In this document: positions 1 to 64,000 of the stretch, in pieces
Position numbering within the stretch: the stretch's first letter is position 1
Layout: every line of letters starts with the position of its first letter
Assembly: GCA_008632985.1 (NCBI GenBank)
Contig: QPGO01000019.1
Span: forward strand, 186,001-250,000
From: Psammoneis japonica
Lineage: Eukaryota
Reading direction: 5' to 3'
Length of the DNA stretch: 64,000 nucleotides
The notes under the pieces: generated by a model
What the model was told of the DNA's origin: nothing
The model's input: only the letters and a program-made list of their open reading frames with translations
Databases searched by the model: none
Translations under genes and position numbers: made by a program

Positions 1-2860
1 GCATGCCTGCCAGCACACACCTGAAAAAGGCGTGCAAGTCTCCCAACCCGGCTCTCAATGTCCACCGGCACAATGAACCCGTCGCCACCAACACGGTGCA
101 CTCTGACACACCCGCCATCAACTCCTGCTGCGTCAGTGCACAGCTCTTTGTCAGCACGGAATCTCTTGTCACCGATGTCTGCGGCAGATGACATCCACAA
201 CAGTGCTCAGGTTGAGATCAGCAACAAGGTCCTTGGCATCCTTCGTGCCCTCTTCATCTCTAGTTGGCAAAGCGAGCCTCACCACCAGCACCAGAACTTT
301 GCTGAGCACCGCTGCCAGACTGTGAAAACCATGGCCAACACAATCATGAATCGCTTTGGATCTCCCGCACACACCTGGCTCCTCGCCCTCATGCATGTGT
401 GCTTTGTGCTTGACCACACTGTGTCTGCCAAGCTACACCGGTGTACCCCCACTGAGGTGCTGTCCGGTTCTACCCCTGACATCAGCCCGCTCCTTCGCTT
501 TCAATGGTGGGAACCCATGTGCTGCCACCTGGATGATTCTGACTGGCTGTCAGAATCTCGCAAACTTTGTGGTCACTTCATTGGCATTGCCAAACATGTT
601 GGTCATCAAATGATGTTCAAGATTCTCTCTGACGACACTCAGAAAATCATTTGTTGTTCCAATGTCCGCTCCGCCCATGACCCGTCTACTCTGAACCTCG
701 TCTTGACCCTCCTGAAAAAGGATCTGCTGAACCCATTGTCAAATCCCGACATGAGTCTCCGGATTCAATGGCTTCACCAGATGGGGAGACGATCAGGATG
801 CCCAAAATGCCAGTCTTCAACCCCGAGGATGTCATCGGACGCACCTTCCTCATGAATCCGCAAGAGGACAGACAATGTCACAGAGCCCACATTGTCAAAG
901 CTGTTGAAGACCATGATTGGGAAATTGGAGACAACCCTGAACTAGTCAAGTTCATTTGCTCTGTCAACAATGACAAATGTGAGGAAGTTCTTGCCTGCAA
1001 TGACATCATGCACCACATTGAGCAAGAAGACAAGGATTCTACCCTCTGGAAGTTCCGACTCATTGTCTCTCACGAAGGACCATTGAGACCTCACTGCCCA
1101 TCTTGGAAAGGCTCAAGCTACAACATCATGCTTGAATGGGAGAATGGGGGGATAACATCTGAACCCCTTGCCATCATTGCCAAGGATGATCCCGTCACCT
1201 GTGCCATTTGTGCACCCGAACACGGCTTGCTTGGCAAGACCGAAGGCTGGAAACGTTTCCGGACCATAGCTCGACGCCAGAAGAAGCTGTTCCGCATGGC
1301 CAACCAAGCCAAGCTGTGCTCCTTTCATGCCGCACCACGACACAAGCACAGATTCAAAGTGCCCCGGGACTACAAGCATGCCTTGGCTCTCAATGAACGC
1401 AATGACAACCGCAAGTGGGGAGATGCAACGGACCTCGAGATGACTCAGCTTGATGAATGCGAGGTCTTCCATGACTGTGGACACTGCAAGGACTCCAGTG
1501 CTCCGCCAGGATACAAGAAGATCAAGGTGCACCTCGTCTGTGACGTCAAACACAACAGATGGCACAAAGCACGCCTTGTCGCTGATGGGCACCTCACGGA
1601 CGCACACGTTGACAGTGTCTGCTCTGGGGCAGTGTCCCTCCGTGGCCTGCAAATGACATGTTCTTCCTGGCAGAACTCAATGACCTAGAGACCTGGGCGA
1701 CCGACATTGGGAATGCCCATCTTGAAGCCACCACTGAGGAGAAGCTGTACATTGTGGCAGGCCCGAATTTGGCAAGTTCGAATGACACATCCTTGTCATC
1801 CACAAGGCTTTGTACAGACTCTGCAGCTCCAGCCTCAGGTGGCATGAACGCTTTGCCAATTGCTTGCGCAATGAGGGCTTCTTCCCATGCCGCGCCGAAC
1901 CCGACATCTGGTTGCACAGGAATGGCAATCACTGCAAACACGTGGCAGCATACGTGGACGACCCAGCTTTCGCCATGAAGGACCCACAGGCTTTTGCGGA
2001 CACTCTCATGGAGAAGCACAAGTTCAAGCTCAAAGGCACTGGACCATTGGAGTTCCACCTTGGTTGCAACTTCACCCGTGACCCAGACGGCACCCTGTGT
2101 CTTGCTCCTTTCAAGTGCATTGAGCGCATGGTTGACAACTGTGCACGTCTCTTTGGGGAAAAACCTCGTGCTGATGTGCTCTTGCCTCTTGATGAGGGAG
2201 ACCACCCTGAGCTTGACACCTCCAAACTGCTTGAGCCGGATGGCATCCACCAATTTCAATCCTTGATTGGATCCCTGCAATGGGCTGCATCCCTTGGACA
2301 CATTGACATCACTGCGGCCGTCATGTCCTTGTCTGGCTTCCGTGCAGCCCCTCACCAAGGCCACTTAGACCGTGCCAAGCGTGTCTGCGGATTCCTCTCC
2401 AAGATGCAACATGGTGCCCTCCAAGTGCGCACTGAGGAGCCCGACCATTTGGATCTTCCCAAGCCCGTGTGTGACTGGTCCCAGTCTGTGTGTGGGGAGG
2501 TAGAAGAACTGCTCCCACAAGATGCACCTGAGCCACTTGGCAAGTTCGTCACTGCGACCCATTGCGTTGACGCAAACTTGTTTCATTGCATGCTCACAGG
2601 ACGCTCAGTCACAGGCATCCTGCATTTCCTCAACAAGTTTCCGGTTGATTGGTTCTCCAAGAAACAAGCAACAGTCGAGACTGCCACATGTGGATCTGAG
2701 TTTGTTGCCGCAAGGACCTGCGTTGAGCAGATCATTGATCTGCACATCACTTTACATCACCTTGGCGTCCCCATCCATGAAACCTGTTGCATGTTTGGGG
2801 ACAACAAGTTGGTTGTGGACAGTGCCACCATCCCGCACTCTAAGTTGCACCGCCCTCTCA
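1..2860 (+). mobile_element. Decayed Ty1/copia (diatom CoDi-like) pol: integrase, RT, RNase H; truncated by the window edge
   Basis: Frameshifted ORFs 58-855, 768-1688 and 1810-2913 carry SEPHHQHQNFAE (integrase), EPLAIIAKDDPVTCA..GWKRF, DVKH..HKARLVADGHLT, DIGNAHLEA, YVDD and VDWFSKKQATVETATCGSEF, in copia order IN-RT-RH. Confidence 0.93.
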
Positions 2861-2995
2861 TTCCACCATGCACTGGGGTTGCTCCCAGGTGTGGACCCTC
2901 CTTCGTCCCCTGATGTTTTGGAACTTTGATCCCAAAGCTTCCTGCCAATCTGACTTCAAATCTGTTGCTGTTGACCCCTCAAGCAAACTGGGGAG

Positions 2996-3333
2996 TGACA
3001 GGATTTGAACAAGATTTTAGTTTGTCACACACAATTGTGTGTGCTTTTAGTTCCATGCGCGACGGGCGATGCAGTTTGCTTTCAAGCCACATGGCTCACA
3101 AGAATGACAACAGCAGTGCCAATGTCACGACACCAGTCTTTTGGCTCCTGCAATGGTCTCTGCACAGAGACTCATCTGCTGTTTAGACAGCAGCAAGGGG
3201 TTGTTGTTTTCTTCCACCCAGTCATCTTCATTTCCTGACAACACCGTTGTGGATGGGTTCCAATCCCAGGTGGGACTCCGTGTGACATTGGGCCCGTGGA
3301 ATTCTGCGTGCGAGCTCTGTGTTAAAATCATCA
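2996..3333 (+). repeat. Probable 3' LTR of the decayed copia
   Basis: Purine tract GGGGAG immediately precedes TGACA at 2996; candidate ...ATCATCA end near 3333; partner LTR is outside the window so the end is unverified. Confidence 0.45.
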
Positions 3334-4260
3334 ATCAATTGAAACATGTGTGATTGCCAACAGAAAAAGAGGCAATTTTACGAACGCATCTCCTCCTTCA
3401 CACTTGGAGCACATGAACAACAGTTTGCATGGGTGTGTTCCACAGACATTGAAGAACATGCCCAGCGCATTTTCATTGTCACAAATGTTGAAAATAGAAA
3501 GCCTTTGGCTTCGCAAAATGGGAAGTGTGAAACAATTTCCTAGAATGTCACACGCAGCCATCTGCGTGCGCGACATGCGGCACGATCCAAAAAACCATTG
3601 ATGTCACAGTTCAGTGCTGCGAGGTCCCACCCAGAGCTGGAACACTTCACCCAGGAGTGCTTCTCAACAACAAAATGGGGTCAGAAAGTTTTGCGCCTCA
3701 TTTGCATGTGTCGTTGCATGCTTTCTGAGTGGCAGTCAAGAAAGCAATCATCAGAGAACAAGATGAGTGGTTGCATGCCCTTGGAAACTAAAGAGCGATG
3801 GCACAAACGGAGTCGAAGCACACCCCGTTGTGTGCCGCTGTTTTGCAATCCCATTCTCCCAGCCAGCCAGCGAGCGAGAGTGGAGCACAAAGCACTGAAA
3901 CAAATCAATTTTGAATGCTGCAGTGCCAAGAAATGCATTGCTTTTCTACGCACGTGGCAACAACAGGAATCATTCGGGTCCTGAGAGTCATCACGTAGAA
4001 ATTGTGTGGGAGAGCACCAAAAATAATTATCATCAGTCTGTCCATCCATCCGTATATGAATATTGTCACAAACATCATTCAGCGACGCTCTCTTCATTTT
4101 CGCTTCTTGATTGTTGGCATTTAGGGAAGGAACGAACGAACGGTGGCACATTATTTCATGCAATGCAGTAAAAGCACTCCAGATGTTTCTTTAAATAACT
4201 ATTCTTCACCATGCATGACATTACTTAACAAACTTTCGTCAGCTCAGCGTCTTGATTGTT

Positions 4261-4318
4261 GGCATTAACGGTAAGGTGTCGCAATTGTAGTTGGGCATTA
4301 ACGGTAAGGTGTCGCAAT
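4261..4318. repeat. 25-bp perfect direct repeat, two copies (GGCATTAACGGTAAGGTGTCGCAAT)
   Basis: Copies at 4261-4285 and 4294-4318, about 140 bp upstream of the ATG at 4458. Confidence 0.85.
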
Positions 4319-4457
4319 AAGTATAAGTATTTTTGAAGACTTCGGCGAATTTGTGGGGCTCGGATCATTGTCACTTTTATCATGGAGACGATCTGATTCG
4401 CGATGTGTCTCATAAATCCAATCGAATATTGAGTGACTAGCCTGTTCATTCGCGACG

Positions 4458-7400
4458 ATGTTTGCCAGTAGAGCAGTTCTTCTCCTGCTCGCTGCAGCTT
4501 TTGCTCCGCAGAGGAGCGGCGCTCTAAAGGTACCGACGGATGAATCGAGTGTACTTTGTTTTGGAGTGCTTTGTTCTTGCTTCCTTTTTGATTACTCACC
4601 AGGTTTTTCCCTCTCCGTATAAACTCGTTGTACAAAGGGAATAGAAGACTACTTTCCTCCTCAACAAGAAGAATACCTTCCGCTTGATCCTTATTCCCGA
4701 ATGCTGAATGACATGGGCGAACCCGAATTTGATACTATGCAGCCGTGTTTGGACGCCGCAACTCCCGGAAACCCTTCGTGCACAGCAGGTGATGTTGACA
4801 TTGCACAAGCGACCGTGACTGAAACCACTGGTTGCGTCGATGGCATGGTCACTTTTAACGTGAGCATAATGGTAGCCGTGACTGGAATGGGGGGGGACCG
4901 CCACGACATTGGCATTTTCTTTTCAGAAAATGCCACGATTGGAGACGCTCGAGGCGGAGACTCCTGCACCGTGGTCACGCCTCCATATGGAAATGGTGGA
5001 TTCTTTGATTTGGATATGACCAACGACCAATTTATTGATAACAATATGGTTCCCGGTATTCAAGACGAATGCGGGGACATTGCAGATGGCAACAACATTA
5101 CTTTTTCGGTTGAGCTCACATTTAACTGCACGGACAACACGTTAGATTTGCCGTATTGCGTTTCCTCTTCTACGCCGGGAAACAATAAACTTTGCACGGT
5201 CCCCGTGGAAGGTGAAGTTGGTCTACTCGAGTGTTTTTTTTAATTTGGTTGCTCGGTCCCATGCTTCTCAGTTTCTTACATGTCTGCTTACTTTTTCCGC
5301 TATCTCTATCATCTTTTGTAGCGTACCCAAAGCCAGGCTCCAAGTGTGTGTGCAATGAGACCTTCTCGTTGGACGTTAGTCCAATCACTCCAAGTCCAAC
5401 TCCTGCGCCGACGCCGTCTCCGACTCCCTCTCCTACCCCGAGCCCAACTCCGTCGCCCACACCTGCGCCGACGCCGAGTCCAACTCCAGCACCGACGCCT
5501 TCTCCCACCCCGAGTCCAACACCTGCGCCGACGCCGTCGCCTACTCCAGCGCCAACACCTGCTCCTACCACGAGTCCGACACCTGCGCCGACGCCTTCAC
5601 CTACCCCGGCTCCAACTCCTGCTCCGACACCCAGTCCAACTCCTGCTCCTACCCCGAGTCCAACCCCTGCTCCTACACCAGCGCCAACGCCGTCACCGAC
5701 CCCTGCTCCTACCCCGAGTCCGACGCCGTCCCCTACACCAGCGCCAACGCCGTCTCCGACGCCTGCTCCTACCCCGAGTCCGACGCCGTCCCCTACACCA
5801 GCGCCAACGCCGTCTCCAACCCCTGCTCCTACTCCGAGTCCGACCCCTGCTCCTACACCAGCGCCAACTCCGAGTCCAACCCCTGCTCCTACACCAGCGC
5901 CAACGCCGTCTCCAACTCCTGCTCCTACACCAGCTCCTACCCCGAGTCCGACGCCGTCCCCAACACCAGCGCCAACCCCGTCTCCAACTCCTGCTCCTAC
6001 CCCGAGTCCAACCCCTGCTCCTACACCAGCGCCAACGCCGTCACCGACCCCTGCTCCTACCCGAGTCCGACGCCGTCCCCTACACCAGCGCCAACGCCGT
6101 CTCCAACTCCTGCTCCTACACCAGCGCCAACGCCGTCTCCGACGCCTGCTCCTACCCCGAGTCCGACGCCGTCCCCTACACCAGCGCCAACGCCGTCTCC
6201 AACCCCTGCTCCTACTCCGAGTCCGACCCCTGCTCCTACACCAGCGCCAACTCCGAGTCCAACCCCTGCTCCTACACCAGCGCCAACGCCGTCTCCAACT
6301 CCTGCTCCTACACCAGCTCCAACGCCGTCTCCGACCCCTGCTCCTACCCCGAGTCCGACGCCGTCCCCAACACCAGCGCCAACCCCGTCTCCAACTCCTG
6401 CTCCTACCCCGAGTCCAACCCCTGCTCCTACACCAGCGCCAACGCCGTCACCGACCCCTGCTCCTACCCCGAGTCCGACGCCGTCCCCTACACCAGCGCC
6501 AACGCCGTCTCCAACTCCTGCTCCTACACCAGCGCCAACGCCGTCTCCGACGCCTGCTCCTACCCCGAGTCCGACGCCGTCCCCTACACCAGCGCCAACG
6601 CCGTCTCCAACCCCTGCTCCTACTCCGAGTCCGACCCCGTCTCCAACCCCTGCTCCTACTCCGAGTCCAACCCCTGCTCCTACACCAGCGCCAACGCCGT
6701 CTCCAACTCCTGCTCCTACACCAGCTCCAACGCCGTCTCCGACCCCTGCTCCTACCCCGAGTCCGACGCCGTCCCCAACACCAGCGCCTACCCCGTCTCC
6801 AACTCCTGCTCCTACCCCGAGTCCAACCCCTGCTCCTACACCAGCGCCAACGCCGTCACCGACCCCTGCTCCTACCCCGAGTCCGACGCCGTCCCCTACA
6901 CCAGCGCCAACGCCGTCTCCAACTCCTGCTCCTACACCAGCGCCAACGCCGTCTCCGACGCCTGCTCCTACCCCGAGTCCGACGCCGTCCCCTACACCAG
7001 CGCCAACGCCGTCTCCAACCCCTGCTCCTACTCCGAGTCCGACCCGTCTCCAACCCCTGCTCCTACTCCGAGTCCAACCCCTGCTCCTACACCAGCGCCA
7101 ACGCCGTCTCCAACTCCTGCTCCTACCCCGAGTCCGACGCCGTCCCCTACACCAGCGCCAACGCCGTCACCCACTGTGCGGAAGGGCGCTTGCTGCCCAC
7201 TAGCTGGATCCAATAGGGTTTGCTTCAAGGGAACTGAAGAAGAATGTCTTTCAAATTACGGACTCTGGCAAGGAAACGGCGTAACGTGCGAGGACGCAGA
7301 TTGCCCGACGTCACCTCCTACAACCTCTCCGACAAAGAGCCCTACCATGGCTCCAACTACCCCGGCTCCTACCATGGCTCCCACTACGCCGGCTCCAACC

Positions 7401-8841
7401 AAAGCTCCTACACTGCCCCCAACGAAAGTTGATCAGAGTCCTGGTGCATGCTGCACCTTGCTTGATGGATGCAAGTACCTTTCTCAGGAGACGTGCGCTT
7501 TGGGCGGTGGTACATTCACGAAACCAAACCAAAAGTGTAAGGACACTGAATGCCCCAACAAGGGAGCTTGCTGCTTGGAGGATGGGTGTAAGCGAACCTT
7601 TAAGAAGGAGTGTACCAACCAAGGAGGCAAGTTCCAGGGATTTGGCGTGCAATGTGAACTCGGCTTGTGCCCGACCAAACCACCAACTCCGGCTCCTAGC
7701 ACCGCAGCGCCTACGCAAAAACCCACCATTACTCCTCCTCCGACTGGAGCGTGCTGTGATGTCATGAAGGATGAATGTGAACAAACCGCAGAAGAAGATT
7801 GTGACACGGGCGTATTTTAGGACTTGGAGTCAAGTGCAAGCCGGGCATATGTCCCACAAGGACCTCTCCCGGAGCCTGTTGCCTCAAATCTGGAGAGTGC
7901 CGTTTCTGGTCTCAACAGACGTGCGCTGCCAACGGAAACTTCTTCTTGGGTCCTGGCACTTCCTGTAAGAATGTGGTGTGCCCAGTCAAGAATCCAAGCC
8001 CTACCCTGCTCCTGACAAGAAACCGTTAGGGGCCTGCTGCTTTGACAGTGGACTATGCCGCAACCTCGTTCCTGCCGTGTGCAGGAGGAAGTATGGCAAG
8101 TTCATCGCCATTGGTACCATGTGCAAGGATGACAACACCTGTCCCATTGGTCGCCGCGGCAAGCCTGGTGCATGCTGCTTGGTTGATGTAAGGAAATGCA
8201 AAACTCTCCCTGAGAAGAAGTGCATCAAGAAGGGCGGGCATTTTTCTGGCGAAGGTGTCAAGTGCAGCATGAAATCGTGCCCTGCCGCTCATGGTGCATG
8301 CTGCTTGCCCAATGGGTCGTGTGCCGTGTTGAAGAAGAACACTTGTGTCAGGATGAAGCATGGAAAGTTTGTTGGATTCGGAACTAAGTGCAAGAAGAAT
8401 ACCTGCTCCTCTAAACCGGGAGCTTGTTGCTGGAAGAATGGCAAGTGCATGTTGTTGAAGCAATCCAAGTGCTACAGGCGTGGTGGAAAATTCGTGGGAG
8501 CCGGTGTTAAGTGCCGCAAGAAGACTGCCCCAAGAGTCCTGATTACAGGTAGTCTGTACCCCGATTGAGGGTGTGGAAAAGGTGCGTGCTGCTTGCCCAA
8601 TGGATCGTGTGCCGTGTTGAAGAAGAATGCTTGTGTCAATAAGAGCAATGGAAAGTTTGTCGGATTCGACACCAAGTGCAAGAAGAAGACATGCTCCTCT
8701 ACACCCGGTGCCTGTTGCTGGAAGAACGGCAAATGCATGGTGTTGGAACAGACCAAGTGCTGCAGGCGCGGAGGAAAATTCGTGGGAACCGGTGTCAAGT
8801 GCCGCAAGAAGACCTGCCCCAAAATCCCTGATTACAAGTAG
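4458..8841 (+). CDS. Large secreted protein: signal peptide, acidic Cys-containing domain, long Pro/Thr mucin-like stalk, multiple GACC cysteine repeats, Lys-rich C-terminus
   Basis: [22 protein letters not shown] leader; GT-AG introns at about 4530-4602 and 5212-5321 (the second joins in frame to AYPKPGSKC); (TPSP/TPAP)n; repeated GACC-x-C...GGxFxGxGxxC units; several single-base frameshifts in homopolymers; frame just after intron 1 unresolved. Confidence 0.8.
5387..7175 (+). repeat. Coding 12-bp-unit tandem repeat (TPSP/TPAP) with higher-order duplications
   Basis: Recurrent blocks such as ccagcgccaacgccgtctccaactcctgctcctacc; frame slips near 6061 and 7043 each lack one C in a C-run. Confidence 0.95.
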
Positions 8842-9599
8842 TTCACTCCCCCATTAACGGTGTGAAGACCATGGATAAAATACCAAGTTGAGGGGTGTGG
8901 AGGACTTGGAGAATTGCCATGTTGATGTTTTCGACATTGCAAAATAAATGTTAATGTCTATCACATTCGTGTTGCAATTATTGGAAGTGGATGCAGTGTC
9001 ATGCACTTGCAGCACCAACAACAATTGACATTAGCAAGTTGCTAAACTTCCACCAAAAAGTGGAAACACATGCAGATAAACGCAAAAATTAATTATCATT
9101 TTCATCACAACACCTCCACACCACTCTCTGCCTCTTTGGTGTCATTTCTCATAAACCAAGCAACGCCCAGAGACGTCCAGGGGCGTTTTAGAATCGCACT
9201 CACATGCTCTGTTGATCCACATTGCGAAATGCTGACACTGGCATGTGTCAAGAACAAGAAATGGCGAAAATTGACTCTCACACATCGGCTGTTGTTGCCT
9301 CCTGAAGTCCATGACAATTGTTTGTTTGTGACAAACACCTCTTCACCCCAAAATTGCCCATCAACTTACAATTGCCTTTTGTGTCTCAAATGATGCCATG
9401 TGATTGGCATTGTTGAAAACAATGGGCTGCAAACAATGTTGAGGAACCCACCGAGTGCACATTTTGTTGCGGAAGAGCAACTGGCACGGACCATTGCTTG
9501 GAGAAATCAGCAATCCATTGCTGTGAAGGTTGACCCAATGGTGCAGCATTGCAATGAACATGGTTTTTAACAGGCCATCATCTTGTTTGTTCAGATTGG

Positions 9600-10560
9600 A
9601 TTGGGTCCAAATGCCATCCAAGTTGGAGCTGGCAAATGAAGTGCTCCAACCTGCGCAAGCAAGCGGGTGAGCTGCATCTTCCTCGGGACACTGAAAGTCC
9701 TTCAAAGTGTCAAAGACACTTTGATCATTGTCTTCTGCATGGAGAGACTCTGGCTGAAACTGGCAATTGGATGACAAGATCTTGCATTGGATGCAAGCAA
9801 TGCATGTGGACGATGTGGCACACCAAAGTTTTAAAGAATGTTGTGGATGAGGAACCTGGGCTGCATTTGGGTGAACTGGTGCTAAAAATAAATGACATCA
9901 CTGGCAAAAAGTGGAGTTCAAGTCAGACATGGAAGAAACTCAAAAAAGATGCAGGGCACTCACTCAAAGTCATGACAGACAAGGCCATCAAAATGGACAA
10001 GGAACAAAGGGCCTGTTGTCTCAATGCTTTGCAAGCTGCGGCTCTTCAACCCAAGATGTCAGTTCACTCATGTAAATGAGTGTCTCACAAAGACTGAAGT
10101 GAAGCAAGACAGCAGCATTGGTTTTCAAAAAGGGGCAAAATTCCTGTTTGGTTGCGTCCCACATGATGGACAAATGTGCTTGGCATTCGTTGCTTGCTGC
10201 TTGTGACATCAATGGTCGTGCAAAGGAAGCATGCAATGTTGTTCAGCATGGCAACTCAAGAGATGAAGAGAGGGGTCCAATTGTTGGAGCTGTTGATCAG
10301 GGCATTGTAAATTGTGGGTGAAAGAGAAGCTTCTTCTGTGCCTTGGTGACTGAAGTTTGGGAGAACCAAGGTCCATTGTGGTGCTGGACAATGTGTCAGT
10401 GCACCATTCGGGCTGCATTGTCAATGTGATTGAAGCCATGGGGGCTGCAATCATTCATTCTGCTCCATGTTTCCTTGATCTAAATCTGATTGAAATGACA
10501 TTTTTGGTTTCCACAAGGTGCACTTGAAGCATCATGGGAGTGCCAGGTGGTGCAAGCATT
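9600..10560 (+). mobile_element. Decayed Tc1/IS630-family (DDE_3) transposase
   Basis: 10363-10497 translates EPRSIVVLDNVSVHH...IIHSAPCFLDLNLIEM (family pattern VxDNAxxH...YxxPYSPDLNPIE); upstream HTH-like HLGELVLKINDITGKKWSSSQTWKKL; in-frame stops. Confidence 0.8.
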
Positions 10561-12922
10561 GTCTCAATGCTCTTGACAGCATCACCCCTGCAATGGCTTG
10601 TTCATGATGCAAACATCAACAGACTTAGTTTTCTTGCCTCCTTGCTTGTGTGGCAGAGCATTTCCTGTGCTTTTAATGTGCTTCTCTTCAACTCTGTTGT
10701 CTTGTGCCAGCCTCTGTTTGGCAGCAAGAATGACTTTGATTTGTTGCCAATGTGGCCACCCTCTCAACAATTGTGTGTCAATCTTGCAGGGCCATGGATC
10801 AAATTGCAAGCTTCAAAGAACATCTTTTGACAAATGATGCAGTGTTCACACATTGATGCAGACTTGGGTCATCTTTGTCATCAGCAAAATTGCACTCGGG
10901 TTCTGTGCACTCATTCAGATTGTTCCCATGCTCTTGCTCAAAAGCCAGACATGGTGGGATGTCACAGCTCATCTCGTGAACCTTTGGGGTGTGCTCCTTT
11001 GTCTCATCACTGTGCAGGAGAACTGCGGGGCCAAGCATGTCAACACTGAGTTTGGTGTCACAATCCTGCATGGCCCACTTGGTCTTTGTTGGCTGTGATT
11101 GTGGTTGTTGTTGGCAGCACCACCATGTCCTCTGCTTCTCAAAATCCTCTTCTCCTTCTTTTTCTTGTGCAGATGACAACAGCAAGAATGTGTTGGTTGA
11201 CCCCAGAGCTGTTGTGGTTCAATTCTTGGCAAGCAACGTGGTTGAGTGCATTGTGGAAGACTGCGTCATTGCTCAAAGCCTGCAGCTTGATTTGCTTGTC
11301 TGCCAAAGGAACAGTCTTGAGCTCATTCAGTGCAAATTCTTCAGAATGTGAACAGATGGCAACTCCTGAACTCTCTGACCACCTCTCAAATTTCAAGCTT
11401 CTTTCCTTGTTGTGTCCTGTGCTTTGTCAAAAACCTCTGCTCAATGTCTTGGAAATTGGAGCTGCAATGGAGCTCATTGTGTGCATCATTGTCCAAGAAG
11501 AAGTCATTGTTGAATTTCTTGGCCTTCCTTTTTCCAATGGTGGCAGAAAGTTGGAGGACTGCAGGAATGTTTGTGCCCATCAAAACTTTCCTCTTTGCTT
11601 TTATTGTCATTGTTTTTGACAACCCCTTCAGACTTGACCACTGCAGAAATGGCATCAAACAACAATGTGCAGCAGATGTGACATGTCTTGCACTTTGCAC
11701 TTGTTGCTCAAACAGACCTGTTGCAGCTGTTGCACTCAAAAGGGTTTTTCTGTCTGATGCATCATGCAAAGTCAATGTGCGAGGTGGCCAAACTGTGATT
11801 CTGCTGTGGGAGCATCCAGTTCCCAATGTGTTCCAATCAAAATTGGGCACCACATTGTGTGATCCAGGCAGAGCCACACCTCCCATTGATCATGATTGCC
11901 AGATGACCAGAGGTGCACAAATTGTCTGTTGTTGCCAAATGCGTGATGCGCTGGTGACAAAACAACAAGGTGGGCCATGGGCACAGACCTTCTGCCCAAG
12001 ACCTGTCATGATCATGTGCTGCATCTGAGAGAATTTCTGTGGAGCAAAATTGCAATTTTTGCAATTCACCACCATGCACAAATGCACTCGGCACAACACC
12101 CTTGGCATCTGCATTCCAGCATGCCCAACAACTTCACCACTTGCATCAACACAATGCAGTCTGCACCACATGCCAAGGTCAAAGATTCTGGCATGTGGCC
12201 AGTGCCAACACAATTGGAGCAATTGCAAACAATTTTGCAAAGAGATTGCTCAGTGCTGCATTGCTGCCAATGTTGCACATCCATTGTTGGGTTGTTGCCA
12301 AGTTCAAGAAGGAAACACCACTGTTGCATTGAGAGCATCATTTGTTTGGTTGCCAGGACAAGGATTCAAGGGAAAAGGTGAAATGGTTGTTGCAAGAAAC
12401 CATTTTTGCCTGAAGTTGATGGAGAGGAATGGAGTCCAGAACTCCACGCATCTTGCTGTGGAAGATGGAGTGCATGTTGAGTTGGATCCCTTGCCTGGCG
12501 TCAGAGGGAACATTTTGCCAACTGAACACTCCCATGGACTTGGGTGCCACTTGCAGTGTGGGTGTTGTGCATGAGTCTGAGCATTGGTGCAAACAACAGA
12601 AACTGTGGTGCATTGCCCTCATGACAGCCCATCAGCTTCAACTGCAACAGGTCCATTGATGATTCCTGTGGCAACAGCACAAGAAACAGACAACAAAGTC
12701 CATGAGAGAGCATGTCTTTGACATTTGGCTGTGCAAGCCACAAAGTGCAAAATGCTCACAACATGTGAGCTCACAAGGCACACACTCACAAGCTGTGCAC
12801 GCAAAATTCTGCTTCACCCAAACAGCAGCTGAAATGAAACCCATTGCAACTGGCAAATGTTCCCTGTGGCAACGGCACAACAAACAGATCACAGAATTGG
12901 TGGGAGCTTTTCTTGGATGCAG

Positions 12923-13147
12923 CATGCCACCCCGCAAAAGAACTCCGGAAAACCAAATTTACACAGAAGCAGCACCAGGGCCCCTGCAGAATTGCCAAAA
13001 AAGTCCGGAATGTCCAGAAACTGTGTAGAATCCAGTGTAGAATCAGCACCAGGGTTGTCAAACAATGTTGTTTGGTGTTTCCACTGGGGATCTGGTGCCT
13101 CTTCTACGTAAATTTGTCACTCCGGAGTTCTTTTGCGGGGTGGCATG
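12923..13147. mobile_element. MITE-like element with about 70-bp imperfect terminal inverted repeats
   Basis: CATGCCACCCCGCAAAAGAACTCCGGA at 12923 is the exact reverse complement of the right end at 13147; similarity continues inward. Confidence 0.8.
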
Positions 13148-14029
13148 TTGACATCTGGGTCATGAACAACACAAAGCACAAAAATGAGTTCACAAGAGGC
13201 ACAAGCAGCCACCATTTTGCTTCACCCAAAACACATGCAACCAAACAAACTTGGCTTTGAACAACTCACAAACATGTTCTGTGGCACCAACGGCACAAGA
13301 AACAGACAGTGGAGTCCATGAGAAAATTTCTTGGACATTCAGCAGTCCAAGTCATAAACTGCAAAGCAGAAGAAGCATCCTCACAAATCATGCTCACCAT
13401 TTTACTTTGCCAAACAACAGATGCCACCACACCAATTTGGGTTCAACTCACAGCAATGGCGCTGCCAGACACCTTTGACATGCTGTCACTTGTGACATGC
13501 TTCATGCCAGGAACGCACAATCACCAATGAAAATTCACAATGAGAGAAGCCAATGACAAAATGCCTGATGGCAAACATGAAAAAAAAAAAGAGGGTGCAA
13601 GTCTAAATTGCACATTTGCTCCACAACCTGCCTTGGTGCTGCTGAACTTTGCTCACCATCATAAATTGAGCAGATGTCACAGATTGCATGAAAAGCATCA
13701 AGTTGAGGCATCACTGCTCTGCTTTTGAGGTGCATCTTCCTGAAGTGCTGTTGATGCACCATGCTGTTGTGCAACATTTTGGTGACAATCAAAGCATTTT
13801 TTGCCCAGAAAAAATCTCTCACGTGCAGCACATTGTGACAGGCAGAAGTGCCAGCATGATCCTGACAGAATGCCAATGGCATGAGCAACATGCCAAAGAG
13901 CTCCCTGCAAACTGGTGACAGTGGACAACACATGTGCCAGCAAGAAACAAGTGAGAGAAAATCTCACAAATGGTCTGACCATCATCCATGCACAGTCTGC
14001 CCCACATGCCTCTGCAGGGTGGGTTGACA

Positions 14030-16190
14030 CCCTCCCCTGTGATCTGACATGTCCAGGAAAAGATGACGCAGATCACCAAACAAGAAAAAAGGGAGGACAA
14101 ACAGTCAACCAAAGGGGCACAAAAAACAGACCAGATGACTCCAGGGAGGCAGGATTCAAACAACATGAAACAATGAGGGCAACTCTGCAGATGCCAGCAA
14201 CAACAAATCAGTGAAAGAAATGTCCCATCATCTCATGGGCATGGCGGGCATGGAGTGTTGAGCCAGGAGCCTTGGTGAGGTCATCACTCAGGCTGACATT
14301 GCCAGTGACACAATGTCATGTGACAACATGCCTTGCATCATCCTTCCAGTCCTAAAAAGCACACCACTGGATGCCAATGTGGCAGGAGCACTTGGTCAGA
14401 ATTTGATTGATGATGATCTTGATGGCTGCAGTTTGTTGTCAATGAACAACAGGGTCATCTTGATGAAACTGAGCTCTCAAAGAACCAAGTGAAGATGCAA
14501 AACAAGCTTGGTGGCAGTGCCAGCAGCACAGAACTCTGCTTCTGTCAAGCTGGTGTGGTGATCACTGTCTCTGTCTTGCATCAACATGCTGTGGTGGCGC
14601 CAGCCAAGACACACACATGGCCAGCAGTTGAGTGATGGTTGTGAAGGTCATCACCACAAGCCGTGTCCAAAAAAGCAAGCAGCTGAGACAGGGAGTCCAG
14701 GGTCAGGAAAGGAAGCAAGGAGTCATCAGAGACAAGTCACTCATGTGAGTGCGGTGGCAAACAAGTGTCCTTGGATGGCTTGCAACAGCTGATGTCCCAG
14801 TTCTCTGTGCATCGGAGGCACTTGGCAACGCCTTTCAATGCCGTGCAACAGATGGGAGCTGGGTGCAACATGAACTTGGAGAGTGCAGTGATGGCAGAGT
14901 CAATCTTGAGACAACAAATCATGCAAGCATGTGACAACTCACAAAGAAGAGTGCAATGCCCAAAACCCTGTGCTTTCCTGCCAATTCATGATGCTTGGGT
15001 GTGCATTTCACAGGACCCCCTGTGCCAGAGCACAATTGAGAAGTCAAGTCAACAGGAACAGGAGCAGCCATGAAATCAGAGTTGACCTCATCTGCAGCAG
15101 GTTGCAGCCAACCATGCAAACAGAGGACCCAGTCAATGCATCCATGGCAGGCAAACAAGACAGAATCATCACATTGATGGATGTGTCCACGCCATTGAAT
15201 TCTGTGCAGAGACCCCAACACTTGAAGTCAGTCTTGGGTTTCCTGCCAGTCCAAGCCACCTTTTCAGCAGCTTCAACAGAGACAACTCCCTTTGTCTTGG
15301 GAGCCTTGGGCTTGTGGACTTTGGTCTTTGGCATCACTGCCCCACTGCCATTGCAGCCATGGCTTGAAGAGAGCAACGTTCGTCGGCCATTGTTGTGCCA
15401 TCTCCTGCAATGGACTCATCATCTGAGTTGTCCTCAGCATCCAGGTGGGGCCCTGAAGCTGGAATGGACTTGTCATCTGAATCATGGGGGTCCTGAGGGG
15501 GTGGATTGTCCTCTGGCGGAGGTTGATCCTTGGGAGGCTGGTCCACGAAGATCTCGGGGCAGTCAGCCATGTCCGACAGCACGCTTGAAGATGTTGAGTT
15601 GGGCCAATCATTTGGGACATTCTCAATCAAAGGACACAAGCTCAGAGAACTCTCTTGGGCCTCAGGTGGGCCATGGGGTGGAGCAGGGCCTGAGATGGTG
15701 CACATGCAAAATCAACAACACACCTTCTGGTGGAGCCAGCTGTTCGGCTGACAGAGTCAGGCACACCAGTGCTTGACATCAAAAGCACGGAGCATGGCTG
15801 GAGGGCAGCAATGACAGCATCAGATCCATGGATGGTTGCACTGGTCTGGGTGTCCCCATGCGGAAGCACAGAATGTGTTAATTTGCCCCAGTTGGGCGAG
15901 CCGACCAGCCGAAGCGCTTGCACGTGCCCATGGAGCTCCTGCCGAGTGCGCCTCTTCCCACAATGCACTGACTGGATGTGGAATCCAGACCAATGCCTCA
16001 GGCAGAGTGCAAGTGGAGAGCAACTGCCAACTGGCAATGACCAGCACTCAGTCAGAAGTCTTTCACCAAACCATGAGCCACCTGGACTGAATCTGCTGAG
16101 TGTGCCAAATGGGAGAGGTTCATCGGTGCACTTGCACCAGAGACCAGTGCAAGTTTCAGGGTTAACCACTTTCACAACAATCATCCTAGT
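14030..16190 (-). mobile_element. Heavily mutated, internally deleted Ty1/copia element
   Basis: Minus strand: IDSAITALSKF..HPAPICCTALKGVAKCLR (RT end), SLTEAEFCAA..KLVLHL (RNase H), SDDLTKA..LHARHA..MMGH (pol end); purine tract AGGGGAGGG at 14038-14030 followed by TG; acidic Pro-rich gag-like remnant at about 15330-16180. Confidence 0.8.
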
Positions 16191-16430
16191 GCTGCTGAAC
16201 CAATCTATGGTTAGTCCAGTGTCTGTGCATCACCTATGATCCTCGAAGCAAGCGGTTTGAGAATCGAGACGCGTGGCGCGAAAATAATTTCAATCATAAT
16301 TCCGACCGACAGAAGTACAGACACAATAGAGAATTCGGGTCGGTGGACAGACGACCCACGACTCCTCGCACGCACGCACGCACGCACAGCATCGTCGCCA
16401 AAAAAACAGCTCCAAGAAGCGCACCACACA

Positions 16431-17564
16431 ATGATGACGACCCGCTGCCGATACACATCAAACGCCATGACAATGACAAGACCAGTTTTCCTTTCAGTGG
16501 CTCCAGTTGCTCTAGTTGCTTATTGTGTGCTTGTTAGCCTGTCGGATCCGAGGAGCAAATTACAACACCATGAGCTGGTGCAGAAAAAGATCGCACCTTT
16601 TTCGCAACACAATAATGAAACCACGTCATTAATCCAAAACGATCTCAGCGCAGAATGTACCTCACAATCCTCAAAAAAGGAGAAATCACTCAGTAATATA
16701 CAGATGCTATCTCTATCAAGAGATAAATTCATGCTGTTGCACATTGGAAAAGCCGGAGGCGGTACATTTCGAGACCGAACAACTCGTGCATGGCGGATCA
16801 AACCCAGAGAATGTCATCCGACTCCTTGTACCAAGCGCTTGGTGTCCGATACGGCTGCATTATTTGTCATTACAATTCGAGATCCGATCGATCGCTTTGT
16901 TTCGGCCTTTTATTGGCGAGACCTTGTCCTCTGCAATCCACACGGCGATGATCGCGAACCGGGTTATCCAGGAGGCGGTCCCTACACGCATTGTCAGAAT
17001 CATTCTCGTGTGCGTGCGGAGCAGGAAATTATTTTTGACAAGTACGAGCGAAATGCAAACCTCTTGGCAGAAGCCCTTTGCGATGATTCTACTGCGGCGG
17101 ACGCCAGGATGGATTTGAAACAAATTGTACACGCTCGATTTTCCATAGAGGATTGGTTGGGAATCGACTGGTGGAAAACAGCAGCACCGTCCATTATGCC
17201 AGTTGTGCTGGAGGAGAATTTTGACTATTATGCTCAAATTGATGATGCGGTTCGTTGGATCCATAATCATACAAGATTCTTCAATGCGTCTGACTTTGCT
17301 TCGCGACAAGCCAATGTTGTTCAAATGGATTGCAAGCAGAAGAGGAACAATGCCCCTCGCACGTCCCCGTCGAGACTTCATTCTTCCGTTACAACCGACA
17401 AGTATCATGCTCCTCTATCACCCATGGGTAAAAGGTGTCTTGCACAGTACTACCGTGCAGATTATGAGATTTTGCAAGACTTAAAGGAACTAGCTTGCAA
17501 GACTGACGTTTGTCGATTGGCAATCCAATCCATCCTTACGCGTCGAGCCTCCTTGTTGGCGTGA
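16431..17564 (+). CDS. Membrane-anchored sulfotransferase-family protein
   Basis: N-terminal TM segment; 5'-PSB-like LHIGKAGGGT and 3'-PB-like IRDPIDRFVSAFYW; C-terminal YYRADY; intact ORF. Confidence 0.8.
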   Translation: MMTTRCRYTSNAMTMTRPVFLSVAPVALVAYCVLVSLSDPRSKLQHHELVQKKIAPFSQHNNETTSLIQNDLSAECTSQSSKKEKSLSNIQMLSLSRDKFMLLHIGKAGGGTFRDRTTRAWRIKPRECHPTPCTKRLVSDTAALFVITIRDPIDRFVSAFYWRDLVLCNPHGDDREPGYPGGGPYTHCQNHSRVRAEQEIIFDKYERNANLLAEALCDDSTAADARMDLKQIVHARFSIEDWLGIDWWKTAAPSIMPVVLEENFDYYAQIDDAVRWIHNHTRFFNASDFASRQANVVQMDCKQKRNNAPRTSPSRLHSSVTTDKYHAPLSPMGKRCLAQYYRADYEILQDLKELACKTDVCRLAIQSILTRRASLLA

Positions 17565-18199
17565 TGATGGAAGAAGCTCATGTGCTGTATTTCTTTGCAT
17601 TTGCTTAGGATGGCCAATGTTAGAAGAGCATTTTTTGTGAACCTGACTGGATGGCTCTTACCAATGCAAGGATGGTATTCTTGGTGACTGCCATCATGGC
17701 CTGACACTAGCTTTCTCTCCAGAGTAGAAGTCACACCATCTCTCTAGCAGCGCGGCAATCCGACAGAAGGGTTCGATTTGCAAGAAACTTCTTCTCTATT
17801 TTAGAAAAAAGCAGAAATACGGAAAATAGTCAACGCAGGTGCAACACATGTCAATTCTTTTTCTGAGCACATCATTTAGAACGACTGCGAGCCCGCAAAG
17901 AGCTCCATGACTATCCCAGCTGCCATGCGGTAGTTAGAGCCAGCTTGGGTGGCACCTCATGCAATGTAGGTACAACAGAAGATCTTTAAAATGAAACATT
18001 CTCATCACGCGTGTGCTGGTTAGGCTCTCACGTCCCAATTTCTCTTTGATGATGATTGAAACGTTTGCGGTCTTTTCGAAATTTTCCTACGGTGATCTTT
18101 CCACTCTCCCATCTTGAATCCTCATGCACAGCTGCTCTTGGCATCCATGTTACAAAGTTGACATCTCTTTCATCTTACTTTGGCACAGTTGTTCATGGA

Positions 18200-19570
18200 T
18201 CTTATGGGCACTTGCGCATTCCTTTGAATTTGGGTGGAGCTCATTTTTGTTGAAGCAAAGAGTGACAAATGCCCAGAGTGATGCCGGCACAGATGACCCC
18301 AGCATGTGCACAGTTTTGCACCGACAGCCCGTGGACTTTCATGCCAACGCCACTCAAAAAATTCAAAAAGAAAGACTGTGAGCACAAAACCATGCAAGAT
18401 GTGGTGGTGACCAAATGATTGTGCCCTGCTGCAAATGGACCCCCATCAGTCCATTGGCTTGATTCCTTTGCATTCTCAAGGACTCAAGATCAACATGTGT
18501 TCATTGGACACCCCAGGGAAGAAAGAATGGCCAGTTTTGTGTGTTCTGGCAAAATCCAACCTGCAGATCCACTCATTTGCCCTGAGCCTGGTGAAAGGTG
18601 ACAATCAAGTTGCAAAGGAGGCAATGAGAGAGAAGTTTCAAAACAGCCACAATGTTTGACATCATGTGCATCCCCACAGTTTGAACAGTGCATTTTTGGG
18701 TGGAGCACCAGCTGACAAGCTTGCAATTTTGTTTTGAATCAAAAAATCAAACACAAAAACACAAGAACAAAGGGTGTGTCAGCCAATGGATTGGATCAGC
18801 TGCAACATGTTTTTGTTGGAATTTTCTTGAGCAAGAACTTTGCAAAACAGCTGCTGGTCACCTGTCGCACATCACAACCTTGACAGGTGCTTTCAGTGTT
18901 CTGCATTTTGACTTGAAGGAGTTCTTTTTGGTTGTGGCAGCAGTGCCAGCACAGCAGCAACAGCAGAGTGGACAAGAGTTGGTGGCGCATTGATGGAGAG
19001 CACAAGACAACTTCTTGTTGGTGAGACATGTGCTGTTGTTCCATGTGAGCAAGAAAAAAAGTGTTGTTGGCTTCTGCTTGACCCAGCTGCAGGAGTGCTG
19101 CTCTCCAAAACTTGCAGCATGGCACAAAAAGAGCAGTGGCTGGCAGCCACCTTGATTTTGTTGTTGTTGTTTTGTTGCACGGGAGATTTGCTGCTGCACA
19201 CAAGAAGTGGTGGATTTTTTGCAGGCAAACCATTGCTTCTTGCTGCTGGGCTGTTGCAGCACCCGCAACATTGTTGCTTTTTTCTTGGGGACATCAAGCT
19301 CCACACTCTTGGTGTGTGTGTGCTGACAACAGAGGCCGGTGATTGTCTTGTTTGGAGAAAGTGCGGGTGCGCTGGCTTGTCGTCTTTGGAGAGAAAGTGC
19401 GCGCGCCAACACGCCGCGCCACACTTTGCTCCTGTTGCAGCAGAGCACTTGTCGTCCAGCTTGTTGAACACAACAAGAAGAACAGACTGCTCTGCAACAT
19501 CAATGTGTCCACATGGCTGCAATTGTTGTTGTTGAAGCAGTGCTGAGAGCGCAACAGTCATCATGGTTGC
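18200..19570. other. TpA-depleted domain, unidentified decayed repeat
   Basis: Essentially no TA; TA-rich sequence resumes abruptly near 19580. Confidence 0.85.
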
Positions 19571-19918
19571 GTCTCTGTTTTTAGTTGAGAATGTTTTCTC
19601 GGAATGTTGAGGAATTTGGAATTCCAAAGAAGAATTCGTAGGTAAAGATATGCTCAGGTAGAATTCTACATACACATATGCAGTTTATAGAAATGGAGAA
19701 GCGAATAAAAAGATATGAATACCGCGCCAAATTGTGGTTGCGTAGAAAATATACGGTGTGCTACGACAGAAGTTGCCTGCGGCAGATGCACCGCGCATGC
19801 ACGACGGCACTCTCGAACTCCAGCACCGGCAACAACAACAACCCACAACAGCGTCCCTGTTGCAACAACAACAAAACAGCGTCTATTACATTACAACAAC
19901 AACCACAACACTACAACC

Positions 19919-22911
19919 ATGCCATTGTCGTCTTCATCATCATCGTTTCAAATGGACTTTGGACACGTCTCTATAGGCAAACACAAAACTCTAACAACAA
20001 CAATCACGCTCACAATTGACTCCAAGCATGTCTATCTCGGTCATCAGTGGAAATGGTCTTGGAAAAAGCAAGTCGAACGTTTTCATGTATTCCAAGACAA
20101 AATTGTTATTCATACCAGCAACAAAAAGGAAACCGTCACCATGATGCATCCCCAGCAAGAGTTGCAAGAACTTGCCAGATTTTTACAAGAACGTCTCTCC
20201 AAGCATTCTGAAAAGTGGGAGATTGACAATGTGATTCCCAAACCGCAACACGTGGAGACGAAACATACGGCACCAAAATCACATCACCGTGGCCGTCCAC
20301 GCATCTATGGAAAGCACCATAAAGTGCAAACGCGTCGTCGTCATCATGGTGAAGAAGACGCAGTGTCGTGGCCATCCAAGAATCATACAGCATACAACGA
20401 ACAAAGGTTGAACTTTGACTACGAGTCGTCTGAGAAGAATCATGAGAATCATCCTACAGCCCGAGATTCTCTCACTTTCAACAGTGACCAGGATGAAACT
20501 GATTACACAAAGCCTACTTTGGTGAGAGACAAACCGACTACGGTCAAGAAGAAACGCAATCGTCTACACCAGCGTGATGTGGAGGAGAGCGATAAAAGTG
20601 CTACTAATACAGAGAGCGACTCCTCAAAGAATGATTTGGGCTTTATGGACTTTACTAGTGACAATGACGAAACGAACGACTTCGACAAGCACCGTCGTCC
20701 TCCCATTGTCGTTCAGGACAAGTCCACCGTCAAGAAGAAGAAACGCAAGCATAATGTGGATAGCGACAGTGACGTTGTTCCGTCCACGACCATTACCTCG
20801 CTCAAGAAAAAGGGTCGACTTGTATCTCCCAAGGATGCAGTGACGGAAGAAGAAACCAAGTTGGAACCGGCTTTGGATGAGACTAGCAGCAGCAAGCCCG
20901 CAACGATTGTCCGTTACTTTTCCAAAGCTACAAATCATCAACAAGAGAATACTGCTACGAGTGAGGATACAACTACGACGACGACGAGTGAGGATACAGC
21001 GTTGACTTGGACTCGTCGTCCAATCGCGAAGACTCCAAGCCGCACACCATCACCGGTGCAATTCATTTCCAATTCTGCTGCGCATTCACCCACCAAGCAG
21101 CCTCTGACGCAAGAATCCGACTGGCTTCACACCCAATCGGAATCCAAACAGCGACCGCCTCGTACGCCTCGCAAGCAACTCCAGTATTGGTCGCCACCTC
21201 GACACCAAGACCAAGACGAAATTGTGGATGATGATTCACCACCACGTTCCATAATGATGAGTCGTCGTCGTGGTGGTCGTATGTTTGCACATCGTGGTAA
21301 AATCATGGCAAATTCATCATCCACGGCAGACTTGGCTTTATCGTCGTCCACGCCCTTACGTCGACGCCGTCACCATGATTTGGTATGGACGGATCCTAAA
21401 TGTTCGGCTCGCCGTCGTCGCATGCTGGATAATGACCACAAGTCCTTGTTGCATCAGCCGTCACAGCGTCGTTCGTTTCAAACAACACAAAATGTCGCTC
21501 GTGGATTGCGCAATTTGGGTAATACGTGTTATCTCAATGCCACCGTACAAGCCTTGAAGAGTGTCAAGGGTCTTGTGGAGCATTTGGAAGAGTTGCATGA
21601 CACTACTACAAAACACGACTTGCCACTCATTTCGGGTTTTGTGAGTATTTGCAAACAATTGGATGACGACAGTACAATGCTGTCGCCCGTGGACCCTTTT
21701 ATTCTCAAGCAAGCCATGGATGGATTTTCGCAACACTTTTTGGGATTTCAACAACGTGACGCACACGAATTTATTTCGGAACTCATTGATGGAATGCATC
21801 AAGAACAAGTCGATCTTGGCAAAAATGAGAAGGACAGTAGTGGAAGTAGTGATGAGAGTCGTGGGGAAAAGGCGGAAACAGCGGAGGATACTGCTGCTGC
21901 GATTGCGGACACGAGTAGTGGAGGTGATGGTAAAGAGAAGGAGGACGAGACAGAAACAACGGAGGACAGTACGGAGAACGTCGATGACTCGTTGAAACCG
22001 TCCGTGGTACAGGACTACTTTGGTTTGGTTGTCAAGGTTTCCCTCACGTGTGATTCGTGTGGATACACCCGGTACGACAACAACGACTCTATTTTTCTAT
22101 GTTTACCATTGCTTTCTAAGCTTACCCTTTTTACTTTTCCTCTTTCTATCGTTAGATGCAAGAATGAAATGTACCGTCACTTGTCGATTGACGTGCAAGA
22201 CAAGGATTGGTCGATTGACGAGGGATTGAAAAAGTTCTTTTCCAACGAGGAGCGCCAAGTCACGTGCGAAAAATGCAAGGACGGAACGACGGCGACACAA
22301 ACCATGCAAATTGTATCAAGGTATAGTAGTAGTAGCTAGAATGATTTACAATGTTGATTTTGCGTTCATGACACTCATGCTATTCTATTTTTCAAACTGC
22401 AGGCCCAAGGTGCTCTTGCTTCATCTCAAGCGATTTGCCATGGTGGAAAAGCCGAGACGACCGGCCGCTGGGGAGGGTGACAATAATAAGGAGAATCAAC
22501 CGCCGCCCGAATTGACGGTTCGCAAAAATCGGGTACGAGGAAATAGATTGCGATTGTACAATTTCTTTTATTTGTTGTTGTTGAGTTTACTAATGAGTTT
22601 GTTTCATTCCGCAGGCCCCAGTCGATATTCCGGGGGAGGTGTCGCTGGATCCCTTTTACAGCAACGACGAGGCGACCAACGACGGGAACGACGACAAGGG
22701 AGTAGCTCGCATGCCGGCGTCGCCCTTTCAACTCTTGTCGGTGGTGCACCACATTGGAAGCACGGCCTTTTCGGGGCATTACACGGCGGATGCACGTCGC
22801 GCCGGTGGGCAGTTTGTAACCTTTGATGATACCAACACGTGCAACACGGCACGGAATGACAGGAATCTTCAAACGGCATACATGGTATTGTACGGAGAGG
22901 GGTTGCCGTGA
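19919..22911 (+). CDS. Ubiquitin-specific protease (peptidase C19) with long disordered N-terminus; 3 introns
   Basis: Cys box GLRNLGNTCYLNA, QQRDAHEF, CxxC pairs, LLLHLKRF, His box VVHHIGS..SGHYTA, FDD; GT-AG introns near 22072, 22321 and 22533. Confidence 0.92.
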
Positions 22912-23178
22912 ATAGTCAATGTGTACTGGGGTGCATGTGAATAGAGGGGACGGTTTTGGAACGCAAAAACAAGTTTCGAAGTTGAGATTTTGAATTTGTC
23001 GCGGGTTCCGACGTTCGGATCCGGCGAAGTCGAATCGAACGACTCGATTTATCCGCCATCAAAAATTTTCAAAAAACCGTTACTCCCACACAATTTCGTT
23101 CGTTGTTGTTGTCAACACAGTGTTGACCCTTTCATCTTGTCATACCACTAGAACTCCACACAAGCCTTGTTTGATATC

Positions 23179-24411
23179 ATGCCGAGCACCATGCTTACTA
23201 TTGCCTTGTGGGCCAAGCCCGTGCCGCCAGCGAGATTGGCCACCACCATGAAACGCGACGAGCAAGGAAGGGTGGTTTCGATCGATTTTTCACACACGGA
23301 CATTACAGCCTTGACGTCGGACGTGAAGTATCTCACGGCACTTCGTTACCTTAGTCTCTCTAGTTGCAAGCAGCTCAAGTCCGTGCCTGCCGAGATTTAC
23401 GGATGCCAAGCCCTCGAGAAGCTGTACTTTTTGCACTCGCCTTTGCTCGCAACGATTCCCAACGAGATTGGAATGCTCAGCCGGCTTCGCGTTCTTGACA
23501 TAAGCGGTTGTCATTCGCTCGAGACGTTACCACCCGGTATTGGTGGATTGACTGGTCTTACGGATTTCTTTCTTGTACACTGCAAGAATCTCAAGAGTCT
23601 TCCACCCGAGATTGGTAGGATGCGTAGTCTCCGCAAGCTTGATCTTGGCTTCTGTCCGTTGCTGGAAAAGCTCCCACCCGAGATTGGACAATTGTCCGCG
23701 ACCCTCAAGAAGCTCGATCTCTGCTGCTGCAAAAGCCTCATGCCGTTGCCTAAAGATATCCTTTGTCTACGTCGGCTCATCTACTTGAACGTATCTTCCT
23801 GTCCCAAGGCTTTTACATTTCTTGAGTTTACAAAGGACGACTTCCCGCCGGACGTGGAGACGGCAAAGTTGATTTGCCGTACCGTCACTGATATGGAATG
23901 GTTTGATTATGGCCTTTCTGGAAAGTATAGTGGCGAGGTCAACCACAAGGACGAGCCCCATGGTTGGGGCCGTTTCGATATGAAGAACGGCGACATTCTT
24001 GAAGGCGAGTTTCGGAACGGCCGTTGCAATGGATATGGTACCTTCAAAGATGCAAGAACCGGATGCACGTTTCGTGGTATGTTCGAAGAAGGCTCCACCT
24101 GTGGACCTGGAGCATACAAGTGGCTCGACGGATCCTCCGCCGTCGGGCATTGCCAAGATGGAGCGATGCATGGCTTCTGTTGTTACCAATACAAGGATGG
24201 CACTTACTTTCACGGACACCTTTTCGAGAACCAGAGGAATGGGTATGGTATCACCAGTGACAAACATGGTAATGCTACATGGTCGAATGACTACAGCATT
24301 GGAGCCACTATCCATGCCGCCATTCCACGCATGCAACGTGGCAGGTCCGCTGTTTCGGTCTTGTCGGACATTCACGGGTCAATCGAGGTTTGCCGCGCCC
24401 CTCTATTGTAA
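23179..24411 (+). CDS. Leucine-rich-repeat plus MORN-repeat protein
   Basis: 24-aa LRRs (LPPEIGxLxxLxxLDLxxC) followed by YxGE..PHGWG / EGEFRNG..NGYG MORN-like repeats. Confidence 0.88.
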   Translation: MPSTMLTIALWAKPVPPARLATTMKRDEQGRVVSIDFSHTDITALTSDVKYLTALRYLSLSSCKQLKSVPAEIYGCQALEKLYFLHSPLLATIPNEIGMLSRLRVLDISGCHSLETLPPGIGGLTGLTDFFLVHCKNLKSLPPEIGRMRSLRKLDLGFCPLLEKLPPEIGQLSATLKKLDLCCCKSLMPLPKDILCLRRLIYLNVSSCPKAFTFLEFTKDDFPPDVETAKLICRTVTDMEWFDYGLSGKYSGEVNHKDEPHGWGRFDMKNGDILEGEFRNGRCNGYGTFKDARTGCTFRGMFEEGSTCGPGAYKWLDGSSAVGHCQDGAMHGFCCYQYKDGTYFHGHLFENQRNGYGITSDKHGNATWSNDYSIGATIHAAIPRMQRGRSAVSVLSDIHGSIEVCRAPLL

Positions 24412-24779
24412 AGAGCTCTTGTGAAGAGAGTATGGATACCACCCTTTTAGTACATAGCGCCATCCCTCACGATGGCTAGGTTGCATTTAGTAGTAGAAGC
24501 AGTTACAACTGCAACGACTCGCGCATCTCGATCACTCTAGTCCGGTATACAGCGGCGAGGCGTACTAAACGATACGTGCTCAATTCCGCCATGAAATCGT
24601 CACCACTATAGTACATTCATACCTTTGGGCGAAACGTTGTACTCCATGTTGCTCTCGTGTCCAAGCTCGTTTGTCAATCGAGACCAAAGCATTGACGCAC
24701 CCCAGTGGAAACGCGCACATGGCATAGTATTCTGCAGTGCGATGCCAACGTATGAGTCAATCATTCCCTCCTGGCATGC

Positions 24780-25389
24780 GTGTGTGTCGCCGTGTTTGAG
24801 AATCAAACAATTGCAGGATTGGCTCTTTGTATCTTGCGCGTACCGACGTCATGCAAAGGGTGAAGCCTTCAAGAGCGACTCGTCATTCAATACTGGAGTC
24901 ATGGTGATTGCCGTAAACCAGTTTGAACAAGAGGTTCAGCACATGTTGAAATTTGCTGTAGAGAAGAAATTTGGAGGGGGGCATTGGAACGATCAACCCC
25001 TTATGAATGCGTGGTTCAACAAGCAGGATCGTGAGGCGCGTCTTTTTTGGCATCGGCAAAGTGGTACGACGAGCCAGCGTCGTGCATACCTTCATACAGA
25101 TTGGAACTTTAAGCCCTGCTGGAAGAGAACTGATACGGAATTCCCCCACATTGTTCACTTTCACGGCATCAAACCTGGACGAGGCCTGTATTTGGATTGC
25201 CTTGCTTCTATGAATAGGAGCTCGAGTGCATGTGAATCCTGCTTCAACAATAAGAGTGCATGCATGTGGAAGGGACTCCTTAATCTTGTTGATTTAGGAT
25301 TTAAAAATGACGGCGGGCTTTTTGCGAACGAATCGCTCAGTGTATACCGTGAACTGGAACACAAAGCATTTGATGAGATGAAGGAATGA
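24780..25389 (+). pseudogene. C-terminal fragment of a GT8-like glycosyltransferase
   Basis: FNTGVMVI, NDQPLMN, WNFKP and IVHFHGIKP motifs; no credible N-terminal half or DxD motif seen. Confidence 0.55.
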
Positions 25390-25990
25390 TATCTCGGGCT
25401 AGAGTTTGATGTGAAAACTAGTAGGATGCTGTAACACATATTACCAATCTCGTATCCTTACACGTTGCTTCACCGTGGTGGCAACTGGCCGCAAAGTTCT
25501 TCCGTCGGGCCCAACTTTGGCTATCTATGTCTCCTGCGCTGGCACCATTGTTACACTCTATCAAGGAGTTACAAGTCAAGGTGAGAGGTAAGGGGATCTC
25601 TTGGACCACGAAACAGAGAGGAAAGTTTTCCGACGCACCGTCCTCTCAACGGAACGGCGTTCACACTGTACTGTATAGCAAGCGCACTCGTCAGCATCGT
25701 CTTCTATGGCATTTCCTACGTTCATAATTACTACTCTGAGTATACCATACACATTGCATGCATGTATTTTGCACCAGTATGGTAGCTACCGGTAGGTAAC
25801 ACGAGGAGTCCGCTTCGCAAAAGACTCATGAAGCACATAATTGCACACGTCAAGATCTTCTAGTAGAGAGTACTACAAACACACATTATACAAGTAGGGC
25901 CCTACGGAAATCTCGAACAACTTTATTTTAAAAGCTAGTACTATAAAACATTTATTCTTCTAAAAAACTCACACTGTACAGCGCCGTACT

Positions 25991-26488
25991 TTACGCAAAA
26001 GCGCCAGTGCTTTGCTCGGCCGCTTCCATGGCTTGTTGCTGCATCACCTTGTGTTCAAATTTGCGAACGGCTCTCTTTTCTCCTGTTCGGCAAATCTTGC
26101 GTGTCAGAGCGGCACCACCCACTCCTCCGAGGATGGCACCGACCGGGCCCAAGGCGAGTCCACCCACGACGGCACCTCCAACCGTCCCCCCGGCGGTACG
26201 ACGACGGCGTTGGCGCTTCATTTGAGCCTTCCTCGGGTGCTTGGGATTGATGATATTGTCTGAAGAAGGACTGTAGGATGTCAGCTCGTTTCTTGGTGAT
26301 ACTGTAATGGCTGTAGGAGCATATTGATTGTAGTAGTAATCATCGTCGGAGTGTGCCGAATGTGTGGATGAAACCTCCGAGTGGTATCCAACCGACGAGG
26401 ATTCTGCTGGAACAGAGTAATTGTTGTAGCCTTGATCATCGCGAGTGGCATAGGCAAGGTCGTAGGGGACGAGAGCATTTGAGGTCAT
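25991..26488 (-). CDS. Hypothetical protein with glycine-zipper segment
   Basis: Intact ORF from MTSNALVPY; GGTVGGAVVGGLALGPVGAILGGVGGA after a basic patch; normal TA/CG content. Confidence 0.7.
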   Translation of the reverse strand: MTSNALVPYDLAYATRDDQGYNNYSVPAESSSVGYHSEVSSTHSAHSDDDYYYNQYAPTAITVSPRNELTSYSPSSDNIINPKHPRKAQMKRQRRRRTAGGTVGGAVVGGLALGPVGAILGGVGGAALTRKICRTGEKRAVRKFEHKVMQQQAMEAAEQSTGAFA

Positions 26489-26936
26489 GGTTGAGAGAGA
26501 GAGGGAGATTGAGTGATGTAAGAAGGAAGTGTCTTGGTCTCTGTTCTTCGTCAACGACGTGAAGTGATGCGAGAAGATTGTGAGCGAGCGAGTTTCAAGT
26601 TCTTTTGCGGTTCTTTGCGAAGACTGCACGGGGACGAAGTCGGAGTCGCGAATCAATTTTCAAACGGTCAAATAAATATGGGTAGTCATACGGTACAGTA
26701 GATGTTGATAACCGCCGTAGATCCTTGACATTTATGTACCAGCGAGCTCCGACCTCGCCAACATATACGTTAAAAGCCGTTATTTCTTAGTCGTGACGGG
26801 AATGCTTTCCCTCACATTTCGCGTGGAATTCTACGTGGAGAGCAACAGATGCTTGAGTCGTGTTGTTGAGTCGTTCTATTCAAAGGAGCAACGGTCGTGT
26901 CCTGCTCGAGTCGTTTGAAGACACGCCGTGTGAGTC

Positions 26937-28100
26937 GTGAGTGTTTGCGAAAAGCCAACCTACGGCACCCGCCCGCCCAGAAGCAAGGATTTACATCCTT
27001 TGCCCCAGAGGAACATCATCATCATCCTGCCTACCGCATCCATCATCGAAACATATTTGGCCTCTTTCTGCTTTGCCTTGGGCACGACTCTTACATCCGA
27101 GGAGATCAAAACAGCGACAGGGACGATGCAGTCATCGTTGTTGATCTTCTCCATGGAAGGATCACAAGCATCAGTCAAGTCATCTTTGGAAGACCTTGAC
27201 GTTTCACGTGTCAACTCAATGGCTGTGAAGAACGCAAAACGTGAATCATTTCGCTGCAGTGGGAATCCGCTGCTCACCAAAAGTGACACACAACAAGTGG
27301 GAAAATCGAATGATCAGGTGGCACGCGAGCTGCACTCCATTGGAGATGAAGCGCAGATCGCATTCTTGGAAACCCCAATGTGGTGGATTGTCGTGCAAAA
27401 GAAAGTGTTGAATCAGCAGCACTTTTTAAGTTTTCGAAATGTTTGTGATGAGTCGATGGGAAGCAGGAAGCAGGGGCGCTGGCAGGCGCATGGCGGAGAA
27501 GTGCTTCGAGTTGTGACAACCGTGCAGGAATTGAAAATTAGACCAAAAGCGTTCCTTCGTCCAAGGACACAAGGAAGTTGCTGGCAATGACGAATCTCTT
27601 TCGAGTGGAGAGCATGTGTGCCCATGCAAAGGCTTGAAGTGCATTGTTTCCTGACCGGGAATGCTCTGCTCATGCCACTGGTGACAGCCGGTCAGGTTTC
27701 TTGGACCACTGCATGCAACATGGGTTTGACGCGTGCTCGCCTCCCACCATGAAAAGTTGCGGCGTTCTGTGCAGTGCATGGCAACACTTGGCTGCTTCCC
27801 ATAAAAGTGGCGCCAAGTGCTCAGAACATGCGTTGTCAATGCAGGACCAACGATTGAACACAAGAATGAATGAGTCAACTGCAGTTCGCGGGGCCTGCTT
27901 TTTGTTCTTCCTTGGACGCAGCCATTGCATCTGATCTGAATTCTCTTTTTTAAGGCCACGAACAGGGCATGCGAACCTGGGACACAGAAAGCAACTGCGA
28001 GCATTTCATGAAATTGGATGATGTTTCTGCACCAGGAGACGAGATGGGCCTTCACATGAAGTGCTGTGAACGGGAAGATGTCAGCAGATTCACTTGTGAT
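26937..28100 (+). pseudogene. Degenerate coding-like sequence, product unknown
   Basis: 217-aa ORF with protein-like N-terminal part, followed by broken frames as TA content collapses after about 27150. Confidence 0.3.
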
Positions 28101-28324
28101 TCTGGGTTGGTGTCTCGTGTCGTTCAATGGGTGTCACAGTCCAAGGACTGAGGACTGCTCGTTAGGATGACCTCGCACCAGAGCGCACAGCACTCTTTAA
28201 TTTCACCTGGTGTCCTCATTGCCTGCTGGCAAAGGAGGCTCAAGACAAGAACTCACGGCCGCACACGAACACTGCGTTACTTTGAATGAAACAAAGGTTG
28301 GGAATTTAGGCTGTTCCGAATCTT

Positions 28325-29450
28325 CTAAGCGGCTTGAGAAAACCAGGATTTCTTTAAAACTTTAAAAACGCTCTCCTTTGATGCAAGAGATCCTGGCATC
28401 ACCGAACGAGCATCCAGCTCTCCATCTGCACAGTTACGCAACGCGGACATTTGACAGTCCTTCAATGGCTCAGAAAGCAAGCTTGCCCACACGCGCTCGG
28501 TGAAATGTCCCTCCTGAATGTTGTCACCTCGCAGCAGACTCTTTGAGATTTTTTCCCAAGTTTCCGGCTTGACTTTTCTCATTTGCTTGGCAGACACAGC
28601 AAAGGTTCCACCACAGCAAACACCAACCAGATCTGTCTTAAACTTCAGCCCAAGTGACGATGCCCAATCGCCTAGATTCTTGTAAGGCGAGACGAACGGA
28701 ACTGCATCCGATGTGACCTTGTCGTGTTTGCCGTTTTGGCTCAAGTGTTCCTTTAGATCAAACTGGACAAGCTTGTCCAGCTCGTGACATGTCGACAGAA
28801 CAAATGAGCGACAAAAAAGAAGTGGCAGCTCTGTCATCTGCATGCCACATGCGAAGTTAGTCATTGAAGCAATCCTTGGCACATCATGCATCGATCTCCA
28901 AGCACCATGTTGATGGACACTGGCGTCGTTTCGATCATCTTTAAGAAACACCACCACCTCCTTTTCCTCATCAGAAGGGGATGTGGTGGCCCGTTCAGAC
29001 AGCCAATGCGCATGGCTTTGATCACATCATCCCTTGTTTGGCAGTCGAAGTGCCGTCGACCCTTCTGGAGCACCAACGACGGGTTGGCCGCACTTGGAAA
29101 GGATGGTGATGTTTTTCATTGGGAAGCCTTGTGTGAAATTGTCCAGCCAGTCCAATGGTTTGAGACAGTGTGACACAACAACAGTGACTTTTTCAAAGTG
29201 ATGAGCATTGCCCCCGACAGCATCCCCTTTCCAGAGGCCTCCACAATCGGTGTCTTGTTCGCATGCCACGCAAACACAGCGGTTCTCGGCTGGTGGCAAA
29301 CAGTTGCCAACAGCAATCTCGTTGACCATGTGGCAGGCCTCAGTGGACGTGCAAGCCAATGAAACCAATGACACAATGAACAAAGGCAATGTCGCGCTCC
29401 TCTCTGTGCTGCAGATCACTCTCACGTTGCACATTTTGGAGAGAGGTGAA
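28325..29450 (-). pseudogene. Mutated copy of a host gene (DUF3431-like / glycosyltransferase-related family)
   Basis: VVVSHCLKPLDWL, ILSKCG, RLPNKG(R)CDQSHAHWL, VVFLKD, VCCGGTFAV, RGDNIQEGHFTERVWASLL; frameshift near 29030; Cys/His at positions where Tyr is expected. Confidence 0.65.
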
Positions 29451-29743
29451 GCTGATTTCTTGTTGCATGATGCAGATGGGAAAGCTTGTTTGCAACCTGC
29501 TCCAGAAAGAGTGGGATGTGTGGGGTGGTTTGAACGGGTGAGTCGAAAGCGGCGAGGGGCATGGCTGGCACGATGGGAAAGATTCATCTTGAGATCGCAC
29601 AACAATGGCCACGGTGCGGGTGAGAAAAAGTGAGGTGGTGAGTCATGCACAAAGGTTTTGCGGTGCCAGCAATGGCTGTCCTGGAATGCCAATTTTAGCA
29701 GCCTTAGACAAATCAACATGTTTGTCCGTTGCGAGCATTGGCG

Positions 29744-30061
29744 CTACGAATTGCTGAACAATTGCGCGATTCACGTGCCCGAAGGTCGAATGTCGTTGCC
29801 CGAAGCAACATTTTCCCTTCGCGCAGATGTCCATTCCACATGGCACATGGCATTGAAAATCTCATTGTAGTCGCATGAGTTGTCTAGGGAATTTCATCAA
29901 ATGACCTCGTGGCACTGTGCTGCGTGATCTACACAAATCGGACATTCTCGAATGCTGGTGCATTTTCTGCGGTTTCTGCGTGCGCGAAGCTCGAATTTCG
30001 TGCCCGAAGCAACAATCATCGTTCGGGCACGTGAATTGCGCAATTGTTCAGCAATTCGCAG
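29744..30061. mobile_element. MITE-like element with 40-bp terminal inverted repeats
   Basis: 29744-29783 matches the reverse complement of 30022-30061 at 38/40; internal repeats of GCCCGAAGCAACA. Confidence 0.8.
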
Positions 30062-30682
30062 TAAAGAAAATGGATGTCACACAGTCAAGGGTGGTCAGTT
30101 GCCACTTTTTTTAGCTCGAATTCGGCCGAATGGCTCGTGTTTTGCGCGATTTTTCCTGAATTTCACCGTGCTTCACCGTGGTGAAAACAACAAGCCACAA
30201 GTCTGTGACGGAGGTGGTCCGTCTGCCAACTCTCATTTATTTTATGTTTGTCATGTGTCAAAGATTGCACATGCATGAAAAGTTGGTAGACGGCAAACTG
30301 CGTTTTTGAGAAATGTCGATGATTGTCATCATCGTCATGCTTCGATCGTGGTGTTGATGGTTCTCGTTTTCGTGCGCGATCGGGTGTGACTGTGAACAAT
30401 TCTTGTGTTCAAAAATGAACACTGTGAAAAACCTTGTTCAAATGCAATGGCAATTTTGGGATGAACACGGGGATGACCCCCCTCAATGCAGTCATGCGAA
30501 TGAGGGGCAGTTGACATGCGCATTTCCGCAGGCAGTGCGTGCGAATTTTGAACTCATTCTGGCGCCGTGTTCCGTTGTGATGGTGGGTTTTTGTTGTCTT
30601 CTAGGCATGGCAGCAGTGTGCTCTGTGGACTGTCGTTTGGCATGCGGTCTGGGCAGGTGGTGGTCGATTGTGTCCGGGTCTT

Positions 30683-31147
30683 TTAGTGTTTGCAGAGGGA
30701 CAGACCTGCGCCATCTTCCCACTGGGGTCGCCTGGAGCTGATCTGAGAGGCGGGAACACGGGATCCCCTGAGGCAACGGTGGGTTGCCCTGACTGTGGTG
30801 ACACTCATCCTCGCGTTGACACAGCCGCATGCTTCAGAATGTGGCTTTTGCCACTTGTCCGAGAGTTTTGACGCCATCTTGCGGAGCATCGCCTTGGCTT
30901 CTTTGCCGAAAAGTCCGTCGCATGATGCAACGAATGGAGTGAAGTGACGGCGTTGTTCCAGACAAGGCTGGAGGTGCTCACGCTTCTTTTCATGTTCGTG
31001 ACTTGCTGGGACTTCTTCTGGTGTTTTGGACAGGCATGACTTCGCGTCCGTGTCGGGAGTGTGAACATCCGTCACCATGTCTGTCCTTCCATCCCAAAAT
31101 CTCATGCCGAGAAGGTCTCCACGATTGCCATCCTTGGACTTGAACAC
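30683..31147 (-). mobile_element. 5'-truncated non-LTR retrotransposon; C-terminal restriction-like endonuclease domain (CRE-like)
   Basis: RGDLL..FW..TD...DV...DTDAKSC, EKKREH..CLEQRRHFTPFV.S.DG..GKEA, KWQKPHSEACGCVNARMS..VRATHRCLRGSR. Confidence 0.8.
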
Positions 31148-34100
31148 AATTTGTTAAAAGTCTATGATGTGCATGACAATCAATCCAGTGCTGTGATGAT
31201 CTTCAAGGGTTTCAGGTTCCTGCTTGGCAGAACTTCACTGAGTTTTTCTTGGTTGAGTTTTGCTCATCTTTTCGACATTTGGAATGCTGTCACCACACAT
31301 TAGATTCCATCAAAAAAAGATGCTGGACAGCAATGAAGAAATTTGGAAAGGATGGAGGGCAGAGCCGGGTGAAAACAAGAAATGATGAGAGACACACACA
31401 GCAGCATCGTGTGTTCGCAGTGTGCACCCAAGCCACCATGTTCACACAACTCTCCATGCAGGCACCTGCACGGCAATCTCAAGCATGCTGCACAGGCCCT
31501 TTGTTGCCAGTGCAAAGGCTCTTGCAGATCAAACATTGACTGTGCACCCCCCAGGGTCACTTCGTGCTCACAGGCAAAGCATGCGCACAGTTGCTGCTCT
31601 CAGCGAGGGTGGAGGGGGGGCCATTGTTTTGCTCAGCCAGAGACAACAAGCAAGTCAAGATTGCATTGGACCCACTGTTGCAAATCAAACCCATGCTGTG
31701 TGGCAGTTGCACCTCACCCAACCCTTGTGAAAGTGTGTGAGAGCCAGACGTGCGTGTGAGAGGAGGGCTTTGTTGACAGCTCCCCCCACCCCTGCACCCA
31801 GCCAAAAGGAGAGAGAAAAGCTGAAGAAACCAATTGGAATTTCATGCATGCATGCAGCAAAAACAGCGTGCTTCAACATTGTGTGATTTTGCTGGAAAGC
31901 CACTGCTGCTGGTTGCTCAAATCATGTCACACTGCAAAGACATGACAAGAAATGCCACAGAGCAAAATTGTGTCATCAGAAAAGGGAAAGTGACTCCTTT
32001 GTGTGACATGCTCCTGTGCTCTCCTGCTGGTGCTCAGAAAGAAACTGCATTCTGTGATCCATGTCACATCTCCTGTTGACACCAGCAAAAGAAACTCAGC
32101 TGCTGTTCACGCTGCCAGGACAGGTGCTTCAATCGATTTTGTGAGTCATGTCATGTCCACACCACAGTTGCTTGTGCTTTTGTCTCTCAAGCTGATGGAG
32201 CCACAGAGAGTCAAGGCATTGGTGAGTGGCGTGCTTGCTTTCTCATTCTTGTTCAACGCATTGTGGAAAAATGTTGCCAGTGTGCCACATTGCCGCTCCA
32301 CGCTGCAGTTGTTGTTGGCAGGCAGGAAAAACCATGACACATCAGTTGGAGACCTCCTGACATTTTTGGCTCTGTCTCACAATGTCCAGTTGAAGTCAAG
32401 CAACACACACCATCAACATGAATGCCATGCACTCTCACAAACATTTGTTTGACTTGTGACACTCGCTCATGCTTTGAACTGTGAAGCTGCAGCCCCACAC
32501 CTCTCATGGTGCTCCTGTTTTCTGTCACCAGTGCTGCCTTGGCAGCAGCAAGAAGTCACTCTGTGGCTGCTTGAGGTCTGCCCAGCTGGGAACACACTCT
32601 TTGTGAAAACAAGGAAAGCAATGGTCAACAGGAGCTTGTCAAACTGGAACTTGAGACTGGTGCTGTTGCCATGCTCACTCAACTGGGCAATCATGAGATC
32701 ATGGCATCACACAGCTGCAGCAAGAGGAGATGATTTCTTGGACATTTTTGCAGCACCCAAGGCCAAGCTCAAACCTGTCAATCTCTGCAAACATCTTGCC
32801 AGAAATGCCAGTGCTGTCTGTGAAGAGCATTGACAAGCTTCACAAGCATGAAGACAAAGTGTGACAGACATGGCCCTGTTGGCTCCTCCCCAGACAAGGG
32901 GGGCTCAAGACAACAGATGATGAGAGCAATGACCGTCATCTTTTGTGCTGCTCTGTCTGGACCCACATGCTGCCAAACATCATTGTCAGGATGGTGTTTG
33001 CTGCTTGATGTGTCATTGGAGCCAACAAGTGGCTCTGCACAAAAACCCCTCTGCTGACTCCAACAGCAGTGTCAGACAGCTGTCAAGAGGGTGCCCGGCA
33101 ACTGAGTGGACCTGCACATGTGCACCTGCTTTCCAGTTTGTCAGACAACAGGAGCTGAGTTGTTCGAATTTTGCTCAGTGCCTGTCATTGCAGCTTTGTG
33201 CTTTTAACCTTTGGTGCTCATTTTGGGTGGCATCACCATGGTGCTGGTGGTGCTTGGATTTTGCAAGGCAGACACAGCTGGTGGGCACACATTTGCATCA
33301 GAGGCTCCCTTTGAGGAGCATGACTTGTTCACACCAAAGATGACACAGCTGTGTCATGTGAGGACATGTGCTCTCCAATGAAAATGACAATTGTTTTTTG
33401 CAAATCACAGTCACATTGGAAGACATGCAGACACGCAGATGTGTGCACAAAACTTGCTTGCAAAAATGCTGCTGTAAAAATGTTGCCTCCTGTGGGGCAG
33501 CATCATCACATGCAAACTTGTGCTGCATTTCATCATTTCATTTGTGGGTGATTTTTGCCACTTGAGGTCTCTTGTTTTTGCTCAACCAGGAGGCTGCAGC
33601 AGGGTTGTCAGCTGGCTCAGCAGAGCAGCCAGAGGCCACAGCTTCCTTGTTGCTGCATTTTTTTCATGCAATCAAGTTGAGTTGTCACAGACTTTTCAAG
33701 AGTGTTTCAATGGATTCGGAGACATGCTGGCAGAAGGGATCAGGGCATTGCTTGCTTTTTTGTTTTGCAGCATGTCTTGAGATGAGCAGTGCATGTGCGC
33801 TTTGTCTTTGGTGGCGATGGTGTGTTTTGTGGCACAGCTCAAGCTTTTGCTTTTAAAATGAGGGGCTCTGTCACCAGACTTGTTGGCCAGGGGGCACCAC
33901 CACAGCTTTGGGGGGGGGCAGATGAAGTGTGGCAGTGCATGTGACAACTGACAGCTGGCACACTCTGCATGAACACAACACCAGCTGGTGGCAGGGTTGA
34001 TGGCATTGGCAGTTGGCAGGGAAAGTCCTCTGAGTGAGTCATGTCTCCTGGTTGCAAAAGAAGCTGCTGGGGGCAGGCAAATGTCAAAACAGTCTTCTCT

Positions 34101-34897
34101 TGCATGTCAAACCAGCTTGGGGCAGGGCAAAAAAGTCCCCCAAAGCAGCTCTGTGAACAGCCAGGTTGTCAACCAACAAAGCACCCAGAGGTGACCCCAG
34201 CTGCTTGCTGATGCATGTGACAAAAGAAGCAAAATCTTTGAAGTGAGGTGGGTGCCAAAGCAGCTTGTGCGCGCATGGCCTTCAAGAACGTTCTGCCTGC
34301 GAGAGAGGGTGCAAATGACAATGTCAGCATTCTTGTTGCTTCACATTTCAATCTGGCCCCATCCACCCCATTTTGAGCTTCTCATGCAAGTGTCCAAGGC
34401 AGGTGCTGTGATGACAGGCTGAAGAACCATGTTCTCCATTTTTCTCACCGCAGGCAACACGCCACTTGCCTCTCCGTGCGCCTTGAGATTGTGCAACATG
34501 CCAAGGATGGGGTGGTGGCTGGGGAAAGGGCCTGGGTGCACATGGCTGGCATGTTTGCAGAGGCTCAAGTTTTCTGGTTTGATTTTGCTGGCGTGGGCAG
34601 GGACATGCGGCGAACATCATTTTATTTGTGCATGTCCCTGGGCATGGGTGGTCTTGTGTGCTGATAAGACTCGTGAGTCGTGAGTTGCTTCCTTCGGAGA
34701 CACCATCATCTGATGGCAGGGCAATAGAGGTGACATGATTCTGACATCAGCGCACGCCACGTCACACACGAATCACGGATACACCACGATTAGCGCGGGC
34801 TTCTCATTGACACCGCCGTCGTCGATGCACCACCTTTCTTCCTTCTTCATGTCTCACAATCTTCGCTAATCGACATATTCTGTTCTCTTTCGTTACC

Positions 34898-35473
34898 ATG
34901 TTGCGAACAACTTCTTTTCGTTTTATCCGTTCCAGTCGATCAATGGTTGCAGCATCGTCCTCGTGCTGTGCACCGCTTGCACCCAATACTACCACTTCAA
35001 AACGCCACGTCCACTTGCCTCCATTGCATCGACGTTTGTTTTTGGATCGTCCCAAGAAATTGTTGCACGACAATTTCTCATCGGAATCCTACACCGGAGG
35101 AGCTTCGGAAGTGGGAGAAGACGACATTTTCTACCATGACGAGGGGCCTGTACGAATGCAGCAAGTCATGTCGGCTGGAGCTCATCATTACTCTTCCTAT
35201 CAACAGCAACACGAACAAGAATACAACACGATGCGGTTTGATGAAGATTATGACGAGTACAATTTGCACATGACCATCCACCAAACCCGTGCAGGTCGAG
35301 TGTCAAGTCATGATGACCTTGAAATGGATATCCAGCACGGCGATGTATTGAGTGTGCGTGAATCACGGCACGTCTGGGATGAAACTCATGAAGGGGCGTA
35401 CGCGGGTGAACGTAGTGAGGATGTCGTGGAGAGTGATGATGAGAGTGTTCCCGAAACTGTGCAAGATATTTAA
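34898..35473 (+). CDS. Hypothetical protein with Arg/Ser-rich (mitochondrial-type) leader and acidic tail
   Basis: Intact 191-aa ORF in a normal-composition island; MLRTTSFRFIRSSRS N-terminus. Confidence 0.6.
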   Translation: MLRTTSFRFIRSSRSMVAASSSCCAPLAPNTTTSKRHVHLPPLHRRLFLDRPKKLLHDNFSSESYTGGASEVGEDDIFYHDEGPVRMQQVMSAGAHHYSSYQQQHEQEYNTMRFDEDYDEYNLHMTIHQTRAGRVSSHDDLEMDIQHGDVLSVRESRHVWDETHEGAYAGERSEDVVESDDESVPETVQDI

Positions 35474-35914
35474 GAATGCCATACAGATGCATGACTTGCA
35501 TTTTCCATTTCATTAAAAGAGATTGTAACAATACAAAATAGATGCTCCATAGGATACTAATGTTGTGTAGTGCGGTACTTGTATGCGAGTTGTCCCCTTT
35601 CATCAACAACTACACATGCCGGTAGTTCTCATGTCATCTGAATTTCCCAGTGTACGAGTCACCGCAGTTTCTTTTCAACGTATTTGACGGCACAATATAG
35701 ACATCTCACTGTCGAATGAATTAGCTTGTTCCGAGGGCTGATCAGTTCGGTTTCCAAGCTGCAGTTCTGCAGTTCCACACCAAAAAAAAACACAGCAACT
35801 CCTGTTTTGCGTCCATCACTCTAGACTGGTTCATTCCCTTCCATCTTGCCCCTTTTTCTTGTCTGTTGGCAAGGTCGTGTTGTTGATGTCACAGAATGTG
35901 CAGAAAGAGAACAA

Positions 35915-36261
35915 TGTGACAATATTCATATTTGTTTGTTTTTACAACAACATCGGACCTCCACGATTCAAGTCAGAGATCCAAGATTCGAACCCCGTGT
36001 GCGATGCTCAGTCTCGAATCCCGCGGAAGCCGAGTCACGAATGCGATGTTTGTTCCTAGCTTCGCGCTTGTTTAACTTCGCGTTTCCTTTAGATGGCAGC
36101 TGCATCTGCTCATAAAAACTGCTCATAATCTTTCTAACGTACTGATTATCACCTCTCAACTTTTGGTACAATAAAGTTACTGATTGATTGTTGTATCGCA
36201 ATTACAGCTTTTAATCACTGAAAGTGCAGACGAATCCCAGAATTCCGGCTACTTTCCCACA
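35915..36261 (+). repeat. 5' LTR
   Basis: TGTGACAATATTC...TTTCCCACA; 346/347 identical to the 3' copy by manual alignment. Confidence 0.97.
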
Positions 36262-36280
36262 CGCTTCCTCTGCGCAATCT
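36262..36280 (+). other. Putative non-canonical primer-binding site
   Basis: CGCTTCCTCTGCGC directly after the LTR; reverse complement GCGCAGAGGAAGCG resembles the eukaryotic tRNAi-Met D-arm; no TGG. Confidence 0.6.
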
Positions 36281-36335
36281 ACAAGTTAAGTCAATCGATC
36301 TTAAGCTCTCGATTCTACTTTACTTTGCTGTTACT

Positions 36336-37835
36336 ATGGTCACGCAGACACGAACCGCGGCTGCTCTAGCTGCCTCTGTTGCAGCTCCCGCTGCTGCACC
36401 CGCTGCAGCTCCTACCACTGCTGCTGCTCCGGCAACAGCACCTGCTCCTGCAGCCGCTCCAGTTGCTCCTGTACCTCCCCCAGTCGTTCCTCCCGGTGTA
36501 CCTCCAGGAGGAGGTGGCGGAGGAGGTGGAGGTGGAGGTGGAGTCCCACCAGGTGGAGTCCCGCCAGGTGGACCACCATTGGCACCTGTGCCACCACTAC
36601 CGATCTTCGCGTTGACTCCAGGTCAACACCGTCCCAACATCTTCATCGACTACGGCACATCGCAAGGCCTCAAGCTTTGGAACGCCGCTACTGCACCGCT
36701 GCCGCACGAGTTCAACGGCGATTCAGAAGGTCTCAAACGGTTTTGTGAGACACTCAGTCAACGAGCTGCCGAGGCAGGATGGAAAACAGGGGCAGGAGAC
36801 ATACTTACCATTCCCGACGCGAATGGAACTCCACGAGATCTCATCTCCGAGTACGGACTACTCACTCTACAGGATGTTAGAACCCACGCGAACACCTTCG
36901 CGAATCTACCTACGCGACAAGCACAGAACAATGTGCAGATGGCCGAGGCGATCTCTCAATCCCTTACGGAGGAAGCAAGAGACAAGATATTGGCTGAGAT
37001 AGATTCCTATACGATCAATGGAAATCAAATCGGCACACTATTCTTCAAGCTACTTACGCAAAAGGCCATCGTTGACACACGCTCTACCACCAACTACTTC
37101 CGCGAGAACTTGTCAAGCCTGGATACGTACATGGCGGCTGTTAACTCGGACATCGAAGAGTTCAACAAGTACGCCAAGCTCAACGTTGACGGACTCCAAG
37201 CTAGAGGAGAGCAGTGCGACGACCTTATCATGAATCTATTCAAAGGATACGCCGCAGCTGCTGACGAAGTATTCGTCAAGTACATCATGTTACACAAGGA
37301 CAGGTACGACGATGGTGAGGAATTCACGCCGACGCAAATCATGACGTTGGCACTGAACAAATATACTAACCTCAAGCGCGAGAAGAAGTGGGGAGCACTA
37401 TCACCGGCTGAAGAGCAAATCGTCGCGCTTACAGCCAAGGTAGACTCCATCAAGGATCAGAACCTTCAGCTGTCTAAAGCTTTGAAGGCCAAGGCTGGTT
37501 CAACCAAGGAAAGAAGCACACGGTCAAGGAAGACCAAGACCACTCCACGTCAGAGACAGAAAGCGGACGAAGCCTGGAAGAAAGTCCCGCCTAAGGAGGA
37601 CGCTCCTAAGAAGACAGTGAACGGTCATCAGTACTATCACAAGCGCGTCAACAATCGCGACTATCACTGGTGCCCATATCACACTGCTTGGGTCATACAC
37701 TTACCTGATGATCCGGGCAACCAAGGCTGTAGACTCCGCAAGCAACAGTCTGCTCCATCCACAGACACGTCGGACAAGAAAGTCTCCTTCGCAAGTGCTA
37801 TCTCTACCATCCTAAATGAAGTGGATCAAGAGTGA
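36336..37835 (+). CDS. gag: Gag of the copia element
   Basis: 499-aa ORF after the LTR; Ala/Pro/Gly-rich N-terminus, basic C-terminus with YHWCPYHTAWVIH knuckle-like motif; ends in TGA in frame with pol. Confidence 0.9.
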   Translation: MVTQTRTAAALAASVAAPAAAPAAAPTTAAAPATAPAPAAAPVAPVPPPVVPPGVPPGGGGGGGGGGGGVPPGGVPPGGPPLAPVPPLPIFALTPGQHRPNIFIDYGTSQGLKLWNAATAPLPHEFNGDSEGLKRFCETLSQRAAEAGWKTGAGDILTIPDANGTPRDLISEYGLLTLQDVRTHANTFANLPTRQAQNNVQMAEAISQSLTEEARDKILAEIDSYTINGNQIGTLFFKLLTQKAIVDTRSTTNYFRENLSSLDTYMAAVNSDIEEFNKYAKLNVDGLQARGEQCDDLIMNLFKGYAAAADEVFVKYIMLHKDRYDDGEEFTPTQIMTLALNKYTNLKREKKWGALSPAEEQIVALTAKVDSIKDQNLQLSKALKAKAGSTKERSTRSRKTKTTPRQRQKADEAWKKVPPKEDAPKKTVNGHQYYHKRVNNRDYHWCPYHTAWVIHLPDDPGNQGCRLRKQQSAPSTDTSDKKVSFASAISTILNEVDQE

Positions 37836-40800
37836 CTGCTCTACAGGTTCACTCTGACACTGCTGCTGTCCTTGCAGATAGCCGTCACTGTGTCAGTGCT
37901 CCTGATAGCGGTCGCTGGCGTCATGAAATGTGCAGCACCGATCTGGATCATACTACTATTCATGATGCTATCCCTTCCTTCAGAAAAGTGTAAGCGCCTG
38001 TCACATGCCGTAATGACGCTGGGTGAGTGGGTCATCTCACATATCCTGGCTGAACTAGGCACAAGACGAGTTAAGACTTACCAGCGACGGCCAACGACGA
38101 GGTACTGCGCACGGTATCATACGTCGACGAGGCCAGGTCACCGCTCCAGAGTGGCCACCAAGAAGGCTCACTATGTCATTACGCGATACAAGACGGTTAG
38201 AGCGTACAACTCAACCACACCATACCGTCCCGAGCGAACGGAGCCCACTTACGATTCGGACTCATTCGTAATCGGTGTCGACTCGCATTCTTCCTGCACC
38301 ATGTCCAACGACGAGGCACACTTCATTGGTCCTCTTCGCAAATCCAACAAAGTGGTACTCGGTGTCAAGGGCTACTTACGTGCTAAGGGAGAAGGAACAG
38401 TGCAGTGGGCAATTGAGGACGACATGGGACGAGTGCACAGCATCAAAATTCGAGACGCGCTACTCGTACCGGACTTACCTCACTGTCTTCTCTGCCCGCA
38501 GCAATGGAGCCAACAAGCTAATGACCACACGCCAGAGCCTCACGGAACCGTATCTTGGACTAGGGACGACGGACTATTACTCATGTGGGATCAACGCAAG
38601 TATCATCGCCTGATTCCATGGTCCGCCAACTCTAACGTCGCCAAGATGCGCTCCGCACCCGGTTCCAACAAATACCGGACCTTTGCAGCCGCTGTCGAAG
38701 AACAAACCGATATCGAAACTATCGAGCACGTGGCCTATCAAGCTCACATCATACCACCAGACGACGAGAGTATTGCGAATGATGACGAGGCTGCAATTGA
38801 TACAGACGTCTTCAGAAGTCCATCCGAGACACGTCCTTCCGAGACGCAAGACGCACGCAACACTACTGATGAGGATGCTCCTGTCTTATTTGAGCAAACA
38901 GACGGAGCAAGTCGTTCAGACTCAGACGAGGAAAACCTAAGGGATTTCACGACACCGGAGGTACAGCAGGACTTACCGGAACCCATCAACATCATACCAA
39001 ATGATGACGCCCTTGCTGCCACAGATGACCAGGGTGAACTATTGCGTTGGCATTACCGCCTGGGCCACATGTCATTCAAAATGATAAAGCTATTGGCCGC
39101 CCTAGGCATTCTACCGAAACGCCTTACAAAGGTACACAACCCAAAATGTGCCGGCTGCCTATACGGTGCCATGACGAAACGACCATGGCGCTCCAAGTCC
39201 AAGCGGAACCGACGAATCCACTTGGCAACTTCGCCTGGAGAAGCCGTATCCGTCGACCAGCTCGAGAGTCCTACTCCTGGATTGATCCCACAGCTCAAAG
39301 GGAGACCTACGAAGCAAAGGTATCGAGCAGCGACAATTTTTGTTGATCATTTCAGCGGATTGGGATACATATATTTGCAGAAAGGACTTACCTCAGCCGA
39401 GACGCTCGAAGCCAAGCACGCTTTCGAGGCATTCGCACGCCGGATGCACGTCCGTATTCAACACTACCACGCCGACAATGGAAGATTTGCTGATAATGCT
39501 TTCTTACAAGACGTCAAGAAGCAACAGCAAACAATATCCTATTGTGGGGTCAACGCCCACTTCCAAAACGGCATCGCGGAGAAAAGAATAAGGGACCTCC
39601 AAGAGCAATCTCAGAAGCAACTCCTGCATGCAAAAGTGAGATGGCCAACGGCTATTGAGTTGAACTTATGGCCAAGCGCTCTCAGGAGCTCAAACGAGAT
39701 CAAGAATCACTTACCGAATCACGAGGATGGCTCTTCTCCGCTGGAACGTTTCTCGTCCGTCAAGGTCCAGCCTAATCTCAAACAACACCATACCTTCGGC
39801 TGCCCCGTCTACGCCTTGCACAACCGGTTGCAGGGAGGAGGTAGGCTGCCTAAGTGGGACCCAAGGGCAAGGTTAGGAATCAATTTGGGACCATCAACAA
39901 GACACGCAGGTTCAGTTACCTTGGTTTTGAATTTGCAGACCGGACTCGTATCGCCGCAATTTCACGTACAATTTGACGACTTCTTTGAGACTGTTCGTCC
40001 ATCTGCTGGGAATCCTCCTACATTCTCACAATGGCAAGGCATTACAGGTTTCAGACAACTCAAGACAAGGAGTACTTTCAACATCTTTGGGAAATCAAGT
40101 GACGTACCGGTTGAGGGATCAGTCCCTACCACAACGGAACCACCTGAGCCGAATTCGGATATCCCGTCTCAGCTGCTGCATCCTACTGATACGTCTACCA
40201 CTGATGACTCATTTGATAATGCCCAACCGGATGATGAAATGCTATACACGCCTCCAGATGATTCTGACGCACCATCTGAGCCACAGCGCACTATGGGTCA
40301 ACCCAGTACCAGTAGGTCCGGCCGACAACGACGCCCGACCGAAAGAATGCGCGAGAGCCAACTACCACGGGCTCAAGGCATTGTCTCCTACAATGCAGAG
40401 GCAGAGGCATATTATGATGCGATGCACGAGGATGATTACAAACTGCAGGACGACATGGACTCACCTATCTCTTTTCTGGCGAGCTCGGACCCCGACACCA
40501 TGTACTTTGATCAGGCCATGCGTGAACCTGACAGAGACGAATTTATCAAGGCCTGTGTTAAGGAAGTCAATGATCATATTGAAAGGAATCATTGGATACT
40601 CATTCCAAGAGAGGACGTACCTGACGATGTTGATGTTCTCCCTTCGGTATGGTCTATGAAGCGCAAAAGAGATATTAAGACCCAAGCCGTCTACAAATGG
40701 AAGTCCCGACTTAATGTGCACGGTGGAAAGCAAGAATATGCTGTCAACTACTTCCAGACCTACTCTGCCGTGGTCTTCTGGTTCACTATCCGGCTCCTAC

Positions 40801-42094
40801 TGATCATTGCCATTCTTAAGAAGTGGCATACACGCCAAGTCGACTTCGTTCTGGCGTATCCGCATGCCGATATCGAATATGATATGTACATGGAGTTACC
40901 TGCAGGAATTGAAACAAAATATGGCAATGGTAAGACTCATGTTCTGAAGTTGCTCAAGAACTTATATGGACAAAAGCAAGCAGGGAGAGTATGGCAAGAA
41001 CACTTACGTGATGGATTGTTAAGGATTGGTTTCGTACAATCGGCAGTTGATGAGTGCCTGTATTTTCGTGGCAATGTCATTTTCATTCATTATGTCGATG
41101 ACGGTATCTTTGCATCCCCTGACAAGTCTGCTATTGACAAGGCGATACAGGATATCAGAGATGAGAATTTTGATATTGATGATCAAGGCACTCTGGACGA
41201 CTATCTCGGTGTCAACGTCGAGACACTACCAGACGGCAGAATGAAACTTACCCAACCTCACCTTATCAATCAGATACTGGAGATGGCCAATATTCCAAAG
41301 AGACTACCAGATAAGCCTACTCCTGCTCCTTCCTCCAAGATCCTCCACAGGCATATGAGTGAGCCTGCTTTCCAAGGGAGCTTTCATTACCGATCCATCA
41401 TCGGCAAGCTCAATTTTCTGGAGAAGAGCACTCGACCGGATATCGCTTACGCGGTGCACCAAGTCGCACGCTTTTCTTCCGATCCCAAGGTTTCTCACGG
41501 TGAAGCCGTACTATGGCTCTGTAAGTACCTAAGGTCAACCAGAACTGAAGGTATTATACTACAGCCCTCAACGGACAAGTCCCTTGAAGTTCACGCCGAC
41601 GCGGACTTTGTGGGCAATTGGAATAAGCTGACTGCACCCGATGACGTCGGCACTTCCAAATCTCGAACTGGGTTTGTCATCACCTATGCAGGATGTCCGA
41701 TTGTCTGGACGTCCAAGCTACAGACTCAGATCGCGCTCAGCACTACTGAAGCTGAATTTATCGCTCTTTCGGAAAGTCTTCGAAGCGCCATCCCAATTAT
41801 GAACCTCATTAAAGAATTTATGGATCACGGTCATAATGTCCCTTCCAAGACACCAGTCGTACATTGTAAGGCTTTTGAAGACAATTCTGGAGCATTGGAG
41901 ATCGCGAGATTGCCTAGATGCGTCCTCGGACAAAACACTTCAACCTCACTCTCCACCACTTTAAAGACCATGTTCGCAAAGGTCTCATATCAATCCTACC
42001 AATTGATACGGCGGATCAGATTGCAGACATTTTCACCAAACCTCTACCACAAAATCTCTTCGTTAAACACAGGAAATCGCTCCTTAAGTGGTAA
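37836..42094 (+). CDS. pol: Pol polyprotein (protease, integrase, RT, RNase H)
   Basis: IGVDSH protease; WHYRLGH..CAGC; VSVDQL / HADNG / NGIAE; WKSRLNVHGG; LYGQKQAG; YVDD; STTEAEF; 1-nt deletion near 41916, after which the shifted frame reads MRPRTKHF...ADIFTKPL to TAA at 42092-42094. Confidence 0.95.
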
Positions 42095-42137
42095 GACGTT
42101 TTCGAGTCATCATTCCACCCGACATTGTTGAAGGGAG

Positions 42138-42484
42138 TGTGACAATATTCATATTTGTTTGTTTTTACAACAACATCGGACCTCCACGATTCAAGTCAGA
42201 GATCCAAGATTCGAACCCCGTGTGCGATGCTCAGTCTCGAATCCCGCGGAAGCCGAGTCACGAATGCGATGTTTGTTCCTAGCTTCGCGCTTGTTTAACT
42301 TCGCGTTTCCTTTAGATGGCAGCTGCATCTGCTCATAAAAACTGCTCATAATCTTTCTAACGTACTGATTATCACCTCTCAACTTTTGGTACAATAAAGT
42401 TACTGATTGATTGTTGTATCGCAATTACAGCTTTTAATCACTGAAAGTGCAGACGAATCCCAGAATTCCGGCCACTTTCCCACA
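42138..42484 (+). repeat. 3' LTR
   Basis: Copy of 35915-36261 with one difference (C at 42473 versus T at 36250). Confidence 0.97.
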
Positions 42485-44450
42485 AACAACTCAACAAAGG
42501 GCATGATTGCTGACAGGCACACTTCAGCCGCAGAGTCTCAAAAATTGGGCACGCCAGGAGCTGCCTGCTCTGCTGCATGTTGCAGACAATGTGATTTTTG
42601 CAAAGTCCAGTGATTTTGGCCAACTGAGCACTTTTGTAAAAAAGTCAAACATGGCAGCATTGCAGTGGTGGCAAGTGCTGCCAGCTCCCACTGTTCAATC
42701 TCTTGTGCCACATTGCTCTCCACCTGTTGACATGTGCTGGTCCATTTTCAAGCAATGTGCTGGCCATTGTGACATGCCCCAGCTCCAGCTGGCACCACAA
42801 CCTCTCAGACTGCTCTGCTGCCACTCAACAAAAATTTTGTTGCTGTTGAGCACAAGATTTCCACATGTCAAAATGAGCTCACTGGGGAGTGGCTGCCTGT
42901 GGCAAAGTGTCACACAACACTGGCTGCTCACAAAAGCAGTGGTTCTCGACACATCAAAGCCATTTTTGTGCACTTTTGTTTGTGCCACAGTTGCAGCCTC
43001 TTGCCCATCATGGAGCAAGGCCATGCAGTGGAAAATGCAAGAAGGGGAGCAGCCACATGCTGCCTGATGAAAAAAAAAGAAATCAGAAATGATTGTCCTC
43101 AGGTGTGCAGTGCGTGCAGCTGTCAGAGTTTGCAGGTGCTGCAAACTGACAACCATGCACTGAAGGTGCAGCACATGCAAAAAAGGGCTGCTGAGGAGCA
43201 AACAGTGGACAGGCAGTGGATTCTTGCCTGCGCACAGTCTGCTGCACAGTCTGCAAGAAAAATGAACTCCACATTCCTGAGGCTTCTTTCAGACATCATG
43301 GAATTTTCTGATGAGCTGTGCACATGTTCCCATGTGCAGATTCAAAAAGTGAGAAAACACCCCAAAAAGGTTTGTGAGAGCATGCCAAACAAATTGAGGC
43401 AGCAGCTCACTTTTTTCCGGCATGGGATTTTTGCACAAAACTTCTGGTCCTGGCGCTGAGCACATTGACAACTTCATTGTTGTTGTTTCAATTTCTGGAT
43501 CACAAAATTGCCTCTTCTTTTTCTGTTGGCAGCTTCGCTGGTTTGGCGCAGAGCCCACAAACAGAATTCTGCAAGCCCAATGGCAACCAGCATCCCACCC
43601 AGGCTTCAGCAGGCTGGACTGCATTGTGTGCACACCTCTCTGACTTGTTGTCTGGTGGCTCCTTCCTTGCATGTGCTGCAGCCAAGAGCTGCCTTTCATT
43701 CTTCACACTGTGCACCAGGATGGCCACCAGCAGCTGCACAGAGCTGCGCTGAACAAAAAAACATGCCATGGCCAACTGGCCCAACCTGGCCAACTTCACA
43801 CCATGAGCTTCTGTGTGCTCTGTGTCAACAATGTGCTGAAAAAATCTCTCAAGCACTGCACTTTTGAGCTGGTGGTGGCTTCCCATTTTTCTCTTTTCTC
43901 CTGTCCCACTCCTTTCTCTCTGTGTTGTGTGGCAGCAACAGCGTCACAGAAGCAGGGCTTCATTCTCTCTTCTGATGTTGCTTTTTGGCAAAAGGGCCAT
44001 GTGCTGATCATGTGCTGCAAGATGAGACAAACCCATGAGCAAAAGACAGAAGGCTCTGGTGATTTGCAGCGCCCGCAGCAGGAGAAACACAAACAGCAGC
44101 TCTGTTTGAGCTCACAGATCTGTGACAAATGGCAGGAAGTTTCTCTGCAGGCCACCCATTTCTGCCACTGGCATCATGCAGAATCCATGGCAACCTTGAG
44201 TTTCTGTGCTGCTTGTGCCAGCTGCAGCTGGGGCTGTTTCTTTCAAGAGGACGAGAGTTTTCTCTTGCACGTTGCTTGCTGCAAGCATTTTTTGTTGTTT
44301 GGTTTGACTGTCGTGTTTTTCACTTTTCCCTCTTACTTCTTGCCATGTCCACTGCATCGCCGCTTTTCCACTTCCTTGTGATGTCTCTTTCTCTCTCGCT
44401 GTTTTTTTGACATGTGTGTGCCATTTGTTGCCTTTTCAGATTTTACTGCA
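42485..44450. other. TpA/CpG-depleted domain interrupted by the young copia (continues at about 35740-35914)
   Basis: Almost no TA; similar composition on both sides of the TSD. Confidence 0.88.
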
Positions 44451-44595
44451 CTGTACACAGCACCTTGTGTGAAGCGGCCGTCAGCTGAACGTACATACTG
44501 TAAATACATATTATGACATATACTTTAACGGCTAACGGCTGTTCATCAATAAAAACATAAGGTACCGAGCATAGCATAGGGGTTATGATACAGTA

Positions 44596-45106
44596 CAGTC
44601 TGCTCGCTCTAACATATACTTCTTAACATATACCCTCTCTATAACATATACTAAAAATCCGGCCTGACCCCTCGGACGAAGGTCAGACTACCCTGTTAAC
44701 AGACAGACTGACAGACCGACAGACCATTTCGCGAATCCGTGATACGACTAGTTTGAGGCGATGAAACCATTAAAACTACACTTACAACAACTGTAAACAC
44801 CCTTGTTGACCATCATTTACCTCTAAGAAGTGGTCCTGGGACTAGCAGGACCAAAGAATTGATGAAGGCAGGTCATGAGTTTTTTCAAAAATTACAGTGG
44901 TGGCCGCGCGAACATGGCCCCAAAGCGTCGTGAGTCGTGAGGTCAGAAGCGCAAGATTTGAAACTACGTAAATATTGGTACTGATTCTACGTACGTGGTA
45001 AATATACCTACTTTTGTACGGGGATGGAATAACATATGATATACCCTCTCTATAACATATACTAAAATACCGCATGTACCCCCAGTATGTTAACGCGAGC
45101 AGACTG
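44596..45106. mobile_element. Tc1/mariner (pogo-like) MITE with TA target-site duplication
   Basis: TA|CAGTCTGCTCGC..TAACATA at left and TATGTTA..GCGAGCAGACTG|TA at right; internal direct repeat ATACCCTCTCTATAACATATACTAAAA near 44630 and 45041. Confidence 0.85.
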
Positions 45107-45322
45107 TACTTCTTTCTGTTTTACAACGGCCCACAATTTCAAAAAAAAAAAAAAGAGATTTGTCGTTTCGTTGCCGGTTCTACTGTTCTTCTGTTTTTCT
45201 TGTTCTTTTTTCGCTCGCTGCCACAAATTGGCACATCACGATATACCGGTGTGTGCTACCGTATAGTACGAGTGTAGCAAACAATTCTACAGTATTTGTA
45301 GCAGAAAGATTATAGTCCTCAT

Positions 45323-46621
45323 ATGATGCTGTGGATGATCAAGTTACTTCGTTTTGTTGTCCTTTGGGGGGTTGCGATGGGATGCTTGTTTCAAATTTCG
45401 ATGCTTCTTCTGCTACATTCGACGAAGGAGTCTGTTTTGAATCCTGAAGATGCGCCACCGGTTTATATGAGACCCGAGCCACATCGACGCAACATATCCA
45501 AGTCGAACGTTGTTGCGCTTGCTTCGCGACTTCATCGACGCGAAATGTTTTTTGAACATCGCAACCATAACATTTCTGCTGCTATTTGCTACAAAACACT
45601 GTTTGGTGATGTCCAACTCGATCACGTCATCAAATGGTCAGCCTATCTTCGTCTGCTAGGATTCGATCACATCTTTTTCTGGTATTTGCCCGAAATTGTC
45701 AATTATTCCTCTTTTGACCGACTGAAGGCTCTCCCCTTTGTTACAATGATACCAAACTACGATTTCACTCCAGAGTACATTGCCGAGAAAAGCGACCCAG
45801 GTTTCAAGTACTACAGCATGGCCGGACACGGCAACTTTTTTCGCAAGGGAACGCAAATGGAACTGGAATTACGGTGCCTTCAGCAGAACGCCGCCAACTA
45901 CACATACGTACTCTTCTCCGACACGGATGAGTACCTATGGTTTCGAAAACGGCAAGGAGTTAAAGATTTCATCGCAGAGCACGGATTCCTCAGCTGGATG
46001 TCCTTTGGAAAGAAGATGTACTCCCTCAAAGTAATAGCCAGTACGGATACCCACAGAGACAGTGGATTTGGTGTCGACCGCTTCGCCTTTACAGCTGGAT
46101 CGTACTGCGAGAGACCCAGCTTTTCAGTTTGGCCACGGAAGTCCTTTTGTTTCCTTGTTAGTCGCCTGGATGAACGGGGCTATTTCTCATACTTGTGGCG
46201 CAACATTCTCCGTGTCTTTGATCGCTGTCGTTTGTGCTATGACAGCAATGATTTTCGACGAGGCAATCCTATCTGTCCACATCATTGGGGGCGAAGCAAA
46301 ATCTTACTTAAGACTCAAGATTATGCCAGAACAGGAGGAGCGGAAGTTCATGGCAGATTTTACTTGCCCGAACTGACGGGGGACAAGAAGAACTTCCATA
46401 CGGACGAGGTTCATCTAAAGGAATGGCCCTGGATTTTTGCAAACAGATCTCAGATCCAGATTCGACAACATCAAGATTTTGTCGTCCGATCTAACAAAGA
46501 AGTCCATGTGCATGCAATTGAAGATGGGCATCCAATGAACCCCAATGGGACCTGGTCAATGTATTATGATAGTCAGTTGCAAGAATGGTTCGAATATGTT
46601 GCCAGTCGGGGAGAAGAGTAA
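45323..46621 (+). CDS. Type II membrane glycosyltransferase, GT92/DUF23-like
   Basis: N-terminal TM; ISAAICYK, WSAYLRLLGFDHIFFWY, YVLFSDTDEYLW (DxDE). Confidence 0.75.
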   Translation: MMLWMIKLLRFVVLWGVAMGCLFQISMLLLLHSTKESVLNPEDAPPVYMRPEPHRRNISKSNVVALASRLHRREMFFEHRNHNISAAICYKTLFGDVQLDHVIKWSAYLRLLGFDHIFFWYLPEIVNYSSFDRLKALPFVTMIPNYDFTPEYIAEKSDPGFKYYSMAGHGNFFRKGTQMELELRCLQQNAANYTYVLFSDTDEYLWFRKRQGVKDFIAEHGFLSWMSFGKKMYSLKVIASTDTHRDSGFGVDRFAFTAGSYCERPSFSVWPRKSFCFLVSRLDERGYFSYLWRNILRVFDRCRLCYDSNDFRRGNPICPHHWGRSKILLKTQDYARTGGAEVHGRFYLPELTGDKKNFHTDEVHLKEWPWIFANRSQIQIRQHQDFVVRSNKEVHVHAIEDGHPMNPNGTWSMYYDSQLQEWFEYVASRGEE

Positions 46622-46771
46622 CGTCGAGATAACACAAATATCAAGTTTCCTGACGTGCGGTTGATAACAGATCGACAAGAGAGAAGGCGGATAACGCATA
46701 GGAAAGTATTTCCTATTTCCTAGCTTTAGACGAACTCCGCCTCGTGTTAATTCCAACCCAGAGGGGGCACA

Positions 46772-47200
46772 TCAGTTCCCGCTTGGCTGTTTTGCGTTCT
46801 TAACATAAAACGTGTCAGAACTAATCCTTCCCAGTAATCTTTCAAGGGCGACCATGCTAGAAGCATCACAAATTCCACAATCTTGCATCCGATACCTTGA
46901 GAAGAACCTCTCAGAGTGTAGGCCATAGGCCAGGATCACATTTGGAATTGTCTCTTTCACATGACTTTGGAACCTGGTTGCATCCTCCTGGCGCGCCCAA
47001 ATCTCCAAGCCCTTGGACAAGGAAAAACTTGGAATGACAGCATGGCTATTGAACTTGTCCATGATCTTGTCTTTGGCTTGAACTATGTCGATCGTGGTAA
47101 TGTAGACCACATCAGAGCGCACTGCGGCTTCCCATTCGAAGAGCATGTTCTCTTTGAGGCGTGATCCACGCATAGATCCATGTCTAGTCGCTACTACCCA
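46772..47200 (-). pseudogene. Possible gene fragment, product unknown
   Basis: 150-aa ORF with protein-like RSDVVYITTIDI..AVIPSF segment but no clear start. Confidence 0.3.
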
Positions 47201-47247
47201 GTGCCGCAACAAATCGATCCCCAAAGCTCACTGTCTATCTATCTCAA

Positions 47248-49454
47248 TTAGCATTTTGAGGACATGAGGCGAAAAGGAGCTAGTTCTTGGAATTGTAGAC
47301 GCTCTTGCAAAACTTGTCGTTGTCTCTCCTTCTTAACTTCCCTCAATCTAGTTGCAAGGTCTACAGGTTGGACGATCAAGGTCTTCTTGATATGTCTGCC
47401 ATCTACTTCCCGAAGCACAGTGACGGAAAGGTCCTTCGGTTTGCGCAACAAATAAAATCCAGATGTTAGCAAAACGTACGGTCCGCAAAAAAAGAACGCG
47501 CTTACAGCACTTATAAAGACGCACCTCACCCACAGACGCAACATCAATCAGCCGCCGAGCGTCATCGGCACACTCGACTCTTTCTCCTCCGATTTCGATC
47601 ACAACGTCATATTCTTTTAGCTGTCCCAGCTCAGCTGGTGACTTATGAAATACTCGGTCAATCAGGGCACCCTTCACCTCTGGAAGCCCTGGCTGGCCCA
47701 AAGGAGAGGCTTCGTTTTGCTGCTGCGCCCATTCCGGTGTTATAGATGCCATAGACAAACCCAAGTAGCTATGATGAATGTGTTTACCTTCCGACAAGTC
47801 CTTGACAATATCACGAATGCGATTCACAGGAATAGCGAAGCTCGTGCCTTCCATATTTGCCCGAATACAAGCATTGATTCCAACTACTTGACCGCTCTCA
47901 ACGTCCACCAATGGTCCACCAGAATTTCCGGCTACAACGAAGAAAAAAAGACAAAACTCATCTGTATCAGAGACCCACACTTTCTATGAAAACCCGACTT
48001 GCAAAAGAAGCACTTACGATTGATGGCAGCATCCGTTTGAATGTAATCCACCTTTTTGTGCGGAATCCCAACCGCAGTCGAGGATCGTTCCAGTCCGGAT
48101 ACAATACCCATTGTCACTGTATTGTCCAGTCCACCAGGACTACCCACGGCAATCACAATCTGACCAACATTGAGTTCGTCACTATCTCCGAGCTCTGCTA
48201 CTGGCAAGTCGGGAACCGAGTCTTGCGGTCTGCCCTTTCCATTCGTTTTTGGAGGTAGGATTCTCAGAACTGCAATGTCTACAATTTCATCACTTCCCTT
48301 TACCTCTGCCTCATAGACGCTCCCGTCGGTCATTGTCACCTTGACTTTATGCGCATCTTCCACGACATGAGCATTGGTCAGAACCAAACCCTCGGAAGAA
48401 AAGATTACGCCGGATCCTTGACCCTGCTGAACGAAACCGGGTGGGTGTGGATGTTGCGGCAAAAAGATACCATCGTCGTCCTCTCCAGAGTAAGACTCTG
48501 TATCAATACGAAGCACCGATGGCCCCACCTTTTGAACTGCCTCGGTTACATACGACAACACATGCTGGCGCCGTTCTGCTTCCAGAGTTGGCATTATTGG
48601 ATCATCATCATCCTTTCTGGACGACTGAGAACCAAGCATTGCACGTCTGCCAAAGGATGGCTGTTGCTTTGGTACTGTATCAGATGGATCTTTCTTGCCT
48701 TTGGACGTCTCTGCTCTTGCCAGTGACGTTTGCTCGATTGGTTCTTGATGATGGGTGGGTGGTTCGTTTTCCTGAGTTACGAGCAACGATTGGGATTCCA
48801 TGCGCATGTCGATTTCACTGGCAACAAAAGGAGCAACTAGAACAAGCCAACCAACAACGAAGCAGTCTTGACGACGCGTTTGAAGAGTCCGACTTTCTTT
48901 GCATTGCTAGTAGCAGAGGTGGCTCCAGAATCCAGCGTTACTACTTGCTCAGTAGTCGACTCTTGCCTTTTCAATGGTGACTGCTTTTGGGTTTCTTGCG
49001 CGTCCACCGACATGCTCAGTTCTGAAGAGGCTTTCCGTTCACTGTCATTGTTGTACTTTGGAGTTTCAATTCTTCTGCTGAATAGTGTGGAAAACAGTCG
49101 AAAGTTTCTCCTTTTCTTCTTGATGGGACTATCGTCTGGGCCGGCGTTGTCTAAAGAAGTATTACAATATGTCGCCGTCGTGTTATCATTGGCAGCGTTT
49201 GGAGTAGTATTGTTTGATGGGTTGGTGGAATTATTGATTCCAGTACTTTCTTCTCGACGATCATTCTTGGACATGTGCAAAGAAGAAGCAAATCCTGGAG
49301 AACTAAAGTGCGGTACCCATCCCTGATGAGGAGCAACAAAGTGTTGCTGGGAACTTGCTTTGGGATTGCGTTGGTTTCCACACGATGGGATAAACGATGC
49401 ATGTCCAAACAACGAAATCAGCAACACTAGGAGGCAATCTCTGAGTAGTTTCAT
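47248..49454 (-). CDS. Deg/HtrA serine protease with PDZ domain, probably plastid-targeted
   Basis: MKLLRDCLLVLLISLFGHAS-F leader; GSGVI, TNAHVV, DIAVL, IQTDAAIN|PGNSGGPL across a GT-AG intron (about 48017-47932); PDZ SPAE..QLKEYDVVIEIGG; one frameshift near 48845. Confidence 0.9.
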
Positions 49455-49916
49455 GTTGGTTGCTAACGCAATCAGTTTAATTTCAGTGCTTTGATTATGC
49501 CTCACTCCTCATCGTCCATCATCCATCACACTCACAACTGGCACCTGACACCTGCTGCCGGCACACCGGCACCCGTTAACGCGCGCCCCGCGCACCACAC
49601 CTCCACCTCGCATCAAAACTCAAAAGAGGCATACAGGTTCGGGGGCCCCCTTCTTTTCTATGACCTCCCCATCCGCTATTATGTTTTACGTAGATTTGTA
49701 AGAAAATATTTTTATGGTGGGGCCCCATGGGGGGAGACCCTTTTCGTTAAGGTTTTACTTGTACTGACCTGTGCAATATCGACGGAATTTGGAATCACAA
49801 TTGTCCTTTCCGGGATTTGCCCTCATTTTCAATTTTTTATGCGTTGGGGGCATTTTGCATTGAGCAATGGCAAATCCGCATCAACAACAGCAACCAGCCA
49901 CCACAAATATATAATC

Positions 49917-50498
49917 ATGGAAGAAAACGGGTTAGTCCCCGTTGGACATTCTGCTAGCAATGACTTGTGTCAAGTGAGCTTTTCTGCTGAGGATATCGGT
50001 GGGAAGTTCAGAAAAAGCAAAAAGAAAATTACGTGGGTGTTTTCTCTTGCAGGCACCCATCACACTGTCGCTATGGTTTGGAGTAAACGCACCGGCAAAC
50101 AGCATATCGAAATGGACGATAAAGAAGAATGGTTTGGACGAACGAGAGGGGCCAGTATCTTCAATCATCAGTGGGTCACACCGGACGGCATGCAACTCCA
50201 TGTGATTGCCTCACGAACGGCTCCCACCCACACCCCCGATTTCCGTAAATACGAACTTATGATCAACAGCCGACGTTTTTCGAGTCTTCCTCCACTTCCA
50301 GGAACGACTCCTCAACCAGAGGTGCTCAATTCGATTGTAACTCTTCTCTACCCCGATGGCTACAAATGGGACGACCCACGCTTTCGTCCGGATCCCACTG
50401 ATCCTATTTCGTCTGCGGATGAGTACCAGAAGAACGAGAATCTTCGTAACAAGGTCTATGCTCGTCGGATTGTTAGACACGACGGAACTCCGCGTTAA
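49917..50498 (+). CDS. Hypothetical protein
   Basis: Globular-looking ORF from MEENGLV (SKKKITWVF..HTVAMVWSKRTGK..YELMIN) in normal-composition DNA. Confidence 0.7.
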   Translation: MEENGLVPVGHSASNDLCQVSFSAEDIGGKFRKSKKKITWVFSLAGTHHTVAMVWSKRTGKQHIEMDDKEEWFGRTRGASIFNHQWVTPDGMQLHVIASRTAPTHTPDFRKYELMINSRRFSSLPPLPGTTPQPEVLNSIVTLLYPDGYKWDDPRFRPDPTDPISSADEYQKNENLRNKVYARRIVRHDGTPR

Positions 50499-50845
50499 GA
50501 CGATAGAATGTATACAACGTCGGACTACTGATGGAACCCGGACAGAAACTACAGTAACATCATTGTCCCAAATTTAGAAGCACTATTTGCAAAAAGCACG
50601 CCCGCTGATAATTAAAGAGTATGGTAATTCAATCTAAACACCCAGTTATGTTAGAGCTTTTGACATGAACTGTAGGCTGCAAAACAACTCGTTGGGATAG
50701 CTACTAGAGGTATGAATAAGTAGGTAAGGTTAGTAACCTTTCGCGGATAAACCGATCCTCTCTAGCTAGTCGCGCGAAGAAAATCGCGCGGTTCAGAAGA
50801 TCTTTTGGGGCGCAACGTCATCTCACTTTTTGCCGCCACTTTACC

Positions 50846-52346
50846 ATGATGAGCCGCCGGTTCCTTCTCCTAGCGGTCTCTCTCTTGGCACTTCGCACCT
50901 TTTGGTGCAGTCGTTTGCCCCCAGACTTGGTTATAGACGAGACGGTGTAACGATTACGAGTCCCACTGCTGCTACATGCTTGCATGAAACCCCAGCCGAG
51001 AAAGCGTTTCGCGAACTTGGGATGAACAAGGACGATATTCCAAAACGCAAAAAGTCGAGTGAAAAGAATCTGGAACAGGAGGTGAACGATGCTCTCAAAC
51101 TCGCGGAAGAGGCATTGGATTCTGTGCGCGAGAATGAGCAAAGGACTTCTGCCGCTGCTGCACCGTTCTTTATGCAAGAGGCGAGTCGTCAGGACGTAAA
51201 AGAACAGCTATTTACACCCAAACCACCAGACGTGGACGATAGAAACGACAGGAGATGGAGCGAGAAATAAAGCGGGAGGCCTTAAAGATTGCTGTCAAGG
51301 ACGCAGGAAAGGCTGCTGCCAAGGCTGAGGATTTCCTCTTTAGTGTTCCGAAAAAGGTTACAGAGGCCGCTGAGGTCACAAGCAAAACCGTAGAAGAAAC
51401 TGTAAACACCGTAAGGGCGATTCCAGAAAGGGTGGAAAACGCTAAAGCAACAACAAAGAAGAACTTGGATGAAGCAAAAGCCAATGTTGACAACACAGTC
51501 AAGACGATCAAGTCCATTCCAGCGAGGTGGAGAAGAAAGTAGAACAAACCAAGCAAAACGTTGAAAATACGAAAAGGCGGTGTCGAAACGGCGGAAAAGG
51601 TCCAAGAGACTGCTATTTTGTCGCTAGTGTGCCTGGAAAAGTTGCATCTGCCGCAGATACAACGTACAAGGCAGTCAAGGCAATTCCGGGAGAAACACAG
51701 AAAAAGATTGACCAAGTCAAAGACGCGGCTGACAAGGTGGCTAGATTTACAAAATCTGTATCAAGCGCGATTCAAGAGATTCCCTCACAAGTTGAGAAGA
51801 CAGTCGAGACTACCAAGCGAACGGTAGACACGACTACGAGGGTGGTTTCAAATGTAGTCGAGAAAGTAGAAACGACAGTGGAAGGGTTGAGAAAGCCCGA
51901 GGATTTGGAAGTATCAGAACCTGCTCCGACTCCAGAACCCGTGTCAAAACCAACAAACGATCCATTTTCTTTCTTACAGAAGCCTGCCAGAAGGAAGGAA
52001 GCCCTACCTCTGCTCCGCCCAGGCAAGAAAAATCTTATCGAAAGGACTCAAACGCGACCGAAAGGATTCTCCCGCAACTCAACAGTCACAAGACCCTTTC
52101 GCATTTCTTCGCAAGCCAGCCAGCAATGAAGCACAATCGTCCACAGCATCAGGGGCAACAAAATCTGGAAGAGTAAAGGCACAAGGCTCTGGAACTCTTT
52201 CATCGCGACAAAAGGAAACAGCCAAGGACCCGTTCGCATTGTTTGGAAATGCGGCAACTTCCAAGAAGATGGAAAAGACGGAACCGCACCTGCGCCAAAG
52301 AAGAAAAAGGTTTGGGGAAGCTGATTCCATGGCTTTTCATCGTTAA
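50846..52346 (+). CDS. Hypothetical protein with bipartite leader and amphipathic K/T/V/E-rich (LEA/apolipoprotein-like) repeats; frameshifted in this sequence
   Basis: MMSRRFLLLAVSLL...VQS-FAP; repeats such as VKTIKSIP / VKAIPGET / IQEIPSQV spread over ORFs 50830, 51255 and 51527. Confidence 0.65.
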
Positions 52347-52479
52347 GATACTGCAGAGCCTGGACCGTCTACGCTAAGGTTTAGTATTTCGTATCTATTA
52401 CCAGGTAAAGAAAAAGCGAATCGTCATGAACATTATTAGTGCACCACAAGCAATTAGTTAGTTGGCCCCTCTACCATGG

Positions 52480-54290
52480 TGACTTTTGGGGCAAAACTCA
52501 ACAGTCCTCAAGTTGGGGCAAAAAGGATGCGGCACAGACAACAGTCACAGGGAACCATGAGCAGGATAGAAGGATGGGTTTCTTGTGTTTCAACACTGCT
52601 CCTAGACTCAATGGTCCTCACTCTCTCCAAAGGCTCAGAGCTGCACCAAGCACAGAACAGTGCCCCCATGTGGTGAATGTGCCTGCTGGGCATTGAGCTA
52701 AAAACCAATCAAGTTGCACATCTGCCTCACCACCCTCTGATGTTGACAAAGGATCCCAAGAACAAACCAGGGCTCATCCTTGAAGTCAAGAATTCTTGGA
52801 TTTTTTCCTTCTCAGATTGTGCTCAAATTTCATCTGCATTCAAAAACTCAAATTTGTGTGACACTGTTTGAGTTCAACATGATGTTTCAACATGCAAATG
52901 GCAAAATTCCCTGGTTTTGTCTTCAAATTCTTCATTGTTTTTTGGGCCACACAGACCGCAAATCTGCAACAAAACTCAATTCTTCTCACTCTTGTGCACA
53001 CACTGAAGCACACCACATTGGGAAATTTTGCATCTGCAACCATGTTCTTGCCCCCTGATTCTGCTCCCATCATTTTTCTCTTCCGCAATTTGTTTTCTTT
53101 GTTGCCACCACAACACCAACGGCATTGGCTGTGGTGCTGCTGCTGCACACCTCGTGTTTTGTTCACACTTGGCACACAGCACTGCAGCTTGCTTTTTGAC
53201 AAACACCAAGCCTTTGAGTGTGTTCATTTGGTTTGCCTCAAAATGCTTTTCTCTGCCAGGTTCTTGCTCACCAGAGTCTCCTGCTGTGAGACATCGACCA
53301 CAACAGCAGTCAGCAATGGTGCGCTCTCTCATGAGCCTCTGCAAGACTCACCTTCTGCGCTTGCCTTGCCATTGATGCTGGTGCAATCTCTGCTGTGCCT
53401 CCTCTTTGTGTGCTGCAGCTGTGGAGTCTCCTCCAGCCAGAGCTCACTTGGTCTCAAACATGATGGTGCACAGCATCTCAACAAAGAAGCAGGCGCTTGG
53501 CTCCTGCTGCTGGTGGCACGCCACAACGAGGTGGCCAAACAGGGCAGTCAAGCTTCACAATCTTTTGGCAGCAGCAGCACACAACAGCAGTGTTTGGGGT
53601 TCTTGTGGCTGAACTTGCACACTGGCATGCACTGGGCGGGGGGGGCACAGCTTTGACAAACACGCCAATGCCACACCACAGCCAGACTCAAAAATGTTCA
53701 CAACCCTCACAACACACAATCCCCGAGCCTCACAAATGTTCCTCCTGACTTTTTTGTTCTGGGTTCAGTTGTTTTTTGAGACACATCACATTGCTCGTCA
53801 TGCAGCCATGCTTGCTGGGTTTCAATTTGGCCTCCATTGTTGTGTGCCCCCACATTGTTGGAGGAAGGCAGAGGAGAGATGACACCAGAAGCATGTGCTG
53901 CCAACAAGTGCCAGTTGACTTTGGCGGTGTTGTGTTTTCCTCAGCCCCGGGCAAAGTTCAGCTGTGTGCTGTGCATTTTCCCTGGTGCTGTGGGCAGCCG
54001 GGCCAGCACCAGCCCTCCTCCTCAGCCCTGTGCCCTGGCCGGGAATTTTGAGGGAGCAGTCATCTCAAGTCAGTTTCATGACCCACTTTTCTGCTTTGCT
54101 GCCATCACGTGTCTGTGACTTTGGTGGCTGTTGTGTCGGCAGATTTTGCCCTGCTGCCATTGGTTTGGCTTGGGTCGCATCTGTCCTCCATGATGGCCTC
54201 TGGCATGTCACCTCCATGGCCTCTGGCGAGCTGGCTGGGCGAGCTGGCTGGTGCTGCTCGCCTACCTCCATGATGTGGAGTTTGTCCGTC
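52480..54290. other. TpA/CpG-depleted domain, unidentified decayed repeat
   Basis: TA essentially absent from about 52710 to 54260. Confidence 0.88.
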
Positions 54291-54439
54291 ATTCAGTCGC
54301 TGTACCGCTACGCACACCCAATGAGCGCAATGAACAATGAACCTGACAAAATAATCAACAGCATCATACCAGGTTGAACTCTGCGACCTGCCGTTTCATT
54401 GTCACTCTCTAGCAATCGTTTCGAGGAGCCTAAAAGAAC

Positions 54440-55731
54440 ATGATATCCTCTCCTAAAATCGGAATTGTTTCTTTAAACGATCTATCTCCGCCCACTGCAG
54501 TCGAATCATATGCGATTCAATGGGAAAAACAGCGTCAGCCGGGCAAACGCGAAACCGTGTTGGATGCAGCTTGGCACGACAACTTTTTGGCAGTGTGCAC
54601 ATCACTTGGTTGGGTCTACATATGGATGGTTCCATACACCAATTTGTCGGATATCCACAAGGTTCAGTCCGCACCAATAGCAAGGTAAGATATGCCCCCC
54701 CTACAGGCAGGCCGTGCCTCGCTTTTGAGCTGCCTTCTTCCGGATTCTACAGTACGCTCGCTCTCTCGCGCCTGTCTCTGGAACCCTTCTTCTCACGCGT
54801 TGTCTTCTACAATGTAGCTTTCCAGTCGATCAAAGTACAATACTCTCATCTATTCAATTTTCAGGCCATGACGAAGAAACTGTGCTCGTTATCAGTGGTG
54901 CAGGAGGCATTGTCATGTATAGCTGGAAGACACTTCTTGAGGATGTGGTGAAGAAGAGAAAGATTGAACCCATCTTGCGACTGCACCAGGATCAAAACGT
55001 CACTCATTTCCATATTGACGAAAATAATATAGTGTACGTCGCAACCAACAATGGTTGCTACAAGTACGAAAAAAAGACCGGGAAACTCCTCATCAAAATG
55101 GGAAATGCAAGAGTCAATTCCGTGTCGGTCGACGGGAATGACTTGACAGTCTTGTTGGGTTGTCACGATGGTTCACTTGAAGTATATAGAGATGACGGCA
55201 CACACGTAGAAACGATTGATATGAATGCGACTTTAAAGGAAACTATTGTGAACAAGAACAACAACAACAAATCGACCATGAGTCGATCAAACCTTGACTA
55301 CAAGATCTGGATAACGGCGATTCACATCAATGCCCCTTGGTGGATCGTGTCTGGAGGTGTACAAACAAGAAACAAAAGTGTTAGCCATAGCACTTCAGTA
55401 GCAGCAATTGGAGGCTTTGTGGCTACACTACACGGTCCGACGCGGTCGTTGGTATCGTCAACCGCAACGAGAGAGACGATTCAAGCCATGATGTCGTCCA
55501 ACAATGGTGACATACTGATTACGTCCGGGGAATGAATCCGTCGTTTCTTCATGGAATCCTTTAAATTATGAGCAGAGTGTACGTGCATGGTGCAGTCCCC
55601 CGAGCGGTCATGCCCTTGCTGTGCGAAAGCAAGACGGACTTTTGGTTGTAGGAGGTGTTGGGAATGCCGTCGACCTTTTCGATGGATACAACATGACCAA
55701 GCTCTTTAGTTTGTCACTTATGGAGCATTAA
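54440..55731 (+). CDS. THOC6: WD40-repeat protein resembling THO complex subunit 6
   Basis: FLAVCTSLGWVYIW, LLGCHDGSLEVY, WITAI..WWIVSGG, and a C-terminal LLVVGGVGNAVDLF..KLFSLSL similar to the THOC6 end as recalled; introns at about 54684-54865; frameshift near 55530. Confidence 0.55.
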
Positions 55732-55752
55732 GAAAGTGGTCAAAAAGTCCAG

Positions 55753-56842
55753 CTATAGTTCTTGATACCTCTCCGGAGACTCTGTTGGGGTAACTAGGCC
55801 GGATGTCCTCATGTGCGCATGTATGTAGTGCTGCTCCTTCGAACCATCACATTCATTTTTCGTATCATCAAAGTCGTCCCAGCTACACATTGGATATTGA
55901 CGACATGGTCGAAAACCCACTATCGCCATGCCTGTCATCGGATGCTTGATGTCTTTCTGCATGTCTCACACAAGCCCCTTGATTCCTTTTCAGAAGAGAA
56001 TCATCGTTTTGAACTGGTGATTGATTCGCAACGAGGTTCTGGTTGGCATCATGCGATGCACTCGCTGCACCATGTCGCATGGAGGCTGTGCATCATGTGC
56101 TGGTGCAGAGTCTTATGGTGCGTCCCCATGGTGTGTGAGATCTCACCAGCTTGATGATTGCCAATGCCATGTGTTGCATGCATTTTCCTGTGAGCCGGCT
56201 GCCAGATTGCTTTCAGTGCCGGTCTAGTTTTAGAGGCTGACACTTCGTAACTTTGTATGCTCATTGTCACCCAGTTATCAAGAATTGCGTCTCTTCAACG
56301 TGTAAACCCACAGAATAGAATCTCGAAGACTACTTATCACGATGTGAGATACGAGAACACCTATTGGTACATAGTCTACTACGCTTCGAAAAATAATCGA
56401 GCCAACATTTCAAGAGTCCATCCGGTTCCCTTTCTTGGCGTTACATGGTCCGTGCACAAGCTGCGCATTGTCCGGTGACGTATGGAATGCCAACTTCGGT
56501 GCAGCAAAAGGCTAGCCCTCGAAGCTGCTTTTGGTTCTTTCGTAGGAAATAATTGGCGGCGGTTGTTTTCCCTAAAGAAGGTCCCACAAACGATACGGAT
56601 ACTGCTCCATAGTCATCACAGTCTCCCATTGCAGAGATGATTGGCGTTGTCGCGTATTTTTCCAGTGCCATCAGAGGGCTGTAACCAAGAACAGCGTTGG
56701 CGTTGATCAGCTTGCGAAATTCAGCGACCTGCCACCACCTTGGCTTCAAGCCATTCCATTCGCTCGTTGCTTCCGCTATTATAATCTTGGTGGCGGCCAA
56801 CGACGAGCTAGAGCTACGATGACAGGATGTGTCATCCATCAT
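55753..56842 (-). pseudogene. Disrupted P-loop-containing gene
   Basis: ORF 56441-56842 has VSFVGPSLGKTTAA; downstream frames are broken and include a TA-poor patch. Confidence 0.35.
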
Positions 56843-56929
56843 GGTCTCTTTGAGAATGAGGAATGAGATTTAGACTGACCTCAAACGGAATGACAGACAG
56901 ACGTTATTTGTCGAGTTCTCGCTCGCTCT

Positions 56930-59130
56930 GTGACGTGTTGTGACCCAGTCCCAAGTCACGGAGACCTTCCTTCATGATGCTGCTGGTCTAATGCTTGCAC
57001 ATGTGACCGCATTTTGGCACTTTTGAAAACCTCAAGATGGAATGAAAGTGGCAGTCTCCGAGCACCGGCACCACACAGCCTCACGCCGGGTGCCATTTGC
57101 TTCTGTGTCGAACCCTGGTCCTCCCAAATCATCTTGTTTTGCTTGACACACCATGACAGCATTTCCATCGGTTCACACAAATTTTGACTCACATCATGCT
57201 GCCACACCTCAGACCACAGCAACAAAGCAATCTTTCTCTGAGGCACTTGACACAACAATGAACATGCTGGATGCCGGCGCACCAGCAAGGCGATGGTGTC
57301 TCAAGATTTTCTCCATGTGATGTGAAGTGAGGACTTCAAACAACAGCGAACACATCCAACAGTGCCTGGCTTTTAATTTGTTGTCAAGCAGCATTTCCAA
57401 AAATGGGGTTCATCATCTGCTGCCACACCAAGCCATTGCACCATTCTGGATTGCATCGCACGAAGCTCTGCCACAGTGGTGTGGGCCGCACTTTCCAGCG
57501 CATGACACATTTCTGCTGGACAAGCAAAGAAGCTGTGGTTGGAAGCTCTCAGGCACCAGGGATTCATGCTTGTAGAGTTGCCACCATGCCAGGAAACTGT
57601 GAAGCCTTGTGTTGTTGGACCCTTCCAAATGCCATTACCAAGATGATGTGCAGTGTGGCGGCAAGGTGTGTGAGACCTGGTGTGGCAGCCAAAATGTCCT
57701 GAAGATTCTTGGAAATGAACAAAAGCTGCAGAGCACAACCCAAATGAAAAGAAAAACACATTGTGGGCAACATCAGCAGCACAGCAGAGCTTTGCACCAC
57801 TGCTCACTGGCAGCAGCATGGACAAGGCAAGTGTGAAAAAAAGAAGGTTGTGATGGCTGCCATGAGTGGAGAGAAGCTTGCTTTCATTCTGTCAGTGTGC
57901 TGGGGAGAACAGCAGGTTTGGCTGCCAGCCATTGGAAAAAAGTTTGTGAGTCAACCAAGGTCATCAAGCAAGAAGAAGAGACAAAAAGGGAGCTGATGAA
58001 GAAGGCTTTGGAAAAAGATGGGGCAAGGTGTGCACACCGCTGTTGGTCAAGCACACAGTGGTGCCAGCGCTGGAGATCATGGAGAAAGGGGCAGGTGGAC
58101 AGGCACACACAGAGCTTCCAGAAAAAGCACTGCCAAAAATGAGAGAAAATGAAATCTGTGTTTAAAGGTTCTGCTGCACTTCTGCCCACCAGCAAGCAGG
58201 CAAACAAGCCAACAACCCACAGCCCCAGCACAGTGTGATGCGCGGCTGTTCTTGCAGCGACGAAGATGCACTGCGCAATTGGCCAAGACATGCACCACTG
58301 AAAAGTGGTGCCCACCAGGAACAGCTGGGGTGGCACTGTGAATGGCAGCAGCAGCAAGTTGACTCATCACTGCCGTCAAAACACCTGAAACTGCGCAGCG
58401 CAGCAGCAGAGCTCTCTCCTTGGGATTGGAGCTGGCTGCAAAGATGAAACGGGCCATTCTGGAATGTTTCAGCATGAGAGCAAACATGACCAAAAGCAAC
58501 CACCACAAATTTCACAACAGATGACCGAAACACCATCAACCAGAGGGAGAATCTTAACTCCAAGCTTGCAAAAGTGTTGCAATGATGGCGGGAGACAGCC
58601 ACAACATGATGGAGCGACAGGCTTTTCAGATGGGCACTCAGGGAGGGTTGGGAGGGTGTCAACAAATGCTGGCAATCAAGGTCAATTGCCAGAGATTGCT
58701 CAGCGGGGCAACAAGTTGATCATCCTTTGTGCTGTCTGATGTGCTGCGTGTGTGTGCAGAACTTTGTTTTGGCAAAAAGTGTTGGCAAATTGGAGAGCAG
58801 CCAAGTCAAGCTGAGTTGGTCTCAAACTCAAACTTGCAGCAGCAGCAGCAGCAACAGAAAGGTGTTGTCTGCCACACCAATGACCAACAAAGCAGAGAAC
58901 TCAAGCAGACAATGTGGGAGTTTCGGATGGGTCAGCCATCTGACATGACTTTTGTGACGTGGCTGCAGAGCTTGTGTGCAGAAACTTGGAGCTGGCAGAA
59001 AACATCGGCAAATGGGAGAACAGCAAAATCACACTAAGTTGACCTCAAATTCAAACTTCTGGGAGCAGCAATGATGGAAGGTTGTTCACCACATGAAGCA
59101 GAGAAACTGAGCAGACAGCAGACAATTCTT
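56930..59130. other. TpA/CpG-depleted domain, unidentified decayed repeat
   Basis: Very few TA, mostly TTAA/TTTA/TAA. Confidence 0.88.
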
Positions 59131-59204
59131 CACGGATCCCGTCTCCAGGGTTCTTGAGTTCTCTATTTGCTTTAGGTTCCCTTGCTAATCTGGGACATCT
59201 GTTT

Positions 59205-59305
59205 CATGCATGCATCGCATGCATGCCATGCCATGGCATTATGATGGATGATGGCATGGCATCATGCATCATTCATTCACATTCATTTCATTCATTCATT
59301 CATTC
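59205..59305. repeat. Degenerate (GCAT/CATG)n followed by (CATT)n simple repeat
   Basis: catgcatgcatcgcatgcatgccatgccatggc...cattcattcattcattc. Confidence 0.8.
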
Positions 59306-59332
59306 AAGCTTGAGCTAGCTTAGAGAGAAAAC

Positions 59333-60343
59333 ATGGCGTTGCCAATGTCGTCGCTCGACCTCTGTCATGGCTCCCAGCGGCGTGTCATAACAAAATTGCT
59401 CCTTTCAATTTGTTTCCCTGTCGCCCATGGACTTATCACATGCAATCCCGACGGCCTTATACATTCGTTTCGATCAGAAACAATAATGCTCCGTCGCAGT
59501 GTTGCTTGTTTCAGTGGCTTGAGAGCTACCAACGACGACGATTCTGTCGGGCCCCGCGTATTTGATGGGCCTCTACAAGAATCTGGCCATGCTGATGAAA
59601 TTCTTGGGGGGGCTAGTCTTGTAGAACTAGGTCTAGATGTCTGTGTTGCTCCGTCACGGATCGTGCCTGGCGGATTGGGGTTGTTTGCTCGGATCGTGGA
59701 GGAGGCTGAAAGCGTCACAGTGCCTGCATTCTCTCTATTGAGTGGATACTCACGACTCGGGTCCTTTCATTCCAAAGATGTGGGGGATAAAACAGTCGGA
59801 TTCGTTCTCGATAATCCCAACACAGCAGTGTTCTTTGACCAACAGCTCATGTCGATATCAGATGCACTTGAGCTGGGCGCTTCCAGAATACCCGAGTTGG
59901 ATGGATCAAAATACTGTGGACTAGTGGGTCATGAATTACGAGTAAATGGCGAAAGGTCGGAGGGCGAAATAGAAATTAAAGCTGTTGATGATGGATTCGA
60001 ACGATATTTTGTCCCGGATCTAGTCAACCGCGGTGAGGCGGCCTCCGACGAGGACTACAATGTGCAAAACTTTGGTCAGTTCTGCAACGATTTAGCGTGG
60101 GATTACTCGAATCCACCGCAGTCGGAGCAAGAATACAATAAAAGATCGGAAAAGTCCAATATTATTCAGCTGATTTGGCGGATGGAACTCGATGAGGGGG
60201 GTAGATTTCTCAAGCCGTCGTGGCCAGTATCGGTGTTTCAATGTGATGTGTGCTTTACAAACCGAGACTTCATGGAGTTGGGAACAAGATACGGTTGGAA
60301 GTACTGGCAGACTATTGTGGATCTTCAGGACTCCTCAATGTAG
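59333..60343 (+). CDS. Divergent SET-domain-like protein with targeting leader
   Basis: VAPSRIVPGGLGLFA (motif I-like), FGQFCND (NH-like) and ELGTRYGWKYW (ELxxxY-like) in SET order; hydrophobic N-terminal leader. Confidence 0.55.
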   Translation: MALPMSSLDLCHGSQRRVITKLLLSICFPVAHGLITCNPDGLIHSFRSETIMLRRSVACFSGLRATNDDDSVGPRVFDGPLQESGHADEILGGASLVELGLDVCVAPSRIVPGGLGLFARIVEEAESVTVPAFSLLSGYSRLGSFHSKDVGDKTVGFVLDNPNTAVFFDQQLMSISDALELGASRIPELDGSKYCGLVGHELRVNGERSEGEIEIKAVDDGFERYFVPDLVNRGEAASDEDYNVQNFGQFCNDLAWDYSNPPQSEQEYNKRSEKSNIIQLIWRMELDEGGRFLKPSWPVSVFQCDVCFTNRDFMELGTRYGWKYWQTIVDLQDSSM

Positions 60344-60852
60344 CTCGTGTGGCCACTCCAAAACAAGATTCATACGCTTGTTCAAGGATTGCGCTCTCGG
60401 TTCATATTTCATGCACAAGGAAGTCTTCTGCAGGCTGTAGCATATGCAGGGGATGTCTTACTCTCTTATTTACTCTAAAAGACGATTCCGAGTTTGGCTA
60501 AAACGTATGCAGGGGTATCTTACTCTTGCATTCGCCCCCAAGACAATTTCAGGATAAGCATCTTCGTTGTTCCGCCTGCTACAGAAAAAACGTCTTACCG
60601 GCACAATGCCTCTGTCCGTGTGCGACTTGGGAGTAAATTGGATCTTGGGTGGCTTTGGGCCGATTGCTCTAGAATGCCCCCGAGATTGAACGCGCATTAC
60701 CGGAATGCTGCAACAGGGGCTATGATGAGTAACATAGAATCGCTTCTCTTTTCAGCCAATGCTGTCATTGGGCTACCCTCAAGAATTTGTGGTCCTGACA
60801 TTAGGTGAAAGTGAACCATAGGATACATCCACGGGACAGACAACGAAGCTGC

Positions 60853-61736
60853 GTCATGTTTGTTCATGCAGCATATCATTGACAATCGATTGATTTTCTC
60901 CAAGTGCTCAGGCCTTGACAGGCGATGGTCCCCCTTCTTCACAAAAGTGACCCGCACATCATGATCGGTCTCTATTGCATTTGATAGCGCAACCGATCTT
61001 TGCCACGGTATATCAACATCCTCCTGTCCATGAATCAAGTGAACCGGACAATCCAAATGAATAGATGCTCTCCATTTAGAATGTACCATTTTTTCGCATC
61101 GTAGAGAAGCCGTTTCGTGATGGGATATTTCTCATCCGAATATTCAGAAGCAACATGCACGATCCCGTCTCGATCCAGTTTCTCCAGTTCTGTTCTCGAC
61201 ATGCTTTCATATACATCTCTTGTAAAATCGGGCGCCGAGGCAATTCCAACAATGCCAGCAACACAATGGGGACGAGCCACTGCGACATGAATTGCAATCC
61301 ACGCTCCCATGGAAGATCCCACCAAAAGTACCTTTTCATTGCGTTTTTCGCAAATATAATCCAGCATGGCAATTGAGTCTTCGATCCAATCACTTGGCGT
61401 CAGGTCCTCAAAACGACCGCTTGATAACCCGTGACCACGATAATCAAACCGCGCAAACGACCGGCCCGTGTCTCGACAGTATGCTTCCATGGACAATGCT
61501 TTTCGACCGGACATTACTGATTGAAATCCGTTCAAAAACACAATTCCCGGTGATTCTCCTTTTCCTGTCACATGGGCAAGAAATCCATTCGTTTCGGTTG
61601 GTAGGTAGTTGACTGACGGCGGCTGACTCGTCATCGTGGTAACGCTCTTTGATCTAGCTGAAAAGCCGCTCACGAGCGCGAGCGACAGGAAACATTGAAT
61701 AAAGTCCAACAGCTGCTTTGTTGACAAACAACACAT
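60853..61736 (-). CDS. Alpha/beta hydrolase (ABHD10-like)
   Basis: GIVFLNGF, RFDYRGHGLS, LVGSSMGAW, PVHLIHGQEDVDIPW, GDHRLSRP; frameshift near 61075; exact stop uncertain. Confidence 0.85.
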
Positions 61737-62669
61737 ACTTCATGCCGCGGAAGCACCATCAACTTGCAAAAAAGTTTTTGTCATTGGACGGTGAAAAAGG
61801 ATGAGAATGAAAACTTGGATGGCCAGTCATGCCATTTTTGTTTCGTTGGACGATATTACCGGTTAGCCTCTACCGGTACTACCGAATACGGATGGAGGTC
61901 CTCGCCAAGGATTTATACTGTAAGTCTGTCAGGATGTACGCTGTGCTGGACATAAAACCGCTTGGACTGCCACGACTGTATCTCCAGCACAAATCGTACG
62001 TGGGGAACAAACGGCACATCGATGGAAAGCTGAGAATCTGCTCTTTCCAACGGTGCCTTTACCGTGGTCTCTGGTAGATGTTTAGAGTGAACTAGAAACG
62101 ATCAAAGTTGAAGTGATGTACATTTTACGTAGGTATTCATATGAAATGACGTGTACATATATTTATATATGACATTTAGGATGTACATAACGGGGTCATT
62201 TCGTGCGTTCAGAGACACCGTCAGTAGGAAACAGTATGGTTCCTACGGGCGAAAGCGAATAAGACTAAAGTGCTTATTCGAAACCAAATACTTGGAATTT
62301 TCGGTCGATAGTTGCGCATATTTGTACTAAAAACAATAAGGAAATGAACTGTCGGCGGACCCATTCTCGAAAATCAGCAGAATGGGTCTGTTTTGAGTTT
62401 TCGAAAACCAGCTGTGTCGAAAAATCGACTTTCTGATCGTTTTTCGCATTAGGTCCGCCGACAGATCGAAAGAAAATGGTCGATTTTGGTATGTAAGGTG
62501 TGCTCAAAATTTTAATTTGACCAATTTTGGGTTTAGAATAAGAGGTGGCAGGTGAAACAGTTTTACGTGCGGCATTTTTTTACCTGGTGTGGGCAGCAGG
62601 TTTTGATTAACTCGACTCGAGCGAAGCGAGAGTCAACTCGCAAAAGTAACCCGGATGTTAAAGTGGGGA

Positions 62670-63950
62670 GAACAAACAACTCTGCACAAGCACCCATCAC
62701 CAAAGGCATCTCCTCTCAAAAGGACAAGGAACAACATTTGAAGCAAAGTGCAACATGCAGACAAGGAGCTTGTGCCAAAACAGAGTGTCTGGCCACAGCA
62801 CCAGTGGCTGCAACAAAAGGCAAAGCAGCAAAAAGCAAAAAAGATGCACAGAGAGCCAGAGGAAGAGGGGCAAGAGCCGGGGTGCAGAGAGGAGAGTGGT
62901 GTGTGCTGTGCACTGAAGAACTGGGTGGAAGGGGTGAACAAAATGCCAAAAAGGGAAAATTGTGAGACTGTTTTGGGCACCAAAAGCAAGCAGCAGTTGA
63001 GAGATGCTCTGCAGCGTGTTGTGCTGTGACCCAGCAGCAAGAGAGCTGGCTGCTGCCCCCCAGCTGGCCCCAGCCAAGAAGGCCGAAGGTTGTCCACAGC
63101 CAAGCAGCACCCCACAAAGTGTTTTCAATGCCATTTTGGGGTGTGTGACAGCTGCGCCAGTTGAGATTTGCCTCACAATTTGGTGTGAAACAAAGTGTGG
63201 CGTGCAGACAAGGAGAGTTTGTGCAGAACCAGTGTGTCCAGCCACAGCTCTGATGGCTGCAAGAGGCAAAGCAAAAGAAGCCAGGATGGCACCACATGCC
63301 AGCTCTCACAGAGAGCCCTGCTGCGTGCTGCATCTTGAAGAAACAGGTGGAAGAGATGAGCAAGATGCCAAAAGAGAAACTTGTGAGACGGCTTTGGGTG
63401 CCAAAAGCACAAGCAGCTGAGATGCTCTACACAGCACAACCCAGCAAGAGCTCATTGCCACCACAGCAAGCCAGCTGAGAAACTCTGCATGTTGTCCATG
63501 ACCAAGCAACACCTTGCAAACTGCAAAGTGTTCTCAGCACCACTTTGGGGTTTGGCCCAGTTGTTGTTGAGAGCTGCCTCACAAAGAACTGCTGCTTTGA
63601 TGCTTGTCGCAGATCTGGAAAATCATCTCTTTGCAGCTTTGGCAAGGAGCTCCCCAGCATGATGATCATGAACAAAAGCAGCAGCAGCAGCAGCAGCAGC
63701 AAAAAAGCAGTGCTCTGTGTGTTGGAGCAGCAAGAAGCCAGAGCAACAACAAAAAGAAAAGACAAAAAGCACAGACAAGTTCACAGGCATGCAGCATCTG
63801 AGGTGGCCAGAAATGATCTCCAGCACATGCCAAAGCCCAAGGTGAGCAGCAGCAAAAAGCAGAAGCAGGGCAAGGAAAAACAAAGGCTTGCTTTTGTGAG
63901 GATGGCATGAGCAAAGTCAAGAAGCCACAGTGCCAAGCTTTTCGGATGAA
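62670..63950. other. TpA/CpG-depleted domain
   Basis: About one TA seen in 1.3 kb; TG/CA-rich. Confidence 0.88.
62770..63570. repeat. Two diverged tandem copies of a roughly 420-450 bp unit in a hypermutated domain
   Basis: ATGCCAAAAG.GAAA.TTGTGAGAC...TTTGGG..CCAAAAGCA at about 62943 and 63364; GCCACAGC...TGGCTGCAA...GGCAAAGCA at about 62792 and 63241. Confidence 0.65.
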
Positions 63951-64000
63951 TTGCACAATTTTTGTTAAGAAATCAAAAACAAACAGGAAAATCGGCGAAA

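Follow-up and report, generated by a model that had tools for sequence, protein, structure and literature searches.

Transitions have removed four fifths of the TA dinucleotides and roughly half of the CG dinucleotides from the decayed Ty1/copia remnant at the left end of the analysed window (the whole stretch of DNA studied, 64 kb). Judged from the sequence, we consider it quite probable that this dead copia was eroded in situ, at the DNA level, by a repeat-confined TpA>TpG/CpA hypermutation together with CpG decay. This confidence extends to the in-situ, DNA-level and repeat-confined character of the process and not to the enzyme behind it.

The remnant (1–2939, plus strand) probably runs from the integrase through the reverse transcriptase (RT) to the RNase H, and its left end is cut off by the window edge. 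Positions 1–2940 correspond to the 3′ 55% of a Ty1/copia polyprotein and are collinear with residues 819–1849 of P0001, an intact relative of 1859 aa (tblastn). The reading is broken by at least five frame changes and by a TGA in frame at 1783, and it passes through pieces at 3–185 (frame 3), 193–699 (frame 1), 681–1655 (frame 3), 1658–1762 (frame 2), 1765–2853 (frame 1), and 2865–2939 (frame 3). The C-terminal half of the RVT_2 reverse-transcriptase domain (Pfam PF07727; 1798–2133, plus strand), which contains YVDD, was recognised on the ORF at 1786–2913 (E 7.1e-08, 32.8 bits, cut-off 31.6); in P0001, RVT_2 covers residues 1338–1554 with 104 bits. P0001 itself is recognised by Pfam through RVT_2 only, so this copia lineage is divergent. 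The integrase was named by Pfam in neither the remnant nor P0001, and the order of integrase before RT is visible in the window's intact copia only. A total of 1396 copia relatives were retrieved at E ≤ 1e-3, the long intact ones being 59–69% identical to the remnant, and polyproteins of ~1850–1950 aa are common among them. The element resembles Ty1/copia in its RVT_2 domain and its long polyprotein relatives, but it is incomplete at the window edge, broken by frameshifts, and no longer functional. Copia-like LTR retrotransposons have been described in diatoms.

Downstream of the coding part, a non-coding 3′ part of the same element (2940–4000, plus strand) is equally TA-poor, with 10 TA in ~1060 nt, and is probably the 3′ LTR. 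Repeat depth peaks in this part, as would fit an LTR, with a summed contig depth of 26,000–92,000 against ~320 in the next bin (4003–4669). The drop in repeat depth coincides with a sharp edge in TA density, which rises from ~1 to ~5 per 100 nt between 3996 and 4024, so that the depleted copia block ends at ~4000. Neither blastn nor tblastx detected a second copy inside the window, and further copies of the family exist among the contigs of the public sequencing run X1, thousands of which are at least 90% identical. The decayed copia is a dead, non-functional, highly repeated element.

To read the mutations at the protein level, 68 intact relatives of more than 1800 aa served as the reference, and the 501 columns on which at least 80% of them agree were considered; all polarisation here leans on relatives 54–69% identical and not on copies from the same genome. 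Only 5 of the 29 conserved tyrosines are kept, the others having become Cys (14), His (7), Phe (2), and Trp (1). Tyrosine columns are therefore changed in 24/29 cases, compared with 74/472 for all other residues (Fisher p 4e-14). Conserved arginines are changed at 16 of 36 positions, to His (8), Cys (3), Gln (2), Trp, Lys, and Leu (one each), and 14 of these 16 changes are the products of CpG transitions. Outside the tyrosine codons, six of the seven A:T>G:C changes lie in TpA, and 18 of 19 first-position G>A changes directly follow a C. Since tyrosine is always encoded by TAY and most arginine codons here are CGN, the protein displays the two processes as Tyr>Cys/His and Arg>His/Cys/Gln/Trp. 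The systematic replacement of tyrosine and arginine by cysteine and histidine in conserved motifs, proposed in a preliminary description of this DNA, is thus borne out, and the intact relatives do not already have Cys or His at these positions but carry Tyr or Arg. Among the motifs singled out there as decayed, the relatives place Y>H at 1718 in DIGNAHLEA; Y>C at 1620 and V>A (GCA) at 1629 in DSVCSGAV; Y>C at 1209 in TCAICA, at 2563 in HCVDANL, and at 2689 in ETATCGSEF; R>H at 2743 and 2755 and Y>H at 2758 in LHITLHHLG; and G>R at 1816, R>C at 1822, and G>S at 1831 in YRLCSSS. The CDVKH motif does align with Y/FDVKH, but its reading as decayed is ambiguous because the relatives carry both F (48/68) and Y (20/68) in that column. 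The TA described there as surviving in YVDD is present as a TAC at 1951.

At the DNA level, rates were obtained from 863 sites at which at least 80% of 77 relatives agree. A>G changes are found at 15/27 A's after T and at 4/217 other A's, T>C at 10/33 T's before A and 3/184 other T's, G>A at 23/62 G's after C and 1/187 other G's, and C>T at 4/15 C's before G and 4/138 other C's (Fisher p 3e-3 to 7e-15 for the four contrasts). TA and CG sites accordingly mutated at 9 to 69 times the frequency of the same bases elsewhere, and transitions in the CpG context amount to 27/77 sites. The products are those predicted: the ancestral TA (n = 25) became TG (12), CA (6), and TT (2), with 5 kept, and the ancestral CG (n = 11) became CA (3), TG (1), and AG (1), with 6 kept. 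By comparison, CA was kept in 27/27 cases and TT in 18/18. Within 58–2860, the observed/expected ratios are 0.13 for TA, 0.52 for CG, 1.48 for CA, and 1.81 for TG, and exactly 20 TA survive where about 20 had been claimed. The remnant can indeed be regarded as only part-way through the process, because other blocks of the window go down to TA observed/expected values of 0.03–0.08.

Both strands are mutated, and the TG and CA outcomes interleave at random (13 runs observed, 13.0 expected). A mild sense-strand excess (A>G 15/27 vs T>C 10/33, p 0.067) is not predicted by a purely symmetric process. When blocks of low and normal TA content are compared across the window, the frequency ratio (low/normal) is 0.03 for RTAY and 0.39 for YTAR, with NTGY showing about double the gain of NTGR. 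These survivors and products, read across the blocks of the window, suggest a preference for TAY; the copia alone offers 19 fully polarised TA sites, too few for testing context preference.

Depletion of the same kind extends far beyond the copia. The window is bimodal, with ~28–29 of its 64 kb (~45%) at TA observed/expected ratios of 0.03–0.13 and the rest at 0.55–0.76, and the TA and CG ratios are correlated (r = 0.81, 128 bins). The largest depleted block (9001–16500; TA 0.08, CG 0.22, CA 1.81, TG 1.89) is without Pfam match and without copia similarity, and a 288-aa ORF within it (14910–15773) had no match among 1.84 billion representatives. Further blocks depleted in TA and CG lie at 18001–19500 (TA 0.05, CG 0.32), 42501–44500 (TA 0.05, CG 0.18), 52501–54000 (TA 0.03, CG 0.20), 57001–59500 (TA 0.11, CG 0.34), and 62501–64000 (TA 0.11, CG 0.21), the last continuing past the window end, and a TA-depleted block with milder CG loss lies at 27001–34500 (TA 0.08, CG 0.51). 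The ORF at 52883–53653, in the block at 52501–54000, had an Atlas recognition of 829 and gave no lead. Pfam searches of 102 ORFs of the window and, at E ≤ 0.05, of 150 ORFs of the depleted blocks returned in these blocks only a weak, sub-threshold DUF3431-like ORF (28328–29026, minus strand), inside the block at 27001–34500. No similarity was found among the depleted blocks themselves or to copia proteins. That the blocks other than the copia are repeats or foreign DNA is an assumption. A single match, with one mismatch, to a 15-nt dinoflagellate spliced-leader motif at 28731–28745 was dismissed as chance, as 31/100 shuffles also match and the upstream bases fit poorly. Elsewhere in the window, a GT92-like ORF had 16 matches in the search, none with a name, and Atlas yielded nothing of taxonomic use for a UCH ORF. 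The genome is intron-poor, and its Deg-like protease groups with those of diatoms; going by this one gene, the host is probably a diatom.

A young, intact copia of another family (35915–42437, plus strand), whose 3′ LTR adjoins the depleted block at 42501–44500, provides a control within the same window. Its two ORFs (36222–37832 and 37836–42128) carry the Pfam domains RVT_2, gag_pre-integrs, SH3_retrovirus, and Pol_BBD, its LTRs of 300 nt (35915–36214 and 42138–42437) are 100% identical, and its composition is normal (TA 0.71, CG 0.92 observed/expected). Among 80 metagenome relatives, the TA observed/expected ratio ranges from 0.33 to 1.07 with a median of 0.67, and none is below 0.3. Ten of the 80 have CG ratios below 0.4, yet their TA ratios are 0.43–0.72, indicating that CpG decay does not bring TA loss along. 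The depleted sequence itself is reproduced in the X1 contigs, which derive from one sample (three runs), possibly the source of the assembly, and have a word depth of ~35–75 on the cited pieces. A contig of 1902 nt agrees with 17847–19748 without any difference, as does another over the 659 nt of 14235–14893, and elsewhere in TA-poor sequence eight differences were found over 2777 nt. Among the differences listed (40 of 243), 13 lie in single-copy depleted blocks, including two TA/TG and four CG/TG or CG/CA.

The closest known parallel is the chlorarachniophyte Bigelowiella natans (GC 45%, mean exon 159 bp), in which de novo TpA>TpG/CpA hypermutation has been reported from mutation-accumulation lines (Mettrop et al., bioRxiv 10.64898/2026.01.13.699255). 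According to the main text of that report, 210 of 211 changes in the hypermutable regions are A:T>G:C with almost no G:C>A:T, the targets seen live are a giant-virus insert and a virophage insert, only 124 clusters were found in 95 Mb, and TpA-poor CDS are enriched for reverse-transcriptase and DDE domains. As far as described there, the two cases share A:T>G:C changes only at TpA giving TpG or CpA according to strand, a feature also seen in the copia remnant, the confinement to blocks of non-host DNA, seen here as bimodal blocks with an edge at the repeat boundary, and long-term TpA depletion with CpA and TpG enrichment. In contrast to the viral inserts described for B. natans, the target here is an LTR retrotransposon and ~45% of a 64-kb window is affected; the near absence of G:C>A:T reported there also contrasts with the abundant CpG transitions here (27/77). 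Since B. natans acquires almost no such G:C>A:T changes, the CpG loss here is probably a separate, slower process sharing the same targets. The parts of the main text covered here make no mention of CpG, flanking context, or copia, and relative to them the CpG loss in the same blocks and the TAY preference are new. In the openly accessible literature it was the only report on TpA hypermutation found, with none on diatoms; an apparent TpA match in PMC4504042 was actually 'Tpase-like' and unrelated.

Comparison with better-known systems accounts for parts of the pattern. Repeat-induced point mutation (RIP) of ascomycete fungi likewise riddles repeats with dinucleotide-specific transitions at the DNA level, ends at the repeat edge, and leaves a dinucleotide skew. 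However, RIP converts CpA/TpG to TpA, whereas here TpA is converted to CpA/TpG (CA kept 27/27, TA 5/25), and the skew of RIP was not found (TA 0.13, CA 1.48, TG 1.81). RIP also makes stop codons, in contrast to the process here, which removes TAA and TAG. Methylation-driven CpG decay matches the concentration of C>T and G>A at CpG (4/15 and 23/62), but leaves the TA half of the pattern unexplained. ADAR hyperediting and APOBEC3 editing resemble the present case in recording deaminase-type, nearest-neighbour-biased transitions in retroelements as a host defence. Their substrates, however, are RNA or single-stranded cDNA, and the resulting changes cluster in a strand-coordinated way, while here both strands are changed in random interleaving and the young insertion is clean; sense-only A>G clusters of the ADAR type were not found, with sense T>C at 10/33 TpA sites and 13 runs against 13.0 expected.

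Several other explanations of the TpA loss can be weighed against this evidence. A plain avoidance of TA by the family or the host, through UpA avoidance or codon usage and without hypermutation, would agree with TA being mildly low everywhere (0.55–0.76 in normal blocks, median 0.67 in the relatives). Yet invariant tyrosines and arginines of the catalytic core are replaced, none of the 80 relatives falls below a TA of 0.3 while the intact copia of the window stands at 0.71, and the non-coding DNA of the repeat is depleted to the same degree; moreover, the decayed copia is a pseudogene, which makes codon selection implausible. This explanation is already refuted by the polarised substitutions, and we give it next to no weight. 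Biased gene conversion was also rejected, since it has no specificity for TpA and no means of removing CpG. Nanopore assemblies are known to contain systematic miscalls at methylated motifs, and base modifications at the TA and CG of repeats could have led to miscalls during long-read assembly, in keeping with the motif-specific and block-wise pattern. Such an artefact is highly improbable, given the reproduction of the TA-poor blocks in the X1 contigs described above (although X1 may share its source with the assembly), the frameshifts and the stop that the decayed copia also carries, and the TpA hypermutation measured as real in another alga, B. natans, according to the main text of that report.

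Editing before integration, by an ADAR-like A-to-I activity on the element RNA or by a deaminase on single-stranded cDNA, with the changes then fixed by retrotransposition, would fit a retrotransposon target and the slight sense-strand A>G excess (15/27 vs 10/33). A 5′-T preference like that of ADARs is also raised in the discussion of the B. natans report (10.64898/2026.01.13.699255). Against this stand the frequent sense-strand T>C (10/33 vs 3/184 elsewhere), the random interleaving (13 runs vs 13.0 expected), which misfits one-strand editing, the other depleted blocks without copia similarity, the freshly inserted but unedited copia of the window, and the X1 contigs of other copies, which differ at CpG-derived and some TA-derived sites among the differences listed. 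ADARs, in addition, prefer a 3′ G, and here TAG is less depleted than TAY. Pre-integration editing is therefore already largely refuted and very unlikely. A more serious competitor, to which we give roughly one chance in a handful, is a symmetric and maintained TpA modification of silenced repeats (e.g., a modified thymine or N6-methyladenine) that mispairs or is misrepaired in situ, as 5-methylcytosine is at CpG, with no deaminase involved. Both lost dinucleotides are self-complementary and lost in the same blocks (r = 0.81), the most affected four-base class, RTAY, is palindromic, and both strands are mutated with randomly interleaved outcomes, all of which are features of a mark that is maintained as CpG methylation is. 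However, a deaminase with a strand-wise preference for 5′-TAY gives the same order of RTAY > mixed > YTAR, and we know of no TpA-specific DNA modification system in diatoms. The bursts in B. natans, reported in the main text for only 11 of 15 lines, are also easier to reconcile with a switched enzyme than with a constitutive mark.

Under the favoured reading, in-situ hypermutation of the inserted DNA, two context-specific transition processes, both confined to repeats, would erode the chromosomal DNA of the copia copy after its insertion. The faster would turn TpA into TpG or CpA, which equals A-to-G on either strand, preferably in 5′-TAY, and the slower would be the ordinary CpG>TpG/CpA decay expected of cytosine-methylated silenced repeats. 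As TAA and TAG would be destroyed and only TGA made, the dead sequence would remain open in six frames. By analogy with B. natans as described in that report, the process may be a host defence directed at silenced or foreign DNA. Its agent may be an enzymatic deamination of DNA adenine at TpA, recruited by a chromatin state that also brings CpG methylation, an identification to which we assign somewhat less than an even chance. More speculatively, diatoms, and perhaps the wider stramenopile-alveolate-rhizarian group, may possess a RIP-like defence working in the opposite chemical direction, which would act alongside CpG methylation and rewrite A in 5′-TAY in silenced repeats, whichever strand carries it. 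In that case, the palindromic TA and RTAY targets, the co-depletion of CpG, and the random interleaving between strands would be signs of a maintained TpA modification or of a DNA adenine deaminase guided by chromatin, of a kind undescribed in any eukaryote.

The signature of a TA ratio below ~0.15 with CA and TG ratios above 1.6 (observed/expected) flags dead elements that are missed by similarity searches. Because such elements are depleted of TAA and TAG, they hold long spurious ORFs in all frames, a possible source of contamination in gene sets. An age scale for insertions could further be built on the relative loss of TA and CG. If the host is a diatom, TpA-directed hypermutation would not be confined to one chlorarachniophyte but would extend to another algal lineage, distant from the first and ecologically dominant. 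With nearly half of a 64-kb stretch reshaped, an old or repeatedly evolved eukaryotic defence would then be plausible. It would also open tests in transformable diatoms and the comparison of species with and without the signature, and in its agent nature would offer an A-to-G editor of DNA specific for TAY.

The stretch at 58–2860 is part of a Ty1/copia retrotransposon. An ORF at 1786–2913 matches Pfam RVT_2 (E 7.1e-08, 32.8 bits against a cut-off of 31.6), and 1396 proteins at E≤1e-3 came from a search for longer relatives, among them many intact polyproteins of ~1850–1950 aa from metagenome contigs of ~7 kb, with 59–69% identity to this ORF. Residues 819–1849 of the best relative, P0001 (1859 aa), are collinear with 3–2939 by tblastn, although the match is split among frames in the order 3, 1, 3, 2, 1, 3. 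Because of this split collinearity and an in-frame TGA at 1783, the copy is a pseudogene cut by the window's left edge. No other copy of the decayed element was found within the 64-kb window.

Five reading-frame pieces of the element were compared with 68 intact relatives longer than 1800 aa, using columns with at least 80% agreement. The window copy departs from the consensus in 98 of the 501 conserved columns, and the change falls most heavily on Tyr (odds ratio 26 against all other residues, p 4e-14). Only five of 29 Tyr columns are kept, all as TAC, while 14 became Cys, seven His, two Phe, and one Trp. The 36 Arg columns include 20 kept (17 CGN, three AGR), eight changed to His, three to Cys, two to Gln, and one each to Trp, Lys, and Leu; for the other residues, 0–28% of columns are altered, residue by residue. 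The other substitutions follow the same TA and CG rules. A C precedes 18 of the 19 first-position G>A changes (Asp>Asn, Glu>Lys, Gly>Arg/Ser, Val>Met/Ile), and TpA is the context of six of the seven A:T>G:C changes outside Tyr codons (after T, Asn>Asp, Lys>Glu, and Thr>Ala; also two GTA>GCA and one CTA>CCA). The relatives do not carry Cys or His at the affected sites, and Tyr changes faster than other residues. Seven of the eight motifs in which the preliminary description had read such substitutions were borne out by the intact relatives; the eighth, CDVKH, is ambiguous because the relatives have Phe (48/68) or Tyr (20/68) at that column.

The DNA composition is correspondingly skewed: 58–2860 retains 20 TA sites (observed/expected 0.13), in line with the roughly 20 reported before, and the ratios for CG, CA, and TG are 0.52, 1.48, and 1.81. 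DNA of 80 relatives was collected from a metagenome scan, and the codons of 77 were threaded onto the protein alignment, the other three having a longest ORF below 350 aa. At sites with a dinucleotide common to at least 70% of relatives, ancestral TA was kept at five of 25 sites (12 TG, six CA, two TT) and CG at six of 11 (three CA, one TG, one AG), while CA (27/27) and TT (18/18) were always kept and TG was kept at 24 of 26, with two CG. At the 863 sites on which at least 80% of relatives agree, A>G affected 15/27 A after T and 4/217 in other contexts (Fisher p 1.7e-13), T>C 10/33 T before A and 3/184 elsewhere (p 3.7e-7), G>A 23/62 G after C and 1/187 elsewhere (p 6.8e-15), and C>T 4/15 C before G and 4/138 elsewhere (p 3.4e-3). 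Change is in excess at both dinucleotides, as measured against distant relatives and not same-genome copies; the pattern is highly non-random, and the earlier interpretation, that TA and CpG transitions lie behind the Tyr and Arg changes, holds. From the survival of Tyr-TA (5/29) and Arg-CGN (17/~33) in the copia, we infer that TA is lost ~2.7 times faster per site than CG.

Low TA is not inherited with the element. In the 80 relatives, TA ranges from 0.33 to 1.07 (median 0.67) against 0.12 in the window copy, and none falls below 0.3. Ten of them (L002, L011, L018, L021, L022, L025, L062, L065, L067, and L070) have CG below 0.4 (0.10–0.35) with TA of 0.43–0.72, and across the 80 relatives no correlation links TA to CG (rho 0.09). 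Hence other hosts of the lineage commonly show CpG decay, whereas TA loss is special to the Psammoneis japonica genome, not a trait of the copia family. Judging from their composition, the hosts of the CpG-depleted relatives appear to methylate CpG but to lack the TA process. Some of these relatives keep long open frames (e.g., 1947 aa in L011).

Depletion extends well beyond the copia. The 500-nt bins of the window are bimodal, with ~28–29 kb of the 64 kb in depleted blocks (TA 0.03–0.13, CG 0.18–0.52, CA/TG 1.5–1.9) at 1–4000, 9001–16500, 18001–19500, 27001–34500, 42501–44500, 52501–54000, 57001–59500, and 62501–64000, and the rest normal (TA 0.55–0.76, CG 0.83–1.11). Across 128 bins, TA and CG are correlated (r = 0.81), each at about −0.9 with CA/TG. 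In some blocks TA is very low and CG loss merely moderate, while low CG with normal TA was seen in none of the window's blocks. The first block has a sharp edge, TA rising from ~1 to ~5 per 100 nt between 3996 and 4024. A sub-threshold DUF3431-like ORF at 28328–29026 on the minus strand (E 2.1e-05, 24.8 bits against a cut-off of 25) lies inside a TA-depleted block and may be a piece of a host gene on which the process acted, or else a mobile-element gene. A tandem duplication of ~284 nt (8293–8575 and 8581–8864, 84% identical) lies in a block of intermediate TA depletion.

Positions 1–20000 were compared with contigs from three public runs of one sample. Their summed depth is 4,600–92,500 over 1–4002 and ~35–500 elsewhere, so the copia with its 3' non-coding part belongs to a family present in very many copies, and the mutated block and the repeat end together. 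In one run, 4998 contigs match 1–20000, with 904 at least 99% alike, 1320 at 95–99%, and 2774 at 90–95%. Among the 40 of 243 differences listed are sites at which this copy reads CA or TG and contigs of other copies read CG, or in places TA, as well as sites with the opposite arrangement, which fits copy-by-copy erosion of the family. A copia of another family at 35915–42437 has two 300-nt LTRs of 100% identity, intact ORFs of 537 and 1431 aa, RVT_2, gag_pre-integrs, SH3_retrovirus, and Pol_BBD domains, and normal composition (TA 0.71, CG 0.92), so a very recent insertion is left unmarked. It directly adjoins the depleted block starting at ~42500.

Two further features were noted. The open frame at 5322–7817 (832 aa, GC ~62%) encodes a Pro/Thr/Ser/Ala-rich repeat, with a tandem array at 5395–7168 of ~29 copies of a 60-nt unit (periods of 36 and 96 also occur); it has no Pfam match and may encode a secreted or cell-wall-type protein. 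Dinoflagellates carry a 15-nt spliced-leader motif, and its one-mismatch match at 28731–28745 was dismissed as chance, since 31 of 100 shuffles match at no more than two mismatches and the fit upstream is poor.

Both strands of the copia are affected: sense-strand TA turned into TG by A>G and into CA by T>C, the latter being A>G on the opposite strand, and the 25 polarised events form 13 runs against 13.0 expected, a random interleaving. Together with the unmarked young insertion and the depleted blocks outside the copia, this interleaving speaks against editing of the element's RNA or single-stranded cDNA and for numerous independent events on chromosomal DNA. ADAR and APOBEC editing likewise fail the strand tests, and CpG decay accounts for just half of the pattern. 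A base-calling artefact is unlikely, as accurate contigs (word depth 35–75) from a sample that is possibly the assembly's own agree with TA-poor blocks at every position over 1902 nt and 659 nt. A mild asymmetry (TG 1.76 against CA 1.52 in 1–4000, other blocks leaning either way; sense-strand A>G 15/27 against T>C 10/33, p 0.067) perhaps points to an influence of transcription or replication direction.

As the agent, we tentatively favour a DNA adenine deaminase that would be recruited to silent chromatin. Second, as a rather doubtful alternative to the deaminase, we place mispairing at a maintained base modification of TpA, which would explain the joint loss of two palindromic dinucleotides more naturally. 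Flanking context also matters. The ratio of low-block to normal-block frequency is smallest for RTAY (0.03; ATAT 0.011) and largest for YTAR (0.39; TTAA 0.51), with TAT at 0.06, TAC 0.08, TAG 0.16, and TAA 0.27, and the gain of NTGY is about twice that of NTGR. These values, taken from blocks of unknown ancestry (the copia by itself has only 19 fully polarised sites), suggest a strand-wise preference for 5'-TAY, which is the Tyr codon.

Among well-known systems, fungal RIP (CpA>TpA) comes nearest in logic, though its direction is opposite. The TpA-loss signature itself is shared with Bigelowiella natans, where, according to the main text of a 2026 preprint, the one relevant work found by full-text searching, 231 of 302 single-nucleotide mutations in 15 mutation-accumulation lines fell in integrated giant-virus and virophage regions, all but one of these being A:T>G:C and all of those at TpA, at ~6e-7 per site per generation; the genome has 124 clusters of TpA-poor, CpA+TpG-rich windows, TpA-poor CDS are enriched in RT and DDE domains, and an ADAT2-like DNA adenine deaminase was proposed (10.64898/2026.01.13.699255). 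TpA hypermutation is thus already known and the phenomenon less novel, the window being a much heavier case in a different major lineage and target class. That main text has no mention of CpG, flanking context, or copia, relative to which CpG co-depletion in the same blocks and the TAY/RTAY preference are new. B. natans has a GC of 45% and intron-rich genes (exons of 159 bp on average, 7.8 introns per gene; PMC12730881, Table 1), whereas the window's host ORFs (UCH, LRR/MORN, GT92-like, Deg-like protease) are uninterrupted over 1–2.6 kb; the window is therefore unlikely to come from B. natans. Among named eukaryotes, the Deg-like protease finds its four best matches in diatoms (Pseudo-nitzschia 69%, Amphora 63%, Ditylum 57%, and Fistulifera 52% identity), and its tree places it with them in a fully supported clade, apart from red algae and cyanobacteria. 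On this one gene, the host is probably a diatom.

The process also reshapes coding potential. On both strands, 58–2860 contains 139 TGA, 16 TAG, and four TAA, and 10001–16000 contains 312 TGA, 16 TAA, and seven TAG; stops in depleted blocks are almost TGA-only because TAA and TAG are removed by the process, TGA being made by CpG decay alone. Long ORFs consequently occur in all six frames of depleted blocks, with 45 of at least 50 aa over 1–3200, and such open frames are easily mis-annotated as orphan genes.

Follow-up and report, generated by a model that had tools for sequence, protein, structure and literature searches.

Old, silent DNA in this window (the whole 64,000-base stretch analysed here, from a probable diatom) appears, with a probability of roughly three in four, to have been rewritten by a DNA-level process that turns TpA into TpG or CpA. 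The process would be of the same kind as the TpA-only A>G/T>C hypermutation reported for viral insertions in the genome of Bigelowiella natans (Mettrop et al. 2026, bioRxiv 10.64898/2026.01.13.699255; statements on that work here follow its available portions). We found that the change runs in one direction, is specific to TpA, falls symmetrically on both strands, acts in place, is restricted to certain domains and is separable from the CpG decay of the same DNA. That the mechanism is also the same in the two hosts is suggested by their common mutational signature. A preliminary description of this DNA had taken the process to be undescribed; the 2026 preprint, on an unrelated alga and its integrated viruses, is so far the only report of TpA-only hypermutation.

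Nine TA-poor blocks in an otherwise ordinary sequence

TA-poor blocks were delimited by segmentation, allowing at most 3 TA per 300 bp, beside 500-bp sliding counts. This gave nine blocks (1-4023, 9095-16211, 18089-19648, 26993-28306, 28327-34779, 42418-44491, 52473-54351, 56816-59185 and 62582-64000) that together comprise 28,209 of 64,000 bases (28.2 of 64 kb; 44% of the window). Within them 132 TA remain, an observed/expected ratio (o/e) of 0.07, with TG (1.76), CA (1.75) and GC (1.25) above expectation and CG (0.35) and AT (0.83) below it; neither AA (1.21) nor TC (0.98) is depleted. Outside the blocks, in counts that leave out the tandem repeat at 5380-7420, there are 1417 TA (o/e 0.61), with CG at 0.97 and TG and CA at 1.18-1.19. 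The G+C content is 0.47-0.52 in the blocks compared with 0.47 outside. The change at the block edges is abrupt, taking no more than about 50-100 bp.

These counts agree with the preliminary description, which had put TA-poor blocks at about half of the window, in a list nearly matched by the segmentation, and had called the neighbouring genes ordinary. Its eight intervals all have a TA o/e of 0.01-0.13, and the sliding-window comparison of TA, CG and TG plus CA that it proposed, carried out within the 64-kb window, found TA gone and TG and CA raised in the blocks. It had also read one TA between 10681 and 12959; the count confirms this, with a single TA (11602) compared with the 98.5 that the local norm predicts (Poisson P = 1.7e-41). 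For the interval 8950-16180 the norm predicts 301 TA and base composition 411 CG, but only 33 and 72 are present, while TG and CA number 818 and 867 compared with predictions of 430 and 471.

The CG depletion of the same blocks had been missed in the preliminary description. It is uneven, with a CG o/e of 0.03-0.25 where TA loss is most complete and of 0.55-1.14 in 27001-31000, while TA o/e there stays at 0.0-0.25. A trinucleotide mass balance closed almost exactly, with 142 per 1000 lost from TA- or CG-containing trinucleotides and 143 per 1000 gained by those containing TG or CA.

Content of the blocks

Block 1 (1-4023, plus strand), cut by the window start, is a degraded Copia-type LTR retrotransposon (TA o/e 0.13, CG 0.52). 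Its polyprotein remnant at 3-3005 has a Pfam match to RVT_2, homologues of its ORF at 1786-2913 share 50-62% identity, and tblastn with 150 homologues matched the window only at 3-3005 and in a young Copia element. The composite block at 26993-34779, low in TA with near-normal CG at 27000-31000 and almost without either at 31000-34700, carries a pseudogene of a cellular family on the minus strand (28358-29443). The family is ~380 aa long with a weak DUF3431 match; the pseudogene is interrupted by an in-frame TGA in place of an invariant Arg, and nine homologues (30-38% identity) align across this stop. The earlier statement that all identifiable block sequence is dead transposable element or pseudogene holds for these two items, the Copia at 3-3005 and the pseudogene at 28358-29443, which are also its whole base.

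The focal block 2 (9095-16211; TA o/e 0.07, CG 0.18) is without recognisable content: its six frames gave no Pfam match and its longest ORFs no homologues, and parts of it are multi-copy by summed contig depth. Block 3 (18089-19648), with 1 TA in 18200-19570, and the block at 52473-54351, described here by counts only, are without identified origin. The young, intact Copia (35915-42484, plus strand; LTRs at 35915-36261 and 42138-42484, target-site duplication AACAA) was inserted into a TA-poor block. From its 3' end runs the block at 42485-44491, with 3 TA in 42485-44450, the left part of which probably continues at about 35730-35914. Diverged tandem duplicates lie in the block at 56816-59185 (58658-58858 and 58883-59081) and in that at 62582-64000, which runs off the window end (~440 bp; 62739-63178 and 63186-63584).

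Pfam searches of 150 ORFs from the blocks, and of three blocks in all six frames, found no viral domain. Nor was there a deaminase family among the ORFs run against Pfam (outside the blocks, those of at least 150 aa), consistent with the earlier remark that no responsible enzyme gene is evident in the window. The blocks would represent old silent DNA, made up of a Copia and a copy of a cellular gene, both dead, together with internal duplications and relics past recognition; a mobile or foreign nature for most of them, the focal block included, is extrapolated from the two identified items.

Ancestral TA became TG or CA

Comparison with relatives gave the direction of change. Where TA is common to two relatives of the block 1 Copia (L002 and L001; n=42), the window has CA at 17 sites, TG at 17, TA at 4 and another dinucleotide at 4, such that 34 of the 38 changed sites became TG or CA. 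The same test on the relatives themselves showed 33/49 and 33/51 TA kept (66/100; 65-67%; Fisher P = 2e-10), and block 1 keeps other dinucleotides at 55-77% compared with 4/42 for TA. Of 69 CG common to the relatives, 25 are still CG and 34 are now TG (18) or CA (16). TpA in block 1 would have changed at several times the rate of other sites and at about double the rate of CpG decay in the same element.

The encoded proteins carry the same trace. Taking as conserved those columns in which 60% or more of 59 homologues share a residue, we found that the block 1 Copia keeps 2 of 10 Tyr (now Cys in 4, Phe in 2, His in 1 and Ile in 1) and 4 of 12 Arg (His in 5), compared with 98/115 for all other residues (P = 3e-5). 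In the pseudogene none of three conserved Tyr columns is kept, all being His (CAY), and there is also one Ile>Met (ATG) change. The two dead genes, which are unrelated, both have Cys or His in place of conserved Tyr. Both the ancestral TA shared by relatives and the lost conserved Tyr show that TA was once present and later mutated.

The same spectrum was found in a Copia element on a metagenome contig, L061. Among TA common to its relatives L048 and L052 (n=44), 15 are TG, 16 CA, 10 TA and 3 other, so that 31 of 34 changed sites became TG or CA. On the L061 branch, T>C occurred at 16/44 sites before A (0.36) compared with 0.05-0.12 before C, G or T, and A>G at 16/44 sites after T (0.36) compared with 0.03-0.13 in other contexts. 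CG was kept at 39/49 sites, making this a TA-only spectrum. The resulting TpA rate, ~3-7 times that of other contexts, fits steady hypermutability and bursts of regulated editing equally. Among 81 related Copia copies, consensus TA was lost only in the window (2/18 kept), L061 (7/18) and perhaps L031 (10/18), the median kept being 0.83; relatives with CpG-only decay (L013, L003, L006, L076, L068 and P0143) keep both TA and Tyr.

Collectively, the Copia, pseudogene and L061 comparisons uphold the initial proposal that TA was lost by A:T>G:C change at TpA on either strand. The tabulation of substitutions by context that had been suggested as a check, made here with relatives in place of a family consensus, gave the predicted excess of T>C before A on the L061 branch. 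In composition only, residual TA in the blocks also differs by flank (ATA/TAT 0.04, GTA/TAC 0.08, CTA/TAG 0.15, TTA/TAA 0.22), a preference that was not borne out at the few asymmetric polarised sites of L061 (5 for, 4 against).

Adenine or thymine as the target

The process would convert A to G at TpA, or equivalently T to C on the other strand, leaving TpG or CpA. Its chemistry is probably enzymatic. Of the named candidates we tentatively favour an ADAT/TadA-type deaminase that acts on adenine in DNA, the enzyme proposed for B. natans (bioRxiv 10.64898/2026.01.13.699255); a chemistry other than this or TET/JBP oxidation is about equally likely. Polymerase-eta-type WA>WG mutation, a further candidate of the preliminary description, is a poor fit: AA is at an o/e of 1.21 in the blocks, and A>G on the L061 branch struck 11/92 sites after A compared with 16/44 after T.

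Thymine might instead be the target, as the sequence is the same for both readings. A TET/JBP-type dioxygenase would make 5hmU or 5fU at TpA of silenced repeats, with mispairing to G (5fU mispairs with G) giving T>C, and enzymes of this class might also add to the CpG loss through action on 5mC. TA loss and CG loss do fall in the same domains. Dinoflagellate TET/JBP homologues make 5hmU that is enriched in transposable elements and silences them, T being replaced preferentially in TA and TC according to earlier work cited there (PMC11572971), and mutant forms of TET2 produce hmU and fU by oxidising T, an activity that rises close to mC (PMC11804724). However, TA was lost without CG in 27000-31000 and in L061, indicating that the two losses are not tightly coupled; TC is not depleted in the blocks; and the available part of the dinoflagellate study mentions no T>C decay for 5hmU (PMC11572971). 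We consider thymine an unlikely target. CpG decay in the blocks explains their CG loss only, not the loss of TA, and suggests putative cytosine methylation there.

Confinement to certain domains

Little-constrained sequence outside the blocks keeps its TA. In host genes 188 TA span a codon border (position 3|1; o/e 0.61), a place at which T>C leaves the residue unchanged; three introns have 6-9 TA each in about 83 nt, and ten spacers have a TA o/e of 0.49-1.20. The young Copia, with Pfam matches to Gag-pre-integrase, RVT_2 and related domains, has a TA o/e of 0.57-0.79 in all codon phases, and its 347-bp LTRs (99.7% identity) differ once, by TA versus CA. The process is therefore confined to certain domains, and the earlier view of it as domain-targeted holds within the 64-kb window. 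It would spare expressed genes, their introns and spacers, and would have left a very young Copia unchanged except possibly at one LTR site. The target domains may be silenced chromatin. The accompanying idea that repeats direct the process did not fare as well, given that a cellular-family pseudogene is hit, that most blocks are unidentifiable and that the B. natans target is a single-copy viral insert (bioRxiv 10.64898/2026.01.13.699255).

This pattern of sparing makes it very unlikely that TpA is simply hypermutable genome-wide, as CpG is in mammals, with the blocks being the oldest unconstrained DNA and selection keeping TA in genes. Such a reading can point to a TA o/e of only 0.61 and a TG/CA o/e of 1.18 outside the blocks, to two listed differences in normal genes between the window and contigs of the public sequencing run X1 that are TA>TG, and to the only 3-7-fold TpA rate on the L061 branch. 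It is opposed by the TA retained in introns, spacers and synonymous codon borders, by the sharp block borders, and by the 65-67% of shared TA kept in the control Copia relatives.

Mutation in place, on DNA and on both strands

Three duplicate pairs in the blocks differ by CA<->TG double differences: 15 in the pair at 62739/63186, 5 at 58658/58883 and 13 in the diverged duplicate of block 2 (12546-12754 and 13159-13368). Adjacent double transitions in these pairs number 25, 18 and 25, compared with 11.4, 12.1 and 13.8 expected. The CA<->TG differences show that TA was lost after duplication and that the copies mutated independently. Every block has a TG fraction of 0.43-0.53. The lag-1 neighbour autocorrelation, which ranges from -0.10 to 0.15 in the blocks compared with -0.08 to 0.09 for normal regions, has vanished by lag 2. 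Balanced TG and CA without strand-coherent tracts imply that the process acts on DNA. It would operate site by site, equally on both strands and in place after insertion or duplication.

These data contradict RNA editing before integration, in which ADAR- or ADAT-like A-to-I change on retroelement RNA would be fixed as A>G by reverse transcription. It is true that the best-documented targets, block 1 and L061, are both Copia retrotransposons, and that RNA adenosine deaminases usually prefer a 5' U (bioRxiv 10.64898/2026.01.13.699255, Discussion). Such editing predicts TA>TG on the copied strand only, whereas TG:CA is 17:17 in the window and 15:16 in L061; moreover, the block duplicates mutated after duplication, and the pseudogene, of a cellular family and matching no recognised retroelement, shows both T>C and A>G. 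We reject it as highly improbable.

Contigs assembled from run X1 match the blocks at 99.7-100% (8 differences in 2777 nt, 1 in 1048, 0 in 1902 and 0 in 675); across 9161-12954 there are 9 differences among 3825 nt, and record 4 corresponds to 17847-19748 with 0 differences. X1 may be the assembly's own sample, and its match excludes an error of the base caller only on condition that its reads are short or HiFi. The least credible alternative, that modified bases were misread in sequencing or polishing or that foreign DNA never had TA, draws on the unrecorded library types of the assembly and X1 and is largely refuted by the independently assembled X1 contigs, the same spectrum in a separate metagenome assembly (L061), the polarised comparisons and Tyr losses, the CA<->TG differences that postdate duplication, and the fresh TpA mutations that Illumina sequencing of B. 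natans lines revealed (bioRxiv 10.64898/2026.01.13.699255).

Possible role

DNA-level TpA mutation of this kind may serve to inactivate mobile or foreign DNA. A broader reading, which we regard as doubtful, would make TpA-directed DNA editing an old and widespread defence arm of SAR eukaryotes, perhaps wider, that in diatoms is tied to cytosine-methylated silent chromatin and has rewritten a large share of non-genic DNA; its enzyme would be a natural, chromatin-targeted base editor of A (or T) in double-stranded DNA. We know of no such class of editor in nature. If true, the ancestry of old transposons and viruses would have been erased beyond recognition.

Comparison with known systems

RIP in Neurospora and other fungi makes C>T changes mainly at CpA, creating TpA and lowering G+C. 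The blocks resemble RIP targets in being dead transposons or duplicates full of one-context transitions, with sharp borders and strong skews; as in RIP, both duplicates are mutated, here independently. The direction is opposite, however, as A:T>G:C change destroys TpA here with G+C unchanged or slightly higher (0.47-0.52 compared with 0.47), and RIP was rejected. Decay of 5mC at CpG likewise makes a self-complementary YpR step hypermutable, steadily and in certain domains only, and yields TG and CA, but it leaves TA in place and TpA removal is beyond its reach. The earlier argument that neither process can make the TA deficit thus stands.

Dinoflagellate 5hmU (PMC11572971) and kinetoplastid base J are comparable in that an enzyme modifies T, with a preference for TpA, mainly in repeats and transposons and in connection with silencing; they differ in being epigenetic marks that are not known as a mutation process. 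ADAR/ADAT editing, which includes the hyperediting seen in RNA of retroelements and viruses, shares A>G change with a 5' U/T preference, but acts on RNA and is strand-coherent, whereas here both strands are changed equally, in place, on DNA.

The closest likeness is to B. natans (bioRxiv 10.64898/2026.01.13.699255 throughout). In both cases only A>G/T>C occurs, at TpA, giving TpG or CpA by strand; particular inserted regions are hit and the remaining genome is ordinary, judged here within 64 kb; and 1-kb windows poor in TpA and rich in CpA and TpG form clusters, which in B. natans are mostly unannotatable, some having RT or DDE domains. Applying the preprint's cluster criteria, we found that 25 of 64 1-kb windows pass, with three clusters of at least 3 kb (1-4000, 9001-16000 and 31001-35000). 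B. natans has 124 clusters in about 95 Mb and an NCLDV insert with a Rho of 0.45, and an ADAT2/ADAT3-like deaminase of its genome is the candidate enzyme.

The two cases also differ. B. natans is a chlorarachniophyte and thus a rhizarian, whereas the host here is probably a diatom, a stramenopile, a placement that follows the named matches of a single protein. The targets identified here, a Copia relic and a pseudogene of a cellular family, include no recognised viral gene. The depletion is far deeper and denser (TA o/e 0.07 over 44% of the window), and CpG has decayed in the same domains, a feature of which the available part of the preprint makes no mention. Hypermutation in B. natans was measured in real time, with de novo rates up ~1000-fold in target regions in some lines only, and was near-exclusive to TpA in that short experiment; the TpA excess of ~3-7-fold found here is relative to a long-term background. 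The window adds a probable diatom to the hosts of TpA-only hypermutation, and a retrotransposon and a pseudogene to its targets, with CpG decay alongside; it may represent the long-term end state of the process seen live in B. natans.

Extent and composition of the TA-depleted blocks

A 500-bp profile combined with segmentation at a cut-off of at most 3 TA per 300 bp placed 28,209 of the 64,000 bases in nine blocks nearly devoid of TA, with borders that are sharp to within about 50-100 bp. These blocks hold 132 TA dinucleotides (observed/expected (o/e) 0.07), compared with 1417 outside them (0.61). CG is also depleted (o/e 0.35 in blocks versus 0.97 outside), and TG and CA are enriched (1.76 and 1.75 versus 1.18-1.19 outside); the dinucleotide GC stands at 1.25 versus 0.99 and AT at 0.83 versus 0.96. 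Across 8950-16180, which takes in most of the focal block (9095-16211), TA occurs 33 times versus 301 at the norm, CG 72 times versus 411 from base composition, TG 818 times versus 430 expected and CA 867 times versus 471 expected. Within 10681-12959 there is a single TA, at 11602, where the local norm predicts 98.5 (P = 1.7e-41). Both the blocks and this lone TA had been reported in the preliminary description, made by reading the sequence alone; profile, segmentation and counts confirm the blocks, and the count of one is exact. The CG deficit was absent from that description and is uneven along the window: at 27001-31000, TA o/e is 0.0-0.25 but CG o/e is 0.55-1.14, and the parts freest of TA have a CG o/e of 0.03-0.25.

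Independently assembled contigs came from X1, a public sequencing run possibly from the same sample as the assembly. They differ from the window at 8 positions over 2777 nt (9161-11934), at 1 over 1048 nt (11907-12954) and at none over 1902 nt (17847-19748) and 675 nt (27203-27877), and at the 40 of 126 differing places listed, X1 restores no TA. Separately, at 21659-21676 inside a ubiquitin hydrolase (UCH) gene, the window and an X1 contig differ by eight clustered substitutions and two small insertions, probably an indel region that varies between alleles or strains. Of the 273 aligned contigs, 133 are only 90-95% alike, and summed X1 contig depth reaches 170-325 over two intervals, 12670-14003 and 15338-16671, so that the focal block is multi-copy in parts.

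Little in the blocks is recognizable. Pfam searches, in six frames on 9001-16200, 1-4020 and 18001-19650 and on the 150 longest of 178 block open reading frames (ORFs; at least 75 amino acids), together found only RVT_2 in block 1 (1-4023), a DUF3431 match below threshold and a DUF6011 match attributed to chance. A homologue search with the focal-block ORF at 14910-15773 gave no match, and Atlas look-ups of 11321-12025 and 14910-15773 returned uninformative scores of 0.80-0.83. Self-BLAST of the window found no similarity between blocks, and recoding as purine/pyrimidine uncovered short internal duplicates only, with LTR-like pairs not above shuffled scores.

Genes and a young retrotransposon beside the blocks

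Ordinary genes lie between the blocks, including a ubiquitin hydrolase, an LRR/MORN protein, glycosyltransferases and an alpha/beta hydrolase. A Deg-type protease (47932-48906) has its best named relatives in Pseudo-nitzschia, Ditylum, Amphora and Fistulifera, with no near-identical protein on record; on this one protein, the window is most likely diatom DNA. Introns are short and GT..AG, which gives the window a eukaryotic look. A second run, X2, is labelled 'DNA?' yet its contigs skip 82-84 nt at GT..AG joints, as cDNA would; its joints in 22070-22614 mark three introns of a gene downstream of the UCH ORF. X2 has no cover over 9335-16004, a gap that is not evidence of silence, and no RNA dataset is listed over 8001-18000. 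One 310-nt X2 contig (26190-26499) has a word depth of about 4000, versus 3-30 elsewhere, and overlaps a minus-strand ORF (25991-26659) with only a sub-threshold C19orf12-like match, which may be a small gene with very high expression.

Two repeats were also observed. A coding tandem repeat rich in Pro, Thr, Ser and Ala (5395-7170; periods of 36, 60 and 96 bp, up to 46 copies) has a G+C of 0.67-0.68, with an AT dinucleotide o/e of 0.0 in 5501-7000. A Cys-rich tandem duplication (8004-9103 and 8293-8868; 287 bp, 84% identity) lies in a region with cDNA-like X2 cover and intermediate TA (o/e 0.35-0.45) that adjoins the focal block.

An apparently intact young Copia retrotransposon (35915-42484) with 347-bp LTRs 99.7% identical, an AACAA target-site duplication and normal TA is inserted within a TA-free block. 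Its LTRs differ at one site, TA in the 5' LTR and CA in the 3' LTR; this is a change of the block type, and an anecdote only.

TA was lost by mutation

The TA loss in the blocks is mutation, as four independent lines of evidence indicate: loss of tyrosine codons, the DNA of relatives, a pseudogene and mass balance. The first two come from the degraded Copia of block 1. A tblastn search with 150 homologues matched 3-3005 and the young Copia only, and the ORF at 1786-2913 has homologues at 50-62% identity. At columns where at least 60% of 59 full-length homologues share a residue, this ORF retains 2 of 10 Tyr (codon TAY; the others are now Cys in 4, Phe in 2, His in 1 and Ile in 1) and 4 of 12 Arg (5 now His), versus 98 of the 115 remaining conserved residues (Fisher P = 3e-5). 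Tyr makes up 0.5% of its residues versus 2.9-6.8% across the 59 homologues, none of which shows the Tyr loss.

Comparison with the DNA of two related metagenome contigs (L001 and L002) gave the direction of change. At 42 TA common to both relatives, the window has CA in 17, TG in 17, TA in 4 and other dinucleotides in 4; the relatives themselves, put to the same test, still have TA at 33 of 49 sites and at 33 of 51 (P = 2e-10). At 69 common CG, the window has CG in 25, TG in 18 and CA in 16, and dinucleotides besides TA and CG are retained at 55-77%. By these counts, TA in the block 1 lineage decays at roughly 7 times, and CG at roughly 3 times, the average dinucleotide rate.

The same change was found outside transposons. 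On the minus strand at 29443-28358, where TA is low and CG still near normal, lies a pseudogene to which nine proteins of about 380 amino acids align at 30-38% identity, reading through an in-frame TGA that takes the place of an invariant Arg. All three of its conserved Tyr are now His (CAY), and one Ile is now Met (ATG). Finally, the trinucleotide mass balance closes: the loss from trinucleotides with a TA or CG (142 per 1000) is matched by the gain in those with a TG or CA (143 per 1000).

The process acts on DNA, in place and on both strands

Three diverged duplicate pairs lie in the blocks, with purine/pyrimidine alignment scores of 71-109 versus at most 43 in shuffles. If an ancestral TA (or CG) were resolved independently in each copy, duplicates should show CA<->TG double differences, and the pairs have 15, 5 and 13 of these. 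Adjacent double transitions are also in excess, at 25, 18 and 25 versus 11.4, 12.1 and 13.8 expected (P < 0.0005, 0.02 and < 0.0005). The double differences rule out an element that had no TA when it was amplified.

Editing of a retroelement RNA template predicts TG only, in tracts, and is likewise rejected. TG and CA are balanced in every block (TG fraction 0.43-0.53), as they are at the polarised sites of the window (17:17) and of L061, an environmental contig described below (15:16). Neighbouring sites are nearly uncorrelated, with a lag-1 autocorrelation of -0.10 to 0.15 in blocks versus -0.08 to 0.09 in normal regions that is gone by lag 2.

Host genes retain TA even where its loss would be silent: in ten ORFs, T|A steps spanning codon borders, at which T>C leaves the amino acid unchanged, have an o/e of 0.61 (188 sites). 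Three introns carry 6-9 TA each per about 83 nt, and ten intergenic spacers have a TA o/e of 0.49-1.20. Judged from these sequence patterns, the process is one that acts on DNA, in place after duplication, on both strands alike and within restricted domains. The preliminary description had proposed a 'reverse RIP', an A:T>G:C change specific to TpA and targeted to domains; the direction is borne out by the CA and TG now at shared TA sites, the specificity by retention of only 4 of 42 TA, and the restriction by codon borders, introns and spacers. Residual TA fractions by flank (ATA/TAT 0.04, GTA/TAC 0.08, CTA/TAG 0.15, TTA/TAA 0.22) tentatively suggest, from composition, a preference for RTA/TAY, which was not confirmed at the handful of asymmetric sites polarised in L061.

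Related Copia elements in metagenomes

The comparison set was 80 metagenome contigs, 423 kb in all, that carry related Copia elements. None had any 1-kb window with a TA o/e below 0.17 (median of minima 0.55). Five contigs (L013, L003, L006, L076 and L068) and one protein homologue (P0143) are natural controls with CpG-only decay, retaining TA and Tyr: CG o/e is 0.22-0.24, or conserved Arg columns have become His or Cys, the only such change in P0143 and one of ordinary CpG decay.

The converse was found in L061 (Copia at 8-1926), from an environmental assembly. Its conserved Tyr columns read HYCYYHCHYYCHCY, and all conserved Arg columns but one are still Arg or Lys. At 44 TA common to its relatives L048 (80% identity) and L052 (77%), L061 has TG in 15, CA in 16, TA in 10 and others in 3; in the reverse control, TA is retained at 10 of 12 sites (P = 2e-4). 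T>C before A occurred at 16 of 44 sites versus 0.05-0.12 in other contexts, and CG is retained at 39 of 49. On this contig's sequence, L061 is a case of the TA process alone, without CpG decay. Over 18 consensus-TA columns in 81 copies, the median fraction retained is 0.83, with 2 columns retained in the window, 7 in L061 and 10 in L031. In L031, 5 of the 18 consensus TA are now CA and none TG; it may be a milder case of the TA process. L061 and the metagenome survey thus place the process outside the Psammoneis assembly, uncommon among related Copia and independent of CpG decay.

Candidate mechanisms

Collectively, these comparisons show a TpA-specific A:T>G:C process that works at the level of DNA, treats both strands alike and is restricted to dead sequence. 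The domains would be silenced chromatin, where the CpG decay suggests cytosine methylation, and an enzyme would presumably carry out the TpA change. Its trigger might be repetition, foreignness or chromatin state, and the defence role proposed in the preliminary description is conjectural. Any mechanism must fit separability from CpG decay, strand symmetry and independent mutation of duplicates. Our tentative first reading is adenine deamination by an ADAT/TadA-type enzyme (probability about 0.4). Some chemistry other than adenine deamination or thymine oxidation is about as probable. Rather improbable is thymine oxidation at TpA by a TET/JBP-type enzyme, giving a base that mispairs with G; dinoflagellate enzymes of this type produce 5hmU in transposons, where older work reported that TA and TC are preferred (PMC11572971), and T close to mC is oxidised by TET2 mutants (PMC11804724). 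Pol-eta-type WA>WG mutagenesis, a candidate in the preliminary description, is unlikely, as AA is not depleted. UV-type damage is rejected on dipyrimidine o/e values that change little between blocks and outside (TC 0.98/1.09, CC 0.85/0.88, TT 1.22/1.15). No candidate enzyme was found among the window ORFs scanned, in line with the initial impression that no such gene is evident in the window.

Comparison with known systems

The belief that such a process had never been described is out of date. Mutation-accumulation lines of the chlorarachniophyte Bigelowiella natans revealed two integrated viral regions whose mutation rate is about 1000 times that of the remaining genome; of 231 changes there, seen in some lines only, 230 are A>G or T>C, every one of them on TpA (Mettrop et al., bioRxiv 10.64898/2026.01.13.699255, 14 April 2026). 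According to the same preprint, that genome has 124 clusters of TpA-poor, CpA+TpG-rich windows and 324 TpA-poor coding sequences enriched in RT and DDE domains; as the agent, its authors suggest a DNA adenine deaminase resembling ADAT2 that serves in defence against invading DNA. The preprint mentions neither diatoms, stramenopiles, CpG nor retrotransposons. It was the only relevant report found in the literature searched, and a term search of two diatom transposon papers found no RIP, hypermut, dinucleotide, TpA or deamination.

By the preprint's thresholds, 25 of 64 1-kb windows pass, forming three clusters of at least 3 kb. The window itself is not from B. natans, as its proteins have diatom relatives and no near-identical record. 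By this signature, the window appears to record the same kind of process as in B. natans, described only months earlier; its targets differ and its end state is far deeper. New with respect to the preprint are the decay of CpG within these domains, a stage at which TA alone is lost, and duplicates that mutated independently. The targets include retrotransposons and dead cellular genes besides viruses. Finding the end product in a probable diatom, from an ecologically weighty lineage in another eukaryotic supergroup, and the signature on an environmental contig suggests that it is not a one-species oddity. The enzyme could be sought by matching signature-bearing lineages with the deaminase or dioxygenase genes common to them. 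Annotation of such genomes calls for caution, as much of them may be transposon or viral DNA beyond recognition; treating TG and CA as possible former TA, or aligning purines and pyrimidines, offers partial recovery. A context-specific A:T>G:C mutator acting on silent DNA, previously known from one preprint and one alga, is the mirror image of RIP and APOBEC-type defences.

Follow-up and report, generated by a model that had tools for sequence, protein, structure and literature searches.

The window, as we call the whole 64-kb stretch of DNA (64,000 nucleotides) analysed here, contains a silent domain of 7.5 kb (~27093-34620) that has probably undergone TpA-targeted hypermutation followed by a lagging, nested CpG decay, as two separate processes; we put the probability of this reading at roughly 70%. 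The region 27150-31150, flagged in a first-pass annotation for TA loss uncoupled from CG loss, would be the less decayed end of this domain. The first process would convert TA to TG or CA (A-to-G on either strand), acting on DNA in place, within sharply bounded domains and nearly to saturation, while the second would convert CpG to TpG/CpA only inside TA-poor domains, lagging behind the first. CG would be retained in the flagged region for two reasons, namely that segment 27093-29740 lost only ~30% of its CG and that 29741-31142 consists of recently inserted repeats that are TA-poor but CG-rich. The features referred to below are as follows.

27093..28327, strand not applicable: TA-poor, CG-retaining DNA of unrecognised origin, with the left edge of the TA-poor domain
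28328..29434, minus strand: DUF3431-like gene relic (40 homologs; Pfam DUF3431 just under cutoff)
29027..29029, minus strand: in-frame TGA (column is Arg in 93% of homologs)
29741..31142, no strand assigned: high-copy repeat block, TA-poor and CG-normal (by depth; missing from a second version of the locus)
29744..30061, no strand assigned: 318-nt MITE-like unit with 40-nt inverted repeats, part of the repeat block
30686..31142, minus strand: C-terminal ORF relic of an unclassified mobile element (by protein homologs)
31170..34620, no strand assigned: adjoining patch, TA and CG both lost (by composition)
1..3900, no strand assigned: second TA-poor, CG-retaining segment, an old Copia relic (TA o/e 0.12, CG o/e 0.52)
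9300..16160, no strand assigned: largest TA-poor, CG-poor patch
18205-19580, 42490-44440, 52700-54260, 56910-59160 and 62660-64000, no strand assigned: other TA-poor/CG-poor patches
35915..42484, plus strand: young Copia retrotransposon with ordinary TA and CG, the internal control (LTRs, intact ORFs)

The flagged region (4001 nt) holds 31 TA (o/e 0.12), where 1000 mononucleotide shuffles give an expectation of 248 ± 12 (z = -18), and 198 CG (o/e 0.79, z = -4.4 by mononucleotide shuffling), with TG and CA at o/e 1.48 and 1.56. Against the rate of 55.2 CG per kb in ordinary DNA of the window its CG count is marginally low, not significantly so (P = 0.06), whereas 31200-34600, with 34 CG (o/e 0.16), deviates from that rate with P = 2e-43; the latter interval has only 4 TA (o/e 0.02), and TG and CA reach o/e 1.81 and 1.98. 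The last ordinary TA stands at 27092 and is followed by a 335-nt TA-free gap that marks the left edge of the domain. Successive TA at 28942 and 29696 enclose a gap of 754 nt, and zero TA in 28950-29690 has a Poisson probability of 2e-14 given the 42.3 TA per kb of ordinary DNA in the window. Loss of TA thus spans ~27093 to ~34620, and the drop in CG lies at ~31150-31270. The first-pass annotation had described TA as scarce in 27150..31150 and missing from about 28950 to 29690, CG as still abundant there, and both as largely gone from about 31200 to 34600; all of this is borne out by the counts, and the CG-rich strings that it quoted are present in the sequence. A CG o/e in the flagged region as low as that of 31200-34600, which it had named as evidence against itself, was not found (0.79 vs 0.16). 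The mark of CpG decay, CG depletion with a matching gain of TG/CA, is seen in this adjoining patch and not in the flagged region. Part of the impression of abundant CG is accounted for by 29741-31142, that is, by a recent insertion rather than by slower decay in place, since about one third of the flagged region is this repeat block with a CG o/e of 1.0.

Across the window, 206 bins of 300 nt divide into 116 normal bins, 34 poor in TA only, 56 poor in both dinucleotides and 0 poor in CG only, so that the TA-poor signature covers 90 bins. The two losses are not proportional within the window, because a similar TA o/e (0.12-0.13) comes with a CG o/e of 1.00 in the repeat block, 0.69 in 27093-29740 and 0.52 in the old Copia relic. 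At the 14 edges located as change points, TA density falls from 27-55 per kb to 0-11 per kb, and the CG edge lies ~5-600 nt from the TA edge; it is inside the TA edge at 9 of the 14, outside at 4 and level at 1, which is not a significant bias. As CG loss occurs only inside TA-poor DNA, TA loss is the faster or the earlier of the two. It is also a process of its own, chemically no by-product of C deamination, because only A-to-G or T-to-C changes lead from TA to TG/CA. The nesting of CG loss in TA-poor DNA and the closeness of the edges suggest that both losses are aimed at the same silent domains. The earlier claim that TA erasure outpaces CpG deamination and is not its by-product therefore stands on the bin counts and the chemistry, but full independence of the two layers does not, given that CG loss is nested and the edges are near one another.

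The missing dinucleotides reappear as TG/CA near one for one, within 1.3 per kb, relative to a baseline that assumes the patches once resembled the ordinary DNA of the window (147.3 TG+CA per kb). TA-poor/CG-retaining DNA has 7.4 TA, 42.3 CG and 196.4 TG+CA per kb (47.8 lost, 49.1 gained), and TA-poor/CG-poor DNA has 2.0, 11.0 and 232.0 (84.5 lost, 84.7 gained). Judged from the loss of Tyr in gene relics and from the TA present in other genomic copies, both described below, the direction of change is shown to be TA to CA/TG. Both strands are shown to be affected by the near equality of TG and CA, 254 and 253 in 27093-29740 and 2121 and 2216 in the TA-poor/CG-poor patches, and by the occurrence of both Tyr-to-His and Tyr-to-Cys changes among aligned proteins. 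Among the positions at which duplicates inside the TA-poor/CG-poor patches mismatch, 12 of 59 and 4 of 15 have CA in one copy and TG in the other at the same dinucleotide. Strand-coordinated clusters of TG or CA were sought with a runs test, and its z values, 0.0 to -3.4 in the TA-poor/CG-poor patches and +1.9 to -2.6 in ordinary DNA, show no clear difference. The flanking bases matter: in paired counts, 5 RTAY sites are left where 108.8 are expected and 0 where 255.5 are, and for TTAA the observed and expected numbers are 8 and 13.9 in one count and 10 and 32.6 in the other, so that TTAA and TTAG/CTAA are the best-surviving contexts and RTAY is gone. The contexts in which CG survives differ, GCGC being kept and WCGW lost. 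Because TA is palindromic, adenine deamination (A-to-G) and thymine modification (T-to-C) look alike in these counts.

The gene relic at 28328-29434(-), whose reading frame is open up to 29743 with a Met at 29434, has a best homolog at E = 9e-102 and 50% identity, and all 4 homologs named to an organism are from diatoms. Only 1 of its 9 conserved Tyr columns is kept, the others now being His (4), Cys (2), Trp (1) and Phe (1), whereas 93 of the remaining 124 conserved columns are kept (Fisher P = 2e-4), and 6 of the 8 lost Tyr codons are TAY changed to CAY or TGY. The in-frame TGA would fit a change from CGA to TGA, a CG-to-TG step. The relic is the only copy in the window and is single copy by k-mer depth as well. 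The stretch 27093..28327 is also single copy (k-mer depth 47-75); its ORF 27429-28133(-) has no phmmer match among 1.84 billion representatives and no Pfam family. Run X2 gives no cover over 26765-28066 or 31322-34576, and such lack of cover is not evidence of silence.

The repeat block (TA o/e 0.13) has a summed depth of 2150-8450 compared with ~55 in its flanks, and a second version of the locus exists in which a contig of depth 30 joins 29740 straight to the right flank, a joint that was checked. Among the repeat copies, 31142 is the end point of 16 contigs and 30088 the starting point of 7. The arms of the MITE-like unit (29744-29783 and 30022-30061) are 95% complementary, and of their two mismatches one is TA/TG and the other CA/CG. 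At the four positions where a difference from other copies in the genome is best supported (29837, 30252, 30268, 30300), the window always has CA or TG and the other copies TA. The ORF at 30686-31142(-) has 283 homologs at 49-68% identity, no Pfam family, and 370 related stretches in metagenome contigs; at its 4 Tyr-majority columns it reads Cys, His, His, Cys. TA depletion does not appear to be intrinsic to the repeat family, because 80 related metagenome loci have a TA o/e of 0.34-1.21, none down to 0.13, and only 2 of 1012 metagenome windows of 600 nt carry the signature. A majority-nucleotide comparison of the ORF with the 80 loci is noisy, with 3 TA defined and all 3 changed here. Cys or His at 3 or more of the 4 Tyr columns is seen in 7 of 120 homologs, which come from other data sets in public collections. 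Since the block is TA-poor with full CG, part of its TA loss was inherited with the repeat lineage and did not arise here.

The remaining TA-poor DNA is less readily recognised. In the old Copia relic, RVT_2 is matched at E = 7e-8 in 1786-2910(+); the relic shares 23% identity with the young Copia polyprotein, too little for a codon-level comparison of the two elements. The pooled TA-poor/CG-poor patches (o/e: TA 0.03, CG 0.18, TG 1.86, CA 1.86) hold 116 stop-to-stop ORFs of at least 85 aa, none of which reached a Pfam cutoff; five weak Pfam matches (E 6e-4 to 6e-3) all fall under the curated cutoffs. Among these, patch 31170..34620 is single copy, has no ORF of at least 85 aa at a Pfam cutoff and is covered by a 3133-nt contig that matches 32808-35914 with 2 other letters. 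Self-BLAST, with a 12-nt-periodic array at 5.3-7.2 kb masked, found no similarity of the TA-poor patches to one another, and an Rfam search of the window gave no match. For an 876-aa UCH ORF a homolog search was likewise empty, and the protein atlas yielded bacterial trypsin-like clusters only, of no use for taxonomy. The first-pass annotation had also proposed that the two layers serve as a relative clock. That TA-poor/CG-retaining DNA holds relics and no relic was recognised in TA-poor/CG-poor DNA fits this idea, but the inserted repeat block confounds a simple clock.

Transposon status alone is insufficient to explain which DNA is hit. The young Copia element is essentially untouched, with LTRs that differ at only 1 of 347 positions (CA vs TA), intact ORFs of 537 and 1431 aa with RVT_2, gag_pre-integrs and other domains, and per-kb o/e values of 0.62-0.80 for TA and 0.88-1.12 for CG. 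A simple rule aimed at foreign DNA is opposed by the single-copy, host-type gene relic. The recognisable targets are a Copia relic, high-copy repeats and this same gene relic, whose named homologs come from diatoms. The hypermutation may be guided by silent chromatin. Its agent may be a candidate DNA adenine deaminase of the TadA/ADAT2 kind, by analogy with that proposed for Bigelowiella natans, and the CG layer may be 5mC deamination, by analogy with diatom methylomes. Recent activity is hinted at by sites where the two locus versions, or the repeat copies, differ. At slightly less than even odds, we would go further and see here a defence like fungal RIP with reverse chemistry: a chromatin-guided DNA adenine deaminase that prefers 5'-TAY-3' would make silenced DNA TA-free, decay of methylated CpG would then leave TG/CA as nearly the only pyrimidine-purine step, and the process, in diatoms or at least in this alga, might spread over host genes or be aimed at them. 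It would still be active, because locus versions and repeat copies differ at exactly these sites.

A single promiscuous deaminase, hitting the A of TpA and the C of CpG so that both losses belong to one system, is improbable in our judgment. It would account for CG loss never being found outside TA-poor DNA (0 of 206 bins), for the proximity of the edges and for both losses ending as TG/CA, and reports of ADAT2 enzymes that edit C as well as A in DNA are cited in the B. natans preprint (bioRxiv 10.64898/2026.01.13.699255). However, the ratio of the losses is inconstant, with three CG levels at one TA level, and CG survives in contexts of its own; the B. natans spectrum, as described there, is nearly pure A-to-G/T-to-C with GC-to-AT rates of about zero in hypermutable regions, and the CG methylation described for diatom TE islands (PMC9998398) would suffice for CG decay. 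ADAR-like A-to-I editing of repeat transcripts, fixed through reverse transcription and reinsertion, is very unlikely. One continuous TA-poor domain runs through repeats, DNA of unrecognised origin and the single-copy gene relic alike, within-patch duplicates diverged in place, and the strands are equal, with Tyr-to-His at 4 and Tyr-to-Cys at 2 columns of the gene relic, where editing predicts a sense-only asymmetry; mutations in B. natans, too, are described as arising in single-copy integrated DNA. These points outweigh the 5' U preference of ADAR cited in the Discussion of that preprint, the TA-poor state that is partly common to other repeat copies, and the copies of unit 30088-31142, whose varied 5' ends and common end at 31142 resemble truncated retroposons.

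We give similarly little credence to a native TA-poor state, whether of foreign (e.g. viral) DNA or kept by selection against TA, with no mutation in place. Sharply bounded, unrecognisable patches would agree with such an origin, as would the viral inserts that are the targets described in B. natans. Yet a gene with diatom homologs has lost conserved Tyr and is interrupted by an in-frame stop, so that maintaining selection is ruled out, other repeat copies have TA where the window has CA/TG, losses and gains balance, and TA is at ordinary levels in related repeats from elsewhere. Least credible of all is a sequencing or base-calling artefact that writes TG/CA for TA and CG at modified bases. 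The patches could be heavily modified DNA, and the confirming DNA run, whose library type is not on record, may share the assembly's sample; its contigs, at k-mer depth 35-55, nevertheless differ from the patches by no more than 0-2 letters across 1.9 and 3.1 kb, so that, as far as tested, the TA-poor state is not an assembly quirk. Other data sets moreover show the Tyr-to-Cys/His changes too, and the sparing of TTAA while RTAY falls to zero is not what an artefact would produce.

Searches of the literature, including searches on TpA hypermutation, returned nothing comparable for diatoms, and a targeted A-to-G hypermutator of chromosomal DNA is so far reported once, in a 2026 preprint on the chlorarachniophyte B. 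natans. Because a near-saturated signature extends over 90 of 206 bins in DNA with diatoms as its named relatives, the mechanism may be widespread in SAR groups and may majorly shape the silent DNA of ecologically dominant algae. It points to a putative natural TpA-specific DNA adenine deaminase, of interest for base editing, and if the RIP-like defence is real, the enzyme would be a natural adenine editor acting in double-strand context. TA o/e set against CA+TG o/e offers a simple index for affected domains, and CpG decay as a second, slower layer makes relative dating of silent DNA testable; under a RIP-like defence the TA and CG indices would form a two-stage age scale. For annotation, 'orphan' ORFs rich in Cys and His and free of Tyr would be explained as mutated relics.

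Among known systems the signature, near-saturated here, matches the TpA hypermutation of B. natans. In mutation-accumulation lines of that alga, 230 of 231 single-nucleotide mutations in two viral inserts were A-to-G or T-to-C, all GC-biased mutations lay on TpA according to the authors, and 124 TpA-poor, CpA+TpG-rich clusters were reported together with an ADAT2 candidate, the agent being hypothesised (Mettrop et al., bioRxiv 10.64898/2026.01.13.699255). Transitions of TpA to TpG/CpA on both strands and bounded regions with TpA depletion and CpA+TpG enrichment are common to both cases. With the thresholds given in the preprint (Rho TpA <=0.43, Rho CpA+TpG >=1.52, at least 3 consecutive 1-kb windows), 25 of 64 kb-windows pass here and form 3 clusters. 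Changes are nearly only TpA to TpG/CpA (6 of 8 Tyr codons, 4 of 4 columns, 4 of 4 copy differences), and the regions are bounded by ordinary surroundings (14 edges; 116 of 206 bins ordinary). The lineage differs, the named relatives here being diatoms, and the main text of the preprint includes neither diatoms nor stramenopiles. Saturation is higher (TA o/e 0.02-0.13 vs Rho 0.45 in the B. natans viral region), as is density (3 clusters in 64 kb vs 124 in a genome with 85 Mb callable), and the targets that can be recognised are not viruses but a Copia relic, repeats and the relic of a host-type gene. CpG has no occurrence and flanking context no mention in the preprint text, and both are characterised here, whereas de novo mutations were seen in the B. 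natans lines and our signature is known from sequence alone.

With fungal RIP the window has in common hypermutation by transitions at a specific dinucleotide, destructive to repeats and able to extend into neighbouring or duplicated genes, as well as bounded aberrant domains and a diagnostic dinucleotide index. RIP is described as turning CpA into TpA, thereby enriching TA (PMC2621366). The chemistry here is the opposite, with TA erased and CA/TG enriched (o/e 0.02-0.13 and 1.4-2.0) in place of C-to-T at CpA and TpA gain, and no evidence of a RIP-like duplication trigger was found, the gene relic having no second copy in the window and a single-copy depth. Diatom methylomes are described as containing CG-methylated TE islands, and CpG decay of such islands resembles our case in forming isolated islands over repeats, with the rest of the genome spared, and in losing CG to TG/CA (PMC9998398). 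It explains the CG layer only, cannot remove TA and has barely begun in the flagged region. APOBEC3 and ADAR in animals hypermutate mobile or viral nucleic acids by deamination with a preferred neighbouring base, and act on replication intermediates or RNA with strand-asymmetric spectra, whereas the changes here fall on resident chromosomal DNA and hit its two strands equally.

Averaged over the whole 64-kb window, the observed/expected ratios (o/e) are 0.39 for TA, 0.69 for CG, 1.45 for TG and 1.40 for CA. These averages conceal three sharply separated states.

Dinucleotide states in the window
Ordinary DNA: TA o/e ~0.6, CG o/e ~1.0
1-3900 and 27093-31150: TA-poor, CG-retaining DNA
9300-16160, 18205-19580, 31170-34620, 42490-44440, 52700-54260, 56910-59160 and 62660-64000: DNA depleted of both TA and CG (seven patches)

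The first-pass annotation had described 27150-31150 as scarce in TA, with none from about 28950 to 29690, and 31200-34600 as having largely lost both dinucleotides, and the counts bear this out. The former holds 31 TA (o/e 0.12), where mononucleotide shuffles expect 248 +/- 12, and consecutive TA at 28942 and 29696 enclose a TA-free run with P ~2e-14 under the local background rate; the latter holds 4 TA (o/e 0.02) and 34 CG (o/e 0.16). Two of the patches are matched by contigs of k-mer depth 35-55 from a public DNA run, possibly of the same sample as the assembly, with 0 and 2 differing letters over 1.9 and 3.1 kb. The pattern is thus not an assembly quirk, as far as such contigs can show.

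The flagged region is a composite of several parts.

Parts of the TA-poor, CG-retaining domain
27093-28327: unrecognisable sequence, with no Pfam family and 0 matches among 1.84 billion representatives
28328-29434, reverse strand: DUF3431-like gene relic (40 homologs, best E 9e-102, 50% identity)
29741-31142: high-copy repeat block (summed depth 2150-8450 vs ~55 in the flanks)
29744-30061: 318-nt unit with 40-nt inverted ends, part of the repeat block
30088-31142: ORF-bearing unit, part of the repeat block; 16 contigs stop at its end
30686-31142, reverse strand: repeat ORF (283 homologs)

All four homologs of the DUF3431-like relic that carry an organism name are from diatoms (Amphora coffeaeformis, two Skeletonema species and a Bacillariaceae MAG), and the relic has a single in-frame TGA, at a column that is Arg in 93% of homologs. 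These diatom names, along with long ORFs free of introns and the presence of a Copia element, are the grounds on which the genome is called diatom-like. A contig of depth 30 joins 29740 straight to the right flank of the repeat block, which indicates a second version of the locus, either the other haplotype or a duplicate, without the block. From 27093-29740 through the block to the DNA beyond it, where the patch poor in both dinucleotides starts at 31170, TA o/e runs 0.12, 0.13 and 0.02 and CG o/e 0.69, 1.00 and 0.16. The abundance of CG noted for the flagged region therefore holds overall (198 CG, o/e 0.79), but part of it stems from the recently inserted block. In a second sequencing run, X2, summed depth over the genes flanking the domain is 517-3083 (25463-26764) and 206-216 (34577-35878), vs only ~2-14 on other ordinary genes; with such uneven gene cover this run, whose library kind is not on record, behaves like an expression library.

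The fate of the lost dinucleotides follows from their mass balance.

Dinucleotides per kb
Ordinary DNA: TA 42.3, CG 55.2, TG+CA 147.3
TA-poor, CG-retaining DNA: TA 7.4, CG 42.3, TG+CA 196.4 (loss 47.8, gain 49.1)
TA-poor, CG-poor DNA: TA 2.0, CG 11.0, TG+CA 232.0 (loss 84.5, gain 84.7)

Losses and gains nearly balance, and TG and CA rise equally (790 vs 773 in TA-poor, CG-retaining and 2121 vs 2216 in TA-poor, CG-poor DNA), so TA and CG have both been turned into TG/CA through transitions on both strands. Duplicates within TA-poor, CG-poor patches carry CA vs TG at the same dinucleotide in 12 of 59 and 4 of 15 mismatched positions, as would follow from an ancestral TA or CG changing separately in each copy after the duplication. 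At 8293-8864, a ~284-nt stretch that encodes a Cys/Lys-rich motif is duplicated in tandem at 84% identity, in DNA of intermediate TA (0.16-0.44) and CG (~0.6) values; its copies differ at 44 positions, with 27 transitions and 12 TA/CG/TG/CA interconversions.

The direction of change can also be read from coding relics. Over the 133 alignment columns of the DUF3431-like relic with at least 60% consensus among at least 25 homologs, 93 of 124 non-Tyr columns are retained and only 1 of 9 columns with a Tyr consensus (Fisher P 2e-4). Of the eight missing Tyr, four are replaced by His (CAY), two by Cys (TGY), one by Trp and one by Phe. The repeat ORF has Cys, His, His and Cys at four Tyr-majority columns. 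Among 120 of its homologs, His/Cys make up 16 of 18 and 8 of 11 non-Tyr residues at the two best-conserved of these columns, and seven show Cys/His in at least three of the four, the majority in none, a bimodal distribution that matches the expectation for hypermutation. The homologs of 30686-31153 (reverse strand) among public metagenome proteins, P0001, P0034, P0066 and P0080 with others, include this set of seven. Database entries for "hypothetical proteins" that lack Tyr and are rich in Cys/His may often represent relics of this hypermutation. At the DNA level, the four best-supported differences between repeat copies in the DNA run (29837, 30252, 30268, 30300) are CA/TG in the window and TA in the other genomic copies, and in a comparison of the window with the locus version that lacks the block, 5 of the first 32 aligned flank bases mismatch, with one TA/CA and one TG/CA site among them. 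TA o/e is 0.34-1.21 in 80 related metagenome loci, none as low as 0.13, and the TA-poor signature occurs in only 2 of 1012 metagenome 600-nt windows, both in one locus (L024); the depletion hence belongs to this genome and not to the repeat family. Just downstream of the repeat ORF in L024, 1501-2400 (900 nt) has 6 TA, 33 CG and raised TG/CA, a hint that an environmental genome shares the TA-poor, CG-retaining state.

The residual TA is not random as to its flanking bases. RTAY (ATAT, GTAC, ATAC/GTAT) is nearly eliminated, with 5 observed vs 108.8 expected in TA-poor, CG-retaining and 0 vs 255.5 in TA-poor, CG-poor DNA; the corresponding figures are 8 vs 13.9 and 10 vs 32.6 for TTAA, and 16 vs 23.2 and 8 vs 54.5 for CTAA/TTAG. 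In a simple model of our own, estimated from these context counts, the 3' neighbour determines how fast the A of each strand is hit (TAY > TAG > TAA); it fits the ten classes roughly. Read from the opposite strand this is an RTA preference, so adenine deamination and thymine modification look alike. Residual CG obeys another rule, GCGC being retained (35 vs 44.4 expected) and WCGW depleted (e.g. TCGA, 6 vs 85.4). Strand-coordinated runs of TG or CA show no excess over ordinary DNA.

Within the window, CG loss is confined to TA-poor DNA. When the window is divided into 206 bins of 300 nt, excluding the tandem array at 5.1-7.2 kb, 116 are ordinary, 34 TA-poor only, 56 poor in both and 0 CG-poor only. 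The array itself (5395-7168, GC 0.68, 12-nt sub-periodicity, higher-order units of 36, 60 and 96 nt) has TA and CG o/e both above 1 and lies within a long open frame (5322-7817, forward strand, 832 aa) for a predicted Pro/Thr/Ala/Ser-rich repeat protein. At 14 patch edges the maximum-likelihood TA and CG change points are 5-590 nt apart, the CG edge falling within the TA edge in 9 cases, beyond it in 4 and at the same point in 1, a difference that does not reach significance. Taken together, the domains are common to both losses and the extents differ. We judge the first-pass annotation right that TA loss is a separate process and not a by-product of CpG deamination, and right that it is faster, in the sense that it leads; its suggestion of independence goes too far, since CG loss sits within the domains of TA loss.

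Its proposal that the two layers form a relative clock is supported in part. Relics are still recognisable in CG-retaining DNA (RVT_2 at 1786-2910, E 7e-8, and the DUF3431-like gene), while 0 of 116 ORFs in TA-poor, CG-poor DNA reach the Pfam cutoff, which fits early TA saturation followed by CG loss. The repeat block, TA-poor with full CG and a recent arrival here, cautions against a naive clock; part of its TA loss is common to, or polymorphic among, its copies. A young insertion is also present.

35915-42484: apparently intact Copia retrotransposon with 347-nt LTRs and two ORFs (537 aa and 1431 aa) that carry gag_pre-integrs, SH3_retrovirus and RVT_2

Its LTRs are identical at 346 of 347 positions, the lone difference being CA vs TA, and it is otherwise untouched. 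A TA-poor, CG-poor patch starts at its 3' LTR, directly abutting the insertion. The largest such patch contains an 83-nt inverted repeat (12920-13150, 78% complementary, 65 nt apart) close to a direct repeat (12666-12751 and 13279-13365), which may be remnants of mobile element ends.

The most likely mechanism is TpA-targeted A-to-G hypermutation of the kind found in Bigelowiella natans, which would act on silent chromosomal DNA and would be followed by slower CpG decay; the enzyme, its targeting signal, the methylation of the domains and any present-day activity are inferred. If retroelement intermediates were edited in the manner of ADAR or APOBEC, strand asymmetry would be expected, and it is absent in the window. 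Fungal RIP, the nearest classical analogue, proceeds from CpA to TpA, opposite to the window.

The B. natans preprint (Mettrop et al., bioRxiv 10.64898/2026.01.13.699255) is the sole directly relevant work found in a full-text literature search, and its main text makes no mention of CpG, diatoms, stramenopiles or flanking context. In mutation-accumulation lines, two integrated viral regions accounted for 231 of the 302 nuclear single-nucleotide mutations, at rates ~1000-fold over background; 230 of these 231 were A-to-G or T-to-C, and every GC-biased mutation sits on TpA according to the authors, who propose an ADAT2-like adenine deaminase as the agent and report 124 clusters of TpA-poor, CpA+TpG-rich windows in the genome (bioRxiv 10.64898/2026.01.13.699255). 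By the thresholds of that preprint, 25 of the 64 kb-windows examined here pass, in three clusters. The proposed hypermutation differs from that of B. natans in occurring in a diatom-like genome and, in the window, in being close to saturation.

Follow-up and report, generated by a model that had tools for sequence, protein, structure and literature searches.

The primer-binding site (PBS) of a Ty1/copia retrotransposon of Psammoneis japonica adjoins the 5' LTR and is complementary to the D-arm of an initiator-type tRNA-Met. We consider that this site is probably primed by a 5' fragment of initiator tRNA-Met (tRNAiMet) of about 24 nt, cut after G24, which is the best explanation of the observations given below. 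The element was analyzed in a stretch of 64,000 nucleotides of contig QPGO01000019.1, hereafter the window.

Positions 35915-42484 of the window contain an intact LTR retrotransposon of the Ty1/copia superfamily (Pseudoviridae). Its features are as follows:

35910-35914, no strand: left copy of the target-site duplication AACAA, identical to the 5 bases after the 3' LTR (42485-42489)
35915-36261, plus strand: 5' LTR of 347 nt, TGTG...CACA, direct repeat of 42138-42484
36262-36275, plus strand: putative PBS CGCTTCCTCTGCGC, predicted to pair with positions 10-24 of the tRNA-Met D-arm
36276-36335, plus strand: untranslated leader from the PBS to the gag ATG, unconserved except for an A at +16 (22 of 30 contexts)
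36336-37835, plus strand: gag, an ORF call of 499 aa ending with a TGA at 37833-37835
37836-42131, plus strand: pol, 1419 aa, in the same frame as gag, beyond the single TGA
42130-42137, plus strand: polypurine tract GAAGGGAG, adjoining the 3' LTR, read off the sequence
42138-42484, plus strand: 3' LTR, direct repeat of 35915-36261
42485-42489, no strand: right copy of the target-site duplication AACAA, matching 35910-35914

As expected for a Ty1/copia element, the LTRs have TG...CA ends and are flanked by a 5-bp target-site duplication, the integrase precedes a reverse transcriptase of the RVT_2 type, and a PBS at the 5' LTR is accompanied by a polypurine tract at the 3' LTR. The order in pol is beta-barrel/protease region, integrase, reverse transcriptase (RVT_2) and RNase H, with Pfam matches to Pol_BBD (residues 136-212), gag_pre-integrs (382-432), SH3_retrovirus (633-703) and RVT_2 (915-1142, E 1.2e-36). 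The N-terminus of gag is a low-complexity stretch of Ala, Pro and Gly, and the 499-aa ORF had no match in Pfam. The two LTRs are identical at 346 of 347 positions, the sole mismatch being at 36250; judging by this near-identity, the insertion is recent.

Elsewhere in the window, a stretch at 1765-2835 (plus strand) weakly resembles a reverse transcriptase (23% identity to residues 1016-1348 of pol, tblastn E 3e-12) and probably represents an ancient relic of another copia-like element. An array with a period of 12 nt, in more than 100 overlapping copies, occupies positions 5327-7000 inside the ORFs 5261-7216 and 5355-7820; GC content reaches its maximum for the window here (62% at 6001-8000), and the long frames around the array had no Pfam match. 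Other ORFs of the window include UCH, LRR+MORN and glycosyltransferase-like genes; they are long and intron-poor, with a GC content of about 48%, and mark the host simply as a eukaryote.

The 5' LTR terminates in ...TTTCCCACA at 36261, and directly 3' of its CA stands CGCTTCCTCTGCGCAATCT (36262-36280). The position of the LTR ends is fixed by the second LTR copy (42138-42484) and by the AACAA duplication. The preliminary description of this DNA had reported exactly this string after the LTR, without TGG, and had given a reverse complement that is also correct, since 36256-36280 reads as it stated. Only part of the 19-nt string stands as a conserved site: the first 14 bases (36262-36275) are kept in related elements, and the last five (AATCT) are not. 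The 19-mer does not recur elsewhere in the window, even when 3 mismatches are allowed (0.02 occurrences expected by chance). The 3' end of a mature tRNA was rejected as primer because TGG is absent after the LTR. We found no complementarity of the PBS to the anticodon arm and no overlap with an anticodon-arm PBS, so that the site, as had been proposed, is complementary neither to the CCA end nor to the anticodon half of the tRNA.

ARAGORN identified no tRNA gene in the 64-kb window, and the window's own sequence was therefore used as a probe: the 16-mer GCGCAGAGGAAGCGTG, the reverse complement of the 14-base PBS together with the LTR-terminal CA. This probe was scanned in viral contigs, largely binned as giant viruses, whose tRNAs thus serve as proxies in place of those of host genomes. 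It was found at 56 loci. At 33 of these ARAGORN called a tRNA-Met(CAT) with the 16-mer at tRNA positions 10-25, corresponding to the D stem-loop, and at another locus a tRNA-Pro. At twelve of the 56 loci the 16-mer is embedded in one and the same sequence, which is not a tRNA (contigs L001, L010, L015, L016, L021, L027, L029, L032, L033, L038, L047 and L054), and the other loci are scattered. The tRNA genes holding the 16-mer number 35, of which 34 are tRNA-Met(CAT), and many of them belong to clusters of tRNA genes on giant-virus-binned contigs. Their T-loop reads GATC[GA]AAA in 28 cases out of 35, and many start with A1 and end with ...TA, features which we take to be hallmarks of eukaryotic cytoplasmic initiator tRNAs; the loci L024, L043, L013 and L039 are examples of this initiator type. 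These results support, with proxy tRNAs, the earlier claim that the PBS matches the D-arm of initiator tRNA-Met (33 of 56 viral loci, mostly of the eukaryotic-initiator type).

The 14 bases that follow the LTR pair with G10 to G24, which comprise both strands of the D stem and the D loop, and the LTR-terminal CA could in addition pair with U25 and G26. The match to the tRNA ends at position 9; beyond it the AATCT of the window differs from the tRNA complement. The tRNAiMet of the host would accordingly be expected to read GCGCAGAGGAAGCG at positions 10-24 of its D-arm.

Two other viral loci deserve mention. On contig L026, which belongs to a giant-virus MAG bin, the 16-mer lies outside any tRNA gene at about 301-316, and on the opposite strand the motif is preceded by CA, as in a PBS; a copia-like element may thus be present on this giant-virus-binned contig. 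Contig L041 contains, at about 240-330 on the minus strand, a tRNA-Met-like gene with the same D-arm that seems to be interrupted 3' of the anticodon loop by an insertion, perhaps an intron; ARAGORN does not call this gene as Met.

The site could be a PBS served by another RNA with the same D-arm, such as an elongator tRNA-Met, some other tRNA or a fragment of a tRNA precursor. A T-loop of bacterial type occurs in seven of the 35 tRNA genes that hold the 16-mer, and an initiator therefore cannot be told from another tRNA-Met by its D-arm alone; one match is the tRNA-Pro, and the tRNA evidence comes from viral contigs rather than from the tRNA set of the host. We nevertheless regard a different primer RNA as unlikely, given the 34 tRNA-Met(CAT) and the 28 initiator-type T-loops among these 35 genes, and given that the tRNA-Met primers reported for Copia lineages, whether truncated or used at the 3' end, are all tRNAiMet in the accessible text of two studies (PMC6317226, PMC10886601).

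The conservation of the site was then examined in related elements. Homologues of pol are abundant in metagenome-derived protein sets (more than 1000, the best with 69% identity), and in the protein atlas pol falls only in generic RVT_2 clusters of mixed eukaryotic taxa; the pol protein had no match in the viral contigs. A metagenome scan with a 30-sequence pol alignment yielded 80 loci, 375,452 bases in total, whose pol is 36-61% identical to that of the window. The 14-mer is present with at most 2 substitutions in 33 of these 80 relatives (29 exact, 3 with one substitution and 1 with two), and two more, L068 and L096, carry it with a 1-nt insertion. It is thus kept in 35 of 80, which bears out its conservation in related elements, and it always lies on the pol strand, directly after the LTR end. 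A fuzzy search of the reverse strand of the 80 loci gave no match with fewer than three errors, only three-error ones. The 35 of 80 is a lower bound, without a clean denominator, since the LTR/internal junction could not be located in the other 45 loci, most of which are short contigs or start inside the leader or gag. No alternative PBS, of the anticodon-arm or CCA-end type, was found at a plausible place in the relatives lacking the motif, eight of which were inspected by eye; the few alternative tRNA matches of 10-12 nt fall inside coding sequence. ARAGORN found no tRNA gene in the 80 loci.

A base profile was established from 30 distinct flank contexts, window included, after removal of duplicates. 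Immediately upstream of the site, -3 is occupied by A or T, 28 of the 30 contexts have C at -2, and 29 have A at -1. Within the PBS, +2 to +13 are invariant (30 of 30), and +1 and +14 nearly so. Only 3 of the 30 contexts have C at +15, which faces tRNA G9, and 22 have A at +16, which faces U8; the rest is unconserved. The conserved block therefore runs from the LTR CA through 14 nt, its edge lying exactly opposite tRNA position 9. The flanks and LTRs of the carrying relatives are unrelated while the PBS is invariant, and the PBS-bearing loci are distributed over all parts of the sampled RT-RH tree (pairwise identity at least 40.9%, median 48.9%). The motif sits at the position expected for a PBS: 1.6-3.1 kb upstream of pol residue 127 or, where assembly has collapsed the two LTRs of a contig into one, 430-794 nt downstream of pol. 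The match is far beyond chance.

In the two variants with an insertion (L068:85-101 and L096:102-118 / 7263-7279), the extra base of the PBS faces the D loop of the tRNA, and the PBS of L096 is preceded by TA in place of CA. The two corresponding 15-mers were used as a specificity control: they occurred at 97 and 107 viral loci, none with a tRNA call, and no tRNA with a matching D loop was found for them in the viral contigs. These variants may reflect host-specific tRNA variants or decayed copies.

Other parts of the element were also recognized in the relatives. Junctions of the form ...GGGAG|TGT, resembling the junction of polypurine tract and LTR in the window, are present in L072, L082 and L133. 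In the window gag and pol share one frame and are separated by a single TGA (37833-37835) followed by a C. Of the 80 loci, 27 (within L057-L131) are arranged likewise, with 150 aa or more in the upstream ORF; their stop is TGA in 26 cases and TAG in one, and the next base is mostly C. The remaining 53 loci comprise 27 without a pol ORF of 700 aa, 17 in which the pol ORF reaches the start of the contig, and 9 classified as "other". The single in-frame stop codon suggests that Gag-Pol may be produced by UGA readthrough, not by frameshifting or splicing.

A second alternative is that the 14-mer is some other cis-element, acting in packaging, dimerisation or recognition of ends by the integrase, and that its likeness to the D-arm is a relic or a coincidence. 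The primer RNA being deduced, priming by another route is conceivable, and a conserved hairpin that is not a PBS occupies the PBS position in fungal GalEa elements, as described in PMC5445492. Such a role would leave unexplained the perfect complementarity to a real tRNA segment and the 3' edge that falls exactly at tRNA position 9/10; moreover, the block adjoins the LTR CA in every case, the 14-mer is not palindromic and has no upstream partner sequence that we could find, and no other PBS candidate was seen in the loci examined. We hold this alternative to be distinctly improbable. Self-priming as in Tf1, where the 5' end of the transcript folds onto the site and is cut to form the primer, is a known alternative where the PBS lacks TGG (PMC6317226) but is hardly credible here and was rejected: PBS and LTR share no inverted repeat of at least 7 nt in the window; across 29 elements, the longest stretch of the 600 nt upstream that could pair with the PBS measures 0-8 nt (a length reached by at least 15 of 200 shuffled probes in each of them); and the PBS stays invariant between elements with unrelated LTRs. 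The site shares with Tf1/sushi and the plant TAR self-primers the lack of a match to a tRNA 3' end and the need for a nuclease cut to obtain a 3'-OH; unlike theirs, it is not complementary to the element's own upstream sequence. Better pairing with the element's own 5' end, named in the preliminary description as a reason to abandon the tRNA match, was thus found neither in the window nor in the 29 elements.

Priming by a 5' fragment of tRNAiMet would proceed as follows. Positions 36262-36275 would serve as the minus-strand PBS by pairing with G10-G24 of an initiator-type tRNA-Met. Both LTR copies end in CA and are followed by the PBS or by the target duplication, so that the first deoxynucleotide would be laid opposite A36261, which would place the 3'-OH of the primer at about G24. 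As G24 is internal to the tRNA, the tRNA would have to be cut; the cut would fall between the D stem and position 26, and the 5' fragment released would measure about 24 nt. The presumed cut at G24 could be the work of a host nuclease or of the element's own RNase H. The implied end of the primer, about G24, is within the range of the 5' tRNA fragment of roughly 23-26 nt that had been postulated at the outset. The reverse transcriptase would then extend the fragment into U5-R, and the plus-strand strong-stop DNA would copy the primer back as far as position 9, so that the conserved block would be exactly 14 nt long. The 3' edge of the PBS would then be determined by a modification of G9 that prevents base pairing. 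With such a stop, +15 would be free to vary and +16 would still be able to pair with U8, which would produce the variable +15 and the mostly-A +16 of the base profile. The modified base m1G9 is present in yeast and human tRNAiMet. It is described as frequent in eukaryotic tRNAs (PMC10275265), and a comparable stop is described for the plus-strand strong-stop DNA of retroviruses, which ends at the pairing-blocking m1A58 and so sets their 18-nt PBS (PMC13191261). The D loop of the matched tRNA, AGAGGAA, is A-rich and without U, and for this reason cannot carry dihydrouridine; one may speculate that a U-less D loop is unusually easy to copy, and that the D arm is usable in these hosts on that account.

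For the joint reading we have a modest preference only: a deeply diverged clade of Ty1/copia elements of aquatic protists would use a primer of about 24 nt (positions 1-24 of tRNAiMet) and a 14-nt PBS delimited by the G9 modification. With the same reserve, the tRNA would be cut at the junction of the D stem and position 26, and the fragment would constitute a third type of tRNA-derived primer, beside the full tRNA and the anticodon-cut half.

In Drosophila copia and yeast Ty5, the partner of the PBS is reportedly the anticodon stem-loop, and roughly half of the tRNA serves as primer. The element of the window resembles them in belonging to the Ty1/copia superfamily, in the use of an initiator-type tRNA-Met, and in a TGG-less PBS that adjoins the LTR and has an internal segment of the tRNA as its partner, so that a 5' fragment would supply the 3'-OH. 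Judged against the class of elements primed by truncated tRNAiMet, its PBS is complementary to an internal segment of tRNA-Met (of the viral-contig proxies), and the paired segment is the D arm, positions 10-24 (with 25-26 in addition), not the anticodon stem-loop. Unlike in copia and Ty5, the PBS thus corresponds to the D stem-loop, the primer would be of about 24 nt and the cut would lie about 15 nt further 5'. The D-arm cut is best read as a new cut site within the truncated-tRNA priming already known from copia and Ty5. The standard PBS of Ty1/copia elements (Ty1, Tnt1 and most plant lineages) corresponds to the 3' end of full-length tRNAiMet and starts with TGG, the complement of CCA. The site described here shares with it the tRNA species and the position at the 5' LTR, and differs by the lack of a TGG start.

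In the accessible text of three studies (PMC6317226, PMC10886601, PMC10275265), priming by truncated tRNAs is known only in elements of the Copia superfamily, and 3'-truncated tRNAiMet primers are listed for Drosophila copia, yeast Ty5, Osser, Bryco, part of Gymco-II (plants) and Copia-28_PHord (rust fungi). A Repbase-based study of 2024 places truncated-tRNA priming at the anticodon loop only, in the portion of its text available (PMC10886601), and a plant survey, in the corresponding sections, distinguishes three primer types only (PMC6317226). Searches of the literature by words and by the PBS string or its complement found no D-arm PBS, the string search returning one unrelated goldfish paper only; the supplement of the study of the diatom CoDi elements and Repbase reports might mention one. 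By description, the elements analyzed here resemble these CoDi copia lineages: both are aquatic and rich in metagenomes and have short LTRs with TG/CA ends (Maumus et al. 2009, PMC2806351). The passage from gag to pol with one or no stop codon or frameshift is a further likeness, again by description (PMC2806351). In the main text of that paper the word "tRNA" has 0 occurrences and the PBS is not discussed.

Type-b 5'-tRFs, which measure 22-24 nt and are cut in the D stem (PMC9926655), agree in size and cut site with the inferred primer (tRNA positions 1 to about 24). The accessible literature on tRFs yielded no description of 5'-tRFs of this size as primers of reverse transcription; the links between tRFs and PBS described there concern 3'-tRFs that block priming, or the half-tRNA of copia (PMC9926655, PMC10275265). 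In Phaeodactylum tricornutum, small RNAs of about 19 nt extending from the D loop to the anticodon are described for 9 tRNAs (PMC4247016), indicating that cuts in or near the D arm occur in a diatom. The sequences in the accessible supplement of that paper contain no match.

The modes of priming listed for LTR elements are three, namely the 3' end of a whole tRNA, the half of a tRNA that has been cut in its anticodon arm, and self-priming, according to the accessible text of PMC6317226 and PMC10886601. A conserved D-arm PBS adds a fourth mode, in which the primer would be a quarter of a tRNA. Annotation procedures that align PBS candidates to tRNA 3' ends would miss such a site, so that the elements are scored as lacking a PBS; the invariant tag of 16 bases (CA plus the 14-mer) is a handy marker of this clade in metagenomes. 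If priming by the D-stem-cut fragment is correct, the G9 modification and the D-loop composition of host tRNAiMet are predicted to shape the usable primer site. The D-arm PBS provides a testable link between 5' tRNA fragments cut in the D stem and the replication of retroelements and, if true, this would be the first natural role of type-b 5'-tRFs as replication primers.
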